Shown: in pieces, positions 1 through 64,000 of the stretch
How the letters are laid out: the number at the start of each line of letters is the position of its first letter
Position numbering within the stretch: position 1 is the first letter of the stretch
Assembly (NCBI GenBank): GCA_963784525.1
Contig: CAWART010000020.1
Span: 151,844 to 215,843, forward strand
Direction: 5' to 3'
DNA length: 64,000 bases
Source: Candidatus Aminicenantes bacterium
Lineage (GTDB): Bacteria > Acidobacteriota > Aminicenantia > Aminicenantales > Saccharicenantaceae
The notes under the pieces: model-generated
The model's input: the letters and a program-made list of their open reading frames with translations, nothing else
Told to the model about the DNA's origin: nothing
The model's database searches: none
Translations under genes and position numbers: made by a program

Positions 1-1296
1 GGCCTCGTACCGGGCGGGGAGTCCTGCGGCCCTGGCCAGGGCGAGGAAGGCGAACGTGAACTCGGAGCACGAGCCGTTGCCGCGGGCCAGCACGGTCGGG
101 GCGGCGTTCCAGCCGCCCGTCCGCACGTATTCCATGTTCAGGTGCAGGTATCTATGGATCCGGAACGCGATCCAGAAGGGGTTCTTCTCGTCCCCGACGA
201 TCTCTTTGACCAGGGCCCGGACGTACGGGTCCGTCATCTTCAGCTTGGATCCGTCCTGAAGGTATCGCCGACGAACGTCCCCGGGGATCGTCTCCAGGGG
301 CTGGACCCATTCGGGAAGGATGAAATAATTGACGTCCTTCGTTTCCGCCCGCACGGCGAACGCAAGGCCGAGGTCCTTCGCGGCAGGGACCCTGCCTTCG
401 AGCAGGGCGAATTCCTGGCCCCAGTCGTCCTTGACGAACGTCGTCCGGGGCGGCTCGAACGAGGGCTGCGTGAGGAACCTCTGATGGACGTCCTCCGTGG
501 GGACACAGGCGTAGATCCTGGCGGTGACGTCGTCCGAGGGCCCCCGGTTGAGGAGGGTTTCCTGGAGCCGGAGTCCCCGGCGGTGGGGCGCTCCGGAATA
601 GAAGGGCCGGTCATTGAACGCCACGTTCATCGTATAGAGGGCCCGATCCTCGAAGTCGACGACCCAGAGCTCGTTACCCACCTTGACGATGCCGGCGGGG
701 TAAGGACCGGGAGACGGCAGAAAACCGAAAAGCCGGCCGTCCGGGGTGGCCACCCCGATGAGGTTCTTCTGCCGTTCGGCGATCCAGACGTAGGTTCCGT
801 CATAGTGGGCCCCGGTGGCGTCCATGCCCGTGCCCAGGACGTAACTCCGGACCTCCGTCCCGTCGGCGGGGTCGATCTTCAGGACCTTATTCCCCGAGGT
901 GGCCCAGAGGGACGCGCCGTCCCAGGCAAGCCCCGTGACGTCGGCCTCCAGGTCAGCGGCAAGCACCCTGTCCACCTTGTTCTTTTCCGGGAGAAAGTGG
1001 AGGAGGCGCCGGTTGCCTCGATCGCTTATCCACAGGCCGTCGGCGTCGGCTGCGAGCCCCATCGGCTTGTCGCAAGGCAGGGGAGTCGAGGCCACGATCC
1101 TCTTTTCGGAAAGGGAGAACGTGTGGAGCAGGCCGGTCGCGCGGTCGGCGATGACCAGGTTGTTCCGGTACAGGGCCATGCCGAACGGTTGTTCCAGCGA
1201 AAGCGGATACTTGGCCGAAGGGGCCCCGATCTCTCCGAAGACGGCCGGCGGAAAGGCCCATAGTAAAAGGACCAGGCTAAGGACCATTTTTTTCAT
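1..1296 (-). CDS. secreted beta-propeller + transglutaminase-like domain protein (C-terminus runs off the window start)
   Basis: Absent from the ORF track because it has no stop inside the window. My own minus-strand translation from the ATG at 1296 gives MKKMVLSLVLLLWAFPPAVFGE (signal peptide). It ends in GGWNAAPTVLARGNGSCSEFTFAFLALARAAGLPARYEA, the transglutaminase-core Cys motif. The 142..1263 + ORF is its antisense shadow. Confidence 0.75.
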   Translation of the reverse strand, partial: MKKMVLSLVLLLWAFPPAVFGEIGAPSAKYPLSLEQPFGMALYRNNLVIADRATGLLHTFSLSEKRIVASTPLPCDKPMGLAADADGLWISDRGNRRLLHFLPEKNKVDRVLAADLEADVTGLAWDGASLWATSGNKVLKIDPADGTEVRSYVLGTGMDATGAHYDGTYVWIAERQKNLIGVATPDGRLFGFLPSPGPYPAGIVKVGNELWVVDFEDRALYTMNVAFNDRPFYSGAPHRRGLRLQETLLNRGPSDDVTARIYACVPTEDVHQRFLTQPSFEPPRTTFVKDDWGQEFALLEGRVPAAKDLGLAFAVRAETKDVNYFILPEWVQPLETIPGDVRRRYLQDGSKLKMTDPYVRALVKEIVGDEKNPFWIAFRIHRYLHLNMEYVRTGGWNAAPTVLARGNGSCSEFTFAFLALARAAGLPARYEA

Positions 1297-2192
1297 GATC
1301 TTCCCTCCCGTCGCTATTGTACAACAGAACGGGTTCCCCGGGGACCTTTTTTCCGGTTGAAAAGGCAGGATCGTCGAGCGTCGAGAGCCTTGCGAAATTA
1401 GGGCGAATTCTCCGCTTATCGAGAGGCCTTCCAAGGTGTTTCTTATCAGCGACATACAGATAAGGCCTTGTAAATAATAGATAATAAACAAGATAAGCAT
1501 TCATGGAATTCCGGTTCCCACAAAGATCTTCCAATGCTCATGAAAGCGAATCCCATGAATAATCTCCGCCACGCTGGAACGATGAATGAGCGTGCGAACG
1601 AGGCGGCAGGAGATCCCTAGGCCGAAGGAAGAAGCGGTCGATCGAGGAAGACCCCATGCATAGTGAACGGCATAAGCGGCTTCTTCCTTCGATTGTTTTC
1701 GCTTTCGTGTCTGCCGGCCGACATAACGTGTGTATATAACGGGGGCGGGCGTTCGGGCGCTCATATATGAATCGTTCTCTTGATCGTCGCGCGTTCTCAG
1801 GAAGCCGAACGGCAACCGATAGAAGCGGACCGGAGAGTCCCCATACTTGATCAGGATCGGAAAGGTCGGGCAAGAAGCCTTTATGGATGAAGGGAAACGA
1901 GCTCGAAAGAACGAGATTTCCACAACTGCACGAATTATGGGCGATGAAGATATCAACAGGAGCTGAATATCCCTAAATTGTGACACCGCCCGGAGATAGC
2001 CTTGGTGCAATAAATGGGTCGCATAAGGATTATTATGTCAACTATCATTATGAACGGCTCAGAAACAAAGAAATCTCGCCGGCAATATCCGCGAATCTTG
2101 CATCCCGCCGGTTCTGGCAAGTCCCGGCTAAGCTGCAATACCAGTATTATCAGATAGATAGAAGTGAGAAATATAGAGGCGCGGTGCCTGGA
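1297..2192. other. about 0.9 kb lower-GC non-coding island downstream of parB, no convincing ORF
   Basis: Composition drops sharply relative to the flanks. Only overlapping R/S-rich ORFs occur here (1501..2010, 1538..1873), with no recognisable motifs. AGATAA/GATAAG words recur (about 1458-1495 and 2148-2160). Confidence 0.4.
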
Positions 2193-3041
2193 TCAGCTCT
2201 TGGCGGAGGCCTGTTCCCTGAGCTTTCGGACGATGTCCTCGAGGGCGTCGATGATCTCCTGGCGGCTGACCATCTGCTTCTTGAACTCGATCCTCATCCG
2301 ATACTTATCGGTCCCTTCGGGAACATAATTATAGACGTAATATTTTTGCTTTTTGACCTTTCCCTTGAGCAGCTTGGAAAGGTCCCGGGTGTCCTCCCGG
2401 GTCAGCCGGCGATCCACGATCTCCTGGGCGAACGCCATCATGTCGTCCTCGGTCTTCTGCCGGGCGATCTCGATGATGGTGCTGCGGCTGAAGACGCCCG
2501 AGGATTTGATGACCTGCCGGACGGCCTCGGGGATCTTGGAAAGGGAGAGGATCTCGGTGATCGTCGAGCGGGCCTTCCCGATCTTCTCCGAGACCTCCTG
2601 ATGGTTGTAGCTGTACAGATCGATGAGGGCGTTCAGGCCGTCGGCCTCCTCGAAGATGTCCAGGTCCTTCCGTTGGAGGTTCTCGATCAGGGCGATCTCC
2701 ATGGCCTCGTTCTCGGGAACGTCGAACTCGATGCACGGGAGCTCCTTCAAGCCCACGTTCTTAGAGGCGATGAAGCGGCGTTCCCCGGCGATGATCTCGA
2801 AACGGTTGCCGAGGGACCGGACGAGGATGGGCTCGAGCACGCCCTTGGTCCGGATCGAGTCCATAAGTTCCTGGATGTTGCCGAGTTCGCTCCGGGCCTG
2901 ATGCGGATTCGGATCGATCTTCTCGACGGGGATCATCCGGATGCGCGGCCCGTGGGTCCGCGAAGAGATCAGGTCCACGAAATGGTCGTCATGCCGCATG
3001 CCGATGGTTTCCGGGAGCCCGGAACGCTTAATTTTTTGCAC
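2193..3041 (-). CDS. parB: chromosome partitioning protein ParB/Spo0J
   Basis: 282 aa. ParB box IIAGERRF, an HTH region (SEKIGKARSTITEILSL), and a 14-bp overlap with parA upstream. Confidence 0.9.
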   Translation of the reverse strand: MQKIKRSGLPETIGMRHDDHFVDLISSRTHGPRIRMIPVEKIDPNPHQARSELGNIQELMDSIRTKGVLEPILVRSLGNRFEIIAGERRFIASKNVGLKELPCIEFDVPENEAMEIALIENLQRKDLDIFEEADGLNALIDLYSYNHQEVSEKIGKARSTITEILSLSKIPEAVRQVIKSSGVFSRSTIIEIARQKTEDDMMAFAQEIVDRRLTREDTRDLSKLLKGKVKKQKYYVYNYVPEGTDKYRMRIEFKKQMVSRQEIIDALEDIVRKLREQASAKS

Positions 3042-3822
3042 GTTCGATGATCTCCTCGGCGACTTTTTTATACTGGGTGGCGCCGACGGAATCCGGCGCG
3101 TAGGTGAAGATGGATTCCTTGTAAGCCGGGCTCTCTTCGAGCTTGACGCTCTTGGAGATATATGTCTCGAAGAGCTTGTTCCCGAAGACCTTCTGGATCC
3201 GGTCGACGACGTCCCGGGCCAGATTCGTGCGCTTGTCGTGGAGCGTGATGAGGACGCCTATGATCTGAAGGCCGGGATTGGCGATCTTGCGGACCTTGTC
3301 GATCGTCTCGAGAAGGTCGTCGGTCCCTTCGAGGCACAGATAAGAGGACTGGATCGGTATGAGGACGAACGAGGCGGCCACCAGGGCGTTGAGTGTCGTC
3401 AGCCCGAGCGTCGGCGGCGTATCGATGAAAATGTAGTCGTACTTGGGTTTGACGGGCTCCAGGACGTCCTTCAGTCGATAGTGGCCGTCGAATTCTCCGA
3501 GGAGTGACGGCTCGAGCTTGGCCATGGAGATCCGGGCGATGGCGACGTCAAGGCCGGGAATGTTGGAGGGCACGATGATGTCCTCGATCTTTTCATTGCG
3601 GTTCATCATGACGTCGTAGAGAGATTTCTCGCACTTGGACGCTCCGGAGGTCACGGAGATCGTGCTGTGGGCCTGCGGATCGGTGTCGACGAGCAGGACC
3701 TTCTTCCCCATCAAGGCCAAGGCGGAGGTCACGTTGACGGATGTCGTCGTCTTGCCGACGCCGCCCTTCTGGTTGGTAATGGCGATGATCAACGGACTCC
3801 TCCCGGCGCGCTTTGTGTTCAT
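3028..3822 (-). CDS. parA: ParA/Soj partitioning ATPase
   Basis: 264 aa with the deviant Walker A NQKGGVGKTTTSVN. The rest of the sequence is typical of Soj. Confidence 0.9.
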   Translation of the reverse strand: MNTKRAGRSPLIIAITNQKGGVGKTTTSVNVTSALALMGKKVLLVDTDPQAHSTISVTSGASKCEKSLYDVMMNRNEKIEDIIVPSNIPGLDVAIARISMAKLEPSLLGEFDGHYRLKDVLEPVKPKYDYIFIDTPPTLGLTTLNALVAASFVLIPIQSSYLCLEGTDDLLETIDKVRKIANPGLQIIGVLITLHDKRTNLARDVVDRIQKVFGNKLFETYISKSVKLEESPAYKESIFTYAPDSVGATQYKKVAEEIIERAKN

Positions 3823-4137
3823 GGACCGATAGTCCGGTTATATACGAAGAAATGTGAAAATGCAAACACTATTTTAGGGTGCGGCCGGAATTGTCGGCGG
3901 GCCGACAATCCTTATATATATAATAATATCAATAAGATAGGACATTATTAATCAGTTTAGAAATAGAACCTTAATGCAAAAGGCGAGAAAAGGTCCGGAG
4001 ATAACGAGGCGACAGTTCTGATCTGAAATGGGGAAAGGGCCGGGCGGGCGCTTAAAGGAAGAGTCTCGTAACTGATAGAAAACAAATAAGATACAAATAG
4101 TATTGTAAATAGCTGATAATAAAATAAATGCGAGTAT
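3823..4137. other. strongly AT-rich intergenic island upstream of parA
   Basis: Runs such as tatatatataataatatcaataagatagg and aaacaaataagatacaaatagtattgtaaatagctgataataaaataaatg. AATAAGATA occurs twice and AAATAG three times. A GC hairpin sits at 3890-3909 (attgtcgg/ccgacaat, loop cggg). Confidence 0.5.
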
Positions 4138-7100
4138 CTATTTCGCGGATAATGGAATCTCCGCGATGGCCGGAAAAGGTTTGGCCCCGGCCGCCGAGAC
4201 CAGCGCGTTGATCTTGGGAACCTCTCCCTGCAACAATTCATTCAGCTTCGAAGCGGCATTCTCGATGGCCCGCGTGAGGTCGGCGATCTCCGAGACCTCG
4301 GCCATCGTCGGCATGGCCGGGAATTCGGAAATGGCCGGGCCCAGCGAAAGCAGACGGATGGAGAGCGGCGCCCCCCGAAGGGCGGTTTCCAGAGGCAAGG
4401 CGGCCGTCGTGAAGTCTCCCGGAATGATCGCGGCCTCGATGCCCTTCAGGGCGTCGCCGAAGGACGCCAGCGCGGATAGAGCGGAGGCCCCCTTCTCCCC
4501 CATTCGCTCGAGCTCGGGCTTGAGGGTATCGAGGTGGCGCCGGACGTTCTTGGCCGAGGTGACGGCAAGACCGAGGATCCTGGAGGCCCTCAAGATGTCG
4601 CCGACGGCCGCGCACTGGGCCTTCCATACTTCCGCGGGAGGCGTGAGACGCTTATCCCAGGCCAGCTCGAACTCCCGGCGCGCGACCATTCCCCCGGGCG
4701 CGACCTCGACGCTGTATCTGCCGGGGAAAGCGACGGGCAGGGCCCCGAAGACGACCTGAGAGGGCGGATACTTCTGCCCGTCCGAGGCCTCGGGAACGAT
4801 CTGGAGGTTCCACACGGCCCTTTGCAGTCCGGCCTTGGAGCCGAGTTCCATCTCGCCGAGGCTCTTTCCGGACGCGTCCTTCACGACGATCCGGACCTTC
4901 TCTTTGAGGTCGCTCTTGAGCCAGGTCGTGATGTAAGCCCCGACCGGGGGGTTCTTTCCGAGGAACGCGGGCCGGCCGAAGGATTCCGCCTTGAGGGCCG
5001 TCAGCGGGTAGCGCACCGGCCTGATGCCGAACAGGTGGAACTCCGAGGCGAGCACGGGCTCCGAGACCTCGCGGAGGAACGCGATGTCGTCGAGAATCCA
5101 GATCCCCCGGCCGTGCGTACCGATGATGAGGTCGCCCTCCCGCGGATGGACGGCGATATCGTGGACGGCGACCGTGGGCAGATTGTTCCTGAGGGAGAAC
5201 CAGCTGCGCCCTGCGTCGAGGGAGGCGTGGACGCCGAACTCGGTTCCCGCGAAAAGGAGGTTCCGGTCCACGGGATCCTCCCGGATGACATGGACCCAGC
5301 CGAAGGGAAGGCCGTTCGCGAGGGACCTCCACGTCTTCCCGAAGTCGGACGTCGCGTAGATGTAGGTCCGGTAGTCGTCGGTCCGATGGCCGTCGAAGGA
5401 CGCGTACGCCGTTCCGGCGTCGAAATGAGAGGCTTCTATCCGCGAGCACCAGGTATGCCGCGGCAGTCCCGGGATCGCCGGAGCGACGTTCTTCCATGTC
5501 CTCCCGCCGTCCCGCGTCACCTGCAGGTTCCCGTCGTCGGTGCCGCACCAGAGGACGGAGGCGTCGACCGGCGACTCGGAGATCGCGACGATCGTGCAAT
5601 GGACCTCGGCGCCGGTGTTCTCCCGGGATATCGGCCCCCCGGAATCCTTCTGTTTTTCAGGATCGTCGGTCGTCAGGTCGGGGCCCGCCTTTTCCCAGGA
5701 ATGCCCGCCGTCCCGGGTCCGGAACAGGAAGTTGCCCCCGCAGTAGACGACGTTGGTATCATGGACCGAGACCTGGACGGGCGAGTTCCAGTTGAACCGG
5801 TAGGGCCGCTCCGCCAGGGGCGCCGAAGGACGGATGGGCTTCGCGCGGCCGAGCCTCCCGTCGTACCTCTGCAGGCCGTTCATCTGGGAGTTCGAATAGA
5901 CCGTGTCGGGGTCCAAGGGGTCCGGCCGGACGAAGAAGCCGTCCCCCCCGCCGATGGAGACCCAGTCCTCGTTGGTGATCCCCCGGGGGTCGAGGGAAGA
6001 GCTCGGTCCGCCCCAGACCCCGTTGTCCTGGAGGCCGCAGTAGACGCGGTAAGGGGCCTCCATGTCGAACCCCACCTGATAGACCTCGGCGGCATCTATG
6101 CTCTGGACCGCCTGCCAGTTCTTGCCTCCGTCGCGGGAGATGTCGATCCCGCCGTCGTTGCCGTCGATGATGTGGGCGGGGTCCGACGGATCGATCCAGA
6201 ATCCGTGGTGGTCCGGGTGGATGCCCGTCCCGATCGGCCGGAACTTCTGCCCGCCGTCGTTCGACACGAAAAGGCCGGTCGACAGGACATAGACCGTCCG
6301 GTCGTCGGAGGGATCGACGTGGATCCGGCTGTAGTAGAACGGCCGGGAATTGACCCGCTGGAACGTCGGTGTGTCGCAGGCCCTCTTCCAGGAATCCCCG
6401 GAATCGTCCGACCGCCAGATCCCGCCCCCGGCATGCTCGATGAGGGCGTAGACGACGCCCGGCCTGCTCCGGGCCACGGCCAGCCCGATCCGTCCCAGGA
6501 TCCCTTCCGGCAGGTCCTTGACCAGGCGTTCCCAGGTCACTCCCCCGTCGCGGGACCGGTAGATCCCGCTTCCGGGCCCGCCCCCCGAATAAATATAGGG
6601 CAGGCGCCGGTGTTCGTAGGCTGCCGCGTAGACGACGAGGGAGTTCCCCGGATCCTGGGCTATGTCCGCAATTCCTGTATTATCATTTATATACAGAGTC
6701 TTCGTCCAGGTCCGGCCGCCGTCGATGGTCCGGAATACGCCCCGTTCCGGGTTTGGGCCCCAGAGATGGCCCATGGCGGCGACGAGGACGATGTTGGGAT
6801 CTCCCCTGTTGACGAGGATGCGGGCGATGTGCCGTGTCTCTTTGAGGCCCATGTTCGTCCACGACTTGCCCGCGTCGGTCGACTTGTAGACGCCGTCGCC
6901 GATGGTGACGCTGTTGCGGCAGGTGGCCTCCCCCGTCCCGACCCAGACGACGGACGGATCGGACGGGGCGACGGTGACGGCCCCGACGGAGACGGTCGAT
7001 TCCTTGAAGAAAACAGGAAACCATGTCGTGCCGTGATTTTCGGACTTCCAGACCCCGCTCGGCCCGACGGCCGCGTAAATGGTCCCCGGGCGGCCCTCGG

Positions 7101-7296
7101 GGACGTCGATGTCCACCGTACGGCCGCCCATGACGGCGGGCCCGAGCGGCCGCCAGAGGAATTTGTCGAAGAGCCCCGCGAACCTGTCCGCGCTTTGCCC
7201 GGTCGCCGAAGCGGCCGCGACAAAGGACAGGACGGATGCCAGCAGAAGCATGGATGCGAGCGGGCGACGGGAGACGGAAGACCTGAGAGACATCAT
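4138..7296 (-). CDS. secreted sortilin/VPS10-like BNR (Asp-box) repeat protein
   Basis: More than 10 Asp-box repeats (STDAGKSW, TIDGGRTW, SRDGGVTW, TRDGGHSW and others). Start moved to the ATGATG at 7296, which is preceded by GGAGG, giving the signal peptide MMSLRSSVSRRPLASMLLLASVLSFVAAASA. Confidence 0.85.
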   Translation of the reverse strand: MMSLRSSVSRRPLASMLLLASVLSFVAAASATGQSADRFAGLFDKFLWRPLGPAVMGGRTVDIDVPEGRPGTIYAAVGPSGVWKSENHGTTWFPVFFKESTVSVGAVTVAPSDPSVVWVGTGEATCRNSVTIGDGVYKSTDAGKSWTNMGLKETRHIARILVNRGDPNIVLVAAMGHLWGPNPERGVFRTIDGGRTWTKTLYINDNTGIADIAQDPGNSLVVYAAAYEHRRLPYIYSGGGPGSGIYRSRDGGVTWERLVKDLPEGILGRIGLAVARSRPGVVYALIEHAGGGIWRSDDSGDSWKRACDTPTFQRVNSRPFYYSRIHVDPSDDRTVYVLSTGLFVSNDGGQKFRPIGTGIHPDHHGFWIDPSDPAHIIDGNDGGIDISRDGGKNWQAVQSIDAAEVYQVGFDMEAPYRVYCGLQDNGVWGGPSSSLDPRGITNEDWVSIGGGDGFFVRPDPLDPDTVYSNSQMNGLQRYDGRLGRAKPIRPSAPLAERPYRFNWNSPVQVSVHDTNVVYCGGNFLFRTRDGGHSWEKAGPDLTTDDPEKQKDSGGPISRENTGAEVHCTIVAISESPVDASVLWCGTDDGNLQVTRDGGRTWKNVAPAIPGLPRHTWCSRIEASHFDAGTAYASFDGHRTDDYRTYIYATSDFGKTWRSLANGLPFGWVHVIREDPVDRNLLFAGTEFGVHASLDAGRSWFSLRNNLPTVAVHDIAVHPREGDLIIGTHGRGIWILDDIAFLREVSEPVLASEFHLFGIRPVRYPLTALKAESFGRPAFLGKNPPVGAYITTWLKSDLKEKVRIVVKDASGKSLGEMELGSKAGLQRAVWNLQIVPEASDGQKYPPSQVVFGALPVAFPGRYSVEVAPGGMVARREFELAWDKRLTPPAEVWKAQCAAVGDILRASRILGLAVTSAKNVRRHLDTLKPELERMGEKGASALSALASFGDALKGIEAAIIPGDFTTAALPLETALRGAPLSIRLLSLGPAISEFPAMPTMAEVSEIADLTRAIENAASKLNELLQGEVPKINALVSAAGAKPFPAIAEIPLSAK

Positions 7297-7338
7297 GGAG
7301 GCCTCCTGACCTGTTGTTTTACACGGACCTGTTCTTTC

Positions 7339-7367
7339 ATTATAGGACACGCCTTCCATCAAAGCCA
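7339..7367 (-). promoter_or_regulatory. putative sigma70-type promoter of the BNR gene
   Basis: The minus strand reads TGGCTT-N17-TATAAT (TATAAT at 7344..7339). It lies about 42 nt upstream of the ATG, with a GGAGG RBS in between. Confidence 0.3.
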
Positions 7368-7529
7368 GTTCAGGAGGTTTTCGGGACATGGCGGAATCCG
7401 CCACGGCGGCGAAGGATTCGTTCGTCGTGGCGGCAGGCGTTCCGGGACGGCAGCGAGGTCACCCCTGTCCGGAGCCCTTCAAGGGGGCCCGGGCTTCCGA
7501 AGAGGTCCGGCCGGAGCGACCGGCCCCGA

Positions 7530-8867
7530 TCATTCCCCGCCGATCTGCATCAGGGCGACGCGGAAGGTCGGCGCGGTCAGGGCGCGGTCGAGGTCGAGGT
7601 CGTCGGCGACCATGTCGATGCCGTTGAGCATCTCGTCGGCCGAGGCCGCGACGGTCAGCCCCTTGACCGGGAAGGCGATCTTCCCGTCCTCGATCCAGAA
7701 TCCCTCGGCGCCGCCGCTGAAGTTCCCGTTGACGGGGTTGATGCCGTAGCCTGTGACCTCGGTGAGCAGGAGGCCGCGCGCGGTGGCCTTGACGAGGTCC
7801 TCGCGCTTCGCCGGCCCGGCGGCCATGTAGAAATTGTGGGGGCCGATCCCGGGCAGGCTCGTGAAGCCGCCGCGGGACGCGTTTCCCGTGCCGGCGACCC
7901 CCGCCCGTTTCGCGACGATGGTGTTGTACATGAATCCCGAGAGGACGCCCTTGTCCACGACGAGCCTCTTTGCCGTCGGAACGCCTTCCCCGTCGAACGG
8001 CTCGCTGGCGGGTCCCTTGGGCCTCGTCCCGTCGTCGATGAGGGTCACGAGGTCCGACGCGATCTTCTGCCCGAGGCGCTTGCCGAGGAAGCTCGCGCCC
8101 TGGAGCACGGCCTCGCCGTTGACGGCGCCGAGAATGCCGCCGAGAACGGCGTAGGCCACCTCGGTGTCGAAGAGCACGGCGGCCTTCTGGGTCTTGACGG
8201 GCCTCGGATCGAGCCTCTCGATCGCCCGGCGCGAGGCCACCGCGGCGACGGCTTCGGCCGGCTTGAGATCGGCGAACCAGCGCCGGCCGCAATAGTCGCC
8301 GCCCGAGGATCTCTGATCGCCCTTCGCGGCGACGACGGAGACGCCGAAATAGCAGGACGACGACCGGGCGCTCTTGCTCAGGCCGTTGGAGTTGGCCAGG
8401 ATGACCTCCCCCTCCCCTTCTCCGTACCTCGCCCCGTCGCTCGTCGTGATCCGCGGGTCCGCGAGGGCCGACCTCTCGACCTTCCGGGCCAGCTCGATCT
8501 TGGCGTCCATCGGGATGCCCGCGATCTCGGGATCGTAAAGCCCGGCGACCCCGGTCACGGTCTTGTCGTCCGGAAGCCCGTTCGCCGGGTCGGCCGTCGC
8601 GATCCGGGCGAAATCGACGGCCCGGGCGACGGCGTCGTCCAGGGCCTTCTCTCCGAGGTCGTTCGAGCTCGAAAAGGCCATCCGGCCCTTGACGAAGACG
8701 CGGATGCCGGCCCCGGCGCCGGACGCCTCCTGGATGGTCTCGATCTCGCCGTTGCGGACGTCGATGTTCAGGTTCCGGCCGGTCTCAAGATAGACCTCGG
8801 CCGCGTCGGCGCCCTTCTTCAGGCACGTTCTCACAAGCTGTTCCGCCAGCCCCTTGTAGTCCGTCAT
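7530..8867 (-). CDS. pmbA: metalloprotease PmbA/TldE
   Basis: C-terminal 445 aa of the 968-aa track ORF. ATG at 8867 with an AAGGAGA RBS (MTDYKGLAEQLV...). PmbA-like throughout, with no signal peptide. Confidence 0.85.
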   Translation of the reverse strand: MTDYKGLAEQLVRTCLKKGADAAEVYLETGRNLNIDVRNGEIETIQEASGAGAGIRVFVKGRMAFSSSNDLGEKALDDAVARAVDFARIATADPANGLPDDKTVTGVAGLYDPEIAGIPMDAKIELARKVERSALADPRITTSDGARYGEGEGEVILANSNGLSKSARSSSCYFGVSVVAAKGDQRSSGGDYCGRRWFADLKPAEAVAAVASRRAIERLDPRPVKTQKAAVLFDTEVAYAVLGGILGAVNGEAVLQGASFLGKRLGQKIASDLVTLIDDGTRPKGPASEPFDGEGVPTAKRLVVDKGVLSGFMYNTIVAKRAGVAGTGNASRGGFTSLPGIGPHNFYMAAGPAKREDLVKATARGLLLTEVTGYGINPVNGNFSGGAEGFWIEDGKIAFPVKGLTVAASADEMLNGIDMVADDLDLDRALTAPTFRVALMQIGGE

Positions 8868-8893
8868 GATCGTCTCCTTGGTCCTCTTCCGCC

Positions 8894-10429
8894 TCAGCCC
8901 CGCGCCCGCGTCCCGCCGACGTTGATGCCGCGAATGCGGACGGTCGGCTGTCCGGCGTCGACCTCGGCCGCCTGGCCCTTCCCGCAGATGCCCGGGCCGA
9001 AGGCCAGGTTGTCGCCGACCGCGTCGATCCCCTGGATGATGTCCAGGCAGTTCCCGATGAGGGTCGCCCCTTTGACCGGCTCGGTCTTCTTCCCGTTCTC
9101 GATGAGGTAGGCCTCGCGGCAGGTGAAGTTGAAGACGCCGGTCGTGGGGTTGACGCTCCCCCCGCTCAGGCTCTGGACGTAGATCCCGCTCTTGGTCGAG
9201 GCCAGGATGTCGGCCGGGGCGTCGTGCCCCTTCTCGATGAACGTGTTGGTCATCCGCGGGATGGGGATGTAGCGGAAGCTCTCCCGGCGGCCGTTCCCCG
9301 TGCGCTCCATCCCGATCTGCCGGGCGGACAGGATGTCGGTCATGAACTTGAGAAGGACGCCGTCCTGGATGAGGACGTTCCTCTTCATCGGGGTGCCTTC
9401 GTCGTCGAAGTTCGTCGTCCCGCGGTGGTTCGGCAGAGAACCGTCGTCGACCATCGTGAAGACGTCGCTCGCGACCTTCTGTCCGAGCCTGCCGACGAAG
9501 ACCCCCGTCTTCCGGGAGATATTGTCGGCCTCGAGCGGATGGCCGACGGCCTCGTGGACGAGGACCCCGCCCCAGCCGTTCTCGATGACGACGTCCATCT
9601 TCCCGGCCGGGGCGTCCTTCGCCTCGAGCATGGCGACGGCTTCGCGGGCCGCCGCCCGGGCGACGTCCTCGGGCCGGACCTCGTCGAAGAGCTCCAGCCC
9701 GGCGTGCCGGCTGAGCCGCTCGCGGCTCATGTGGGAGGTCCCGTTCCCGACGCCGAGGGCCTGGACGATGAAGAAGATGAGGGGGAGTTCGTCTTCGAGG
9801 AGGAGCCCCTCGCTGTTGGCGATGGTCCGGCCGCGGACCTCGTCGGAATAATCGATGGAGGCCATCTTGATCTTCGCGTCGTAGGCGAGGGCGGCGTCGT
9901 GGGCCCTCCGGATGATCGCGACGCGCTTCTCGTCGGCCACGGTCTGGAGAGGGACCTTGACCGTGATGTACGACGGCGCCTTCCCGGCCCGAACGTCGAC
10001 GGGCGACGCCGCCTTCGTTCCGCGGGCGATATAGGAAGCGACCTCCGCGGCCCGCGTCAGCGCGGCCTCCGAGATCTCGTCCGTGTAGGCGTACCCCGTC
10101 TTGTCCCCGGAGATGACGCGGACTCCCGCGCCGCGGCTGACGCCGAAGACGGCGTCCTTGAACCGGGCTTCCTCCATCACGATGTTCCGCGACGTCCTGT
10201 GCTCCAGGTAGATCTCGGCGAAGTCCCCGCCCCGGGATAGCGCCTTCCGGATGATCCGGTCCAGGAGCGCCGGGTCGTAAGCCCCCGTCGAAGGTCCCGG
10301 CAAAGGCGCCCCCGACAGCAGCCCGTCGAGGAGCGACGGCGCGGCCACGGCGGCGATCCCGCCCTTCAGGCCGAGCTCCAGGAACTTGCGCCGGGGGATG
10401 TCGGTGATGAAAGTACGCGGCACGGTCAT
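8894..10429 (-). CDS. tldD: metalloprotease TldD with twin-arginine leader
   Basis: 511 aa with the HEAVGH motif. The N-terminus DIPRRKFLELGLKGGIAAVAAPSLL matches the Tat consensus. Confidence 0.9.
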   Translation of the reverse strand: MTVPRTFITDIPRRKFLELGLKGGIAAVAAPSLLDGLLSGAPLPGPSTGAYDPALLDRIIRKALSRGGDFAEIYLEHRTSRNIVMEEARFKDAVFGVSRGAGVRVISGDKTGYAYTDEISEAALTRAAEVASYIARGTKAASPVDVRAGKAPSYITVKVPLQTVADEKRVAIIRRAHDAALAYDAKIKMASIDYSDEVRGRTIANSEGLLLEDELPLIFFIVQALGVGNGTSHMSRERLSRHAGLELFDEVRPEDVARAAAREAVAMLEAKDAPAGKMDVVIENGWGGVLVHEAVGHPLEADNISRKTGVFVGRLGQKVASDVFTMVDDGSLPNHRGTTNFDDEGTPMKRNVLIQDGVLLKFMTDILSARQIGMERTGNGRRESFRYIPIPRMTNTFIEKGHDAPADILASTKSGIYVQSLSGGSVNPTTGVFNFTCREAYLIENGKKTEPVKGATLIGNCLDIIQGIDAVGDNLAFGPGICGKGQAAEVDAGQPTVRIRGINVGGTRARG

Positions 10430-10435
10430 GTTTCA

Positions 10436-10470
10436 CCCCTGTTCGAGGATTCCAAAGACATGAACAGGGG
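10436..10470. other. GC-clamped hairpin in the tldD / sulfatase divergent region
   Basis: cccctgttc ... gaacagggg forms a 9-bp stem with a 17-nt loop. Confidence 0.3.
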
Positions 10471-10581
10471 GCAGTATAACGCCCGTGCCTTGCGGAGTCC
10501 AGAGCTCCCCTTCCGCGGGCCGGCGGCCTGCGGGCCTGTCACCGGAGCCCGGAATCGGCTAGAATAGCGGCGGAGACGACG

Positions 10582-12507
10582 ATGCGCCCGATCGGCCCTG
10601 CCCTGGCTCTTGGATTCGCCCTATCCTTGTTTTCCGGTCCTGCCGCGGGGGGGGGCCGCCGGGACCTCAACGTCCTCCTGATCACCATCGATACGGTGCG
10701 GGCCGACCGTCTCGGCTGCTACGGGTATGCCGGGGCCGGGACTCCCAACCTGGACCGGCTGGCCGCCGAGGGGGTCCGGTTCGCCAACACCTATGCCCAG
10801 GTGCCGTTGACCCTGCCCTCGCATTGCTCGATCATGACGGGGACCTATCCCCTCGATCACCTCGTCCGGAACAACGGAACCTACGCCCTGGGCCCCGGAC
10901 TGCCGACGCTCGCCGGACTGCTCAAAGCGCAGGGTTTCCGGACCGGGGCGTTCGTCGCGTCCTTCACCCTGGATTCCCGTTTCGGGCTCGCCCGGGGCTT
11001 CGACGTCTACGACGACGACGTCCAGGGCGGGGAGGCCCTGAAGAGCTTCCGCTCGGAGCGCAGGGGCGAGGCCGTCCTCGCCGCCCTGGCGCCCTGGCTG
11101 GAGACGAACCGCGGAGAGCGGTTCTTCGCCTGGGCCCATTTCTACGATCCCCATCTCCCCTATGCCCCTCCCCCGCCGTTCGATGCGGCCTATGGAGGGA
11201 GGAAATATGACGGCGAGATCGCCTATGTGGACCACGTCATCGGCGGGCTGATCGAGATGTTGAAGGCCGGGGGCATCCTGGACCGGACGCTCATCATCGT
11301 CGCCGGGGACCACGGCGAGGCCCTGGGAGAGAAGAAAGAGATCGATCACGGGCTTTTCCTTTACGACGGCACTCTGAAGGTCCCCTTCATCGTCCGGCTC
11401 GGAAAGGACCTGCCCGCCGGACTCGTCGTGCCCGCGCGGGTCCGTCTCATCGATATCATGCCGACCGTCCTGGACATCCTGGGGATGCGCGTACCCTCCG
11501 GGGTCCGGGGGACGTCGCTCCTGCCCTATATCCGGGGGCGGAAGAAGGCCGATCTGCCCTCCTATATCGAAACCGTCTATCCCCGGGAGAATTACGGCTG
11601 GTCGGAATTGAAGGGCCTCCTCGACGGCCCCTGGAAATATATCCTGGCTCCGACGCCTGAACTGTACGACCTGGCCCGGGACCCCCGCGAGGAGAAGGAT
11701 CTCGTTTCGGAACAGCCTGCCGTCCTGAGGGAAAAGGCCGGGAAGCTCGGCGCGTTCCTCGCCGGGTCGGGGGCGCGGAAGGACGTCCCACGAAGGACGA
11801 TGACCGCCGCCGAGGCGGAACGGCTCAGGTCGCTGGGGTATCTCGGAGGCGGGCCCGCCGGCGACGGAGCGAAAAAAGGCCTTTCCGACCCGAAGGAAAA
11901 GATCGGCGACTATCTCCTCATTTTCCGGGGGAACCTGCTGGAGAACGAAGGGAGGCTCTCCCAGGCGGCCGAATGCTACCGTCAGGTCCTCGACGCGAAT
12001 CCCGACGTGCCGTCGAACCACGTCAACCTGGCCCTGCTGGAAATGAAAAGGGGCCGGGCCGACGAGGCCGCGCGGCTCCTGGAAGCGGCGAAGGCGAAAT
12101 TTCCCGATTCGGAGCTCGTCCTGTCGCGCCTGATGGGACTCTATCTCAACGCGGCGCGGTGGCGGGACGCGCTGTCCGTCGGGCGGGCCCTGCTCGGAAA
12201 GGACCCCGCACATTTCGACGCCCTTTTCCTGTCGGGAAGCGCCCACGCGCGCCTGGAAGAGTGGGAAGAAGCCGCGACCGATTATCGGAAAGCCCTGGCG
12301 ATCGAGTCCGAGAACCCCGCGCTTCAGCGCAGATACGCCGACGCCCTTCGCGCCAACGCCGTCTCTCTCGGGAGGAAAGGGAACCTCAAGGACGCGATCC
12401 TCTGGATGAGACGGTACCTGGAGGCGGTCTCTCCGGACGAAGGGCGCGGGCGGGACGAAGCGCGGCGGCTCATCGGGGAGTGGGAGCGCGCTTCGAAGTC
12501 CCTATGA
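10582..12507 (+). CDS. alkaline-phosphatase-superfamily (sulfatase-like) hydrolase with C-terminal TPR repeats
   Basis: 641 aa with a signal peptide and the motifs LITIDTVRADRLGCYG and PLTLPSHCSIMTGTYP. The C-terminal 200 aa are TPR-like. Confidence 0.8.
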   Translation: MRPIGPALALGFALSLFSGPAAGGGRRDLNVLLITIDTVRADRLGCYGYAGAGTPNLDRLAAEGVRFANTYAQVPLTLPSHCSIMTGTYPLDHLVRNNGTYALGPGLPTLAGLLKAQGFRTGAFVASFTLDSRFGLARGFDVYDDDVQGGEALKSFRSERRGEAVLAALAPWLETNRGERFFAWAHFYDPHLPYAPPPPFDAAYGGRKYDGEIAYVDHVIGGLIEMLKAGGILDRTLIIVAGDHGEALGEKKEIDHGLFLYDGTLKVPFIVRLGKDLPAGLVVPARVRLIDIMPTVLDILGMRVPSGVRGTSLLPYIRGRKKADLPSYIETVYPRENYGWSELKGLLDGPWKYILAPTPELYDLARDPREEKDLVSEQPAVLREKAGKLGAFLAGSGARKDVPRRTMTAAEAERLRSLGYLGGGPAGDGAKKGLSDPKEKIGDYLLIFRGNLLENEGRLSQAAECYRQVLDANPDVPSNHVNLALLEMKRGRADEAARLLEAAKAKFPDSELVLSRLMGLYLNAARWRDALSVGRALLGKDPAHFDALFLSGSAHARLEEWEEAATDYRKALAIESENPALQRRYADALRANAVSLGRKGNLKDAILWMRRYLEAVSPDEGRGRDEARRLIGEWERASKSL

Positions 12508-14108
12508 TCGCGACCGCGCGTCGTGAACGACCCGTCCGCCGACGACGGTCATCATGACCCGGGCCTCCTTGATCGCTCCGGGGTCCAAGGTGAAAATATC
12601 CCTGTCCAGGACGACGAGATCGGCGGCCTTCCCCGGCTCTAGAGATCCCTTGGCGTGTTCCATGAACTCCGCGCGGGCGCCGTTGCGCGTGAAGGCCAGG
12701 AGGGCTTCCTCCAGCGGGATCCTCTGGTCCGGGTGCCAGGCCTGAGGGCTGTCGCCGTCGCCCGCGTGCCGGGTGACCGCGGCGTGGACCCCGAGCAGGG
12801 GGTCGAGCGGGGCGACCGGCCAGTCGGATCCGAAGGCCAATTTCCCGCCGCCGTCGAGAAGGGAACGGAAGGCGTAGGTCGTCCGGGCGCGGTCCTTGCC
12901 CACCCTCTTTTCGACCCAGCCGGCCTCGGCGACGGCGTGATAGGGCTGGACCGACGGAACGACCCCGAGCCCATGGATGCGCGCGATCTCCCCGGGCCTC
13001 AGATGCTGGGCGTGCTCGATGCGCCACCGGCGGTCCCGCTCCCCGTTCCGGGAGAGGACCCGGCCGAAGATGTCGAGCACGAGGGCGTTGGCCATATCGC
13101 CGATGGCGTGGATGGCCACCTGGAGCCCGGCGGCGTCGGCCTTGAGGATCCGCTCCTCCATGATGCCCTCCGGGAACATCTCGGACGAAAGGTATCCGCG
13201 CGTATCCGGGTCGTCGGCGTACGGCTCGAAGAAATAGGCGCTGTGCGAGCCCAGACCGCCGTCGGCGAACCCCTTCATCCCCGCGATCCGGACCATGGCG
13301 CCGTCGACGGGGATCCGGGCCGCGGCGTCGAAGACGTCCATTTCCGCGATCGGAAGGTAGACGGACAGCCGGGCCGTGAGCCTGCCGGCGGCGAGCAGTT
13401 CGCGATAGACCGCCACGCTCGCAGCGTCCGACATGTCATGGACGGACGTGACCCCGAGCCTTGCGGCGTGACGGAGCGCGGCGGCGGCCGCAGCCAGGTC
13501 GGCCTTGCGCGAGGGTTTCGGGATATGGCTCGTCACGAGTTCCACGGCGGCGTCCCGCAGGATCCCGGTCGGCTCGCCCGTCGCCGGGTCCTTCTGGATC
13601 TCTCCACCCTCGGGAGAGACGGTGTCCTTCGTGATCCCGGCGATCCGGAGCGCCAGGCTGTTGACCAGGACGGTGTGGAGATCGTAGCGATGCACGCAGA
13701 CGGGATTTTCTGGCGAGGCCCCGTCGATCCAGGACCTGTCGGGAAACGCGGGGGGGAGAACAGTTCGTGGTCCCAGTGTCCGTCGAGGATCCAGTCCCCC
13801 GCTTCGAGCTCGGCGGCCTTCGCCGCGACGCGTCCGGCGAACGACCCGCGGTCGGTGACGTCCCGGAGCCGGATGCGGGACAGGGCGTAGCCTCCCTTCA
13901 GGAAATGCGTGTGGCAGTCGATGAATCCCGGAAGGAGGAGGGCGCCGCCGAGGTCGACGGTCATCGTCTCCGGCGTGGCGAGCCTTTCGAGCTCGGCTTG
14001 CCGGCCGACGCGCAGGATGCGGTCCCCTTCCGTCAGGACGGCCTCGGCCCGGGGGCGCGACGGGTCGGCCGTCCAGACGGACCCGTTCCTGAACAACAGA
14101 CTATTCAT
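12502..14108 (-). pseudogene. YtcJ-like amidohydrolase (family 3), reading frame broken once
   Basis: The N-terminal part is 13533..14108 (GFIDCHTHFLKGG) and the C-terminal part is 12502..13695. The frames join inside the G7 run at 13750-13756. It is a close paralog of the next gene. Confidence 0.8.
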
Positions 14109-14145
14109 GTCCGATCCCTTTCATGGGTCTCGCGGGCCGCTCCGC

Positions 14146-15852
14146 TTAAAGGACCCCTCCCCCCGGCCGGCGGTAGACGATCTTCCCGCCGACGACCGTC
14201 ATCGTGACCTTGACGTCCTTGATCCTCTCAGGAGCGATCTTGAAGAGGTCCTGATCGAGGATCACGAGGTCGGCCATCTTGCCCGCCTCGATGGAACCCT
14301 TCTCCTTTTCCGAGAACTCGGCGAAAGCGGCGTCGAGCGTGTAGCCCCGGAGGGCTTCCTCCAGGGTCAGCTTCTGCTCCGGATACCACCCTCCCGGATT
14401 CTTCCCGTCGATCGTCGCCCGGGTGACCGCCGCGTAGATGCCCGAGAGCGGGTCGAGCGGAGCGACCATCCAATCCGAGCCGAGGGCGAGCTTTGCTCCG
14501 CCCTCGAGGAGGGATTTGAAGGCGTAGGTCGTGCGACAGCGATCCTTCCCGATCCGCTTCTCGGCCCATCGGCCGTCGTCGATGGCGTGATAGGGCTGGA
14601 CCGAGGCGACGACCCCCAGCTTTCCGAACCGGGCGATGTCCTCGGGCCGCAGGTGCTGGGCATGCTCGATCCTCCAGCGCCTGTCCCGGGGGCCGTTCAC
14701 GGCCACGGCCTTCTCGAAGATGTCCAGGATGAGGTCGTTGGCCTTGTCCCCGATGGCATGAACGGCGACCTGGATGCCGTCGCGATCGGCCCGGAGGATG
14801 CGTTCCTCCATGGTGCCTTCCGGGGTCATCTGGGGGTGGACGATGCCCGTGTTCCCGGGGTCGTCCGTGTACGGCTCGAAGAAGACGGCGGTCCGGGCGC
14901 CGAGCCCGCCGTCACAGAAGGCTTTCAGCCCGGCGATACGGAGGTATTCGTTGCCGAACGGAGAGCGCATCTTCAGGCCGTCCAGCAGGTCGATCCGCGG
15001 GATGGGGATATAGAGGTATATCCGGCTCGTCAGGTTCCCGGCCCGATAAAGGTCCTGATAGGCCTCGAAGGCCGGAGTGAATTCGTCGGGGAAGGCCATC
15101 TCATGGACCGACGTCACGCCGTGCTCGGCGGCATGGGCGAGAGCGGCCTCGATGGCCCGGATATTGTCCTTGAGCGAGGGCGGCGGGATGAGCCCCGTCA
15201 CCAGGTTCATGGCCGATTCCTTGAGGATCCCGGTCGGCTCGCCCGTCTTCGGGTCCTTGAGGATCTCCCCTCCGGCCGGGGACGGCGTGTCCTTGGTGAT
15301 GCCCGCCATCCGCAGGGCGACGCTGTTGGCCAGCCCGATGTGGAGGTCGTAGCGCCGGACGAACACGGGATTCTCGGGCGTCTCCCGGTCGATCCATTCC
15401 TTGGCGGGAAGGATCGGCGGGTCGAGCCGCTCCTCGTCCCAGGTCCCGTTGAGGATCCATGCCCCCTTGTCCATCATGGCGACCTTGGCCGTGAATCGCG
15501 CGGCGAACTCCTGCCGGCTTCGGACGTCCTTGAGCTGGATGCTCGAGAGGGCGTATCCGCCCTGAAGGAAATGGGTGTGGCAGTCTATGAATCCCGGCAG
15601 GACGAGCGCGCCGTCGAGCCGGACGACCGTCGCCCCTTCGGGAGCGATCGCGGCGAGTTCGGCATCCGAGCCGACGCGGGCGATGCGCCCCTGACTGATG
15701 AGGACGGACTCCGCCCAGGGCCGGGCCGGGTCCATGGTCCGGATCCGGCCGCCGACGAGGAGGAGGTCCCCGGAAGTCGCCGGGGAAGCGGCGGGCGTCA
15801 TCGTCGCGAGGCCGGCGAGACAGAGGAACAGGGCAAGGATCTTCGATCTCAT
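14146..15852 (-). CDS. secreted YtcJ-like amidohydrolase (family 3)
   Basis: Contains PGFIDCHTHFLQGG (HxH). Start chosen at 15852 (MRSKILALFLCLAGLA), preceded by an AGGAG RBS. Confidence 0.85.
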   Translation of the reverse strand: MRSKILALFLCLAGLATMTPAASPATSGDLLLVGGRIRTMDPARPWAESVLISQGRIARVGSDAELAAIAPEGATVVRLDGALVLPGFIDCHTHFLQGGYALSSIQLKDVRSRQEFAARFTAKVAMMDKGAWILNGTWDEERLDPPILPAKEWIDRETPENPVFVRRYDLHIGLANSVALRMAGITKDTPSPAGGEILKDPKTGEPTGILKESAMNLVTGLIPPPSLKDNIRAIEAALAHAAEHGVTSVHEMAFPDEFTPAFEAYQDLYRAGNLTSRIYLYIPIPRIDLLDGLKMRSPFGNEYLRIAGLKAFCDGGLGARTAVFFEPYTDDPGNTGIVHPQMTPEGTMEERILRADRDGIQVAVHAIGDKANDLILDIFEKAVAVNGPRDRRWRIEHAQHLRPEDIARFGKLGVVASVQPYHAIDDGRWAEKRIGKDRCRTTYAFKSLLEGGAKLALGSDWMVAPLDPLSGIYAAVTRATIDGKNPGGWYPEQKLTLEEALRGYTLDAAFAEFSEKEKGSIEAGKMADLVILDQDLFKIAPERIKDVKVTMTVVGGKIVYRRPGGGVL

Positions 15853-15866
15853 TTGTGGACTCCTAA

Positions 15867-16256
15867 TCACTTCGCGTCCCGGTCGAAATGCGGCATGTCC
15901 GCGGGGAGCTCGAGCGTCATGTCGAGATACCCCGCGAATTCCCCGTCGATCGTCCAGGGCGCCTGGAAGACCAGCTTCTTCCGGCCGTCTCTGGTATACG
16001 TATAGACGTTCGTCCGGCGGCTGTCGATCAGGGCCTTCAGCTTGAGCTTGGCTCCCTCCGGATGGCAGTCGAAGACGGAGGCCCCGATGAGGTCGGGATG
16101 GCCGCTTTCGGCGAAGCCTTTTGCGGTACGTTCCGTCATGTCGATGATGACGTCGTTCTTGTCGATGACGGTGAGCGTCACCGGGAATTCCTTCACCCAG
16201 GGATGCGGGTCGGTCGTCCCTCCCGCGGCCGGGCGGCCGGGATCAGTCGGTTTCAT
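15867..16256 (-). CDS. small PAS-like domain protein
   Basis: Real start at MKPTDPG (16256), 129 aa. The core VIDKNDVIIDMTERTAKGF...FDCHPEGAKLKL...VFQAPWTIDGEFAGYLDMTLE looks like a PAS fold. No signal peptide and no output domain. Confidence 0.6.
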   Translation of the reverse strand: MKPTDPGRPAAGGTTDPHPWVKEFPVTLTVIDKNDVIIDMTERTAKGFAESGHPDLIGASVFDCHPEGAKLKLKALIDSRRTNVYTYTRDGRKKLVFQAPWTIDGEFAGYLDMTLELPADMPHFDRDAK

Positions 16257-17526
16257 GGGGCTTTCCTTTCTGGTCGATCTCGATGACGACGCCGCCGACG
16301 ATGACCGATTCCGGTCCGGTCGCGGAGGCGAAGGGGTCCTCCGGAAAAAGGACGACATCCGCCGACATCCCCGGCTCCAGGGACCCGAGGACGTCCCCCG
16401 CTCCGAGGATCTTCGCGGCATCAGAGGTCAGGGCGCGCAGGGCGTCTTCCGGCGTCAGACCGTGGCGGACGGCGACCCGGACCGTGTCGAGCAGGTCCTC
16501 TCCGTCCATCGTCGGGCCGGTCTTGAACGCGATGGTGACGCCGGCTTTCCGGAGCCGGGCCGCGTTCTCGAAGACGGCGCCCGCCGTCTCGATCGTCCGG
16601 CGCAGGGCCGCGCTCGTTCTGAGGATCACGGGGACCTTCCGTGCGGCCAGAACGTCCGCCGCCCGGCAGGCTTCCGCCCCCTCGTCGATGACGAGACGGA
16701 CCTTGAATTCGTCGGCGATCCTGAGCGCGGTCAGGACGTCGTCGTAGCGGTTGGCCGTGAGGACGAGGGGAAGGTCGCCCTTGATCACCGGGATCAGGGC
16801 CCGGACGGCCGGGGATGCCTGCGGGAGGGGATGTTCGTCCGCGGCCTTGGCGGCGGCCCGTTTGCGCCCGGCATCGTCGAGCCGGCGCAGGTGGTTCTGC
16901 GCGTCGGACAAGGCCTGCCTGAGAAGGGCGGCCGTGCCCATCCGCGTGTACGGGTACGCGCTGTTCTGTTTGGACCTGGGCTTGAGCGCCTCTCCGAGGG
17001 TCCCGTGGACCGCGGCCGGCGAGAGGACGATCATCTTCGCGACGTCCTCCCCTTCCAGCCGGAGGAGGGCGCTCCGTCCGGACAGAACGTTCCCCCGTCC
17101 GGGGGTCACGAGGGCCGAGGTGACGCCCCGGCGCGCCGCCGCGGCGACGAACCGGTTTCCCGGATCGAACGCGTCGACGACATCCAGCTGGGGGGTCAGC
17201 GGCTGGGAGGCTTCGTCGCCGTCTCCCGCGACGCTCCCGGCCTCGACGGTCCCCAGGTCCGTCCCCGCATCGATGAATCCGGGGAGGACATATTTTCCGG
17301 TGGCGTCGATGACCCTCGAGTCGGGCGGGACCGCCAGGTCCTTCCCGACGGACAGGATCTTTCCGTCCTGGATGATGATCGTCCCGTTGGCGATCGCCCC
17401 GTGCGTTCCGGTGATGAGGGTCCCGCCCCGGATGACGATGGGACGTTCCCGCGGCCCGGCGCCGGCCGGCGAAAGGCAAAGGGCTATTCCCGCGGCAATG
17501 ATGAATCTTCCGGCCGTTCTGCCCAC
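16243..17526 (-). CDS. secreted amidohydrolase-fold protein with degenerate metal motif
   Basis: 427 aa with a signal peptide. It has PGFIDAGTDLG where the HxH motif normally sits. The C-terminus SLEPGMSADVVLF is typical of the fold. Confidence 0.8.
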   Translation of the reverse strand: MGRTAGRFIIAAGIALCLSPAGAGPRERPIVIRGGTLITGTHGAIANGTIIIQDGKILSVGKDLAVPPDSRVIDATGKYVLPGFIDAGTDLGTVEAGSVAGDGDEASQPLTPQLDVVDAFDPGNRFVAAAARRGVTSALVTPGRGNVLSGRSALLRLEGEDVAKMIVLSPAAVHGTLGEALKPRSKQNSAYPYTRMGTAALLRQALSDAQNHLRRLDDAGRKRAAAKAADEHPLPQASPAVRALIPVIKGDLPLVLTANRYDDVLTALRIADEFKVRLVIDEGAEACRAADVLAARKVPVILRTSAALRRTIETAGAVFENAARLRKAGVTIAFKTGPTMDGEDLLDTVRVAVRHGLTPEDALRALTSDAAKILGAGDVLGSLEPGMSADVVLFPEDPFASATGPESVIVGGVVIEIDQKGKPHETD

Positions 17527-17562
17527 GTCGTTCCTCCTCCGCTCCTGCGTTCCCCGGGGGCG

Positions 17563-18636
17563 TCAGAACTTGAGGCGCGCGCTCAGGTTGAGATACGTGT
17601 CCGAACCGGGCCCGGACACGTCCCCGAGTTTATCATAAAAAACATGCTTGATATTGGGAATGATCGTGATGTTGTCGGAAACTTTCCAACCGAATCCGGC
17701 GATGACGAGGTTCGAGGGGGCGCGGTCCGAGAACGGGATATAGGAGATCCCGGGACCGAGCGGGTTCGGGTCCGGCATCCGGTCGAAGCGGAGCACGACC
17801 TCGGCTCCGGCGCGGACCTTGAGGACCGCGAGGGCCGACCACAGGCGCCAACGGTCGCTCGCTTCGCCCGCCCGCGTCTCCCTCAGGGCATAGAGGAATC
17901 CGGCCCTCCCCCATCGGCCTTCATAGCCCGAGAAGACCTGAAAGAGGCGATAGGTCCGGGAATCCTTCTGCCGCTCGGTGTCGGCATAAAGGTCGAGGTG
18001 AAAGCCCTTCAGCGGCTTGACGATGAACTGGGCGTAGGCCTTCTTCCCCTTGTTGGTCTCCGCGTTGTTCCCTTCGCCGTTCCCGAACATCACCTTGTAG
18101 GAAACGGTCCCCGCGGAATTCAGGTTGCCTTTCAGGGCGACGCCAAAGTCCCTGGCCGAGCCGAACTTCTGCAGGTCGCAGGGGGTCTTTTCGAGCGCCC
18201 GATAGCCCCAGAAGGATTCGACGTTCTCCCAGGTCGGGGTCGCGATGAGGCCGACCTGGAGGTCCTGGCCCTTCAGTCGGAAATTCAGGAAGGCGTCCTT
18301 GACGAACGGAACGAGGAGCGAATTCGTTTTGAAATCCCCCGAGGAACTCATCTCCAGCTTGAAGCGGAACGACAGGCTGGAAGACAGGGCGTCGTCGAAC
18401 GTCAGGTTGATCCTCCGGAACCAGAAGCCGTTCTGCCCCGCGAGGTTCGCGTCATGCTGACGGGCGACGGAATAGAATTCCGAGAAGACCTCGCCGCTGA
18501 TCAGGATCGGAGAGCCCGCACGGGCAGGGGCGGCGAACGCGGAGAGAAGGGTCGCCGCTCCGATGAAGAGCTTCCCGATGATGGGAGCAAGGAAGGCCCG
18601 GAAGCGGCCCCGAAGGGCCCGGTTATCGTTTATCAT
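17563..18636 (-). CDS. outer-membrane beta-barrel porin
   Basis: Start at MINDNRALRG (18636) with signal peptide ...LLSAFAAPARA. Alternating beta-strand pattern and a C-terminal ...NLSARLKF (terminal Phe). Confidence 0.7.
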   Translation of the reverse strand: MINDNRALRGRFRAFLAPIIGKLFIGAATLLSAFAAPARAGSPILISGEVFSEFYSVARQHDANLAGQNGFWFRRINLTFDDALSSSLSFRFKLEMSSSGDFKTNSLLVPFVKDAFLNFRLKGQDLQVGLIATPTWENVESFWGYRALEKTPCDLQKFGSARDFGVALKGNLNSAGTVSYKVMFGNGEGNNAETNKGKKAYAQFIVKPLKGFHLDLYADTERQKDSRTYRLFQVFSGYEGRWGRAGFLYALRETRAGEASDRWRLWSALAVLKVRAGAEVVLRFDRMPDPNPLGPGISYIPFSDRAPSNLVIAGFGWKVSDNITIIPNIKHVFYDKLGDVSGPGSDTYLNLSARLKF

Positions 18637-18880
18637 CCTGTCTGCCTTTCGCAATTCGTGCCTCGCAGCGGGATCCGCATCGTCCGGTCCCCCGGTCCGG
18701 GACGGCTTCCCGCGAGAAGGCCGGAGGGCCCGCCCCTGTGCGGGCCCCCTGACCCGGCTCATAGGATCGCAGAGGGGCACGACGGAAACAGGGCCGTCGC
18801 GCCCGCCCCGCCCTTCCGGGGGGTGACGGAGGACAGGGCTTCGAATAACGTTCTTGTTGGATACAGGCAAGGGAGATATG
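18637..18880 (-). promoter_or_regulatory. long GC-rich 5' leader of the porin/amidohydrolase operon
   Basis: About 240 nt lie between the AT-rich promoter zone and the porin ATG. The in-frame N-terminal extension is R/P/G-rich and looks non-coding. Confidence 0.3.
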
Positions 18881-18887
18881 GAATTAT

Positions 18888-18920
18888 GATATTCATAATA
18901 TTATTACGATATTAATAATA
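18888..18920. repeat. two 13-nt direct repeats GATATT(C/A)ATAATA spaced 20 nt apart, in an AT-rich divergent promoter zone
   Basis: gatattcataata at 18888-18900 and gatattaataata at 18908-18920. Confidence 0.45.
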
Positions 18921-19090
18921 CTGAAGCGGCAACCTGATTGTCAAGTCCAACGTAAAGAGCCGCGTCCCTTTTTCGAGGCCCGCGCCGTCCCGCGCCCGCT
19001 CCGAACGGCCGGGCGGTTCACGATGCCGTCGTCCTCGTCGCGGGGCTTTACTTTTCGGGACGGCCTTCGTATGATGGGCAGAACGCCGCC

Positions 19091-20522
19091 ATGGAAGACG
19101 CCAACGGTCCCCGCCTCCTCCGGAGGATGAATCTCCTCGATGCCACGTCGCTCGTCATCGGTGCCGTCATAGGGTCCGGGATCTTTCTGACGACGGGCTT
19201 CATCCTTCAGGAGCTCCCCTCCCCGGGTCTGATGCTCCTCGTCTGGATCGCCGGAGGGCTCGTCGCGGTCAGCGGTGCCCTGACGTTCGGAGAGCTCGGG
19301 GCGATGTACCCGCGCGCCGGGGGCCAGTACGTTTATATCCGTGAGGCCTACGGGCCCTGGGCCGGGTTCTTCTACGGCTGGGGTTTCTTCTGGTTCATCA
19401 TGTGCGGCGGGATCGCGGCCCTGGCCGTGGCCTTCGCCGAGTTCGTCGGCTACTTCGTCCCGGCCCTGTCCACGCAGAACGCCCTCTTCGGCTTCCGGAT
19501 GTTCGGGCACGCGTTCGCGCTCTCCGCGGGACAGCTCATCGCGGCCGCGGCCATCGTGCTCCTGACCTGGATGAACTCCTTCGGCATCCAGGCCGGGAAA
19601 ACGGACCCAGAACGTCCTGACGTTCTTCCGCGTCGGGGCCGTCCTGTTCCTCGTCGTCTTCGGACTCCTCTCGGGGAACAAGGCGGGGATCACCGGGTTC
19701 GGGGACCTGTTTCCCGCCGGCGGGGGCGGCCTCGGGGACGTCCTGAAGCATTTCGGACTGGCCCTCATCGCGGTCTTCTGGACCTTCGACGGCTGGTACT
19801 CCGTGAGCTGTACGGCCGAGGAGATCCGGAAGCCGGAGCGGAACATCCCGCTCAGCCTCCTCCTCGGGACCGTGAGCGTCACGGTCATCTATGTCCTCGT
19901 CAACGTCGTCTATATCCTCGCCCTGCCGGTCGAACGGATGACGGGCGTCGCCCGCGTCGGCGAGCTCGCCGCCACCCAGCTCTTCGGCCCCTCGGTCACC
20001 TTCTGGGTCTCGGCGGCGATCATGATCTCCATCTTCGGGTGTCTCAACGCCACGATCATTTACGGCCCGCGCGTCTTCTATGCCATGGCCGCCGACGGCG
20101 CGTTCTTCCGGAGCATGGCTTACGTCCATCCGCGCCGGCGGGTCCCGACCGTGGCCCTCTGGGGCCAGGCCCTGTGGTCGGTGATCCTCTGCCTTTCGGG
20201 CACCTACCAGGGGCTCTACGAATATGTCATTTTCGCCGTGCTCCTGTTCTTCGCGGGAACGGGATATGCCCTCATCGTCCTCCGGCGCAAGCGGCCGGAC
20301 GTCCCGAGGCCCTATCGGGCTTGGGGATATCCCTTCGTGACCCTGGCGTTCGTGGGCATCTGCCTGGTCATCTTCCTGAACACCGTCGTCTCCCAGCCCG
20401 GCAAGACCCTCGTCGGGTTCATCATCCTGGCCGCGGGCGTCCCGGCCTACCTGCGCTGGAACAAAAGGAACGCGGCCGCCGAAAAAAGGATTCCCGAGCC
20501 CGGCCCAAATGAATTAAAATAG
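19091..20522 (+). pseudogene. APC-family amino acid permease, one frameshift
   Basis: The N-terminal frame (19091) reads ...NSFGIQAGK. The C-terminal frame (as in 19803..20522) resumes at QNVLTFFRVGAVLFLVVFG. The junction is about 19598-19607. Confidence 0.85.
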
Positions 20523-20539
20523 GGCTTTCGGGAGACACG

Positions 20540-22303
20540 ATGCCCAGGAGATTCACGGTCAAGGTCCTTGCCCCGCGCGCGGAAGGCACCGCTTCGCGCG
20601 GCGATCTCCTGTCCGACGTCCTTCGGGCGGCGGGGATCCCGATGAGCCTCTATTGCGGGGGACGCGGGCTCTGCGGCAAGTGTCTCGTCCATGTCGCGCG
20701 CGGCGAGGTCTCCCCTGCCGGGGAGCAGGAGATCGCGTTCCTCCGTGGAAGAAAACCCGGACCCGGGTTCCGCCTGGCCTGCCTGACGCGGGTTCTCGGG
20801 GATATCGCCGTCACGGTTCCCGGATCGTCCCTTCTCAAGGACGTGGCGGTCCTGGACACCGGCCTCGAAGCCCCGTTCCGTCCCGATCCGGCCGTCCGCA
20901 AGCTTTCTTTCGAGGTTCCCGCGACGTACCTGTCCGATCCGGTGTCGGCCGTGGAGGCCCTCGAAAGGAAGCTCGGGAAACGCCTGCGCTATTCGGCCGG
21001 GGCGGCGGCCGGCGCGTCGGCCGGGATCGGCCGTGATGGCGGCCGCGTCTCCGTGACCGTCCTCGACGGCGACGAGCTCCTGGATGTCGAACCCGGGAAC
21101 GCCGCGACCCGCTGTTTCGGCGTCGCGGTCGATATCGGTACGAGCACGATCGTGGTCGAGCTCATCGACCTGGTTTCCGGAAGGAGGCTGGGGCGGGCGG
21201 CCGCCGTCAACGCCCAGACCGCCTTCGGCGCCGACGTCGTCTCAAGGATCACGTACGCCGGTGAGGCCGCGGGGAACCTCGAGCGGCTTGCCGATGTGCT
21301 GCGCCGGCAGATCGACGGACTGATCGCCGGCCTCGCCCGCGAACACGGCGTTGGCCCCGGGCATATCTACGAGATCGTTGCCGCCGGAAACACGGCCATG
21401 AACCATATCTTCGCCGGCGTCCCCGTGACGACGCTCGCCGCCGCCCCCTATGGCGCCGCGTTCGCGAAAGGGCCGTCGGTCGGAGCGGCGGACCTCGGGC
21501 TTTCGGTCCACCCCCGCTGCCGGGTCCACCTCGCGCCCAACCTCAAGAGCTTTGTCGGGGGGGATATCGCGGCCGGCATCTCGGCCTTGGACCTGGCGGC
21601 CCGGCCCGGCAACGTCCTGTTCATCGATCTGGGGACCAACGGCGAGATCGTCCTGAAGAAAGGGACGCGGACGACGGCGACATCGACCGCCGCGGGCCCG
21701 GCTTTCGAGGGCATGACCATCGGCTGCGGGATGCTGGCCGTACCCGGAGCCGTGTGCGCCGTCCGTTGGCGGAACGGTCCGGCGGTCCGGACGATCGGCG
21801 GGGCCCCGGCCCGCGGCGTGTGCGGCACGGGGCTCATCGACATCCTCGCCGTCGGGCTCCGGCACGGCCTTGTCTCCGCGGACGGAAGGATCCAGGCCGC
21901 TTCGCGTTCGATCCCGGTGGCCTCCGGCATCTCCCTGACCCAGCGGGACATCCGGAATCTTCAGCTGGCCGTCGCGGCCATCAGGACGGGCGTCCGGCTG
22001 ATGCTCGCGGACGCCGGGATCACGGTCGCCGACCTCGACCGGCTCTTTGTCGCCGGCGCGTTCGGCGCCTCCCTCGACGTCCGGAACGCCATGTCCATCG
22101 GGCTCCTCCCCTCGATGGCCGCGTCCCGTATCGCGTTCGTCGGCAATGCGTCGCTGGCGGGCGCGCGGAAGCTCCTCCTGTCGCTTCCCGAGCGGAGGAA
22201 GATCGAAGCGTTCGCCCGGAAGGTCAGGCACGTGTCCCTGGCCTCCTGCCCGGGCTTCCAAAAGGAATTCATCAGGGCCTTGAAACTGGAACCCTATAAG
22301 TGA
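20540..22303 (+). CDS. RACo-type reductive activase of corrinoid proteins (2Fe-2S ferredoxin + ASKHA ATPase)
   Basis: 587 aa. N-terminal YCGGRGLCGKC...RLAC (C-x5-C-x2-C...C) followed by DIGTSTIVVE and DLGTNGEIV phosphate-binding motifs. Confidence 0.8.
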   Translation: MPRRFTVKVLAPRAEGTASRGDLLSDVLRAAGIPMSLYCGGRGLCGKCLVHVARGEVSPAGEQEIAFLRGRKPGPGFRLACLTRVLGDIAVTVPGSSLLKDVAVLDTGLEAPFRPDPAVRKLSFEVPATYLSDPVSAVEALERKLGKRLRYSAGAAAGASAGIGRDGGRVSVTVLDGDELLDVEPGNAATRCFGVAVDIGTSTIVVELIDLVSGRRLGRAAAVNAQTAFGADVVSRITYAGEAAGNLERLADVLRRQIDGLIAGLAREHGVGPGHIYEIVAAGNTAMNHIFAGVPVTTLAAAPYGAAFAKGPSVGAADLGLSVHPRCRVHLAPNLKSFVGGDIAAGISALDLAARPGNVLFIDLGTNGEIVLKKGTRTTATSTAAGPAFEGMTIGCGMLAVPGAVCAVRWRNGPAVRTIGGAPARGVCGTGLIDILAVGLRHGLVSADGRIQAASRSIPVASGISLTQRDIRNLQLAVAAIRTGVRLMLADAGITVADLDRLFVAGAFGASLDVRNAMSIGLLPSMAASRIAFVGNASLAGARKLLLSLPERRKIEAFARKVRHVSLASCPGFQKEFIRALKLEPYK

Positions 22304-22311
22304 GGACCGAT

Positions 22312-23208
22312 ATGAGCCGAACCATTCTCGATCTCGTCAAAGAGCGACCCGTCCTCCTCGACGGCGGCCTGGGCACGGAGCTCATCCGCCGCGGCCTGCC
22401 GCAGGGGGCGTGCCCCGAGTCCTGGAACGTGGAGCGGCCGGAGGCCGTCCGGTCCGTCCACGCGGGCTATTTCGAGGCCGGAGCCGACGCCGTGTCGACC
22501 AACAGTTTCGGCGGGAGCCGCATCAAGCTCGCCGCCCATGGTCTCGGGGCCCGGGCCGCGGAGCTCAACCTCGCGGCGGCCCGTGTCGCCCGGGAGGCCG
22601 CCCCGGCGGGCGGTTTCGTGGCCGGAAGCATCGGGCCGACGGGCAAGTTCCTCAAGCCCCAGGGCGAATTCACGGAAGCCGAGTTCGAAGAGGCCTTCGC
22701 CGAACAGGCCGGGGCGCTCGCCCTCGGCGGGGTCGATCTCCTGATCGTCGAAACGCAATACGACCTTCGGGAAGCCCTGGCGGCGTTGCGGGCGGCCCGG
22801 TCCGCGGCCCCCTCCCTGCCCGTATTCGTCACCCTGACCTTCAATGCCTACCCCCGCGGGTACTTCACGCTCATGGGGAACAGCGTGACCGCCGCCGTCG
22901 AAGCCCTGGAAAAGGTAGGGGTCTCGGCCGTCGGCGCCAATTGTACGCTGGACAGCCGGGAGATGGTCGGGCTGGTGCGGGCCTTCCGGCAGGCGACGCG
23001 CCTCCCGGTCGTCGCCCAGGCCAATGCGGGGAAGCCCGCCCTCGAAGCCGACGGCGGGGTCTCCTATTCCCAGAGCCTTGAAGAGTACGTCGGGTTCATC
23101 CCGGCCATCCTCGAGGCCGGGGCGAACGTCATCGGCGGCTGTTGCGGGACCGGCCCCGACCATATCAGGAAGATGTCGGAACTCGTCCATAGAAGCAAGA
23201 TCGGCTAA
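22312..23208 (+). CDS. stand-alone homocysteine S-methyltransferase domain protein (MetH N-terminal-module-like)
   Basis: Contains LLDGGLGTEL, GANCT and GGCCGTGPDHI (Zn-thiolate Cys triad). ATG at 22312 is preceded by GAGGA. Confidence 0.85.
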   Translation: MSRTILDLVKERPVLLDGGLGTELIRRGLPQGACPESWNVERPEAVRSVHAGYFEAGADAVSTNSFGGSRIKLAAHGLGARAAELNLAAARVAREAAPAGGFVAGSIGPTGKFLKPQGEFTEAEFEEAFAEQAGALALGGVDLLIVETQYDLREALAALRAARSAAPSLPVFVTLTFNAYPRGYFTLMGNSVTAAVEALEKVGVSAVGANCTLDSREMVGLVRAFRQATRLPVVAQANAGKPALEADGGVSYSQSLEEYVGFIPAILEAGANVIGGCCGTGPDHIRKMSELVHRSKIG

Positions 23209-23219
23209 AGGAGAGAAGC

Positions 23220-23870
23220 ATGAAAAAGGAAGAATTGTATCGGAGCATCCAAAAGGCCATCGTCGACGGCGACAGGCCTGCGGCCCGGGAGCTGGCCCTC
23301 GAGTCCGTGCGCCTGGGGCTGGACCTCAACGAGGTCATCGATCAGGGTTACGTCCCCGGCATCCAGGAGGTCGGCGAGCTGTGGGAGAAGGGCGAATATT
23401 TCCTGCCCGAGCTCATCACCAGCGCCGAGTGCATGAAGGCGGCCATGGACGTTCTCCAGCCGGAGATGGCCAAGACTCAGGTCAAATCGCGTTCGCTGGG
23501 CAAGGTCGTGATCGGGACCGTCGAGGGAGACATCCACGACATCGGGAAGAACCTGGTGGCCTCGATGCTCCAGGCCAACGGATTCGAGGTCTTCGATCTC
23601 GGCGCCGACGTCAAGCTCGAGCGCTTCATCGAGAAGGCCCGGGCCGAAGGGGCGGACCTCATCTGCCTCTCGGCCCTTCTGACGACGACCATGCTCAACC
23701 AGAAGCGGTTCCTCGAGCTCCTGGGGAAGCAGGGGCTCTCCGGGAAGTACAAGGTCCTCGTGGGCGGGGCCCCCGCCACGCGGAAGTGGGCCGAGGACAT
23801 CGGGGCCCAGGGATACGCCGAGAACGCCGCCGCGGCCGTCAAAGTGGCCAAGGCGCTGATGGGGAGATGA
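23220..23870 (+). CDS. corrinoid (cobalamin-binding) protein
   Basis: 216 aa with a B12-binding_2 cap followed by GDIHDIGKN (DxHxxG), SALLTTT and VLVGGAP. Confidence 0.9.
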   Translation: MKKEELYRSIQKAIVDGDRPAARELALESVRLGLDLNEVIDQGYVPGIQEVGELWEKGEYFLPELITSAECMKAAMDVLQPEMAKTQVKSRSLGKVVIGTVEGDIHDIGKNLVASMLQANGFEVFDLGADVKLERFIEKARAEGADLICLSALLTTTMLNQKRFLELLGKQGLSGKYKVLVGGAPATRKWAEDIGAQGYAENAAAAVKVAKALMGR

Positions 23871-25338
23871 CCATGATCGCCACGACCCGACCGAAGCTCC
23901 AGCTCCTGAGCCCGGAATTCATCGCGAAGATCGTCGACGAGGCCTACCAGCTCCTCGAGAAGCAGGGCCTCTTCGTCGAGAACCCGGAGGCCCTGGACCT
24001 GCTCGCCGCCGCGGGACAGAAGGTCGACGCCGCCTCCGCGCGCGCCCATCTCGGCCGGCGGCTCATCGAGGACTGCCTGGCGACGACGCCCGAGGTCGTC
24101 CGGATGTACGATCGCACGGGGACGAAGGAATACGTCGTCGGCGGCGACGAGGTCCACTTCGATCCCGGCTCCGCCGCCGTGTCCATGCTCGATCATGCCA
24201 CGGGGTCCGAGCGGAAGGCCGTGACCGGGGACCTCGTCCGGCTTTACGACCTCGTCGAAACCCTCGGGAACCTGGACTTCCAGAGCACCGCCCTCGTCAG
24301 CTCGGACGTCCCCCTCCCGGTCGCCGACGCCTACCGGCTCTACCTCGGGCTCCTGCGCTCGTCCAAGCCCTTCGTCACCGGGCTGTTCCGCGTCGAATCC
24401 TTCAAGCCCATGCGCGACATGCTCGTCGCGGTCCGGGGAAGCGCCGCGGAACTCGCGGCCAAGCCGCTGGCCATATTCGACGCCTGCCCTTCCCCTCCCC
24501 TCAAGTGGAGCCATCTGACCACCCAGAGCCTCATCGACGCGGCGCGGGCCGGCATTCCGAGCGAGACCATCTCCATGAGCCTCACCGGGGCCACTTCGCT
24601 CGTGACCCTCGCCGGGACGCCCTCGTCCAGCACGTCGCCGAGAGCCTGGGCGGCGTCGTCATCTGCCAGCTGGCCAAGAAGGGCGCGCCGGTCATCTTCG
24701 GCGGCTCCCCGGCGAGCTTCGACATGCGCAAGGGGACGACGCCGATGGGGGCGATCGAGACGATGATGATCGACTCCGCCTATGCCCAGATCGCCAAGTC
24801 GCTCCGGCTCCCCTCGCACGCCTACATGGGCCTTTCCGACTCCAAGGTCAACGACGCCCAGGCCGGTCTCGAGTCCGGGATCGGGGCGGTCCTGGCCGCC
24901 CTGTCCGGGATCAACGTCATCTCCGGGCCGGGCATGCTCGACTTCGAGAGCAGTCAGAGCCTGGAGAAGCTCGTCATCGACGACGAGATCTGCGGCATGG
25001 CCAAGAGGCTCGTCCGCGGCATCGAGCAGAGGGACGAGATCCTCGCCCTCGACAAGTTCGAGGCCATCGCGGCGGGCGCGCCGTTCCTGTCCCTGCCCCA
25101 CACGCGTCAATGGTACCGGAAGGAGCACAGCTTCCCGGGGATCATCGACCGGGACACCTACGAAGCCTGGGTCGCCCTCGGCCGGAAGGATATGGACCAG
25201 CGGGCGGCCGACGATGTCGCGCGCAGGCTCGGGGCGGGCCCTTCGGGCCTCCTGGATCCCAAAAAGGCCGGCGACCTCAAGAAGATCATGGAAGGCTACG
25301 CCTCGGCGAACGGGGCCTCGTCCCTCCCCGGGATCTGA
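23867..25338 (+). pseudogene. MttB-superfamily (non-pyrrolysine) methyltransferase, one frameshift
   Basis: MTMIATTRPKLQLLSPEFIAKIVDEAY... runs to ...TGATSLVTLAG, then ALVQHVAESLGGVVICQLAKKGAPVIFGG continues in the frame of 24505..25338. The junction is at GGG 24614-16. No in-frame TAG. Alternative start at 23873. Confidence 0.85.
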
Positions 25339-25383
25339 CGGTGAGGGTTTCGAGGCTCCACCGGGCGCGCCCGGGAGGGTGAC

Positions 25384-26007
25384 GTGCCCCGTCCGCTGGA
25401 AACGCCGCACCTCCTCCCGGTGGTCTTCGAGGAGAGAAAGGTGCTCTTTCGCCTCGGCTACCGGAAGCCGTCCGCCGGCGTGAGCGCCGACGTCCGGGCC
25501 CTTGTCGGAGAGGAGACCGAACGGGCCCGGTCGCTCGTCAGTCCGGGCGTCGCCGCCGCCCTCCTGGAAAAGGCCGAGCTCCCCGACCACCCGATATTCC
25601 GCGGCGCCGAAAGGGCCGGCCTGTGTGTTTGTACGATCGGCCCGGATCTCGAAGCCGCCGCGGCGCGATTGATGAGGGAGGGGGAACTGCTTCGCGGCCT
25701 CGTTCTGGATTGGCTGGGGTCCGAAGCGGTCACGAACATCTCCCGGCAGGCAGAAGCCTGGCTGGCCGGGGAAGGCCGGGCCGATGGGCTTTGGCCGAGC
25801 CGGATGTTCGCTCCGGGCGATAAGGGCTGGGACATTTCCGGCCAGGAGTTCATCTTCGCGTCCGTGCCGGCGTCGACGATCGGCGTGAGCTTGTCCGGAT
25901 CCTTCATGATGACGCCGCGGAAGTCCTTCTCGTTCCGGGTCAATTACAGCAAGGACAGGAAGCCGTCGACCCGGAAGGGAAGCCGGGGCGAGTGCGGGAG
26001 CGGGTGA
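25384..26007 (+). CDS. MetH activation-domain-like protein (vitamin-B12-dependent methionine synthase activation region)
   Basis: 207 aa with a GTG start. Contains GLCVCTIGPDLE...LRGLVLDWLGSEAV...APGDKGWDISGQ, resembling the reactivation module. Confidence 0.6.
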   Translation: MPRPLETPHLLPVVFEERKVLFRLGYRKPSAGVSADVRALVGEETERARSLVSPGVAAALLEKAELPDHPIFRGAERAGLCVCTIGPDLEAAAARLMREGELLRGLVLDWLGSEAVTNISRQAEAWLAGEGRADGLWPSRMFAPGDKGWDISGQEFIFASVPASTIGVSLSGSFMMTPRKSFSFRVNYSKDRKPSTRKGSRGECGSG

Positions 26008-26016
26008 CGCCCGAGG

Positions 26017-27417
26017 CTAGGAGAGCTCGAACTCCTGCAGATACTCCGGGACGGTGACCTGCCAGCCCCGGTCGCGGCGGAGCTCTTCGGCCAGGGCGAG
26101 CGGGACCTCTTTTTCGCCGTGCGTCAGGAACAGCCGCCGCGGCGGTGTCTCGAGGGCGTCCAGCCAGCGGAAGAGGCCCCTCCGGTCGGCGTGGGCCGAG
26201 AAGCCCAGGATCTTTTCGACGCGGGCCCGGACCGGCCACGTCTCGCCGAGGATCCGAACGGCGGGGTTCCCTTCCAGGATCTGGCGCCCGAGCGTCTCCT
26301 TCGCCTGGAACCCGACGAACAGGATGGTCGAATCGGGCCGGGAGATGTTCCGGACCAGGTGTTGTTTGATGCGGCCTCCCGTGCACATCCCGGAGCCGGC
26401 CATGATGACGCACGACCCCCGAATGGCGTTGATAGCCTTGGATTCCTCGCTCTTCCGGATGAGCTTCAGCCCCGGGAAATCGAAGGGCCTCTTCCCCGCC
26501 CGGAAGAGGGCTTGCGTCTCGTCGTCCAGGCTCTCCAGATGGCTTTCGAAGACTCCCGTCACGTCCACGGCCATGGGGCTGTCGAGGAACATCAGGACGG
26601 GAGGGATCCGCTTTTCGCGGCGGAGCCGGCTGAAGTGGAACATCAGCTCCTGGGCCCGTTCGATGGCGAACGTGGGGATGACGACGTTCCCGCCGGCGGC
26701 AACGGTTTTCGAGATGATGTCGGCGAGCAGGCTCTCGACGTCCTTCGTGTCTTCGTGGTTCCTGTCGCCATAGGTCGTCTCCATGACGACATAATCGGCC
26801 CTGGGAAAGACGGACGGGTCCCGGACGAGGGGCTTGTTCCACTGTCCGATGTCGCCGGAAAAGACCAGGGACCGGGCGTCGCCGCCTTTCCCGGCCCTGA
26901 CCTCGATCATGGACGACCCCAGGATGTGGCCGGCGTCGTGGAACGTCACGGAGAGCCCCCCGGGGAGCTCCCGGGCCTGTCCGTAGGGAACGGTCTCGAC
27001 GAGGGGGAGGGTCCTTTCGACGTCGTCCGTCGTGTAAAGGGGCACCTCGTCGTGGGGCCCGCGTCTTCCCTCCCGGGCGTGACGTTTCTTCTTGTAGGCC
27101 GCGTCCTCTTCCTGGAGCCGGGCCGAGTCGCCGAGCACGATGGGCAGGAGGTCGGCCGTGGCCGGGGTCGTCATGACGGGTCCGGAGAATCCCTGGCGGA
27201 CGAGGCGCGGGAGGAGCCCCGAATGGTCGAGATGGACGTGCGTCAGGAGGACGGCATCGATGCGGCCGGGCGGGATCGGAAAAGGCGCCCAGTTCCTTTC
27301 AAGGAACTGTCGCTCCTGGTAGAGCCCGCAGTCGACGAGGACGGTGGACCCGTCGGCTTCGACGGCATAGCAGGAGCCGGTGACCTGACGGGCCGCGCCC
27401 AGGAAACTCAGCCGCAT
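26017..27417 (-). CDS. MBL-fold beta-CASP ribonuclease/hydrolase
   Basis: Start at MRLSFLGAARQVTGSC (27417). Contains THVHLDHSG, and the beta-CASP region ends in GFSAHAD. Confidence 0.85.
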   Translation of the reverse strand: MRLSFLGAARQVTGSCYAVEADGSTVLVDCGLYQERQFLERNWAPFPIPPGRIDAVLLTHVHLDHSGLLPRLVRQGFSGPVMTTPATADLLPIVLGDSARLQEEDAAYKKKRHAREGRRGPHDEVPLYTTDDVERTLPLVETVPYGQARELPGGLSVTFHDAGHILGSSMIEVRAGKGGDARSLVFSGDIGQWNKPLVRDPSVFPRADYVVMETTYGDRNHEDTKDVESLLADIISKTVAAGGNVVIPTFAIERAQELMFHFSRLRREKRIPPVLMFLDSPMAVDVTGVFESHLESLDDETQALFRAGKRPFDFPGLKLIRKSEESKAINAIRGSCVIMAGSGMCTGGRIKQHLVRNISRPDSTILFVGFQAKETLGRQILEGNPAVRILGETWPVRARVEKILGFSAHADRRGLFRWLDALETPPRRLFLTHGEKEVPLALAEELRRDRGWQVTVPEYLQEFELS

Positions 27418-27422
27418 GGCGC

Positions 27423-27884
27423 TCAGGCCTTCCTCTCGACCCAGTCTTCCCAGCTCGCGAGGCGCGGAAAATACATGAAGACCAGAACCATGGAGACCGC
27501 CAGCAGGGCGTAGAAGTCCTTGTTCAGCCCGCCGAGGAGGAAGAGGACGAGGCCGAGAAGGGCCGGGACCTCGCTCAGGCACAGGGTGACGACCGCCGTG
27601 CGGACGAGCTTCAGGACCGTGGCCCGGGCGTCGTCCCCGGGGGCGCGCCGGAGGAGGATCCCCTGGAGGAGCCTGGTCGCAAGGACCTCGACGACGGCGA
27701 GACCGTAGAAGATGTAGCGGAGGGTCGCGATCCCGGCCAGGGCCGCGATCCCCCGGAACGGCCCCATCCTGGCCCGCAGGACCTCGACGACGACGAGATA
27801 GACGAAGAGGCTGGCGATGATCGCGATGCCGATGATCGACGCGGTCCTGTGCGACCGCCTCAGTTCCTCGCGGACATTCTCCAT
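27423..27884 (-). CDS. hypothetical membrane protein (about 4 TM segments)
   Basis: ATG at 27884 with an AGGAGA RBS. Hydrophobic segments include IIGIAIIASLFVYLVVV and LLGLVLFLLGG. Confidence 0.55.
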   Translation of the reverse strand: MENVREELRRSHRTASIIGIAIIASLFVYLVVVEVLRARMGPFRGIAALAGIATLRYIFYGLAVVEVLATRLLQGILLRRAPGDDARATVLKLVRTAVVTLCLSEVPALLGLVLFLLGGLNKDFYALLAVSMVLVFMYFPRLASWEDWVERKA

Positions 27885-27959
27885 GGCGCCTCTCCTTTCC
27901 TCGGGGATACGCCGATTATAGGAGAATCGCGTCGGGGATACAACCGGCCGCCGGGGCGA

Positions 27960-27988
27960 TTGACAATGCGGCGCGGGGAGAGTAAAGA
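27960..27988 (+). promoter_or_regulatory. putative promoter of the alpha/beta hydrolase gene
   Basis: TTGACA (27960-65), N17, TAAAGA (27983-88), followed by a GGGAGA RBS before the ATG at 28015. Confidence 0.3.
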
Positions 27989-28014
27989 CTTGGGTTTGAC
28001 GAAGGGAGAAGACG

Positions 28015-29385
28015 ATGAAGAATATGTTACCGGCCATGCTGGCGGTCCTGTTCGTCCTGGGCTTATCGGGCGCTTCAGGATCGGCCTCGGAGAATCCGCA
28101 AAAGGCGGATGCGCTCATCGGGAAGGCCCGGAACTTCCTCGAGCGTCTCGACAGGGGCGATTTCGCCGGCGCGGCGGCGGATCTCGACGCGACCATGATG
28201 AAGGTCTCGGGGCCGGACAAGCTCGCTGTCCTCTGGAAGGAAATCCCGGCGCGGCTGGGGTCGTTCCGCCGGCAGACGGCCGCCCGCAGGGAGCCACTCG
28301 ACCCCTACGAGATCGTCCTGGTGACGTGCGAATTCGAGAAGGTCACCCTCGACGCCAGGATCGTCTTCGATAAAGAGGGCCGGATCTCCGGCTTCCAGTT
28401 CGTCCCTTCGGGTCCCGCGGCGGAATACATGGTCCCGGCTTACGCCGATCCGTCCCGCTTCGAAGAGATCGAGGTCTGGGTCGGGAGCCCGGGCTGGCCC
28501 CTGCCGGCGACCCTGACCCTCCCCAGGGGCGAAGGCCCCTTCCCTGCCCTCGTCCTCGTTCACGGCTCGGGGCCCAACGACAGGGACGAGACCGTCGGGC
28601 CCAACAAGCCGTTCAAGGACCTCGCGTGGGGGCTGGCGGCGAAGGGCATAGCGGTCCTTCGCTACGAAAAGAGAACCAGGATCTTCGGCCGGAAGCTCGT
28701 CGCGGATCCCGGGCCGGCCGCCTCGTTCACGGTCAAGGAGGAGACGATCGACGATGCCCTGGCGGCGGTCCGGTTCCTCGGGAGAACGGACCGGGTCGAT
28801 CCGAAGCGGATATTCGTCCTGGGGCACAGCCTCGGCGGCATGCTCGTCCCCAGGATCGCCGTGGACGGGAAGAGCCTGGGGATCGCCGGATACGTCGTCA
28901 TGGCCGGCCTGACCCGTCCGCTCGACGAGACCATCGTCCGCCAGATGACCTATCTCTACGGGCTCGACGGTTCCCTTTCCGCCGAGGACAGGGCGCAGTT
29001 GGAGGAGCTCAAGGCCCGGGTCGCCAAGATCAGGGCTTTCACGGACAAGGATGCGGCATCGGAAGAAAGGGTCCTCAACGCCCCGGTGAGCTACTGGCTC
29101 GACCTGAGGGGCTATGATCCTCCCGCCGTCGCCGCGGCGCTCGACGTTCCCATGCTCATCCTTCAGGGGGCCCGCGATTATCAGGTGACGACGGACGACT
29201 TCGACAACTGGAAGAAGGCCCTGGGGGGAAAATCCGCCGTGGAGTTCAGGCTTTATCCGAAGCTGAACCACCTGTTCATGGAAGGCCGGGGATTCCCGAC
29301 CCCGGACGAGTACACGCGGGTCCACGCCAGTGTCGCCCCGTATGTCCTCGACGACATCGCCACATTCATCAGGGGCCGATCCTGA
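28015..29385 (+). CDS. secreted alpha/beta hydrolase
   Basis: 456 aa with a signal peptide, a GHSLGG nucleophile elbow and a C-terminal His region. Confidence 0.8.
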   Translation: MKNMLPAMLAVLFVLGLSGASGSASENPQKADALIGKARNFLERLDRGDFAGAAADLDATMMKVSGPDKLAVLWKEIPARLGSFRRQTAARREPLDPYEIVLVTCEFEKVTLDARIVFDKEGRISGFQFVPSGPAAEYMVPAYADPSRFEEIEVWVGSPGWPLPATLTLPRGEGPFPALVLVHGSGPNDRDETVGPNKPFKDLAWGLAAKGIAVLRYEKRTRIFGRKLVADPGPAASFTVKEETIDDALAAVRFLGRTDRVDPKRIFVLGHSLGGMLVPRIAVDGKSLGIAGYVVMAGLTRPLDETIVRQMTYLYGLDGSLSAEDRAQLEELKARVAKIRAFTDKDAASEERVLNAPVSYWLDLRGYDPPAVAAALDVPMLILQGARDYQVTTDDFDNWKKALGGKSAVEFRLYPKLNHLFMEGRGFPTPDEYTRVHASVAPYVLDDIATFIRGRS

Positions 29386-29404
29386 GCGTGGCGCCTCTCC
29401 TGCG

Positions 29405-30586
29405 CTAATCGATATACAGGAGAAAACCCTTTAGGTACTCGGTTTCCGGGTGAAAGACATTGACCGGGTGGTCGGGGGCCTGGATATGGCGTCCCAGAAT
29501 GCGGACACCGCGCGAGGCCTCGGCCGCGGCCTGGAAGATGACCTGCCGGAAAAGCCCCTCGTCCACGAAATGGGAGCACGAGAACGTCAGGAGGAGCGTC
29601 CCCGGCGGCGCCTTCTGGATGGCGATGCGGTTGATGTCCTTGTAGCCGCGGCAGGCCTGTCGGACGTCGTTCTTCCTTTTGGCGAAGGCCGGGGGGTCGA
29701 GGATGATGAGGTCGTATCGCGCGAGGGTGCCGCGCAGGAATTCGAAGACATCGGCCTCGATGAATCCGTTCCCCTCGACCGGGAGGCCGTTCTGGAAGAA
29801 GTTCCGTTTCGCGGTCTCCAGGGCGCCCGCCGAGGAATCCACGGAGTCCACCCGTACGGCCCCGCCGCGGAGGGCGTGGACGGAGAAGCCCCCGGTGTAG
29901 GCGAAACAGTTCAGGACGCTCCGGCCCCGGGCCAGGGTCCCGACGAGCTTGCGCATCTCCCTCTGGTCCAGGTAGAGCCCGGTCTTCTGCGACCGGACGA
30001 CGTCGACGAGGAACTCGAGGCCGTCCTCGCGGACCAGGACCAGGCCCCGCTCCTCTCCGTGGAGGAACCCCTCGCTGTCCCCGAGGCCCTCCTCCCGCCG
30101 CGACGGGAGGTTCGACTTCTCGTAGACCGTCTCGGGGGCGAGCTCCCGGACGAGCGTTCCGAGGACGAGGTCCTTGAGCTTCTCCATTCCGAGCGTCGTG
30201 ACCTGGAGGACGAGGACCGAATCGTACCGGTCCACGACGAGGCCGGGGATCCCGTCTCCCTCGGCGTTGATGATCCGGTAGGCGTTCGTCCGCTCCCCGT
30301 TCCCGAAGAGGTCCCTTCTCAGGGCGATGGCCTTCATGATGCTCATGTCGAGGGCCGCGAACGGGTCTCCGGGTCCGAAGCTCAACATCCGTCCGAGGAT
30401 CGAGCAGTTCCGGTTGACATAGGCGTGCCCCAGCAGTTCGCCGTCGGCGCTGAGGACGGGCGCCATGCCGCCGTCGGCGAGGTCGGCGGGAAGGCCCGCG
30501 ACGGCCCCGGAAAAGATCCAATGGTGGCGGTTCCGGACGGCCTTGTCCTTCCCCGGCTTGAGGACGATCCCCCGAACGTTCGTCAT
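29405..30586 (-). CDS. rlmI: 23S rRNA m5C methyltransferase RlmI-like (PUA + class I SAM MTase)
   Basis: 393 aa. Contains GLVVDRY, NCFAYTGGFS and ILDPPAFAK. Confidence 0.85.
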   Translation of the reverse strand: MTNVRGIVLKPGKDKAVRNRHHWIFSGAVAGLPADLADGGMAPVLSADGELLGHAYVNRNCSILGRMLSFGPGDPFAALDMSIMKAIALRRDLFGNGERTNAYRIINAEGDGIPGLVVDRYDSVLVLQVTTLGMEKLKDLVLGTLVRELAPETVYEKSNLPSRREEGLGDSEGFLHGEERGLVLVREDGLEFLVDVVRSQKTGLYLDQREMRKLVGTLARGRSVLNCFAYTGGFSVHALRGGAVRVDSVDSSAGALETAKRNFFQNGLPVEGNGFIEADVFEFLRGTLARYDLIILDPPAFAKRKNDVRQACRGYKDINRIAIQKAPPGTLLLTFSCSHFVDEGLFRQVIFQAAAEASRGVRILGRHIQAPDHPVNVFHPETEYLKGFLLYID

Positions 30587-31015
30587 CGCGGCTCCTTTTC
30601 GCGCGGATAGAGGGACGCGACCGCCCGGCGGTCGGGGTCCGTGAGGTCGAAGCCGTCCAATTCCCGGGGTTCGACCCAGCGGACCTCGGCATGGTCATGG
30701 CAGATGACCGTGCCGCTCAGGATCCGCGTCCTATAGACGAGAAGCTCCATGGGGCGACTCGCCGATCCGGAACGGATGCGCGCACAGCCGCTCTTCGACG
30801 GCGACGTCGATCCCCAGCTCCTCCCGCAATTCGCGTTTCAGGGATTCTTCCGGGCTTTCGCCCGGCTCGACCTTGCCGCCGGGGAATTCCCACCGGCCCT
30901 CCGACCGGTCCCCTTTCTTCCGCTTCGCGATGAGGATCCGGCCGTCTTCCTCGATGACGGCGGCGGTCACGCTCCGGCGTGAGCGATCGTCCGAAGAGGG
31001 CCCGTGCGCGATCAT
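30583..31015 (-). pseudogene. NUDIX hydrolase (MutT-like), one frameshift
   Basis: Nudix box GGKVEPGESPEESLKRELREELGI. After ...RIGESP the frame switches at GGGG 30751-54 to MELLVYRTRILSGTVICHDHAEVRWVEPRELDGF.... The stop overlaps the rlmI ATG (ATGA). Confidence 0.8.
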
Positions 31016-31117
31016 GGTCTCATGGTAGCGGGTTCTCCGGCCTTTGACAAGAACGCTGTTCGGGAAGCGCGCCGGCGCGGGCCCCGGGCGGTAGTCTGGT
31101 GACCGGGACCTTCGCTA

Positions 31118-31126
31118 TGGTACAAT
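31118..31126 (+). promoter_or_regulatory. extended -10 (TGgTACAAT) 6 nt upstream of the glgA ATG
   Basis: tggtacaat at 31118-31126 and the ATG at 31133. There is no SD, which implies a leaderless transcript. Confidence 0.3.
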
Positions 31127-31132
31127 CCGGCC

Positions 31133-32635
31133 ATGATGAAGATCGCTCTGTTCGTCTCCGAAGCCGTTCCCTTCGCCAAGACGGGCGGGCTGGCCGACGT
31201 CGCCGGCGCCCTCCCCAAGTACCTGGCCCGTCACGGCGCCGACGTCCGGCTCTTCATGCCCTTCTATCGGGAGGTCCGGAAAAAGGGGCTTCCCCTGATA
31301 AAGGTCCTGGACGGTGCCCGGATCTCCATCGGCGGCCGCGACCTGCCCTTCTCGCTCTGGGAGCACGGAGCCGACGGCTTCCGGGCCTACTTCGTGGAGA
31401 ACGACGAGGCCTTCGACAGGGACGCCCTCTATGGGACGCCGAGCGGCGATTATCCCGATAACGGGGAACGGTTCGGCTTCTTCGCCAGGGCCGCGCTGGA
31501 GACCTTGAAGCGGCTCGGGTTCGCGCCCGACATCCTCCACGGCCATGATTGGCAGAGCGCCGCGGCCCTGGCCTTGTTGAAACATCGTTACGCGGCCGAT
31601 CCGTTCTTCGCCGGGAACGAGGTCTCTCTTCACGATCCACAACCTCGCCTATCAGGGGCTTTTCGATAAAGGCCATCCTCAAGGCCCTGGACCTTCCGGA
31701 TTCCCTCTTCAACATGAACGACCTCGAGTTCTACGGCAAGGTGAACTTCCTCAAGGCGGGCATCCTTTATGCCACCGCCGTCAGCACCGTGAGCCCCCGG
31801 TACGCCCGGGAGATCCAGACGCCGGAGTTCGGCTGCGGGTTGGACGGGCTTGCTCCGGAGCCGGGCCGGGGTGCTCCACGGCATCATGAACGGGGTCGAC
31901 TACGCCTCCTGGAACCCGGCCGGGGACACGCTCATCCCGGCCCCGTTCTCGGCGGCCGATCTCTCCGGGAAAGCGGCTTGCCGCGAAGGGCTCCTGAGGA
32001 CCTTCGGCCTCGCGGCCGGTCCGGACGTCCCGGTCATCGGAATGGTCTCCCGGCTCGCCGGGCAAAAAGGCCTGGACATCGTCGGCGAGGCCCTTCCGGA
32101 GCTCTTCGCCCTCGACCTCAGGCTCGTCATCCTCGGCACGGGCGACGCCGTGATCCAGGACCGGCTGATCAAGGCGCAGAAAGCCTATCCAGCGCAGCTC
32201 GGGCTCAGGATCGCCTTCGACGAAAAGGTGGCGAGGACCATCTATGCGGGAAGCGATCTCTTCCTCATCCCGTCCCGCTACGAGCCGTGCGGCCTGACCC
32301 AGATGTACAGCCTGCGCTACGGGACCATCCCCGTCGTCCGGGCCACGGGCGGGCTGGACGACAGCATCGAGGCGTTCGATCCGTCGCGCGGACGGGCAAC
32401 GGCTTCAAGTTCAGCGGACGCGACGCCCGAGGCCATGCTCGGCTCCGTCCGGGAAGCGATGGGCGTGTTCCGGGACCGGTCCTCCCGGTCCGCCCTAATC
32501 CGGAACGCCATGGCCGGCGATTTCTCCTGGGACAAGGCTGCCGGCGAATACCTGAAGCTTTATGCGGCGATCGCCGAACGGCTCAGGACGATCGTCTTAG
32601 ATATCCCGCCGCCGTCTCCGGGGGCACGGGGTTGA
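31133..32635 (+). pseudogene. glgA: glycogen synthase GlgA, five indels
   Basis: [65 protein letters not shown] and TGNGFKFS are recovered only by switching frames near 31620, 31671, 31849, 32390 and 32416. Confidence 0.85.
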
Positions 32636-33608
32636 TGTAGAAGCCCGTCCCCCACTCGAATCCCGCGACCTTGGTCAGGACGGGAACGATCTCCAGGTGC
32701 CAGTGGAAGTACCCCGCGATCCCCGGCCAGGCCCTGGTCGAGACCGTCGGGTTCGGCGCCTGATGCAGGATGAGGTTGAACGGCGGGTCGGAGAGCATCG
32801 ACTTGAGCCGGCCGAGGACGGTCTTGATCACGGACGCCAGGGAGGCGAGTTCGTCGCGCGTCGTTCCCGTATAGAACGGGGAATGGCGGAGCGGGTAAAT
32901 CGTCATCTCGAACGGCGACCTCGAGGCGAAGGGCGCCAGGACCGCGAAATCCCCGTTCCGGAGAACGAGCCGCTCCGCGAGCCGGGTCTCCTCGCCGATC
33001 GTCCGGCAGAAGACACATTCCCGGTTCGCACGGAAGAGCCTCTCGGCGCCGTAGACCTCCTCCTTGACCCTCTTGGGGACGATGGGCGTCGCTACGATCT
33101 GGGAGTGGGGATGGCTGAGCGACGCCCCGGCCTCCTTGCCCTTGTTCTTGAAGACCTGGACGTACTGGTAGTGGAAGTTCTCCTCGATGGCCGAGATCCG
33201 GCTCCGGAAGACCTCGAGGACGTCCCGGATGCGGTCCGCGTCCAGGTCGACGAGCTCCTTGGCGTGGTCCGGGTTCTCGATGACGACCTCGTGGACGCCG
33301 ACGCCGGGCATCGACTGGAACAGCCCTCCCTCGGGCTTGAGCGGCGGGGCTCCCGGGCTGAGGGCCGGGAACTTGTTGGTCACGACGCGGACCGTCCAGC
33401 CGGGCCCGTCGGGGAGCGAGCCTTTTCTGCGAAGGGCGAAGACCTCCGGCGGGGTCTTGGATTCGTTCCCCTCGCAGAACGGGCAGAAGGTCGGGGCCTC
33501 CTCCTTCGGTACGGCCCCGGCCGGCCTGAAATCGTCCGGACGCTTGCTCCGTTCCGAGGCGATGATCACCCATCGTCCGGTCACCAGGTCCTTTCTCAGC
33601 TCCGACAT
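32583..33608 (-). CDS. galT: GalT-family hexose-1-phosphate nucleotidyltransferase/phosphorylase
   Basis: 341 aa. Contains CPFCEGNE (Zn site) and SHPHSQIV (HxHxQ). Confidence 0.8.
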
Positions 33609-33609
33609 G

Positions 33610-33963
33610 TCACTCCTTGACCAGCTCCCGGATCCTCGCCTTGAGCTCGTCGAGGGACGAGGACTTGACGACGTAGGCGTCGGCCGCCCAGGTCATGAAG
33701 TCCTCCTTGTAGCTCTGGTAGGCGGTGTTGATGATGAGAGGGATGTCCTTCCGCATGCCCATGATCCGCGAGATGAGTTCGACGCCGTCCTTCCCCGGCA
33801 TCCGGATGTCCGTGATGATCAGGTCGAAGGCCCCGTTCTTGAGGGCTTCGAGGGCGGAATCCGCGTCATGGACGGACGTCACCCGGTAGCCTTCGGCCCC
33901 CAGCTCCTCCTCGTACAGGAGGCAGAGCGGTTTCTCGTCCTCGACCAGAAGGATCTGTTTCAT
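33610..33963 (-). CDS. stand-alone response regulator receiver (CheY-like)
   Basis: 117 aa. Contains LLVEDE, DLIITDIRMPGKDG and INTAYQ. Confidence 0.85.
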   Translation of the reverse strand: MKQILLVEDEKPLCLLYEEELGAEGYRVTSVHDADSALEALKNGAFDLIITDIRMPGKDGVELISRIMGMRKDIPLIINTAYQSYKEDFMTWAADAYVVKSSSLDELKARIRELVKE

Positions 33964-35321
33964 CTTGGCCCCTCCTTTTCCTTCGTTGGGAACAGCAGGC
34001 GGAACGTCGTCCCGCGCCTTCTCCGGCTCTCGACCTCGATCTTGCCGCCGCAGGCATCCATCACCCTCTTGACGAACGGGAGGCCGAGGCCCATCCCCTT
34101 TTCCTTCGTGGTGAAGAACGGCGTGAAGAGGCGCGGGCGGTCGGCCTGGGAGATGCCCGTTCCGGTGTCCCGGACGCTGAGGACGTACCAGCGGGCGTTC
34201 TTCGGATAGGCCGAGACCGAGAGGGCTCCTCCCTCCGGCGTGGCCTCCACCGCGTTCTCCAGGAGATTACGGAAAACCTCGCCGACGGAGGACGGATCGC
34301 AGATGACATCGGCCGGGCACGGCGCGATCTTGACGCTGAGGCGTATCTTCGCCAGCTTGGTCTTGAGCTCCGGGCTTTCGAGGACGGCCCCGAGCGTGGG
34401 TCCGATATCGAAGGCGATGGGCTCCTTGAGGCTGACCTTGAGGAAATGGGCGATCTGGAAGACGACGTTCTCCAGCCGGCGGGTCTCGTCGCGGATGATC
34501 CTGAGGTCCCTCTGTCGCTTCTCCTCGTCGAGGCCGGGCTGGAGAAGCTGTTCGGTGAAACCGCCGATGGCGGCGATGGGGTTCCGGAGCTGGTGGGTGA
34601 CGAACACCGCCATCTCGCCGAGGGCGGCCATCTTCTCCATTTCGACGAGCTTCGTGTGGAGGGAGGCGGAATAGATGTGGTTCGCGGCGATCAGCCCGCA
34701 CATGCCCGCCAGCTTGATGTCCGGGGCGGCGACGGGCGCCCGGGTGATCGCGTTGTCGAGGACGATCTCTCCCAGGACCTCGTCGCGCGCCAGGAGCGGG
34801 ATGCAGACGAATTCGTCGACGCCGATGAGCTCGAGGAATCCCGGGTCGACCCGCGGCTCGTTCCGGGCGTCCCGGACCCAGAGGATCTCCTTGTCGCGCT
34901 CGGCCAGTCCGGGGATCCTCGGGACCTCTTCATCGAGGGGGAAGCGCAGGCTCCGGATCCTCTTGGTAAGCGTGTCCCGGTCCTTCGCAACGAGCGACCG
35001 GTTGTATTCGATGACCTCGACGTAGCCGATGCCCGGCGTGGACAGGACCTCCCATATGGAGCGGGCCTCTTCGGCGGAGCCCGGGCCGAGCCAGATCTTC
35101 CCGCGCAGGCTGTCGCCGTCCTTGAGGAACAGCATGGCCCGGTTGAATCCCATGCCGGCGCCGGAGGTCAGGGCGGTCAGGATGACGATGAGATTGTCCT
35201 CCAGGGAGAACGGCTGGAAGAGGCTCTGGGAGATGATCGAAAGCAGGGCGAGCTCCCGGCTCCCCTGCCTCTGAGACTCGGTGAAATAGAAAGAGTGTCG
35301 CTCGATCACGCGGGGTTCCAT
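33960..35321 (-). CDS. cytoplasmic GAF-domain sensor histidine kinase
   Basis: Start at MEPRVIERH (35321). GAF-like N-terminal half, H-box THQLRNP, N box NLLENAVEA, and G boxes DTGTGI and GMGLGL. No TM segments. Confidence 0.85.
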   Translation of the reverse strand: MEPRVIERHSFYFTESQRQGSRELALLSIISQSLFQPFSLEDNLIVILTALTSGAGMGFNRAMLFLKDGDSLRGKIWLGPGSAEEARSIWEVLSTPGIGYVEVIEYNRSLVAKDRDTLTKRIRSLRFPLDEEVPRIPGLAERDKEILWVRDARNEPRVDPGFLELIGVDEFVCIPLLARDEVLGEIVLDNAITRAPVAAPDIKLAGMCGLIAANHIYSASLHTKLVEMEKMAALGEMAVFVTHQLRNPIAAIGGFTEQLLQPGLDEEKRQRDLRIIRDETRRLENVVFQIAHFLKVSLKEPIAFDIGPTLGAVLESPELKTKLAKIRLSVKIAPCPADVICDPSSVGEVFRNLLENAVEATPEGGALSVSAYPKNARWYVLSVRDTGTGISQADRPRLFTPFFTTKEKGMGLGLPFVKRVMDACGGKIEVESRRRRGTTFRLLFPTKEKEGPR

Positions 35322-36490
35322 TTCTTCGGGACGACGCGCACGCCGTCCCGGCTGATCTTGAAGCTCCCGGCATCCCGGCCGTCGTCGAAACCGACCTCGA
35401 AGCCCGCGGGGATCACCGAGTGCTTGTCGATGATGACCTTCCGAAGCCGTGCCCCGGGGCCGATCTCGACGTCCTCGAAGATGATGGAATCGGCGATGTC
35501 CGCCCCCTCCCGGACCCGGACGTTCGGAGAAAGGACGGAGCGGCTGACCCGGCAGCCCGAGAGGTGGCAGCCGGAGCCGAGGATCGAGGCGCGGATCTCG
35601 CCGCCGTCGACGAACGCCGGCGGGAACTGGGGTTTGTGACTGCGAACCGGCCAGGCGGGATCCATGAGCGGGACGGGAGGGACGGGCGCGAGGAAGGTCA
35701 TGTTCGCCTGCCAGTAGGCGTCGATCGTCCCGATGTCCTCCCAATAGTCGTCATAGTGGTAGGCGTAGATCGCATGCTCGCGGACGAGCTTGGGAATGAT
35801 GTCCCTGCCGAAGTCGTGGGCGCTCCCCGGCGTCCGGGCGTCCTTGAGGAGAGCCTTGATGAGGACGGGCGTCCTGAAGACGTAGACGCCCATCGAGGCC
35901 AGGGCCTTATCCGGGTTGCCCGGAATGACCGGCGGCCTCTTCGGCTTCTCCAGGAAATCGACGATCCGGTTCGCGGCGTCGACATGCATGACGCCGAAGC
36001 GCGACGCGTCGGCGACCGGGACGACCTTGGCCAGGACGACGGCGTCGGCGTCGCGCGCGGCGCGGAAGGCGAGGATCTTCCGATAATCGGCCTTATAGAC
36101 GTGATCTCCCGAGAGGACGACGACCGTATCCGGGTTCTCCTGCTGGATGGTATAGATGTTCTGGAACACGGCGTCGGCCGTGCCTTCGTACCAATGGTCG
36201 GAGACGCGGCCCTGGGCCGGGAGGGAGATGATGAAGTCCCCGCTCTCGGAGTGGAAGATGTTCCAGCCGTTGAGGATGTGGCGTTCGAGGGACAGGGACT
36301 TGTACTGCGTGAGCAGGGCGATCCGGCGGAGCCCGGAATTGAGGGCGTTCGACAGGCTGAAATCGACGATGCGATAGACGCCGAGAAAAGGCACCGAGGG
36401 CTTGGCCCGGTCCTTCGTCAACGGATAGAGGCGCTCCCCCTTGCCTCCGCAGAGGACCATGACCAGGACCCGGTCAGAGGATCTGTCCAT
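35306..36490 (-). CDS. glgC: glucose-1-phosphate adenylyltransferase
   Basis: Start at MDRSSDRVLVMVLCGGKGERLYPLTKDRAKPSVPF (36490), with a left-handed beta-helix C-terminus. Confidence 0.9.
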   Translation of the reverse strand: MDRSSDRVLVMVLCGGKGERLYPLTKDRAKPSVPFLGVYRIVDFSLSNALNSGLRRIALLTQYKSLSLERHILNGWNIFHSESGDFIISLPAQGRVSDHWYEGTADAVFQNIYTIQQENPDTVVVLSGDHVYKADYRKILAFRAARDADAVVLAKVVPVADASRFGVMHVDAANRIVDFLEKPKRPPVIPGNPDKALASMGVYVFRTPVLIKALLKDARTPGSAHDFGRDIIPKLVREHAIYAYHYDDYWEDIGTIDAYWQANMTFLAPVPPVPLMDPAWPVRSHKPQFPPAFVDGGEIRASILGSGCHLSGCRVSRSVLSPNVRVREGADIADSIIFEDVEIGPGARLRKVIIDKHSVIPAGFEVGFDDGRDAGSFKISRDGVRVVPKKWNPA

Positions 36491-38123
36491 CCGGCGCCAC
36501 GACCTCCTCGAAAAGCCGGTCCTCCCGTTCCCAGGTCTCGAGAAGGACGGCATCGCCCCCGGCCGGCGGGCGCCCTTTCCCGATCCAACCGGCGAGCGTT
36601 CGCGCCCTCTCGTAATGCTCGGCCGCCCGGTTCTGCGCATAGTCCCGGGCGGACCAGGTCGAGATGAGGAACGGCCAATCGGAGCTTTCCAGGAGGAGCT
36701 TTTCCCTCAGGAACTGCTTCATGAGGCGGGGGACGGCGCCCCTCCCGTCGCCGATCCGGGCGGCTTCGTCCTCGATCCTGTAGATCCTTTCCCAGATCCA
36801 CGCCGTATCCTCGTTGAGCCAGACGCTGTGGAACCCGCCTTCGCCCCAGGAGCCCTCGGGCAGGGAGACCACCGATCGGGGCGGCCGGGCCTCGAGGGCG
36901 GCCGTGCCGGTCGCGGGACGGACCGAGCTCCGGTCGAGCCCTTTGAGCACGAGATAGAGCCATTCCGGGCCCTCGAACCACCAGTGCCCGAAGAGCTCTG
37001 TGTCATAGAGTGCGACCACGCTACCGCCGTCCCGCGCGCTCAGGATGCCTTCGACGGAGGAGACGAAGTGCCGGGCGTGCTCCTCGAGCCGCTCGCGGAT
37101 CCTCCCGGGGTCGTATGGGGCCTTGTCGCCCAGGCCCGCCGCCCCCGAGGTTATGCGCCAATAGCGCATCCCGCCGGGGAAGTGCTTCTTGTGGAATTCC
37201 AGGTACCAGCCGTCCCCCGGATAGCCCGCCTGCCGGCTCCAGACCTGAGTACCGGACACAGCGTCGCGGACGAAGAACGGGGTATCGGAAGGGTAGGCCA
37301 TGTACGCCGAATACGGGTCCCGGGTCGGGTCTTCGGGCCGGTCCGACGCATTCCCGGAGCCTTCCCAGAGGCGCTTCAGCGCGGGGAACCTGTCCGCATA
37401 GACCCCCATCGCGACGCCGCCCTTGAGGAGGTGGCCGTCAACGAAGAAAAAGCCGATGCCTTCCGATCTCAGGATCTCATCCACTCCCTGCCGGGCGTAC
37501 GAGGGCCGGTCGCCGAAGGGGGGCTTCCAGGCATAGGAGGGGCGGTAGGCGCATTCCGGGATCCAGAAACCTTTCGGGTCCCGTCCGAAATCCTTCCGGT
37601 ACGCGTGCCTCCCCTGCCGGACCTGGAGTCGGATGCTCTCGTCCCGGCCGAGCAGGGGGAAATATCCGTGAGTCGCGGCCGAGGTCAGCACCTCGATCTG
37701 TCCTGCATCCTGGAGGGCCCGGAAGCCGTCGACGATATCCTCGTGGTACGTTCCGTGGAAATCTGCGGCGAGCTTTTCGTACCACGCCTGCCAGAAGTCG
37801 GTCAGGGCGGCAAGCTCCGCGTTTCCCGTTCGTTCGAAATACGCCCGGTCCTTGGCGGCGATCTCGATCTTCATGGCGAGATACCTGCCGAACCCGGACC
37901 TGAACCGCGCGTCCTTGAGCTGGGCGGCCAGTACGGGAGTGATGCCGACGCTGACACGCGGCGGGATCCCCTCGTCCGCGAGCCGGCGGAAGACGTCGAG
38001 GAGCGGGAGATAGCTTTCCGCGGCCACCTCGAACAGCCAGTCCACGCCGTGGGGCCAACTGCCATGGGAGAGGACATAGGGAATGTGGCTGTGCAGGACG
38101 AGAACGAAGTTCTTATCGGGCAT
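36474..38123 (-). CDS. GH57 1,4-alpha-glucan branching enzyme-like
   Basis: Start at MPDKNFVLVLHSHIPYV (38123). Contains WIPECAY and TELFGHWWFEG. Confidence 0.85.
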   Translation of the reverse strand: MPDKNFVLVLHSHIPYVLSHGSWPHGVDWLFEVAAESYLPLLDVFRRLADEGIPPRVSVGITPVLAAQLKDARFRSGFGRYLAMKIEIAAKDRAYFERTGNAELAALTDFWQAWYEKLAADFHGTYHEDIVDGFRALQDAGQIEVLTSAATHGYFPLLGRDESIRLQVRQGRHAYRKDFGRDPKGFWIPECAYRPSYAWKPPFGDRPSYARQGVDEILRSEGIGFFFVDGHLLKGGVAMGVYADRFPALKRLWEGSGNASDRPEDPTRDPYSAYMAYPSDTPFFVRDAVSGTQVWSRQAGYPGDGWYLEFHKKHFPGGMRYWRITSGAAGLGDKAPYDPGRIRERLEEHARHFVSSVEGILSARDGGSVVALYDTELFGHWWFEGPEWLYLVLKGLDRSSVRPATGTAALEARPPRSVVSLPEGSWGEGGFHSVWLNEDTAWIWERIYRIEDEAARIGDGRGAVPRLMKQFLREKLLLESSDWPFLISTWSARDYAQNRAAEHYERARTLAGWIGKGRPPAGGDAVLLETWEREDRLFEEVVAPDGQIL

Positions 38124-40071
38124 CTTTCTCCGCCAGCACGATCTCGAGGGACGCTTTCTCGCCGCCGGCAAGATGGAGCCTGCGGACCGCGAGGAGGCAG
38201 AATCCCTGATGGATTATATCATAGTCCTTCTCGGACTGGGACAGGGTCTGCAGGGGGAAGCTCCGAACCTCGTCCGCTTCCGCGGCCCGGAACGACAGCC
38301 GCCCGGCCATGAGGTCGGCGCCGTCGGGCCGGAGCGCGAACTCGTCGGGAAGCATATGAAAGTTCCATTCGGACGCGTACGTCAGCGCGACCGATCGGCT
38401 TCCCGCGTTCGCGATCTCGACGCGGACCCGGATCGCCATCTTCTCGGTGTCTATGCGCTTGCGGACGACCATGGGGACGTCCTCTCCCTCGACCCGGACG
38501 CGGCTCTTTCGCTCCAGGACGAGGAGGGGGCCTTCGAGCCCTGCGGTATACGCGCCCGCGACGAAATCACCGAGCTCGCCGGCGTCAGCGGGCCGGGAAA
38601 CCTCGAGGCGCGTCCCGGCCGGGAGGAAGCGGTCCAGACAGGAAAAGCGCGGACGGCGGTCGTACTCGAGCAATCCTTCGGCCCCGGCCGGAAGCCGCCG
38701 GGCGAGCTCATGGATGCTCTTCCCTTCCGGCGATCCCTCGTCCTTGCGGACGGCATGGTAGGACTCGGGCCTTCGCGCCAGGACATCGGTGATGTTCCTC
38801 GAGGACGGCCGGTGATCGATCTCGACGATGGCCCCGCCGAAGTCGGGTTTGACGACAAGCCCGAAGGGCCCGGCGCCGCCGGAGAATTCGATCCGGCCGT
38901 CCAGATCGAGGTCCGTTCCCGTCCAGCCGGGAGCCGCGGGCGCGGCCTTTTCCGCTTCGAGGAGATGTCTCCAAGCGGCCTCCCTCAGGTGCGGGAGATA
39001 GAGCCCGCCGAAGACGCCGTGCCAATAGGGATCGTTGCACTGGGCCATGTAGAGCTCGCGGCGTGCTTCAAGCGATCCCGACGCGGCTACCCTTTTCGAA
39101 ACCGAAAGCATCCTCTTGTGGAGCAGGTTCGCTTCCGGGTACTTCAGAAAGAAATCGCGGAAGAACCCTCCGCGGAGGAACCGCCGCGCCTCCGGCGGGC
39201 ACGCCTCCCGGGCCTTCCGATAGGCATCGAGCTCGCCCGGTTCGAGGACCCATTCCGTCATCTCCTCGTAGGAGGCCGGAGGGAGATAGATCCTGCCCCC
39301 GGGAGGTTCGGCGTCGGCATACTCCGAGAGCGTCATCGTCCGGACCCCCGTCTCTTCCAGGTGGTCCAGGAATCCTGCGAGCCACCCCTTTCCGAACACC
39401 CATTCGGCGGTCCCCGGCCAGAGGCCGAACTTCTCCCCGTCGTCCCCGAGGACGGCGATCCCTTCCCTGTCGCGGATGGGCGCGAAGGCCGCGTCGATCT
39501 CCTCCCATCCGCGGAACGGGATGAGGTAGCGGAGCTGTTTGTCGATGGGAAAGACCCTCAACGGGAGCCCTTCGTCCTCGGTGACGTACGAAGTATGGAT
39601 ATCCTTCGCGCCGGCGTAATGAAAGTGCTCCTCGTCGAGAAGCGTGTATTCGATGCCTGCCCGCGCCAGGGTCGCGGCGAGTTGAGGCTCCCAGACCCGC
39701 TCGGTCAGCCAGACACCCCGCGGCCTGCGGCCGAAATGCTCCTCGAGCCAGCGGCTCATCATCCGGAGCTGTCCGATCCGGTCCTCCTCGGGGATGACGG
39801 CCAGGATCGGTTCATAGAATCCGCCGCCGAGAAGCTCGATCTGCCCGCGCCCCACCAGCCGTCCGACGAGGTCCCGACAGCTCCGTCGATGGACCTCCAT
39901 GTATTCCAGGAGGGGACCGGAAAAGTGAAGGGACAGCTTGAAGCCCGGATGCCTGTCGAACTCGGCGAGAAGGGGCTCGTAACACGTGTCGAACGCCCTC
40001 TCGAAGATCTCGCTGAAATTGCCCACGGGCTGGTGGCAGTGGACGGCGAAGAGGAAGCGGAGGGGCTTCAC
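38113..40071 (-). CDS. GH57 alpha-amylase/4-alpha-glucanotransferase-like
   Basis: GTG start at 40071 overlapping the upstream TGA. VKPLRFLFAVHCHQPVGNF, WLTERVWEP and GDDGEKFG. Confidence 0.8.
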   Translation of the reverse strand: MKPLRFLFAVHCHQPVGNFSEIFERAFDTCYEPLLAEFDRHPGFKLSLHFSGPLLEYMEVHRRSCRDLVGRLVGRGQIELLGGGFYEPILAVIPEEDRIGQLRMMSRWLEEHFGRRPRGVWLTERVWEPQLAATLARAGIEYTLLDEEHFHYAGAKDIHTSYVTEDEGLPLRVFPIDKQLRYLIPFRGWEEIDAAFAPIRDREGIAVLGDDGEKFGLWPGTAEWVFGKGWLAGFLDHLEETGVRTMTLSEYADAEPPGGRIYLPPASYEEMTEWVLEPGELDAYRKAREACPPEARRFLRGGFFRDFFLKYPEANLLHKRMLSVSKRVAASGSLEARRELYMAQCNDPYWHGVFGGLYLPHLREAAWRHLLEAEKAAPAAPGWTGTDLDLDGRIEFSGGAGPFGLVVKPDFGGAIVEIDHRPSSRNITDVLARRPESYHAVRKDEGSPEGKSIHELARRLPAGAEGLLEYDRRPRFSCLDRFLPAGTRLEVSRPADAGELGDFVAGAYTAGLEGPLLVLERKSRVRVEGEDVPMVVRKRIDTEKMAIRVRVEIANAGSRSVALTYASEWNFHMLPDEFALRPDGADLMAGRLSFRAAEADEVRSFPLQTLSQSEKDYDIIHQGFCLLAVRRLHLAGGEKASLEIVLAEKDAR

Positions 40072-41393
40072 GGGCGGCCTCCCCGGCCGGCCTTGCGCAA
40101 GGCGGCGCGAACATAACTCTTGAAGAGGAAGTCGAACTCTTCCTTGTCGGGCTCCCCGTACCACCAGAACCAGTCCGATCCCTCGGCGACGTAGATCTCG
40201 GGGACGGGGCCGGTCTGCTCCCTCGCCGCGGCGAGCTCCTCCCAGGCCCGGTTCTTGGCCGGGTCCCCGACCCATTTGGAGAAATTGCCCAGCCAGGTCC
40301 CCGGGACGAGCGAGACGTCCTGGCCCGGACCGTGGGTCCCGAGGTATGCGCCGGGCAGAACGGGCGCGATCCCCTCGGCCTCGAGAAGGCGTCCGTAGAA
40401 CTCCCTGAGGAACGGGATGCCGTTCCCGGGGTAACACTCCCACGGGTTCTCGCCGTCCAGGACGACGACACAGACGGCGTCGTCGGGAGAAATGCGCCGC
40501 CGGGCCTCCAGCCTGCATAGGAAATCCGCCACGGCCTCCTTCTCGGGCCATTTCTGGTAAGAGAAGCTCAGGAGGTCGGAGAGCTCCCGGTCCCGGAAGA
40601 ACATCGGCAGGCCCTCCGCGGTGTACGGCCTGTAAAGGGCCGAGCGGTCGGTGGGCTTCCCGAGACTTTTCCAAAGGACGTTCTCGTCGGTCATGGCATA
40701 GGCGAAGCCGGCCCGCGCGGCCGCGGCCGCCACCTCACGGCTGACGGCCCCCTCCGAAGGCCACAGGCCGTCGGGCGCGAACCCGAAGACCTTCCGGAAA
40801 TAATCGTATCCCATCCGGAGCTGGGCCTCACCGTCCTCGGGATGCCGGAAGCGGGTCGCCGGGGCTTTCTCGTCGGGCGAGCATGAGCTGTCGAAGACGA
40901 GGGGCAGGAGCGGGTGGTAATAAGGCGATGTCGTTATCTCGGCCAGATCCTTCTCCTTCAGGCTCCGGAACAGCGGCACCAGGTCCTCCTGAAGCCTTTT
41001 CCTGAGGGCCAGCAGGGATGCGCGGTCCTCTCCGGCCCGGTCGAGCGGCGAGAACAAGGCCTCGAGGGCGCGCATCTGAACGGCGGCGGCATCTCCTCCC
41101 CCGGGCGCGATCCGTCCCAAAAGGCGGACATCGGCGAACGTCAGTTCCGCCGGGTCCTTCTCGAGGGCCCGCTGAAAAGGATCGTTGGCCGTTCCCGAGG
41201 CATATTCCTGGAGCTGTTCGAGAAGGCAGGGGACGAAATTGAAGACGCAGGGGAAACCCGATTCGCGGACGAGTTCCCCCATCGGATGATAGTTCTTCGT
41301 GGCGTGCAGGTTCACCCAGGGCAGGATGTACTCCCCATTGGCCGGGTCCTTGTAGATCGGCTGATGGAAATGCCAGACAATGGAAAGATACAT
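40068..41393 (-). CDS. GH57 family glycoside hydrolase (third paralogous family member)
   Basis: 441 aa. Contains WHFHQPIY, GLWPSEGAVS and LDGENPWE. Confidence 0.8.
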   Translation of the reverse strand: MYLSIVWHFHQPIYKDPANGEYILPWVNLHATKNYHPMGELVRESGFPCVFNFVPCLLEQLQEYASGTANDPFQRALEKDPAELTFADVRLLGRIAPGGGDAAAVQMRALEALFSPLDRAGEDRASLLALRKRLQEDLVPLFRSLKEKDLAEITTSPYYHPLLPLVFDSSCSPDEKAPATRFRHPEDGEAQLRMGYDYFRKVFGFAPDGLWPSEGAVSREVAAAAARAGFAYAMTDENVLWKSLGKPTDRSALYRPYTAEGLPMFFRDRELSDLLSFSYQKWPEKEAVADFLCRLEARRRISPDDAVCVVVLDGENPWECYPGNGIPFLREFYGRLLEAEGIAPVLPGAYLGTHGPGQDVSLVPGTWLGNFSKWVGDPAKNRAWEELAAAREQTGPVPEIYVAEGSDWFWWYGEPDKEEFDFLFKSYVRAALRKAGRGGRP

Positions 41394-41396
41394 GGT

Positions 41397-42827
41397 TCAG
41401 ATCCCTTCCTGGGCGATGAGGTAAGAGTAAGCGGCCAGCGCGACGGAGAGAAGCTCGAGCTCCCTCGGATGGACCGACGACAGGACGTCGAGGGCCGAAT
41501 GATGGACATCGAAGCCGCGCTGGGTATCGACGATGACGCCGAGGAGGGCCGTCCCCCCCGCCGCGAGCGGTGTGACGTCCACGCCTCCGCCGCCCGGCCG
41601 CATCCGATAGATGCCCAGGGGTTCGAACAGTCGGGCCCATTTGCCGAGCCTGGCGTACACGTCGGGGGGGCCGCCCGCGATGGCGATCGGGAGAAAGCCT
41701 CCGTCGTCGGCTTCCATGGCGGCGATATGCTTCTCCCCTTTGCGCCCGGCGGCGCCCGCGTAGGCGTGACCGCCGGTCCCGCCGAACTCTTCGTCCATGA
41801 ACATCACGGCCCGGATCGTGCGCTTCGGCCGCAGGCCGCATTCCTTGATGAGCCGCAACGCCTCCAGCGAGACGACGCATCCCGCTCCGTCGTCGTGGGC
41901 GCCGGTTGCCAGATCCCAGCTGTCCAGATGGCCTCCGAGGAGGACGATCTCCTCCGGAAGCTCCGTCCCCGGAAGCTCGCCGATGACGTTGGCGGAAGTT
42001 ACGGGACCGAGGTTCGCGCAGGACAGCTCGAGCCGGACCCGGACCTTTGTTCCCCGGGCCAGGAGGCCGGAGAGGAGCGTCGCGTCATTGGTGCTGATCG
42101 CGGCGGCCGGGATCCTCGGCGCGCTGGGATCGTAGTGGAGGACGCCCGTATGCGGGTTTCCGTCCTCGCGGAGGGTGATGGAGCGGACCAGGACGGCGGC
42201 GGCCCCGTGCTTCGCCGCTTCCGATGCTCCGCGGACCCTTTGGTCGACCGCCCCGCCGTAGGCCTTGTTGGGCTCGATGAGCGTCCGGTCCATCGGGCGG
42301 TTGAAGAGGACGATGCTTCCTTGGACGGCGGCCCCGAGCTGTCCGAGCTCGTCGAAGGAGCGGACTTCGACGACGGGAGCCGTGATCCCTCCCGCGGGCG
42401 TGGCGACGCTTCCGCCGAGCGCGCTGATGGCCAGGGCGGCGTTCTCGGCGAGCGGCGGATCGACAATCGCGGCACGCTCCGCGTCGCCGCGAACCCAACG
42501 TTCGACCGTGACCGGCTCCAGCCGCACGTCGGCGAAGCCGAGCTCCGTCATCATCGCGCGCGTGAGCTCGACGCCCGCGGCGGCTTGGGGCGAGCCGGTC
42601 AGGCGCGGACCGACGGCGGTCAATCTCCTGAGAAGCTCATAGGCGAATTCCTGTTCGAGCCCCATGTTCCTGAGCTTCTCGAAAACGGCCGGATAGGGGC
42701 TCTCGGGAGTCCGTTCCTGCGCGGACGCGGGCGGCGGCAGGAGGGCGGGGCCCGCGAGGACCAAGAGCGAAACGGCCAGGGGCAGGGAACGGGAGCGGCG
42801 GGGCGGTTTGCATCGGGGCATTTTCAT
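41397..42827 (-). CDS. secreted M28-family aminopeptidase with PA domain
   Basis: Contains HLDSWDLATGAHDDGAG and DEEFGG. The start is uncertain (42848, 42827 or 42821). Signal peptide LPLAVSLLVLAGPALLPPPASA. Confidence 0.8.
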   Translation of the reverse strand: MKMPRCKPPRRSRSLPLAVSLLVLAGPALLPPPASAQERTPESPYPAVFEKLRNMGLEQEFAYELLRRLTAVGPRLTGSPQAAAGVELTRAMMTELGFADVRLEPVTVERWVRGDAERAAIVDPPLAENAALAISALGGSVATPAGGITAPVVEVRSFDELGQLGAAVQGSIVLFNRPMDRTLIEPNKAYGGAVDQRVRGASEAAKHGAAAVLVRSITLREDGNPHTGVLHYDPSAPRIPAAAISTNDATLLSGLLARGTKVRVRLELSCANLGPVTSANVIGELPGTELPEEIVLLGGHLDSWDLATGAHDDGAGCVVSLEALRLIKECGLRPKRTIRAVMFMDEEFGGTGGHAYAGAAGRKGEKHIAAMEADDGGFLPIAIAGGPPDVYARLGKWARLFEPLGIYRMRPGGGGVDVTPLAAGGTALLGVIVDTQRGFDVHHSALDVLSSVHPRELELLSVALAAYSYLIAQEGI

Positions 42828-42875
42828 TCCTTTCGAAGCAGAGATCATCTCCCTGCATGATATCAGAAACGCGGC

Positions 42876-43340
42876 CTATTTCATCTTGAAGAAAAGCCAG
42901 TTGACGTCCTTTTCGCCGGCCCGCGGCTTGATCCGGACGAGCGCGTAGCGGCCGGCGAGCCTCCTCCCCCGGATGTCGACGATCCTTTTGGAATCCGTCG
43001 ATTCGACCGCCGTATAGGTTCCCCGGTCCCAGATCTCGACGGCCCCCGCTCCATATTCGGGCTCCGGAATGACCCCCTCGAAACCGGCATAATCGAGGGG
43101 GTGATCCTCCGTCCGGACGGCGAGCCGCTTCTCCCCTTCGGCGAGCGGCGGCGTCTTCGGGATGGCCCAGCTCAGCAGGACGCCGCCCTCCTCGAGCCGG
43201 AGGTCGTAATGCAGGCGCGAAGCCGCGTGCTTCTGAATGACATAGATGAGGCCCTCCGCCCGGCCCTTGGATCCCGGTTCGCCGGCGGGCTCCGGCGTCT
43301 GCCGGAAATCCCGTTTCCTGGCGTACTCCTTGAGGCTCAT
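42876..43340 (-). CDS. stand-alone LigD 3'-phosphoesterase (PE) domain protein
   Basis: 154 aa. Contains FVIQKH-type YVIQKHAASRLHYDLRLE and GEKDVNWLFFK. Confidence 0.8.
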   Translation of the reverse strand: MSLKEYARKRDFRQTPEPAGEPGSKGRAEGLIYVIQKHAASRLHYDLRLEEGGVLLSWAIPKTPPLAEGEKRLAVRTEDHPLDYAGFEGVIPEPEYGAGAVEIWDRGTYTAVESTDSKRIVDIRGRRLAGRYALVRIKPRAGEKDVNWLFFKMK

Positions 43341-43377
43341 GAGGGCTCCTCCCGGGGCCGGTCGCGGGCTCCGGGGC

Positions 43378-44457
43378 CTAGCGGTGCAGGAAGCAACGTT
43401 CGCAGTCGACCTCTCCGGGGGCGCGCGTCGCGAGCATGGCGAGGCCGAGCTCGTCGGCCTTGGCGACGACCTCAGCGTCCCTGATCGAGCCCAACGGGAA
43501 GACGACGGCCGTTATGCCGTGTTTCGCGGCCAGTTCGACGACGTCGGGGAAAGGCATGAACGCGTCGGAGGCGAGGACGCAGCCTTCGGGCCCGTAGCCG
43601 CGCCGCGAGAGGCGGATAGCGTCCTCGGTCGAATCGATGCGGCTCCTTTGGCCGGAGCCGATCCCGTGCGTCTTGTCGGCCGTGCCGATGATGACCGCGT
43701 TCGAGCGCGTGTAGCAGGCGACGGTCCATGTGAACAGGGCCGCCCGGACCTCTTCTTCCGTGGGCTTCCGGACGGAAACGACGTCGAGCGACGCGGGGGC
43801 GACGATCTTCGAGTCGAACCTCCGCTGGACGAGCAGTCCTCCGGCCACGCGCTTGAACTCGAGGCCGTTGTCCCGGGATGGAACGTCGAGCGGGTCGCCC
43901 ATCCGAACGACGCGCAGGACCTTGCGGGTCGCCAGGACGGACAGGGCTTCGGAGGTGAAATCCGGGGCGTAAACGACCTCGACATTGCGCGGACTTTCCA
44001 CGAGGAGCCGGGCGAGGGGTCCCGTGACCGGAACGTTGAGGACATCGACCCCTCCGAAGTTCGAGAGAGGGTCGCACTTCCAGGCCTTCTCGAAAGCGTC
44101 GAGGGCATCGTTGCCCAGAGCGACGCCGCTCGGCATCTCGTGCTTGATGATGACGCAGGCGGGCCGGCCTCCGAAGACCGCGTGGAGCTTTCCGGCGAGC
44201 CTCTGGCCGAGATCCATATCCCCGACGTTGATGTAGCTGAGCCCCTTCGTCCCTTCCTGAAGGACCTCGAGGCTGGCCATGTTCGGGCCGGTCGCCCCGT
44301 CCTCCTGGTAAAAGGCGGCCGGATATCCGGGATTCTCCCCGTAGCGCATGGCGGTCTTCTTGACGAACCGGGTCTCCCCGAACATCAGGGATCCCGGAAA
44401 GTCTTCGGTGACCTTGGTCTGATATTGGGTTCTGGCGGTCCTTTCTTTGGCGTCCAT
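43378..44457 (-). CDS. purH: AICAR formyltransferase (PurH C-terminal module only)
   Basis: 359 aa. Contains YGENPGY, IIKHEMPSGVA and GSGQRSRIDS. There is no MGS-like IMP cyclohydrolase domain. Confidence 0.8.
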   Translation of the reverse strand: MDAKERTARTQYQTKVTEDFPGSLMFGETRFVKKTAMRYGENPGYPAAFYQEDGATGPNMASLEVLQEGTKGLSYINVGDMDLGQRLAGKLHAVFGGRPACVIIKHEMPSGVALGNDALDAFEKAWKCDPLSNFGGVDVLNVPVTGPLARLLVESPRNVEVVYAPDFTSEALSVLATRKVLRVVRMGDPLDVPSRDNGLEFKRVAGGLLVQRRFDSKIVAPASLDVVSVRKPTEEEVRAALFTWTVACYTRSNAVIIGTADKTHGIGSGQRSRIDSTEDAIRLSRRGYGPEGCVLASDAFMPFPDVVELAAKHGITAVVFPLGSIRDAEVVAKADELGLAMLATRAPGEVDCERCFLHR

Positions 44458-44461
44458 GGTC

Positions 44462-45205
44462 TCAGGTCCTTTCGTGCCGGTTGATGATCGCGGTCTCGTA
44501 TCGGTTCCGGGCGACGTCTCCGGCGAGAAGGCAGGCGACGGCCACGCGGAGATCCCGGGCTTCGCCCCGGGGTTTCAGGGCCGCGTACACGGATTCGGCC
44601 AGACCCGCCGCGTCGGGCGCGTCCAACGCGACGTCGACGGGATCGCCGGGGAACGATCTCAGCGGGTCCCTGTTCACACCGTCATAGGTCGCGACGAGCT
44701 TTCCCCGGCCCGCCTCGAGCGGGACCTCGTAATAGCTCCTGAGGGCGCTCTCTCCCGCTCCCTTCTTGATGAGGGACAGGGCGGCCTTCGGCCCGGGAAG
44801 GACACAGCCGCTGATCCGGGGCGTGAAGATCGGGGCGTCCGGCTCATAATCCCAGCCGGAAAGGCCTCCCGCCAGGACCTCGACGGGCCCCGGGCCGGCG
44901 GCTTCGTCGAGGCGGCGCCGGACATCCGCGGTCTGCTTGCCGTTCGAGACGGCGACGCCGCGGGTCGAGAACAGGATGGCGGGATAGATCAGGAGGTCCG
45001 GGTTCCCTTTTTTCAGGATCTCTTCGTCGGTGGGCCGGACCCAGACGCCGTCCTCCCGCCATTCCAGCTTCCGGGCCTGGCTCGAGGGCGAGCGTCCGGT
45101 GACGGCATAGATGACGGCGATCCCGGAGCCGGTCGCGGCCCGGCCCATGATGATGACGCGGCCGGGATATTCCATTGAGGACAGGTTGGCGAGGGCGCGG
45201 TCCAT
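44462..45205 (-). CDS. purO: archaeal-type IMP cyclohydrolase PurO-like
   Basis: ATG at 45205 with an AAGGAGG RBS. MDRALANLSSMEYPGRVIIMGRAATGSGIAVIYAVTGRSPSSQARKL resembles the PurO N-terminus. Confidence 0.7.
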   Translation of the reverse strand: MDRALANLSSMEYPGRVIIMGRAATGSGIAVIYAVTGRSPSSQARKLEWREDGVWVRPTDEEILKKGNPDLLIYPAILFSTRGVAVSNGKQTADVRRRLDEAAGPGPVEVLAGGLSGWDYEPDAPIFTPRISGCVLPGPKAALSLIKKGAGESALRSYYEVPLEAGRGKLVATYDGVNRDPLRSFPGDPVDVALDAPDAAGLAESVYAALKPRGEARDLRVAVACLLAGDVARNRYETAIINRHERT

Positions 45206-45287
45206 CGATCCTCCTTTTCGCGCCCTATTCTTAGCATACGGAAACCGTGAAGTCAAAGAGGTTCGCGGGAGCTCCGGACGAGCGCGT

Positions 45288-45316
45288 TTAACGCCGCCGG
45301 CGTTTCGTGCTAGAAT
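45288..45316 (+). promoter_or_regulatory. putative promoter of the LOG gene
   Basis: TTAACG-N17-TAGAAT with an extended TG (TGcTAGAAT at 45308-45316). Confidence 0.35.
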
Positions 45317-45345
45317 CGGGGACGGAAGCCGAAAAAGAGGTCGCG

Positions 45346-46080
45346 ATGACGAAACTGGAATACCCCGAATCCCCGTACAAGGACATCGAATTCCTGGATT
45401 CCCTGGAGGGGCGCACCCTCCGGATCCTGAGCGAATACCTGGGCCCGATGACGCGCATGGACAAGGCCAAGGTCGACAGCACGGTCCTGTTCCTCGGTTC
45501 GGCCCGGGCCAACCCGAGCCACGGCGACACGCAGCTGACAAGATACTACTGGGAGGCCGAGGAACTGGCCTACCTTCTGACCAAGTGGGCCATACCTCTC
45601 AAGCCCAGGGGAAAGAACTTCGTGGTTTGCACCGGCGGTGGGCCCGGGATCATGGAAGCTGCCAACCGCGGCGCCCTGCGCGCCAAGGGCAAGAGCATCG
45701 GCATGAACATCCAGCTTCCCCAGGCCCAGGAGCCCAATCCCTACATCTCGCCCGATCTCTCCTTCGCCTTCCACTATTTCTTCATGAGGAAGTTCTGGCT
45801 CGTGTACAAAGCCAAGGCCGTCATCGCGTTCCCCGGGGGGTTCGGGACGATGGACGAGTTCTTCGAGATCATCACCCTTCTCCAGACGAGCAAGATCTCG
45901 CGCAAGGAGCTGACCCTCGTCCTCTATGGGGAGGATTACTGGCGCAAGATCATCGATTTCGATCAGTTCGTCAAGGCCGGGGCCATCACCCCCGATGACC
46001 GCAACCTGTTCTCGTTCTGTTCGACGCCGCGCCAGGCGTTCGCCCTTCTGAAGAAGAAGCTCGGATCCTGCCTGGCCTAG
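45346..46080 (+). CDS. LOG-family nucleotide phosphoribohydrolase
   Basis: Contains CTGGGPGIMEAANRGA and PGGFGTMDEFFE. ATG at 45346 follows AGAGG. Confidence 0.85.
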   Translation: MTKLEYPESPYKDIEFLDSLEGRTLRILSEYLGPMTRMDKAKVDSTVLFLGSARANPSHGDTQLTRYYWEAEELAYLLTKWAIPLKPRGKNFVVCTGGGPGIMEAANRGALRAKGKSIGMNIQLPQAQEPNPYISPDLSFAFHYFFMRKFWLVYKAKAVIAFPGGFGTMDEFFEIITLLQTSKISRKELTLVLYGEDYWRKIIDFDQFVKAGAITPDDRNLFSFCSTPRQAFALLKKKLGSCLA

Positions 46081-46092
46081 AGCTTCGCGACG

Positions 46093-46713
46093 ATGACCCG
46101 CAAGGTCCTCTTTCTCCTGACGGTCGCGGCGGCATCGATCTCCTGCGCCCGCCTGAACTACTTTCCCGAGGGAGGCTCGCAGACGGGGCTGGCCTCCTGG
46201 TACGGGCCGGACTTTCACGGGAAGCTCACGTCGAACAAAGAGATCTACGACATGTACGATATGACGGCCGCCCACCGGAGCCTTCCGTTCGGGACAAGGG
46301 TTGCCGTGACGAACCTCGAGAACGGCCTGGCGGCGACCGTGAGGATCAACGATCGCGGGCCGTTCATCGGCGACAGGATCATCGACCTGTCCTACGCGGC
46401 GGCCCGGGTCCTCGGGATGATCGGCCCGGGAACGGCCCGGGTTCGTTTGGATGTCATCCGGGGCGTCTCCCCGCCCCCGGGCGGCGGGGGCTGGTCCGTT
46501 CAGGCGGGCTCCTTCGTTTCGAAGGACAACGCGTCCCGGCTCGTCCGCGAGCTCGAAGAACGCGGTTACGATGGGGTCAAGCTCTCGAGTTATGAAACGC
46601 CCGCTCAGGTCTATTACAGGGTCAGGGTCGGCGCGCCCGACGAGGCGTCCGCCCGCGCCCTCGCCCGCCGGCTCAACGAGGACGGCTACGTCGTCCTCGT
46701 CCTCGAAGAATAG
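46093..46713 (+). CDS. rlpA: septal ring lytic transglycosylase RlpA-family lipoprotein (DPBB + SPOR)
   Basis: Lipobox AASISC, ASWYGPDFHGKLTSN...INDRGPF, and a SPOR-like C-terminus. Confidence 0.85.
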   Translation: MTRKVLFLLTVAAASISCARLNYFPEGGSQTGLASWYGPDFHGKLTSNKEIYDMYDMTAAHRSLPFGTRVAVTNLENGLAATVRINDRGPFIGDRIIDLSYAAARVLGMIGPGTARVRLDVIRGVSPPPGGGGWSVQAGSFVSKDNASRLVRELEERGYDGVKLSSYETPAQVYYRVRVGAPDEASARALARRLNEDGYVVLVLEE

Positions 46714-46719
46714 AGACGT

Positions 46720-47802
46720 TCACCGGTTGCGCCTGTATAAATAGGCGCTGTCGCGGAGCTTGTTCCCGGTCCCGTCGTGAACGGCGAAAGAAGCTCCTTC
46801 GAACATGGACGCGGCCCCGAATTCCCCCTTCTTGTTCAGGGCATAGAAATTGAGCCCGAAACGGGGGCGGCCGTCGGCGTCCGTCATCTTGAGCCGGCGG
46901 GGCCAGAGCTTCGCCTTGTCCGCGATCGCCTCCATGGCCTTGAGGCACGCCTGTTCGGGATCGAGCCCGGCCGCCATGAAGGAGACCACCTGAAAGCTCG
47001 CGCAGGTCCGGATATTGGCCTCGCCGACCCCGGTCGAGCCGGCCGCTCCGACGGCGTTGTCCACGTAGAGCCCGGCGCCGACGATCGGCGAATCGCCGAC
47101 CCGGCCGGACAGTTTGTAGGACAGTCCGCTCGTCGTCGTCACGCCGGCGAGAACGCCCCCGTCGCCGAGAGCGAGACAGTTGATGGTCCCGTGGGTCATG
47201 ACGACGGACCGGATGTCGGCGGCGAGATCCCCGGACTGGGGCGCCAGCCAGTTATCCCGGTCCGAGAGAGTCTCCTTCCACTTCAGCCAGGCTTCCCGCG
47301 CCTTGTCCGTCAGGAGGTCTTCCCTCTTGAATCCGTGGGCCAGGGCGAACTTGAGGGCCCCTTCGCCGACGAGAAGACAATGCTGGGTCCGCTCCATGAC
47401 GAGCTTCGCGACCCTGGACGGGTTCTTGATGTCGCGGATGGCCGCGACGGCGCCGGAGGCGTGGGTCGGACCGTACATGACCGAGGCATCGAGCTCGACG
47501 ACGCCGTCCTCGTTCGGCAGGCCGCCGTAGCCGACGGACATGTCGTCGGGGTCGTCTTCGACGATGTTGACCCCGGCAATGACGGCGTCGAGCGGATCGC
47601 CGCCGGCCCGCATGACCTCCATGGCCTTGTCCGTGGCCCGCATGCCGTTGCCGCTCGAGACGGCACGGAAGGTGCCGGCCGGGGCCGGAGGGTCGGGGCG
47701 CGTGCTTCCGGCAAGGACCGGCCTGCCCGCTCCGGGAAGCAGGGCCGCGGCTCCGAGGCCCGCGCCCGTCCGGATGAAATCGCGTCGCGAATATCGGCTC
47801 AT
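46720..47802 (-). CDS. Tat-exported Ntn-hydrolase glycosylasparaginase/isoaspartyl peptidase
   Basis: ATG at 47802 with a GAGGAGG RBS. Leader MSRYSRRDFIRTGAGLGAAALL. Autoprocessing-site-like THGTINC. Confidence 0.8.
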   Translation of the reverse strand: MSRYSRRDFIRTGAGLGAAALLPGAGRPVLAGSTRPDPPAPAGTFRAVSSGNGMRATDKAMEVMRAGGDPLDAVIAGVNIVEDDPDDMSVGYGGLPNEDGVVELDASVMYGPTHASGAVAAIRDIKNPSRVAKLVMERTQHCLLVGEGALKFALAHGFKREDLLTDKAREAWLKWKETLSDRDNWLAPQSGDLAADIRSVVMTHGTINCLALGDGGVLAGVTTTSGLSYKLSGRVGDSPIVGAGLYVDNAVGAAGSTGVGEANIRTCASFQVVSFMAAGLDPEQACLKAMEAIADKAKLWPRRLKMTDADGRPRFGLNFYALNKKGEFGAASMFEGASFAVHDGTGNKLRDSAYLYRRNR

Positions 47803-47879
47803 GGGATGTCGCCTCCTCTTTCCGGAAATAGAGCTTAAAATATCGCTTTTCGATGCCGGGGGCAAGGAAAAAACGGAGG

Positions 47880-50249
47880 TTACTCGGTCTCTTCGAGGAG
47901 CATGACCAGGACGGAATGGTCGCCGGCCGGAATGTCGAAATCGACGGAGCTCCCCGTGAACACCTTGACCTCGCGGTTGTCGATGAGGAGCTGGTGCTTG
48001 CCATTCTTCAGGAGCCGGATGCCGACCTCCCGTTCATCAAGGGCCTTGAAGTCGAACGAAACCTCGCTCTCCGTGTACAGGAATCGGCGGACGACGGCTC
48101 CGCCGTCGGTCCTGACGAGCGTCCGGCCTTCCTCGCGGAGGACCGTCCGCGAGGGGGCGACCTCGACCTCGTAATGCCGGCCCTGGATGGCGATGCGGGA
48201 GAGCCTTCCCTTGGATTCGGGCTTGAGCATCCCGAAGCGGAATCCCTCCCAAGGCGTGAAATCCAGGTATTCCTCGATCGCGATGAGGGCCAGGAGCGGT
48301 CCCCGGCTCTGATATCTCTCCCCCGCCGCCTCGCCGGTCCGGGTGTCGTAACTTTCCGGACACAACTGGAAGTTCTTCCAGCTCCTGAGGAAGAGGTCCG
48401 CGCTTTTCCGGGCGAGGTCTTCGGCCACGGCGTCGAATCCGTAGGCTTTCAGGCCCTGGTAGACGAGATAGTTCGTCATCGGGCGGATCGCCCCGCGCCG
48501 GGACTTCTGGTCCTTGAGGGCCGGGTCCGACCGGGAGACCGTCGGGACGACGAATTCGCCCCAGAACTTTCTGGGGTCCAGAAGGTGCTTGAGGAGCCGG
48601 AGGCCCCGCTTTTCGTCGGGGATGCGGGCGATGAGAGGATAGAAGCTCGAGGCGGACGACCTCGTGGAGAACCGTCCGTCCCAGTGCCGGTCGAAATAGG
48701 CCCCTTCCTTTTCGTTCCACAGCTTCGCGTTGACGAGGGCCCGGACCTTCTCATATTCGTCGAGGTACGTCTGGGCGGCCTGGTCCCTGTCCAGGATGCC
48801 GGCGATCTGGGACAGGCACCAGGCATCGAGGGCGAACAGGCAGTTCAGGTCAAGACAATTCATCTTGAGGGTGCCCGCATCATCGTCCCAGCCGGCCTCG
48901 TCCCAGCCCGGAAGGTCGTCCATCCCGGATTCCCGGATCGCCCGCTGTTTTGGGGCAAGCTTTTCCGCCCCGGGCGTGCCGCTCGCGGCGGCGAGATCGA
49001 CGTCGGCGCCCCATTCAAGGAGGCCGTCGCCGTTCCCGTCCCGCCGCGTGCTTCCGTCGGATCTCCTGGCCGACCAGAAGGCGTGCCATCTTTCGAGATA
49101 GGGATAGGCGTGATTCAGGATCTCCATGTCCCCGACCCTCTGGAAGAGCTTGAGAACGACGTACGATCCGACGGGGGGACTGGACCTGTCCGGCGAGCCT
49201 CCCCGGCGGCCCCTCCAGCCGGGGATGTTGCCGTTGGGATACTGCGTCTCGAGGACCGCCCGGACGGCGTCGGCCGCGTGCTTCGGGCTCTCGACGGAGA
49301 GCGCGAGGGCGCTGAAAAGGGCGTCCCCGCCGTCTATCGTCCAGTCGTCGGAGGCTCCGTCCGGTCCGGCGATGATCGCGTTCCGGGACGCCGGTGCGTA
49401 GAACCGGTGCGGGCCGGCCTGGTAAAGGGTCGACCAAAAGGCATTATCGGACACGGCCTCCGGGGCCCCGGCGAAAAGCCCGTCGATCCGGACGCGCTTT
49501 TTCCGAAGCCCCTCCTCTTCTTCCGAGAGGATCGAATCGATGGTCCTGGCGTTCTGGTACCTATATATATGGTTGCGGACGTATTTGGGATCGTCGCCCA
49601 CTCCGGCGGCGAAATACAGGCTCCGCCCGTCCTCCCCCGAGAACTCGACGGCGAGCGGGCGCGATGAGGCCGATGGCGCCAGGCCGGGACGGTCCGTCCA
49701 CAGGGCGAAATGATGGCGGCGCGCTTCCCCGCTCTGGCCCAGGACGCGCCCGTCGGCCTGAAGGTCGTAGGCGCCCTGGGTATCCCAGGGAAAATAGAAG
49801 ACGATCGAGATCTTGATGTTCTCCGGGAACCGGAGCCGGCCCAGGACGGTCTTTTCGTCCTGCCGCGACCATTCCAGGGTCAAGGTGTCCGCCCGGCCGG
49901 CCGGCTTGATCTTGACCGGCGTGTCCCGGCCCATCCGGAAGGGCATGCCGAGGTCGAATTTCAGCCGGGCGTATTGGCCGTCCGGCGAGTTCGGGCCGAC
50001 CTCGGAGACCAGGAAATAGAGGTCGGACGATTCGGCGACGCGGCCTTCCTTTTCGACGCGGAAACGGAAGGCGAAGGCGCTCTCCCGGCCGGGGACGAGG
50101 ACGAGCCCGGGCCAGGCGGCCGCGTCGAGGCTTCCGATGTAAACGTCCTTCCAGGGATAGAAGATCTCGGCGGGGGCGCGTCGGGAGGTCATGGATATGA
50201 GGAGGCCCGCCGCCAGGAGCCCGATGACGAATCTTTTCGATCGACGCAT
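47880..50249 (-). CDS. secreted GH63/trehalase-like (alpha/alpha)6 glycosidase
   Basis: Start at MRRSKRFVIGLLAAGLL (50249). Contains RESGMDDLPGWDE and a C-terminal six-hairpin-like region. Confidence 0.7.
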   Translation of the reverse strand: MRRSKRFVIGLLAAGLLISMTSRRAPAEIFYPWKDVYIGSLDAAAWPGLVLVPGRESAFAFRFRVEKEGRVAESSDLYFLVSEVGPNSPDGQYARLKFDLGMPFRMGRDTPVKIKPAGRADTLTLEWSRQDEKTVLGRLRFPENIKISIVFYFPWDTQGAYDLQADGRVLGQSGEARRHHFALWTDRPGLAPSASSRPLAVEFSGEDGRSLYFAAGVGDDPKYVRNHIYRYQNARTIDSILSEEEEGLRKKRVRIDGLFAGAPEAVSDNAFWSTLYQAGPHRFYAPASRNAIIAGPDGASDDWTIDGGDALFSALALSVESPKHAADAVRAVLETQYPNGNIPGWRGRRGGSPDRSSPPVGSYVVLKLFQRVGDMEILNHAYPYLERWHAFWSARRSDGSTRRDGNGDGLLEWGADVDLAAASGTPGAEKLAPKQRAIRESGMDDLPGWDEAGWDDDAGTLKMNCLDLNCLFALDAWCLSQIAGILDRDQAAQTYLDEYEKVRALVNAKLWNEKEGAYFDRHWDGRFSTRSSASSFYPLIARIPDEKRGLRLLKHLLDPRKFWGEFVVPTVSRSDPALKDQKSRRGAIRPMTNYLVYQGLKAYGFDAVAEDLARKSADLFLRSWKNFQLCPESYDTRTGEAAGERYQSRGPLLALIAIEEYLDFTPWEGFRFGMLKPESKGRLSRIAIQGRHYEVEVAPSRTVLREEGRTLVRTDGGAVVRRFLYTESEVSFDFKALDEREVGIRLLKNGKHQLLIDNREVKVFTGSSVDFDIPAGDHSVLVMLLEETE

Positions 50250-50312
50250 GCCGTTGTCGCCCGCCCCTAATGTAGGGGAAAACCGGAATGAAAGCAACCG
50301 GCGTGCGCCGGC

Positions 50313-50341
50313 TTGTCGGGGCCGGGGCCCGGGGATATAAT
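50313..50341 (+). promoter_or_regulatory. putative promoter, leaderless DUF362 transcript
   Basis: TTGTCG-N17-TATAAT (50336-50341). The ATG at 50351 lies 9 nt downstream with no SD. Confidence 0.35.
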
Positions 50342-50350
50342 GGCGTTCCC

Positions 50351-51512
50351 ATGAGCGCGCGAGTGGCCGTCGTCAGATGCCCGTCATATGAAGATCGGCC
50401 GCTCGGCGACGCCGTCGCCCGGAGCCTCGAGCTCGTCGGCGGCCTCGAGGCGAGCCTCGGGACCGGGCGCAAAGTGTTCGTCAAGATCAATCACCTCTCC
50501 CCCGGCTCTCCGCCCGAACGCGCCATCGTCACCCACCCGCTCTTTACGAGGCAGGTCCTCGCCTTTCTCAAGGACCTCGGCGCGGACATCACCGTCGGCG
50601 ACGATATCCAGTCGGGGGCCGTGGACGGCTTCGAGGTCTCCGGTTATGCCGCGATGTGCCGCGGGATGGGCGTCCGTCTCATCAATCTGAAGTCGGCCGG
50701 CTTTCGCGAGGTCCCCTGCCCGGCCGGCGAAGCCCTGAAGAGCGTCCATGTCTCGGCCGCCGTCCTGGACGCCGACGTCGTCATCAACCTCCCGAAGCTC
50801 AAGACCCATTCCTTCACGGGCTTCACGGGAGCCGTCAAGAACATGTACGGCGTCATCCCCTACGGAAGCCGGCTCGAACTTCACAGCCGGTTCCCGGGGA
50901 GCGAGGCCTTCTCCCGGATGCTCGTCGACGTCTTCGCCTGCGTTCCGCCCCGCCTGACCCTCATGGACGGGATCGTGGCCATGGAGGGTCCGGGCCCGGC
51001 GGGGGGAACCGCAAGGACCGTAGGCCTCATCCTGGCGGGCCGCGACGGCGTGGCCGTGGACGCCGTCGCGCAGGACATCGCGGGCTTCGGGCCCGACGAC
51101 GTCGAGACGACCGCCTCGGCCGCCCGCCGCGGCCTTGGGGAGGCCGACCTGCGGGCCATCGAGATCTCCGGGGAGGCTCTCGCCGGCGTCCGGGTGAAAC
51201 GATTCCGAAAGGCGGCGCTTCCGGTCGGCCTGCTCAAACGGAAGCTCCCCGCGTCCTTGTATGCCTACATATCGGGAGAGCTGGCCCTCTCCCCCGAGGT
51301 CATCGCGGCCGCGTGCACGGGATGCGGGGACGTGCCGGGACGTCTGCCCCCGGCGGGCCGTCGTCATGGAAGGCGGCCGCGCGCGCATCCTCGAAGGGCC
51401 CTGCATCCGATGCCTCTGCTGTCACGAGGTCTGTCGCTCCGACGCCATCCGGCTTCGCCAGCGGCCGGTGGGCCGGGCCGCCCGGGCCCTGGCTTCCCTT
51501 TTCCGGCTGTAA
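50351..51512 (+). pseudogene. DUF362 domain protein with C-terminal 2x[4Fe-4S] ferredoxin, one frameshift
   Basis: Contains VKINHL and LKTHSFTGFTGAVKNMYG. CTGCG|TCRDVCP is restored by dropping one G of the GGGG run at 51326-29. A second cluster reads CIRCLCCHEVC. Confidence 0.75.
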
Positions 51513-51585
51513 AAACGGGTGAATTATTCCCCCCTTTGTGATAACGTGGGAGTCCGCATATCGATCGCGATCGACGGAGGGACCC

Positions 51586-52716
51586 ATGGATTTCAACCGC
51601 TATTTCGCCTCGCGGCGGGGCGAGCTCCTCAACACGCTCAAGAAGGTCGTGTCCCTCGAATCGCCGACGTCCGACAAGAAAGCCGTCGACGCCTGTGCCG
51701 CGTTCGTCATCGGCGAGTTCCGGAAGACCGGGGCCAAGATCACCCGCGTTCCGCAGAAGGACATCGGCGACCTCCATCTCATCGAATACGCGCCCGGAGC
51801 CGTGAAGGGCGACGCGGAGCGGATCCTCGTCCTCACGCACATCGATACCGTCTGGCCCGTCGGCCGGATCGGGACGATGCCGTACTACGTGTCGGGCGAC
51901 AAGGTTTACGGGCCCGGAGCTCTCGATATGAAGGCGGGCGTGGTCATGGCGCTGTTCGCCCTCTGCACCCTGCGCCAGCTGAATATCGTCCCGAAAAAGC
52001 GGATCGCGGTCTTCATCAATTCGGCCGAGGAGACGGGGCACGACGCGGCGCATGCGGTCATCAAGGATCTCGCCCGGAGATCGTCGCTGGTCCTGTGTCT
52101 CGAGCCCGCCATTCCGGGCGGCGCCCTCAAGCTGGAGAGGAAAGGGCGTCTCGTCGTCAGGCTCGAGGCCCGGGGGAAGGCCGCCCACGCGGGTTCGCCC
52201 GACAAGGGCGTCAACGCCGTCGAGGAACTGGCGGCCCAGATCGTCCGGCTCAAGAAGGTCCGGACCGGCGAGGTCACGGCGAACGTCGGGGTCTTCTCCG
52301 GCGGGGAAAAAGCCAACGTCGTTCCGGACGCGGCGACGGCCGTTCTCGACGTCCGGTTCTGGAGGAGCACAGACCGGGAGCGGGTTCGCACCTACTTCCG
52401 CGAGCTCCAGCCGGTGATCAAGGGCGCGAAGATCAAGGCCGTCATCGAGAATCCGACCCCTCCCATGGAGAAGACGAAGGCCTCGATGGAGCTCTTCGCC
52501 CGGGCCTGCGGGATCGCCGCGGGGCTGGGGCAGACCCTCACGGGAGGCAAGACCGGAGGCGGCTCGGACGCGTCCATCGCCTCGAGCCTCGGGATCCCCA
52601 CTCTGGACGGATTGGGCCCGGACGGGGACGGGCTCCACGCCGCGCACGAACAGGTCCTCATCCCCTCGTTCGTCGAGAGGACGGCCCTCCTGACGGAGCT
52701 CCTGGCGAAGCTCTGA
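51586..52716 (+). CDS. M20-family peptidase (glutamate carboxypeptidase-like)
   Basis: ATG at 51586 follows GGAGG. Contains THIDTV, GPGALDMKAG and NSAEETG. Confidence 0.8.
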   Translation: MDFNRYFASRRGELLNTLKKVVSLESPTSDKKAVDACAAFVIGEFRKTGAKITRVPQKDIGDLHLIEYAPGAVKGDAERILVLTHIDTVWPVGRIGTMPYYVSGDKVYGPGALDMKAGVVMALFALCTLRQLNIVPKKRIAVFINSAEETGHDAAHAVIKDLARRSSLVLCLEPAIPGGALKLERKGRLVVRLEARGKAAHAGSPDKGVNAVEELAAQIVRLKKVRTGEVTANVGVFSGGEKANVVPDAATAVLDVRFWRSTDRERVRTYFRELQPVIKGAKIKAVIENPTPPMEKTKASMELFARACGIAAGLGQTLTGGKTGGGSDASIASSLGIPTLDGLGPDGDGLHAAHEQVLIPSFVERTALLTELLAKL

Positions 52717-52756
52717 AAATATTCCCGGGACTTCGACCGGAACCGGTCCGCCCGAA

Positions 52757-52785
52757 TTGACGGCACCCGCAAAATTTGTTACGCT
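52757..52785 (+). promoter_or_regulatory. putative promoter of the aminotransferase-serA pair
   Basis: TTGACG (52757-62), N17, TACGCT (52780-85), with an AGGAGG RBS before the ATG at 52817. Confidence 0.35.
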
Positions 52786-52816
52786 TGTTCCTAATTCATA
52801 CTCTAGGAGGAATCCC

Positions 52817-53962
52817 ATGATCAAAAAATACTATCTGCTCTCTCCCGGACCGACGCCGATCCCGGACAAGGTCCTTTCCGTTGCCGCCGAGCCGATCATC
52901 CACCATCGCACGGCCGAGTTTTCCGCCCTCTTCATGGAGGTGACGGAAGGCCTCAAGTCCGTCTTCCAGACGAAGGAGGACGTGTTCGTCCTGACCTCGT
53001 CGGGAACGGGGGCCATGGAGACCGCCATCGTCAACACCCTGTCGCCCGGCGACCGGGTCCTCGCGATCAACGCCGGAAAGTTCGGCGAGCGTTGGGGCAA
53101 CATCTGCAAGGCCTACGGCATCGCCTGCCGCGACATCGTCGTCGAGTGGGGCGCCGACTTCACCAAGGAACAGCTGGCCGCCGAACTCGCCGCCGATCCC
53201 GGCGTCAAGGCCGTCCTGACCACCCTCTCCGAGACCTCGACCGGCGCCGTCTACGACATCAAGGGCTTCGGCGAGGTCGTGGCCGCGACCGACGCCATCC
53301 TGGTCGTCGACGGGATCTCCGGCCTGGGCGCCACGCCCTGCCCCATGGACGCATGGAAGATCGACGTCCTGGTGACAGGCTCCCAGAAGTCGTTCATGAT
53401 CCCGCCCGGTCTCGCCTACATCGCGGTCGGACCCAAGGGCTGGAAGGCGGTCGAAGCCGCCAAGCTCCCCAAGTTCTACTTCGACCTGAAGAAGGCCAAG
53501 AAGAACCTGGCCAACAAGACGACACCCTGGACGCCCGCGATCTCCCTCATCGTCCAGCAGAAGAAGGCCCTGGACATCATCAACGGCCTCGGCCTCGATA
53601 AGCTCTTCGAGCACCACCGCATCCTCGGCGACGCGACCCGGGCCGGCGTCAGGGCCATCGGCCTCGAGCTCCTCGCGAAGAAGCCCGGCAACATCCTGAC
53701 CGCCGTCAAGATCCCCGCCGGCGTCGACGGTGTCAAGATCGTCAAGACCATGCAGTCCAAGTACATGGCGTACATCGCCGGGGCCCAGGACCCGAACAAA
53801 GGCAAGTTCTTCCGCATCGCCCACCTCGGCTACATGGGCGGCTTCGACGTCATCACGGCCCTCTCGGCCCTGGAGATGACGCTCCTCGACCTCGGCTATG
53901 CGTTCGAGCCCGGCGGCGCCGTCAAGGCCGCCCAGTCCGTTCTGAAGGAGAACTGGCAATGA
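52817..53962 (+). CDS. class V aminotransferase (AGXT/archaeal-type phosphoserine aminotransferase-like)
   Basis: Contains MIKKYYLLSPGPTPIP and GSQKSFMIPPG (PLP Lys). It overlaps serA by 4 nt. Confidence 0.85.
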   Translation: MIKKYYLLSPGPTPIPDKVLSVAAEPIIHHRTAEFSALFMEVTEGLKSVFQTKEDVFVLTSSGTGAMETAIVNTLSPGDRVLAINAGKFGERWGNICKAYGIACRDIVVEWGADFTKEQLAAELAADPGVKAVLTTLSETSTGAVYDIKGFGEVVAATDAILVVDGISGLGATPCPMDAWKIDVLVTGSQKSFMIPPGLAYIAVGPKGWKAVEAAKLPKFYFDLKKAKKNLANKTTPWTPAISLIVQQKKALDIINGLGLDKLFEHHRILGDATRAGVRAIGLELLAKKPGNILTAVKIPAGVDGVKIVKTMQSKYMAYIAGAQDPNKGKFFRIAHLGYMGGFDVITALSALEMTLLDLGYAFEPGGAVKAAQSVLKENWQ

Positions 53963-54858
53963 CCAAGGTCCTGATCGCGGATTCCCTGGACAAGGAGGCC
54001 GTGGATGCCCTCAAGGCCGTCCCCGGCTTCGAGGTCGTCGTCAAGACCGGCATGAAGGAGGATGAGCTCGTCGGGTTCGTCCCCGGATTCAACGCGATCG
54101 TCGTCCGCAGCGCGACGAAGATCACCCGGCCGGTCATCGAGGCGGGCAAGGACCTCAAGGTCCTCGTCCGGGCCGGCATCGGCCTCGACAACATCGACTC
54201 GGCCGCCGCCAAGGAAAGGAAGATCGTGGTCGCCAACACGCCGGCCGCGACGTCCATCTCGGTGGCCGAACACACGTTCGGGCTGATGCTCGGCGCCGTC
54301 CGGAACCACGGCAAGGCCGTGGTCTCTATGAAACAGCACAAGTGGGACAAGAAGCTCCTCGAAGGGACCGAGCTCTACGGAAAGACCCTGGGCATCATCG
54401 GCTGCGGCCGCATCGGCCTCGAAGTGGCCCGGCGGGCCATCGCCTTCGGGATGACCGTCCTCGCCTACGACATCGTGCCCATCAAGACCGACCTGGCCCT
54501 GACGCAGGTTCCCCTGGACGAGATCCTGGCCAGGGCCGACCTCATCACGCTCCACATCCCCAAACAGCCTCAGCCCGTCATCGGCGCGGCCGAGTTCGCG
54601 AAGGTCAAGGACGGCGTCATCATCGTCAACGTGGCCCGCGGCGGGGTCGTCGACGAGAAGGCCCTCCTCGACGCCCTGAACTCGGGCAAGGTGCGGGCCG
54701 CCGCCCTGGACGTCTTCGCCAAGGAGCCGCCCGAGGACTTCACGCTCATCGATCACCCGAACGTCATCCCCATCCCCCACCTTGGCGCGGCCGCCAAAGA
54801 GGGCCAGCAGAGGGCGGGACTCGAGGTCGTCCGGATCCTCAAGGAAAAGCTCGGGTAA
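53959..54858 (+). CDS. serA: D-3-phosphoglycerate dehydrogenase (short form)
   Basis: 299 aa. Contains GIIGCGRIG, VNVARGGVVDE and PHLGAA. Confidence 0.85.
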   Translation: MTKVLIADSLDKEAVDALKAVPGFEVVVKTGMKEDELVGFVPGFNAIVVRSATKITRPVIEAGKDLKVLVRAGIGLDNIDSAAAKERKIVVANTPAATSISVAEHTFGLMLGAVRNHGKAVVSMKQHKWDKKLLEGTELYGKTLGIIGCGRIGLEVARRAIAFGMTVLAYDIVPIKTDLALTQVPLDEILARADLITLHIPKQPQPVIGAAEFAKVKDGVIIVNVARGGVVDEKALLDALNSGKVRAAALDVFAKEPPEDFTLIDHPNVIPIPHLGAAAKEGQQRAGLEVVRILKEKLG

Positions 54859-54989
54859 GGCCCCAAAGGTTTTCCGGAGGGGCCGGGCATGATGCGGACC
54901 CGGCGCGATGGGTGAAACGCGCATACGCGGACCGCGGGATGGCCGGCCCCCAAGTGGCGTTTTCACCGGCATTGGACTAAAATAGGCCT

Positions 54990-56154
54990 GTGAGCGAACA
55001 CATGATCTATCTGGATAACAACGCGACGACGCCCGTCGACCCCGCCGTCGCCGGGAAGATGGCGGAGTTTCTTCGAGAGCGGTTCGGGAATCCGTCCTCC
55101 CTGTATCCGGTGGGCCGGACGGCCAAGGAGGCCCTGACCGAGAGCCGCGAGGCCGTGGCCGGGTTCCTCGGCGCCCACCGCTCGGAGATCACCTTCACGG
55201 GCTCCGGGACGGAAGCCGACAATTTCGCCCTTCAGGGGATCTTGGAGGCTCATCCGGAAAAAGCCGAGATCGTCACCTCGGTGATCGAACATCCGGCCGT
55301 GCTCGAGACGGCCAGGGCCCTCGAGGCGAGGGGGGTCGTGGTTCGCTACGCCCCGGTGGACAGCACCGGCCTCGTGGACCTGGACTTCATCCGGAGCGCG
55401 GTGACCCCGCGGACCGCCCTCGTGTCCGTCATGCACGCCAACAATGAGCTCGGGACGATCCAGCCCGTCGAGGAGATCGTCCGCATCGCCCACGACAAGG
55501 GCGCGCTCGTCCACACCGACGCCGTCCAGTCGTTCGGCAAGATGCCCGTCGACGTCGACCGGCTCGGCGTCGATCTGCTGACCGTCTCAGCGCACAAGAT
55601 CTACGGTCCCAAGGGCGTCGGCGCGCTGTATATCCGCCGGGGGACGGACATCCGGCCGTTCATCCACGGCGGGCATCAGGAGCGGGGCCTCCGGGCGGGG
55701 ACGGAGAACACGGCGGGCATCGTCGGGTTCGGCGAAGCCGTCCGCGTCCTCGGAGAGCGGATGAAGAAGGACAAGGACAGGCTCGAGAAGCTCGCCGAAA
55801 AGCTCAAGATCGGCGATCGAAACCCGGGTCCCGAAGGTCCGGTTCAACGGCCATCCCGAGCGGCGGGTCAAGAGCACCCTGAACTTCGCCTTCCCGGGAC
55901 TCGAGGCCGAGGCCATCCTCCTGGCCCTGGCTACGAAGGGGATCTACGTTTCGACGGGATCGGCCTGCAGCGAGGAGTCCGAAGAGGCCTCCCATGTCCT
56001 GCTGGCCATCGGGCTCAGGCCCGAGATCGCGAGGTCCTGCATCCGGATGTCCCTGGGCCGGTTCAATACGGAAGAGGACGTCGCGACGGTCCTCTCGGAA
56101 CTGCCGGACATCATCGACAAGCTGAGGAAGATATCGGCCTTCGACCCGGCCTGA
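54990..56154 (+). pseudogene. nifS: cysteine desulfurase (NifS/IscS class), one frameshift
   Basis: Contains IYLDNNATTP and SAHKIYGPKG. After ...EKLKI the frame shifts near 55812 into AIETRVPKVRFNGHP...STGSACS...RMSLGRFNTEEDV..., with the stop at 56152-54. Confidence 0.85.
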
Positions 56155-56163
56155 AGATCCGGC

Positions 56164-56705
56164 TCACCCCCTCTGTTCCAGATACCGCGCCCTCACGCTC
56201 CGGAAGAAATCCCGATATCCCTCCCCGCGGAGATCGGGATAGGTCCAGTCAAGGACCCTTATCCCCGTCTTCGAAAAGAGGAATTCGAGGTGCGCGTAGA
56301 TCCCGTTCCGGAGCGGGACGCGGTGGGCGAAATCCTTGGTCGTGGCCATGATCAACGCCGCGGCCGTAACGCAGCCCGGGTCGAGATTCACGACCCGGCG
56401 GACGGGATCCGATGGCGCGCCGGATCTCGTCCTCCAGAGCGTTGGTCCGGAGCTTGATGTCCGGCAGGGCCTCCGGACGGATGAGCTCCGCGAAGCTCAG
56501 GAATCGCCGCTCGAGCCCGCGGCCCATCTCGGCGGCATAATAGTCCGTCAGGTCGAAAGCGAGGGCGGGGCTCCTCAGGTCGACCGGGCCGTAAAGGGCC
56601 TCGAGCCGCCTCTCGGCCCCGGCGGCCGCATCCGGACCGGAACTGATGATCCCGCAGACGAGCTTGACCGGCGCGAAGGGCTTCGGGTCCGCCATGGCTC
56701 TCAAA
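56164..56705 (-). pseudogene. DUF4416 family protein, one frameshift
   Basis: MADPKPFAPVKLVCGIISS... (ATG at 56705) joins VNLDPGCVTAAALIMATTKDFAHR... (56164..56391). The frames switch within 56394-56401. Confidence 0.7.
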
Positions 56706-56908
56706 ATAGGCCAATCCCGGGGAAATAACAAGGTTCTTCTCCCGATTCCGGGAGCCGTTCTCTCCGAGCAATCTAGAGATAAGTGGGATTGGGAGGCGTT
56801 CTCCGGGGTTCGGAGGCCGCCCCTTGGCCCCAGACCCAGAAATCTATAAATAGGTTCCCCTGCCGGAAAGCCGATCGGCCTTGACGGCTGGCCCCCCTCC
56901 CACCCACT

Positions 56909-56990
56909 ACCGGAGACACTGACATCGAACCCCTTGAATTCCAAGGGGGATGGGGGATAAAGATCGGGCATAGTTGGGAGTGTCTCCGGT
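56909..56990. repeat. 12-bp perfect inverted repeat enclosing a nested hairpin
   Basis: ACCGGAGACACT (56909-20) pairs with AGTGTCTCCGGT (56979-90). The inner hairpin is ccccttg-aattc-caagggg (56930-48). Confidence 0.6.
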
Positions 56991-57061
56991 CCAAAAACTC
57001 GGGGCTTACGGGGCGGCCCTCCTCGCCCCGGGCACGCCTCCATCAACCCGTCGGAGATCTT

Positions 57062-57455
57062 CTTTCTTTTTGTGCCGACGGCGACACGCCCATAACCATC
57101 GTATTCTTGTCTCCCCCTACCCCCTCCTTGATACGGAGGGGGCCCCGGAAAAGGTCCGTGTCGCCGGCAGAGGAGCGCAGGGGTGATGCCTGGAGGACGG
57201 CGGCGCGCCCAAGACTTCGACCCGGTTTCTTCTCATCCCCTACCCCTTCTCTCAATAGAGAAGGGGACCCGGAAGAGGACCGCGCCGCCGGCAGAGGAAC
57301 AGCGGGCACGGTTGGCCGGGGACCCGAAGCGAAAGCGCCTTTCTGATCGTCCCCCCTTTAGAAAAGGGGGGCGCGGGGGGATTTGTGCCGGGACGAATCG
57401 CGGCCGACGGAAGGCGCACCCCGAGCCGGGAATTCCTTCAGGCACAAAAAGAAAG
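57062..57455. repeat. 394-bp element bounded by 15-bp perfect inverted repeats, holding three tandem about 110-120-nt units, each with a GC-clamped hairpin
   Basis: The inverted repeats are CTTTCTTTTTGTGCC (57062-76) and GGCACAAAAAGAAAG (57441-55). Hairpins lie at 57120-42, 57243-66 and 57351-71. Units A and B share CCCCTACCCC and CCGGCAGAGGA. Confidence 0.6.
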
Positions 57456-57538
57456 CACATATCCTGGAAACGGGAGAAGGTCCAACAACAAGGCGCGGGG
57501 GCCTCTTCCCTCCCAGGGGCGGTGGGAGGGACCGTCCG

Positions 57539-57567
57539 TTGCTTTTGGGAGCCCAAACCCTTATAAT
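57539..57567 (+). promoter_or_regulatory. putative promoter, leaderless asnS transcript
   Basis: TTGCTT (57539-44), N17, TATAAT (57562-67). The ATG at 57577 lies 9 nt downstream with no SD. Confidence 0.4.
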
Positions 57568-57576
57568 TCGCCCATC

Positions 57577-58873
57577 ATGCAGTGGATCTATATCGAGGAC
57601 ATCGCGAAATTCCGCGATCAGGACGTCGAGGTCCGCGGCTGGGTTTACAACAAGCGTTCGAGCGGCAAGGTCCGGTTCATCCTCGTCACGGGACGGGACC
57701 GGAATCCTCCAGGCGACGGCTTTCTCCGCCGAGCGCGGAACTCCCCTGTTCCGGACCTTCGACGCGCTGACCCAGGAATCCTCGGTCATCGTCCGGGGCC
57801 GCGTCCGCGAGGACAAGCGGGCCCCCGGCGGCTATGAGCTGACCCTCCAGGAGATCGAAGTCATCCAGATCGCCGAGGAATATCCCATCACCCCCAAGGA
57901 GCACGGCACGCCGTTCCTGATGGAGCACCGCCATCTCTGGCTCCGGTCCCAGAAACAGCACGCCGTCCTCCAGATCCGGGCCGAGGTCATCAAGGCCATC
58001 CGCAACTTCTTCGACGACCGCGGCTTCCGGCTGATGGACACGCCCATCCTGACGCCGAGCGCCTGCGAGGGGACGACGACCCTGTTCGAGACCGAGTACT
58101 TCGACCAGAAGGCCTATCTCAGCCAGAGCGGCCAGCTCTACAACGAAGCGACCGCCGCCGCGTTCGGCAAGGTCTACTGTTTCGGCCCCGCCTTCCGGGC
58201 CGAGAAATCCAAGACCCGCCGCCACCTCATCGAATTCTGGATGGTCGAGCCCGAGGTCGCCTTCGCGACGCTCCAGGATACGATCGAGCTCGGCGAGGAC
58301 CTCATCCTCTTCATCATCGAGCGCGTCCTTTCCGCGAGAAAACACGACCTCGAGGTCCTCGAGAGGGACGTGACGAGGCTCGAGGCCATCTCCGGAAGCC
58401 GTTCCCCCGCCTGACCTACGACGAGGCGCTCCCGAAGCTCAAGGAAAAAGGTCCGCCATCTACTGGGGCGACGATTTCGGCGCTCCGGAGGAGACCATCA
58501 TCTCCGAGATCTATCCGAGCCCGGTCTGCGTCACGCACTTCCCGTCGAAGATCAAGGCGTTCTACATGCAGCCCGACGCCGTCCGGCCCGATCTGGCCCT
58601 GGGCGTCGATTTCCTGGCCTCGGAGGGATACGGCGAGATCATCGGGGGCGGCCAGCGCATCCACGATCCCGCCCTCCTCGAACAGAGGATCCGGGAGCAC
58701 GAACTGCCTCCGCGAAGCCTATCGCCTGGTACATCGACCTGAGGAAGTACGGGACCTTCCCGCATTCGGGGTTCGGCCTGGGGGTCGAACGGACGGTGGC
58801 CTGGATCTGCGGCATCAAGCATATCCGGGAGACCATCCCCTTCCCGCGGCTCCTGTACCGCATCTATCCCTGA
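57577..58873 (+). pseudogene. asnS: asparaginyl-tRNA synthetase, at least four indels
   Basis: GKVRFILV|[66 protein letters not shown] and [22 protein letters not shown] are recovered across three frames. Frame switches are near 57688, 58398, 58458 and 58711-58724. Confidence 0.9.
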
Positions 58874-58885
58874 GGCCTCCGAGCC

Positions 58886-60225
58886 ATGACTCCAGCCCCG
58901 CCCCGCCGAAAAAGAAAGCCGCCCTGATCAACTTGGGATGCGCCAAGAACCTCGTCGACAGCGAGGTCATGCTGGGTCACCTCGGGCGGCCGGATACGGG
59001 TTCGTCCGGTCGCCGGAAGAAGCCGACATCGTCATCGTCAACACGTGCGGGTTCATCCGGCCGGCCCGGGACGAGGCGGACGGCGTCCTCCGGAAGCTTT
59101 CCCGGCTCAAGAAGCGGCGCCCGGCAAAAAAGGCTCGCGGTCGCCGGCTGTTACGTCAAGAAGGACCGCGATGCCCTCCGCCGGGCGTTCCCGGCCGTCG
59201 ATGTCTGGCTCGGGGTCGGGAGCTATGACCGTATCGTCGAAGCCCTCGAGGGTCCGCCGTTCCGGGAACCGGAACGGACATTTCTCTATGACGGCCGCAC
59301 TCCCCGGCTCCTGTCCACTCCGCCGCGTGGGCTTATCTCAAGGTCTCCGAAGGCTGTTCCCACGCCTGCGCCTTCTGCACCATCCCCTCCATCAAGGGCC
59401 CCTATCGCTCGCGGAGCGCCGCGTCCATCGTCGCCGAAGCCGAAGCGATGGCCGGGCGCGGGATCCGGGAGATCGACCTCATCTCCCAGGACACGACCTA
59501 TTTCGGAAAGGACCGTGGAGTGAAGGACGGGGCCGCCAAACTTCTGGGGAAGCTCTCCCGCGTCGACGGGATCGCGTGGATCCGGATGCTCTACGGATAT
59601 CCCGAGGAGATCACCGACGCGCTCCTCGAGGCGCTCACGGGACGACAGGGTCTGTCCCTACCTGGATATCCCCTTCCAGCATTCCGATCCCGGGATCGTG
59701 AAGCGCATGAAAAGGGGGATGGACGGCGGGCGCGCGCTCAAGCTCATCGAAAAGATCCGGCAGAAGGTCCCCGACGTCGCCGTCCGGACGTCGCTCATCG
59801 TCGGATTTCCCGGCGAGGGGGCGAAGGAATTCCAGGGGCTCATGCAGTTCGTCCGGGAGGCCCGGTTCGACCACCTCGGCGTCTTCGCGTATTCCCCAGA
59901 GGCCGGAACGCCGGCGGCCGCGATGGAAGACCGGCTGACCGCCGAGGAGAAGGAGCGGCGCAGGGGCGAGGTCATGGAACTCCAGGCGGGGATCTCCCGG
60001 GCCCGCAACAGGAGCTTCGTCGGCCGCCGGGTGAAGGTGCTGTGTGAATCTCCTCTCCCGGGAGGACGGGGGTATGCGGCTCGCACGCGGACCCAGGCTC
60101 CCGAGGTCGACGGCGTCGTCCATGTCGATACCGAGGCGGCCGCGCTCGAAACCGGAGGCCCCATCATCGAAGTCGAGATCACGGAAGCCGATACCTACGA
60201 TCTGAAAGGCCGATACATCCCATGA
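58886..60225 (+). pseudogene. rimO: ribosomal protein S12 methylthiotransferase RimO, multiple indels
   Basis: Contains LINLGCAKNLVDSEVMLGHLG, IVIVNTCGFI, EGCSHACAFCTIP (radical SAM) and a TRAM C-terminus. Frame switches are near 58990, 59140, 59330 and 59650. The start is uncertain. Confidence 0.85.
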
Positions 60226-60674
60226 AGATACTCACCCGCATCGTCGCGACGTTCTTCGGCTCGGGCCTCTGCCCGATCGCGCCGGGTACGGCGGCCAGCT
60301 TCGTCACAGCGCTGATTTACATGTTCCTTCTGGGCGGGCTGAGCTGGCCCTTCCAGGTCCTGGTCATCGCCGTCCTCTTCCTGGCGGGGGTCCCGGCCGC
60401 GTCCCGTTACTCCGCCGAGCTCGGCCGGAAGGACCCGGGGTGCATCGTCATCGACGAGGCCTGCGGCCAGCTCGTGACGCTCTTCCTGATCCCGCCGGAC
60501 CTTGTCGCCGTCGCCGCGGGCTTTTTTCTGTTCCGGATCTTTGATATCATCAAGCCCTACCCCATCCGGAAGCTGGAAGGATTCCCGCGCGGATGGGGCA
60601 TCATGGCCGACGACATCGGGGCCGGGCTGGCGTCGGCGGCGGTCCTCCGGCTCCTGCTCGTTATCCTAAGATGA
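60222..60674 (+). CDS. pgpA: phosphatidylglycerophosphatase A
   Basis: 150 aa. Contains FFGSGLCPIAPGTAAS, VIDEACGQ and ADDIGAG. ATGA overlaps at both ends. Confidence 0.85.
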   Translation: MKILTRIVATFFGSGLCPIAPGTAASFVTALIYMFLLGGLSWPFQVLVIAVLFLAGVPAASRYSAELGRKDPGCIVIDEACGQLVTLFLIPPDLVAVAAGFFLFRIFDIIKPYPIRKLEGFPRGWGIMADDIGAGLASAAVLRLLLVILR

Positions 60675-61946
60675 AAGCTTCCGGTTCGAGAGCGGAGATC
60701 GTCGCCGTCGGGACGGAATTGCTGTCCCCGTTCTTCCGGGATACCGATTCCCTGTTCCTGACCGGCAGGCTCGAGGACCTGGGGATCGGGGTCGCCTATC
60801 GGACCATCGTCGGCGACGACAGGGACGACCTTTTGAATTGCCTCAGGACGGCCCTGAAACGTTCGCGGCTCGTCGTCGTCACGGGAGGGCTTGGCCCGAC
60901 GGAGGACGACCGGACGCGCCAGGCGGCCGCCGAGGTCCTGGGCCGGAGCCTCGTCTTCGATCCCGCCATCCAAAAAGCCATCCGGGACCGCTTCCGCGCG
61001 CGCCTCCCCGGCCGGATGCCTGCGTCCAACAGAAAACAGTGCTTCGTGATCGAGGGGGCGGAGCTCCTCGTGAACCGCAACGGGACGGCCCCGGGCCTAT
61101 GGATCGAGGCGGGGTCCCGCAGACTCGTCCTTCTCCCCGGCCCGCCGGCCGAGCTCGAGCCCATGTTCGAGGCCGTGGTCGTCCCGAAGCTCCGTGCTTA
61201 CGGGTCCGGGTTCACCATGCGCCGCGTCCTCAGGATCACGGGGCTTTCCGAGTCCCTGTTGGAGGACAGGCTGAAAAGCGTTTATCCGAAGCTTGCAGCA
61301 GGCGTGGACATCACGATCCTCGCGTATCCCGGCGACCTCCAGGTCCGCCTGACGGTCCGGGGCCGGGGGGAGCGAGGTCCGGCGGAACGCTCGATCGACC
61401 GTGCCGAGAGTCTCGTTCTCCGCAAGCTCGGGGAATGCGTCTATTCGCGGGAGGGGAAGTCTTTGGAGGAGGTCACGGGAGGTCTGCTGGCATCGATGGG
61501 CCGAACGGTCGCCTGCGCCGAATCCTGCACCGGAGGGCTGATCAGCCAGCGTCTGACCGGCATTCCCGGAAGCTCCGCATATTTCCTGGAAGGCATCGTG
61601 ACCTACGGAAACCGGTCCAAGGTCCGCCGGCTCGGCGTGCGGCAGGGATCGATCGACGCGAACGGCGCGGTGAGCGCCCCGGTCGCGGAGGCCATGGCCA
61701 TAGGCGTCCGGGCCCGGGCCGGCGCCGACTACGGACTGGCTGTCACGGGCATCGCCGGGCCGGGCGGCGGATCGGAGGACAAGCCCGTCGGTCTGGTCTA
61801 CACCGCCATCGCCTGGAAGGACGGCGCTTTCGTCCAGCGGAACCTGTTCTGCGGAACGAGGGAGATCGTGAGGGCCGTCATCCGCCCAGAAGGCCCTGGA
61901 TATGTTGAGAAGACGGCTCCTCCTCGAGCAAAGGGAGGGAGACATG
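60671..61946 (+). pseudogene. cinA: CinA-family competence/damage-inducible protein (MoCF + nicotinamide-nucleotide amidase), C-terminal frameshift
   Basis: Contains MKASGSRAEIVAVGTELL, VVTGGLGPTEDD and AESCTGGL. The conserved tail SAQKALDMLRRRL appears only after a +1 shift at about 61880. The 3' end is unresolved. Confidence 0.8.
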
Positions 61947-62508
61947 AGAGCGTTCGTCGCCGTCGATCTCGATCCCGGGATCAAGACGACTCTCGAGGCG
62001 CTGATCCGAGATCTTCGGAAAAGGGGCGGCGGCGGCGTCAATTGGGTCCAGCCGGACGCGATGCATCTGACGCTCAAGTTCCTCGGCGATATCCCCGAAG
62101 AAGCGGCCGGGAGCGTCGGGGCTCTCCTTGAAGGGATCACTGCGGGACGCCTCCCGTTCCCCTTGAAGCTCAAAGGGACCGGGACGTTTCCCCCGGGAGG
62201 AAAGGCGAATGCGCGGGTCCTCTGGGCCGGGATCGAGGAAGTCCCGGAGCTCATGGAACTCCAGGCGGCCCTGGAAACGGAATGCGAAAAGACCGGGTTC
62301 CCCCGGGAGGAACGGGCGTTCCATCCCCACATGACCCTGGGGCGGGTCAAGTCCTCCGAAGGCCTGGAGCCGGTCCTGCGCGAACTCGAACGAAACCGGG
62401 AGATCGATCTGGGCATCATGACCGTCGGCGCGCTCACCTTCTTCCAGAGCATCCTCTCCCCCTCCGGGGCGCGAGTACAAGGTCCTTGCCCGTGCGGAGT
62501 TGAAATGA
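61944..62508 (+). pseudogene. thpR: RNA 2',3'-cyclic phosphodiesterase ThpR/LigT, one frameshift
   Basis: Two HxT motifs (HLTLKF, HMTLGR). The tail GAEYKVLARAELK-stop is recovered after a shift near 62468-72. The TGA overlaps the plsY ATG. Confidence 0.8.
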
Positions 62509-63097
62509 AGATCCTGTTCATGGTCCTGTCCTACCTCCTCGGAGCGGTCCCGACGGGCTACCTCGCCTATAGGCTGAGCGAGCAAGGGGGATATCCGGGA
62601 GCACGGGAGCCGGAACACCGGCGCCACGAACGTCATGCGCCTCAAGGGATGGAAGCTCGCCATCCCGGTGGTCGTCGTGGATGTCCTCAAGGGGTTCCTT
62701 CCCGCCTTCCTCGCGTTCCGGATCTTCGGAGATCCGCGCCTTGCCCTTGCCGCGTCGTTCGCGGCGGTCGTCGGCCATTGTTTCCCGGTATATATCCGTT
62801 TCCGCGGGGGCAAGGGCGTCGCGACGACACGTCGGCGCCGCCATGGCGGTCGGTCTCGTCCCGCTCTTCGTCTGCGCGGCCCTGTTCCTCGCCGTCGTCG
62901 GCCTGACCCGCTACGTATCGCTGGGCTCCGTTCTCGCGGTCACGGCGTTCCCGCTCCTGGCCCTGGCCTTCGGTGCCGGGTCGGAGACGGCGATCTGGGG
63001 GGTCGCGATCGCCGGCCTCATCCTATTCCGGCATCGGGCCAATATCGGCCGGCTCCTCGCCGGCCGGGAGAGGAAGCTCGGGGAGAAGGCGGCATGA
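62505..63097 (+). pseudogene. plsY: glycerol-3-phosphate acyltransferase PlsY, two frameshifts
   Basis: MKILFMVLSYLLGAVPTGY | DIREHGSRNTGATNVMR...GGKGVATT | GAAMAVGLVPLF...FRHRANIGRLL. Shifts are in the G5 run at 62585-89 and near 62826-32. Confidence 0.85.
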
Positions 63098-64000
63098 AGA
63101 CAAGCGTCATCGGCGGCGGAAGCTGGGGTTCGGCGTTCGCGCTCTATCTCGGAAGGCTCGGGGTCCGGACGAAGCTCTGGGTCCGGGAGGAGGACATCTT
63201 CGAGACCCTTAGGAAGACCCGGGAGAACAAGGCGTTTCTCCCGGGCCATATCTTCCCGGCGCCCGTTACCTTCTACCGCGACCTGCCGGAGGCGGTCGTC
63301 TCGTCGGACGTTCTGTTCATGGCCGTCCCTTCGCAGTTCTGCCGCGCCCTCTCGCCGAGATGGCCCCGCTACGTCGCCCGCGGGCAGGTCGTCGTCAGCC
63401 TGACCAAGGGATTGGAGCCGAAATCGCTCAAGCGGATGAGCCAGGTCATGGAGGAGGTCTTCCACGCCTCCCGGAGGCCCTCCCTCGCCGTGCTCTCCGG
63501 GCCGAGTTTCGCGAAGGAACTGGCTCTCAGGGCCATCCGACGGCGGTCGTCGTCGCGTCGAAGGACATCGAGAGCGCCCGGAAGGTCCAGCACCTCGTCT
63601 CGAGCCTGACCCTGCGGGCCTACACGTCGACCGACGTCATCGGCGTCGAGCTTTGCGGCGCCATGAAGAACGTCATCGCCATCGCCGCGGGAATTTCCGA
63701 CGCCCTCGGGTTCGGCCTGAACACCCGGGCCGGCCCTGATCACCCGGGGCTGGTGGAAATGACGCGCCTCGGGAATGCACGCTCGGGGCGCGGAGAGAGA
63801 CGTTTTCCGGACTGGCCGGGATGGGGGACCTGATCCTGACCTGCACCGGGGAGCTCAGCCGGAATCATTTTGTGGGGTACGAGCTCGGCAAGGGAAGGTC
63901 CCTGAAGGCCATCCTCGTTCGCGGATGAAGATGGTCGCCGAAGGAGTCCGGACGACGCTTTCGGCCCATAACCTGGCCCGGCGCGAGTCCGTGGAAATGC
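63094..64000 (+). pseudogene. gpsA: NAD(P)H-dependent glycerol-3-phosphate dehydrogenase, several indels, 3' end outside window
   Basis: MKTSVIGGGSWGSAFA, SLTKGLE, HPTAVVVASKD and ELCGAMKNVIAIAAGISD are spread over three frames. An ATGA overlap joins it to plsY. Confidence 0.85.

Follow-up and report, generated by a model that had tools for sequence, protein, structure and literature searches.

A conserved Aminicenantes operon for putative corrinoid-dependent methionine synthesis from a methylated amine

Results

Gene content of the locus

Reading of the window, a 64-kb stretch of DNA from Candidatus Aminicenantes, places six co-directional genes on the + strand between positions 19091 and 26007 (Table 1). 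Pfam, NCBIfam and alignment evidence bears out the six-gene reading of the first-pass annotation: a permease, a RACo activase, a homocysteine S-methyltransferase (HcyMT), a corrinoid protein, an MttB homologue and an activation-domain homologue, in that order. The spacings along the operon are 17, 8, 11, -4 (an ATGA overlap) and 45 nt, the second of which, between RACo and HcyMT, becomes a 4-nt GTGA overlap if GTG 22300 is taken as the start. Sigma-70-like matches at 18892-18919 and 19047-19075 mark putative promoters by consensus alone, and the search for a riboswitch in the same upstream region found none.

Table 1. Features of the operon and its upstream region (window coordinates)
Feature	Position	Strand	Basis
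Intergenic region 5' of the operon, divergent, AT-richer, with promoter-like sites	18871..19090	+	consensus matches
APC-superfamily (LAT-like) amino-acid permease, frame broken	19091..20522	+	PF13520 after repair
RACo-type ATP-dependent reductive activase of corrinoid proteins; N-terminal 2Fe-2S ferredoxin domain + ASKHA	20540..22303	+	Pfam
Stand-alone MetH-type homocysteine S-methyltransferase, putative methylcorrinoid:homocysteine MT2	22312..23208 (alternative GTG start 22300)	+	PF02574
Corrinoid (B12-binding) protein of MttC/MtbC/MtgC type, cap domain + DxHxxG	23220..23870	+	PF02607 + PF02310
Non-pyrrolysine MttB-superfamily methyltransferase, putative methyl-donor:corrinoid MT1, frame broken	23867..25338	+	PF06253
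TM0269-like stand-alone MetH activation domain homologue, accessory	25384..26007	+	family profile

The methyl-transfer proteins

The HcyMT matches S-methyl_trans (PF02574) at 7.6e-72 and, among PDB structures, is closest to MetH 8G3H (180 bits, against 74 for an MmuM-type structure and 71 for BHMT), with 128 bits on the NCBIfam MmuM model, whose cutoff is 215. The Zn-thiolate signature read from this gene holds, as Cys211, Cys277 and Cys278 are invariant among 14 homologues and align with two motifs of MetH 8G3H, NC and GGCCGT; the loss of the Cys triad, named beforehand as telling against a thiol methyltransferase, is not seen. In MetH these motifs hold the Zn ligands. The homocysteine-binding residues D17-G18-G19 and E147 also vary little or not at all across the 14 sequences, G19 being present in at least 90%. 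Second among the NCBIfam models comes PRK07534 (215 bits), the alphaproteobacterial 'BHMT' family, which by its name is probably the family of the Sinorhizobium meliloti 'Bhmt' re-read as MtgE by Mausz et al. From its family, the HcyMT would take its methyl group from a methyl-corrinoid protein, acting as a putative MT2.

The corrinoid protein, in which the annotated DxHxxG is present as GDIHDIG, matches B12-binding_2 (PF02607, 8.5e-22) and B12-binding (PF02310, 3.4e-28). It scores 222.8 bits on TIGR02370, above the cutoff of 215.3, and 223.7 bits on the MtgC model, under that model's cutoff, as compared with 148.7 bits on the MetH model; judged by these scores it is of the methylamine type and not of the MetH type. 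The MttB homologue, after frame repair, matches PF06253 at 4.5e-80 over residues 4-473 and scores 366 bits on TIGR02369, under the equivalog cutoff of 525. As annotated, it has no in-frame TAG: the pyrrolysine-equivalent codon is CTT (Leu, 24832-24834), aligning with the Pyl (X) of 7XCL (Pyl334-equivalent) and with a Leu of MtgB 2QNE. Among relatives matched by a motif scan this codon encodes Leu in 28 and Met in 1, and TAG in none. Pairwise bit scores against structures place the protein equidistant from trimethylamine-specific and glycine-betaine-specific enzymes (191 for 7XCL, an MttB; 188 for 2QNE, an MtgB; 188 for 9YCE), with only 129 for 4YYC.

The putative activases and the permease

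The RACo protein contains the predicted plant-type 2Fe-2S motif (C39-x5-C45-x2-C48) joined to an ASKHA ATPase, with Fer2 (8e-10), RACo_linker, Raco_middle (3.6e-50) and RACo_C_ter (1.1e-68) all above their Pfam cutoffs; its top NCBIfam match is AcsV, at 369 bits and under the AcsV cutoff. The likeness of the last gene product to the MetH reactivation module stands at the level of the family and not of the single sequence. On its own the window copy has no Pfam match, PF02965 being absent even at E<=10, whereas a profile built from nine orthologues matches PDB 1J6R (TM0269) at 3.4e-8, and eight of the nine orthologues match PF02965 (Met_synt_B12; best 2.5e-7). The RxxxGY site, the AdoMet-binding motif of the MetH activation domain, is degenerate in the window copy (RMFAPGD); orthologues read KMFAPGN (L010), KRFTPGT (L001) and, in more distant ones, KRFAPGY. 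Only about 10 related clusters have such a protein. The gene is a candidate for the proposed SAM-type repair module, and an accessory whose motif is lost here.

With one nucleotide removed, the permease gene gives a 476-aa product matching AA_permease_2 (PF13520) at 2e-61. In NCBIfam comparisons it resembles LAT-type transporters (226 bits on TIGR00911, under that model's cutoff) and not MmuP (38 bits). The same permease lies directly 5' of HcyMT in seven loci; in at least five of these, several kb of sequence follow downstream with no MttB, corrinoid protein or RACo. The suggestion that the APC permease hints at the methylated substrate is weakened, since the permease also accompanies HcyMT in loci that have no MttB.

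Frame breaks

Compared with intact relatives, the permease gene carries one extra A at 19601, in a run at about 19598-19601, and mttB two extra nucleotides at 24617-24618. Both frames are otherwise open, with 90-91% protein identity to the related locus L007, whose permease is intact and 90% identical, and both genes are intact in related Aminicenantes clusters. At least 10 further breaks in the window affect the genes for GlgA, a NifS-like protein, Asn/Asp-tRNA synthetase, RimO and DUF362. Because so many lie in housekeeping genes and the relatives are intact, the breaks look like assembly errors and not decay.

Conservation in Aminicenantes

In a comparison set of 83 Aminicenantes species-level loci, RACo, HcyMT, corrinoid protein and MttB recur in fixed order with short or overlapping junctions in about 40, and the HcyMT-MttB adjacency that the first-pass annotation proposed looking for in related genomes is thus conserved. 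In 62 loci the sequence extends at least 3.2 kb downstream, and in 28 of these both downstream genes are adjacent. Conservation across some 40 species-level genomes puts the arrangement far beyond chance. We found no further methyltransferase family conserved near the related clusters.

The surroundings of HcyMT vary between clades. In some, ACS/CoFeSP lies directly upstream of RACo-HcyMT-corrinoid protein-MttB; in others, HcyMT orthologues adjoin ACS/CoFeSP-RACo or a pterin-binding protein. Such alternative methyl-carrier and donor modules fit a generic methylcorrinoid:homocysteine unloader. Other HcyMT orthologues are solitary or accompanied by just the permease, and within 10 kb of these lies no corrinoid gene; HcyMT therefore need not be physically linked to MttB.

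The folate module

The observation that the window holds no pterin-binding module is borne out, with neither a Pterin_bind nor an MTHFR gene within the 64 kb. Pfam, run on the ORFs that are likely to be coding, gave no match to Pterin_bind (PF00809); the last 3.4 kb was judged from the ORF list alone. Across the whole window, a six-frame HMM search with an Aminicenantes pterin module as profile and tblastn with pterin and MTHFR proteins of Aminicenantes both came out empty. A pterin-binding MT2 beside the operon in relatives, which would have spoken against the annotated function, was likewise found in none of the roughly 40 related clusters within 10 kb.

Two cluster-bearing assemblies, CAZGJS01 (L031 with L094) and DATKXS01 (L036 with L087), do encode a MeTr-like Pterin_bind protein elsewhere, on contigs other than that of the cluster, where it adjoins an HcyMT-MTHFR fusion and no B12-binding gene lies beside the pair. 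Its closest relatives are MeTr/AcsE and the Desulfitobacterium hafniense chain 4O0Q, the latter presumably an O-demethylase MT2. The claim that MttB replaces the folate module is therefore not sustained: an Hcy-type MT2 does occupy the cis position, but the pterin module is kept in trans in these assemblies. As the trans pair lacks a B12 domain, it probably uses the corrinoid protein of the cluster too.

Discussion

We propose a model for the operon, each step of which is drawn from family membership. The non-pyrrolysine MttB would demethylate its amine substrate, probably a quaternary amine, and load the methyl group onto the neighbouring MttC/MtgC-type corrinoid protein in its Co(I) state. 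The MetH-type Zn-thiolate module would then transfer the group from methyl-Co(III) to homocysteine. Inactive Co(II) would be re-reduced by RACo with ATP and its 2Fe-2S cluster, with the TM0269-like protein as an optional reactivation helper. The annotated set of MT1, corrinoid protein, thiol-type MT2 and activase is complete in the operon by Pfam and NCBIfam, and we give about an even chance to its being a self-contained corrinoid methyl-transfer chain that makes methionine from homocysteine with an N-methylated compound as donor.

The strongest alternative, which we hold to be possible yet somewhat unlikely, is a catabolic hub resembling MtgBCDE, in which MttB loads the corrinoid protein and the MeTr-like pterin methyltransferase in trans passes most of the methyl groups on to tetrahydrofolate, for oxidation or acetyl-CoA synthesis. 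The HcyMT would then be a housekeeping methionine-synthase module set beside the only MetH-style B12 carrier of the cell and normally receiving methyl groups that originate from methyl-THF. The trans pterin and HcyMT-MTHFR pair without its own B12 domain, the affinity of that pterin protein to MeTr/AcsE and 4O0Q, the ACS/CoFeSP genes upstream of the cluster in some clades, and the finding that Ruegeria MtgC and MtgD are each required for both glycine betaine catabolism and methionine synthesis (PMC12478193) all speak for such a hub. Against it, the Hcy module is always in the cluster and the pterin module never in or near it, whereas characterised catabolic systems such as MtgBCA are established to encode their pterin MT2 with the MT1 and corrinoid protein. 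Sharing of the corrinoid protein between both routes is no less likely than strict folate independence, and, given a pterin module in trans, most of the methyl flux could end in tetrahydrofolate.

It is improbable that two unrelated functions merely adjoin here, the permease and HcyMT forming an MmuP/MmuM-like pair that takes up S-methylmethionine or a comparable donor for direct, corrinoid-free methylation of homocysteine, beside a separate methylamine system whose MT2 is encoded elsewhere. E. coli mmuP-mmuM is an established pairing of an APC permease with a PF02574 enzyme, and most of the seven permease-HcyMT loci do lack the other genes; the scores of the HcyMT, however, favour MetH over MmuM-type proteins, those of the permease favour LAT-type transporters over MmuP, and in about 40 genomes RACo lies immediately 5' and the corrinoid gene immediately 3' of HcyMT, with stop and start often overlapping. 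Finally, that the locus is a decaying remnant, its permease and mttB pseudogenised and functionless in the source organism, is very improbable, as the two frame breaks and the degenerate RxxxGY site stand against a window riddled with breaks, which points to an error-prone assembly, and against frames that one indel per gene aside are open and close to those of L007.

The novelty implied by the first-pass annotation is overstated, as Williams et al. (2022, Environ Microbiol, PMC9324843) described the same cluster in Electryoneota and 'diverse bacteria', with the same four protein families and the same hypothesis of corrinoid-dependent methionine synthesis, the methyl donor being unknown. The Aminicenantes cluster differs in its added RACo activase, in the frequent APC permease and in having the activation-domain protein only in a minority of clusters; furthermore, Electryoneota MAGs also have a full-length MetH, where Aminicenantes relatives have the split pterin-binding protein and HcyMT-MTHFR instead.

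In Ruegeria pomeroyi, Phaeobacter inhibens and Sinorhizobium meliloti, genetics links glycine betaine demethylation by MtgBCDE to methionine synthesis (Mausz et al. 2025, PNAS, PMC12478193). That system likewise combines an MttB-family methyltransferase and a PF02574 Hcy module on one common corrinoid protein with a RamA/RACo-type activase, and ties quaternary amine demethylation to methionine synthesis. Its pterin-binding MtgD is essential, and co-located in S. meliloti, but absent from the Aminicenantes cluster and window; its reactivation partner DUF1638 (PF07796) had no match in window-wide Pfam scans; and the corrinoid protein is of MttC/MtgC type here and CmuA-like in Ruegeria. The window MttB scores about 190 bits against MttB and D. 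hafniense MtgB and 129 against 4YYC, a 'putative trimethylamine methyltransferase' presumably from S. meliloti. The MtgBCDE organisms are aerobes, whereas Aminicenantes are generally counted among the anaerobes.

Split or truncated MetH systems, such as Thermotoga maritima TM0268 with TM0269 and the three-part MetH of P. inhibens, which needs a RamA-like activase (Price et al. 2018, PMC5764234), share the stand-alone Hcy module, separate B12-binding protein, separate activation-domain homologue (the 1J6R match) and DUF4445/RACo activase, and differ in that the methyl-donor module is a pterin-binding domain, not an MttB homologue in cis. The quaternary-amine systems of anaerobes (MtgB/MtgC/MtgA, and MtcB, MtpB, MtyB and MthB with MtqC/MtqA) share the non-pyrrolysine MttB-family MT1, with Leu at the Pyl position as in MtgB, the MttC-like corrinoid protein and the RamA/RACo activase; their encoded MT2 is pterin-binding and sends the methyl group to tetrahydrofolate, whereas the cis MT2 here is a Zn-thiolate HcyMT (PF02574, not PF00809). 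The same logic of direct transfer from a methyl-corrinoid protein to homocysteine, bypassing folate, is found in the core (MetE-like) folate-independent methionine synthases MesA, MesB and MesC (Price et al. 2021, PMC7857596), whose mesB-acsCD operons parallel the ACS/CoFeSP-RACo-HcyMT clusters of other Aminicenantes, although the folds are unrelated (PF01717, MetE-like, against PF02574, MetH-like).

Taken as a whole, the operon most likely forms a single input arm of a split, modular methionine synthase that depends on cobalamin, and does not replace the folate route. The arrangement is real and its precedent already in print and, as far as the sequences indicate, Aminicenantes that carry it would probably use it to make methionine from a methylated amine.

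Results

The six co-directional genes of the plus strand at 19091-26007 are listed in the table, and their order, spacings and Pfam and NCBIfam domains confirm the six-gene arrangement described in the first-pass annotation. The intergenic spacings are 17, 8, 11, -4 (ATGA) and 45 nt; with the GTG at 22300 as start of the homocysteine S-methyltransferase gene (HcyMT), the 8-nt gap before that gene would become a 4-nt overlap. A divergent porin-like gene lies upstream of the operon and a convergent beta-CASP RNase gene downstream; promoter-like matches are confined to the intergenic region 18871-19090, and no convincing terminator was found within the operon. Looking for a possible tie of the operon to methionine or B12 regulation, we searched for cobalamin and SAM riboswitches and found none in the window at the gathering score, none at 18600-20700 at E ≤ 1 and none in seven related loci. 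The porin-like outer-membrane gene (17563-18870) and three tandem Amidohydro_3/Amidohydro_1 genes (12502-17526) occupy the opposite strand just upstream, an arrangement kept in the related loci L001 and L007 with no obvious link to the operon. An exact-sequence look-up of the HcyMT and corrinoid protein of the window returned no record.

Genes of the operon, and pterin-binding/HcyMT-MTHFR pairs at related loci in other genomes
Feature	Position	Strand	Evidence
APC/LAT-like permease	19091-20522	+	PF13520 2e-61, one base removed (Pfam, NCBIfam)
RACo activase	20540-22303	+	Fer2, RACo_linker, Raco_middle, RACo_C_ter; C39-x5-C45-x2-C48
HcyMT	22312-23208	+	PF02574 7.6e-72
Corrinoid protein (CORR)	23220-23870	+	PF02607 and PF02310; GDIHDIG; TIGR02370 222.8 bits, above the cutoff of 215.3
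MttB-superfamily protein	23867-25338	+	PF06253 4.5e-80, frame repaired
207-aa ORF	25384-26007	+	own sequence without family match
MeTr-like Pterin_bind (263-269 aa) and HcyMT-MTHFR fusion (about 610 aa)	L087:8001-10623		
Same pair	L094:5001-7799		
Same pair	L096:3036-5807		

In structure matches HcyMT scored 180 bits with Thermus-type MetH (8G3H) and 161 with T. maritima MetH, against 74 with the MmuM type and 71 with BHMT, and by these scores it is MetH-like, not BHMT- or MmuM-like. Residues D17-G18-G19, E147, C211, C277 and C278 are fully or almost fully conserved among 14 homologues, and align with the NC and GGCCGT motifs of MetH. By bit score MttB is equally distant from three enzymes, M. 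barkeri MttB (191 bits), D. hafniense MtgB and the glycine betaine methyltransferase 9YCE (188 bits each), 4YYC scoring only 129. As had been noted from the sequence at first pass, mttB carries no in-frame TAG: the pyrrolysine (Pyl) position is Leu (CTT at 24832), and a motif scan of the related loci gave Leu at the equivalent codon in 28 matches, Met in one and TAG in none. The one match that the Rfam searches returned was to PYLIS_3, the pyrrolysine insertion sequence of mttB, inside the mttB of one such locus (L010:12519-12618; 38.8 bits, gathering score 38). It begins at most a few bases from the Leu codon replacing Pyl, and is probably residual coding-sequence similarity to a true mttB, not a functional element.

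The last ORF is a member of a family of about 200 aa whose nine-member profile matches PDB 1J6R (T. maritima TM0269, the stand-alone MetH reactivation protein) at 3.4e-8. PF02965 is matched by eight of the nine members but not by the window copy, and the RxxxGY motif, which is KRFAPGY in more distant orthologues, reads RMFAPGD in the window. The likeness to a MetH reactivation module that had been proposed for this ORF is thus carried by the family profile and not by the window copy alone, for which an AlphaFold2 single-sequence model (mean pLDDT 33) was unusable.

Two genes of the operon are broken in frame. Compared with three intact relatives, the run of A at 19598-19601 in the permease gene is longer by one base and mttB has two extra bases at 24617-24618, the latter readable as a C-run expansion against L010 and L003; the breaks apart, identity to the L007 proteins is 90% for the permease and 91% for MttB. 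At least 10 further frame breaks fall in housekeeping genes of the same 64 kb (GlgA three, a NifS-like gene one, Asn/Asp-tRNA synthetase two, RimO at least three, the C-terminus of DUF362 one), several of them unpaired single-base indels against L007. The regions of broken genes are 31103-32635, 50276-51541, 54981-56351, 56173-56695, 57362-58742, 58742-60225 and 60593-64000, and both DUF4416 and the CinA/PlsY/GpsA region are likewise hit. Breaks as pervasive as these point to an error-prone assembly, probably of long-read origin, and every ORF call in the window needs care. The two operon breaks are in line with this background of assembly errors and therefore do not indicate decay of the locus; the dead-remnant reading raised in the first-pass annotation is rejected, since breaks are widespread in the window and the relatives are intact.

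A scan of one genome per species returned 338 relatives of HcyMT. Labels among the best 80 of these are mostly Candidatus Aminicenantes (or Aminicenantales, Aminicenantia, Aminicenantaceae), with about 30 'uncultured Eubacteriales' and a few Acidobacteria, Acidobacteriota, Candidatus Desulfaltia (as for L036) and 'Bacterium'. The 'uncultured Eubacteriales' title is carried by many 'binchicken' TPA MAGs with Aminicenantes-like loci, for example L008, L009 and L013, and this placeholder name is probably a mislabel. The closest locus is L007, whose HcyMT is 87% identical and whose DNA is collinear with that of the window and about 83-86% identical to it. Among closer relatives the cluster stands on the large contigs CAVZBY010000011.1, CAVQXL010000004.1 and JBFOMX010000002.1; the window itself is part of a contig of 227 kb.

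Our census of HcyMT contexts, by tblastn with the six window proteins and clustering of neighbouring ORFs, covered 83 non-duplicate loci. The order permease-RACo-HcyMT-CORR-MttB occurs in 18 (19 with L007, which also has the activation ORF), RACo-HcyMT-CORR-MttB with or without the activation ORF in about 8, the same four genes preceded by ACS-CooC-AcsD-AcsC(CoFeSP) in about 8, ACS/CoFeSP-RACo-HcyMT only in 6, HcyMT-Pterin_bind in 6, permease-HcyMT only in 7 and HcyMT alone in 17. These contexts track the clades of an HcyMT neighbour-joining tree. Adjacency to MttB recurs among relatives: where at least 3.2 kb is available downstream of HcyMT, CORR and MttB directly adjoin it in 28 of 62 loci and are found anywhere in the locus in 33. 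The MttB proteins of the cluster form an orthologous group of their own, with 62-91% identity to that of the window, other MttB paralogues in the loci reaching only 25-31%. The surroundings of the cluster hold no further conserved methyltransferase family.

The genes for AcsB, a CooC-like protein, AcsD, AcsC (corrinoid iron-sulphur protein, CoFeSP) and RACo stand directly before the orthologous HcyMT in L022:2432-10885, L028:2703-10882 and L047:2541-10885, and the ACS/CoFeSP-RACo-HcyMT arrangement is also present in L015, L032, L033, L036, L041 and L054. In OY969586.1, a complete chromosome of a different Aminicenantes clade, ACS-RACo-HcyMT is followed at a distance of about 5 kb by the corrinoid and MttB genes. 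The slot taken by HcyMT after AcsB-AcsD-AcsC-RACo is where AcsE would normally stand. No pterin-binding gene was found within these loci, nor did we find a published description of the arrangement. Such clusters suggest that methionine may be made directly from methyl-CoFeSP in ACS-linked Aminicenantes, a PF02574-type parallel to the mesB-acsCD operons of Price et al. 2021 (PMC7857596).

The absence of a pterin-binding module from operon and window, on which the first-pass annotation had built a replacement of the folate module by MttB, holds. Pfam scans of the likely coding ORFs found no PF00809 in the window, the last 3.4 kb being read from the ORF list only with CinA-, LigT-, PlsY- and GpsA-like ORFs identified by eye, and a six-frame HMM search for the Aminicenantes pterin module gave no match in the window or in any cluster-bearing locus; MTHFR was found neither in the window nor in any locus. 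Replacement does not follow, as the module is absent in cis, yet present in trans in at least two cluster-bearing assemblies. Direct look-ups of the matches listed placed the cluster and the trans pair on different contigs of DATKXS01 (cluster L036, ACS-RACo-HcyMT-CORR-MttB, and pair L087) and of CAZGJS01 (cluster L031, permease-RACo-HcyMT-CORR-MttB, and pair L094). In searches with each, of which the best 120 matches were listed, the L050 pterin protein and the HcyMT-MTHFR fusion are widespread in Aminicenantes and usually adjoin, and no B12-binding gene lies beside the pair. The best score of the pterin protein is with D. hafniense chain 4O0Q (178 bits), an O-demethylase MT2 (corrinoid:acceptor enzyme), and it scores 158 bits with MeTr/AcsE; it is therefore of the methyl-THF:corrinoid-protein methyltransferase type. 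The pair looks like a methionine synthase set that borrows a corrinoid protein encoded elsewhere, and by phylogenetic bracketing the genome of the window probably has the pterin module as well.

The L050-type order is SerA, NifS-like, HcyMT, Pterin_bind, DUF4416, AsnS and RimO (L050:7764-15028); at 52694-60225 the window has NifS-like, DUF4416, AsnS and RimO with no HcyMT-Pterin_bind pair between. The order is otherwise kept, and the positions of the Hcy and pterin modules have evidently shifted within this class. In L022, Pterin_bind alone is retained at the equivalent site (L090).

The permease had been read as a clue to the substrate of MttB. It is the gene directly upstream of HcyMT in 7 loci. 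At least 5 of these are free of MttB, corrinoid protein and RACo for several kb downstream, and since the permease is paired with HcyMT where these are absent it is poor evidence for the donor. What it transports may be related not to the MttB donor but to homocysteine, methionine or S-methylmethionine. Loci in which permease and HcyMT stand without RACo, corrinoid protein or MttB close by are L016, L030, L055, L058, L059 (8565-10891) and L065, and the pairing recalls E. coli mmuP-mmuM; a DUF169 protein directly follows HcyMT in L059 and lies about 3 kb downstream in L030. In L015, however, the permease lies between two MttB paralogues: L015:11641-17238, downstream of the MttB gene of the cluster, encodes an aminotransferase of class I/II, the APC permease and a second MttB-family protein that groups with the first in the ORF clustering. 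This gene set hints at a methylated substrate of amino-acid type in the lineage of L015.

Discussion

The operon is best read as a methyl-transfer chain that runs from a methylated amine to homocysteine. Going by family membership, MttB would act as MT1 (methyl donor:corrinoid enzyme) and move a methyl group from an N-methylated donor to the corrinoid protein in its Co(I) state, from which the MetH-type Zn-thiolate module, as MT2, would pass it to homocysteine; RACo would repair Co(II) at ATP cost, and the TM0269-like protein, found in about 10 clusters, would be accessory. Since the pterin module and HcyMT-MTHFR fusion come without a B12 carrier of their own, the CORR of the operon (CoFeSP in ACS clades) is the obvious shared carrier, and such sharing would place the operon as an input branch of a split methionine synthase built from modules, not as a substitute for the folate route. 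What survives of the first interpretation is therefore the chain from amine to homocysteine, with neither the folate replacement nor the permease as substrate clue.

In a wider and rather doubtful reading, the PF02574 (MetH-type) module of Aminicenantes would be a universal 'unloader' of methyl-corrinoids, joined in evolution to a MeTr-like pterin module, to ACS/CoFeSP or to a non-Pyl MttB with its own corrinoid protein, the window clade converting methylated amine to methionine without folate. If true, this module would be the MetH-fold counterpart of the MetE-like 'core' folate-independent synthases. The reverse direction, with HcyMT as loader in a demethylation of methionine, is rejected, there being no plausible acceptor module and characterised MttB-family members being loaders.

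Williams et al. 2022 (PMC9324843) reported the cluster in Ca. Electryoneota and 'diverse bacteria' and hypothesised a novel corrinoid-dependent methionine synthesis with an unknown methyl donor, which is the idea reached independently of databases in the first-pass annotation. Ruegeria genetics showed that MtgC (corrinoid) and MtgD (pterin) are each required for two processes, glycine betaine demethylation by the MttB-family MtgB and methionine synthesis with the PF02574 module MtgE, and the S. meliloti 'Bhmt' was re-read as MtgE (Mausz et al. 2025, PMC12478193). Furthermore, a split MetH with a RamA-like DUF4445 activase has been described (Price et al. 2018, PMC5764234), as has direct methylation of homocysteine from corrinoid proteins by the MetE-like MesA, MesB and MesC (Price et al. 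2021, PMC7857596). As its kind is already in the literature, the locus is a further uncharacterised member. New here are the distribution in Aminicenantes, the presence of RACo and permease in the operon, the pterin module absent in cis and present in trans, and the exchange of donor modules, clade by clade, around a single Hcy module. The locus matters less than first thought because cluster and hypothesis are already published and related genomes keep the folate module.

Aminicenantes are common in anoxic sediments. If the chain works as read, they would remethylate homocysteine directly from methylated amines, osmolyte and methylamine turnover would be linked to the supply of methionine and SAM as well as to the demand for cobalamin, and the 'shared corrinoid hub' shown genetically in marine Roseobacters would extend outside Proteobacteria. 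Finally, the exchange of donors (pterin-binding protein, CoFeSP/ACS or MttB) around one Hcy module is a natural experiment on the modular assembly of B12 methyltransferases.
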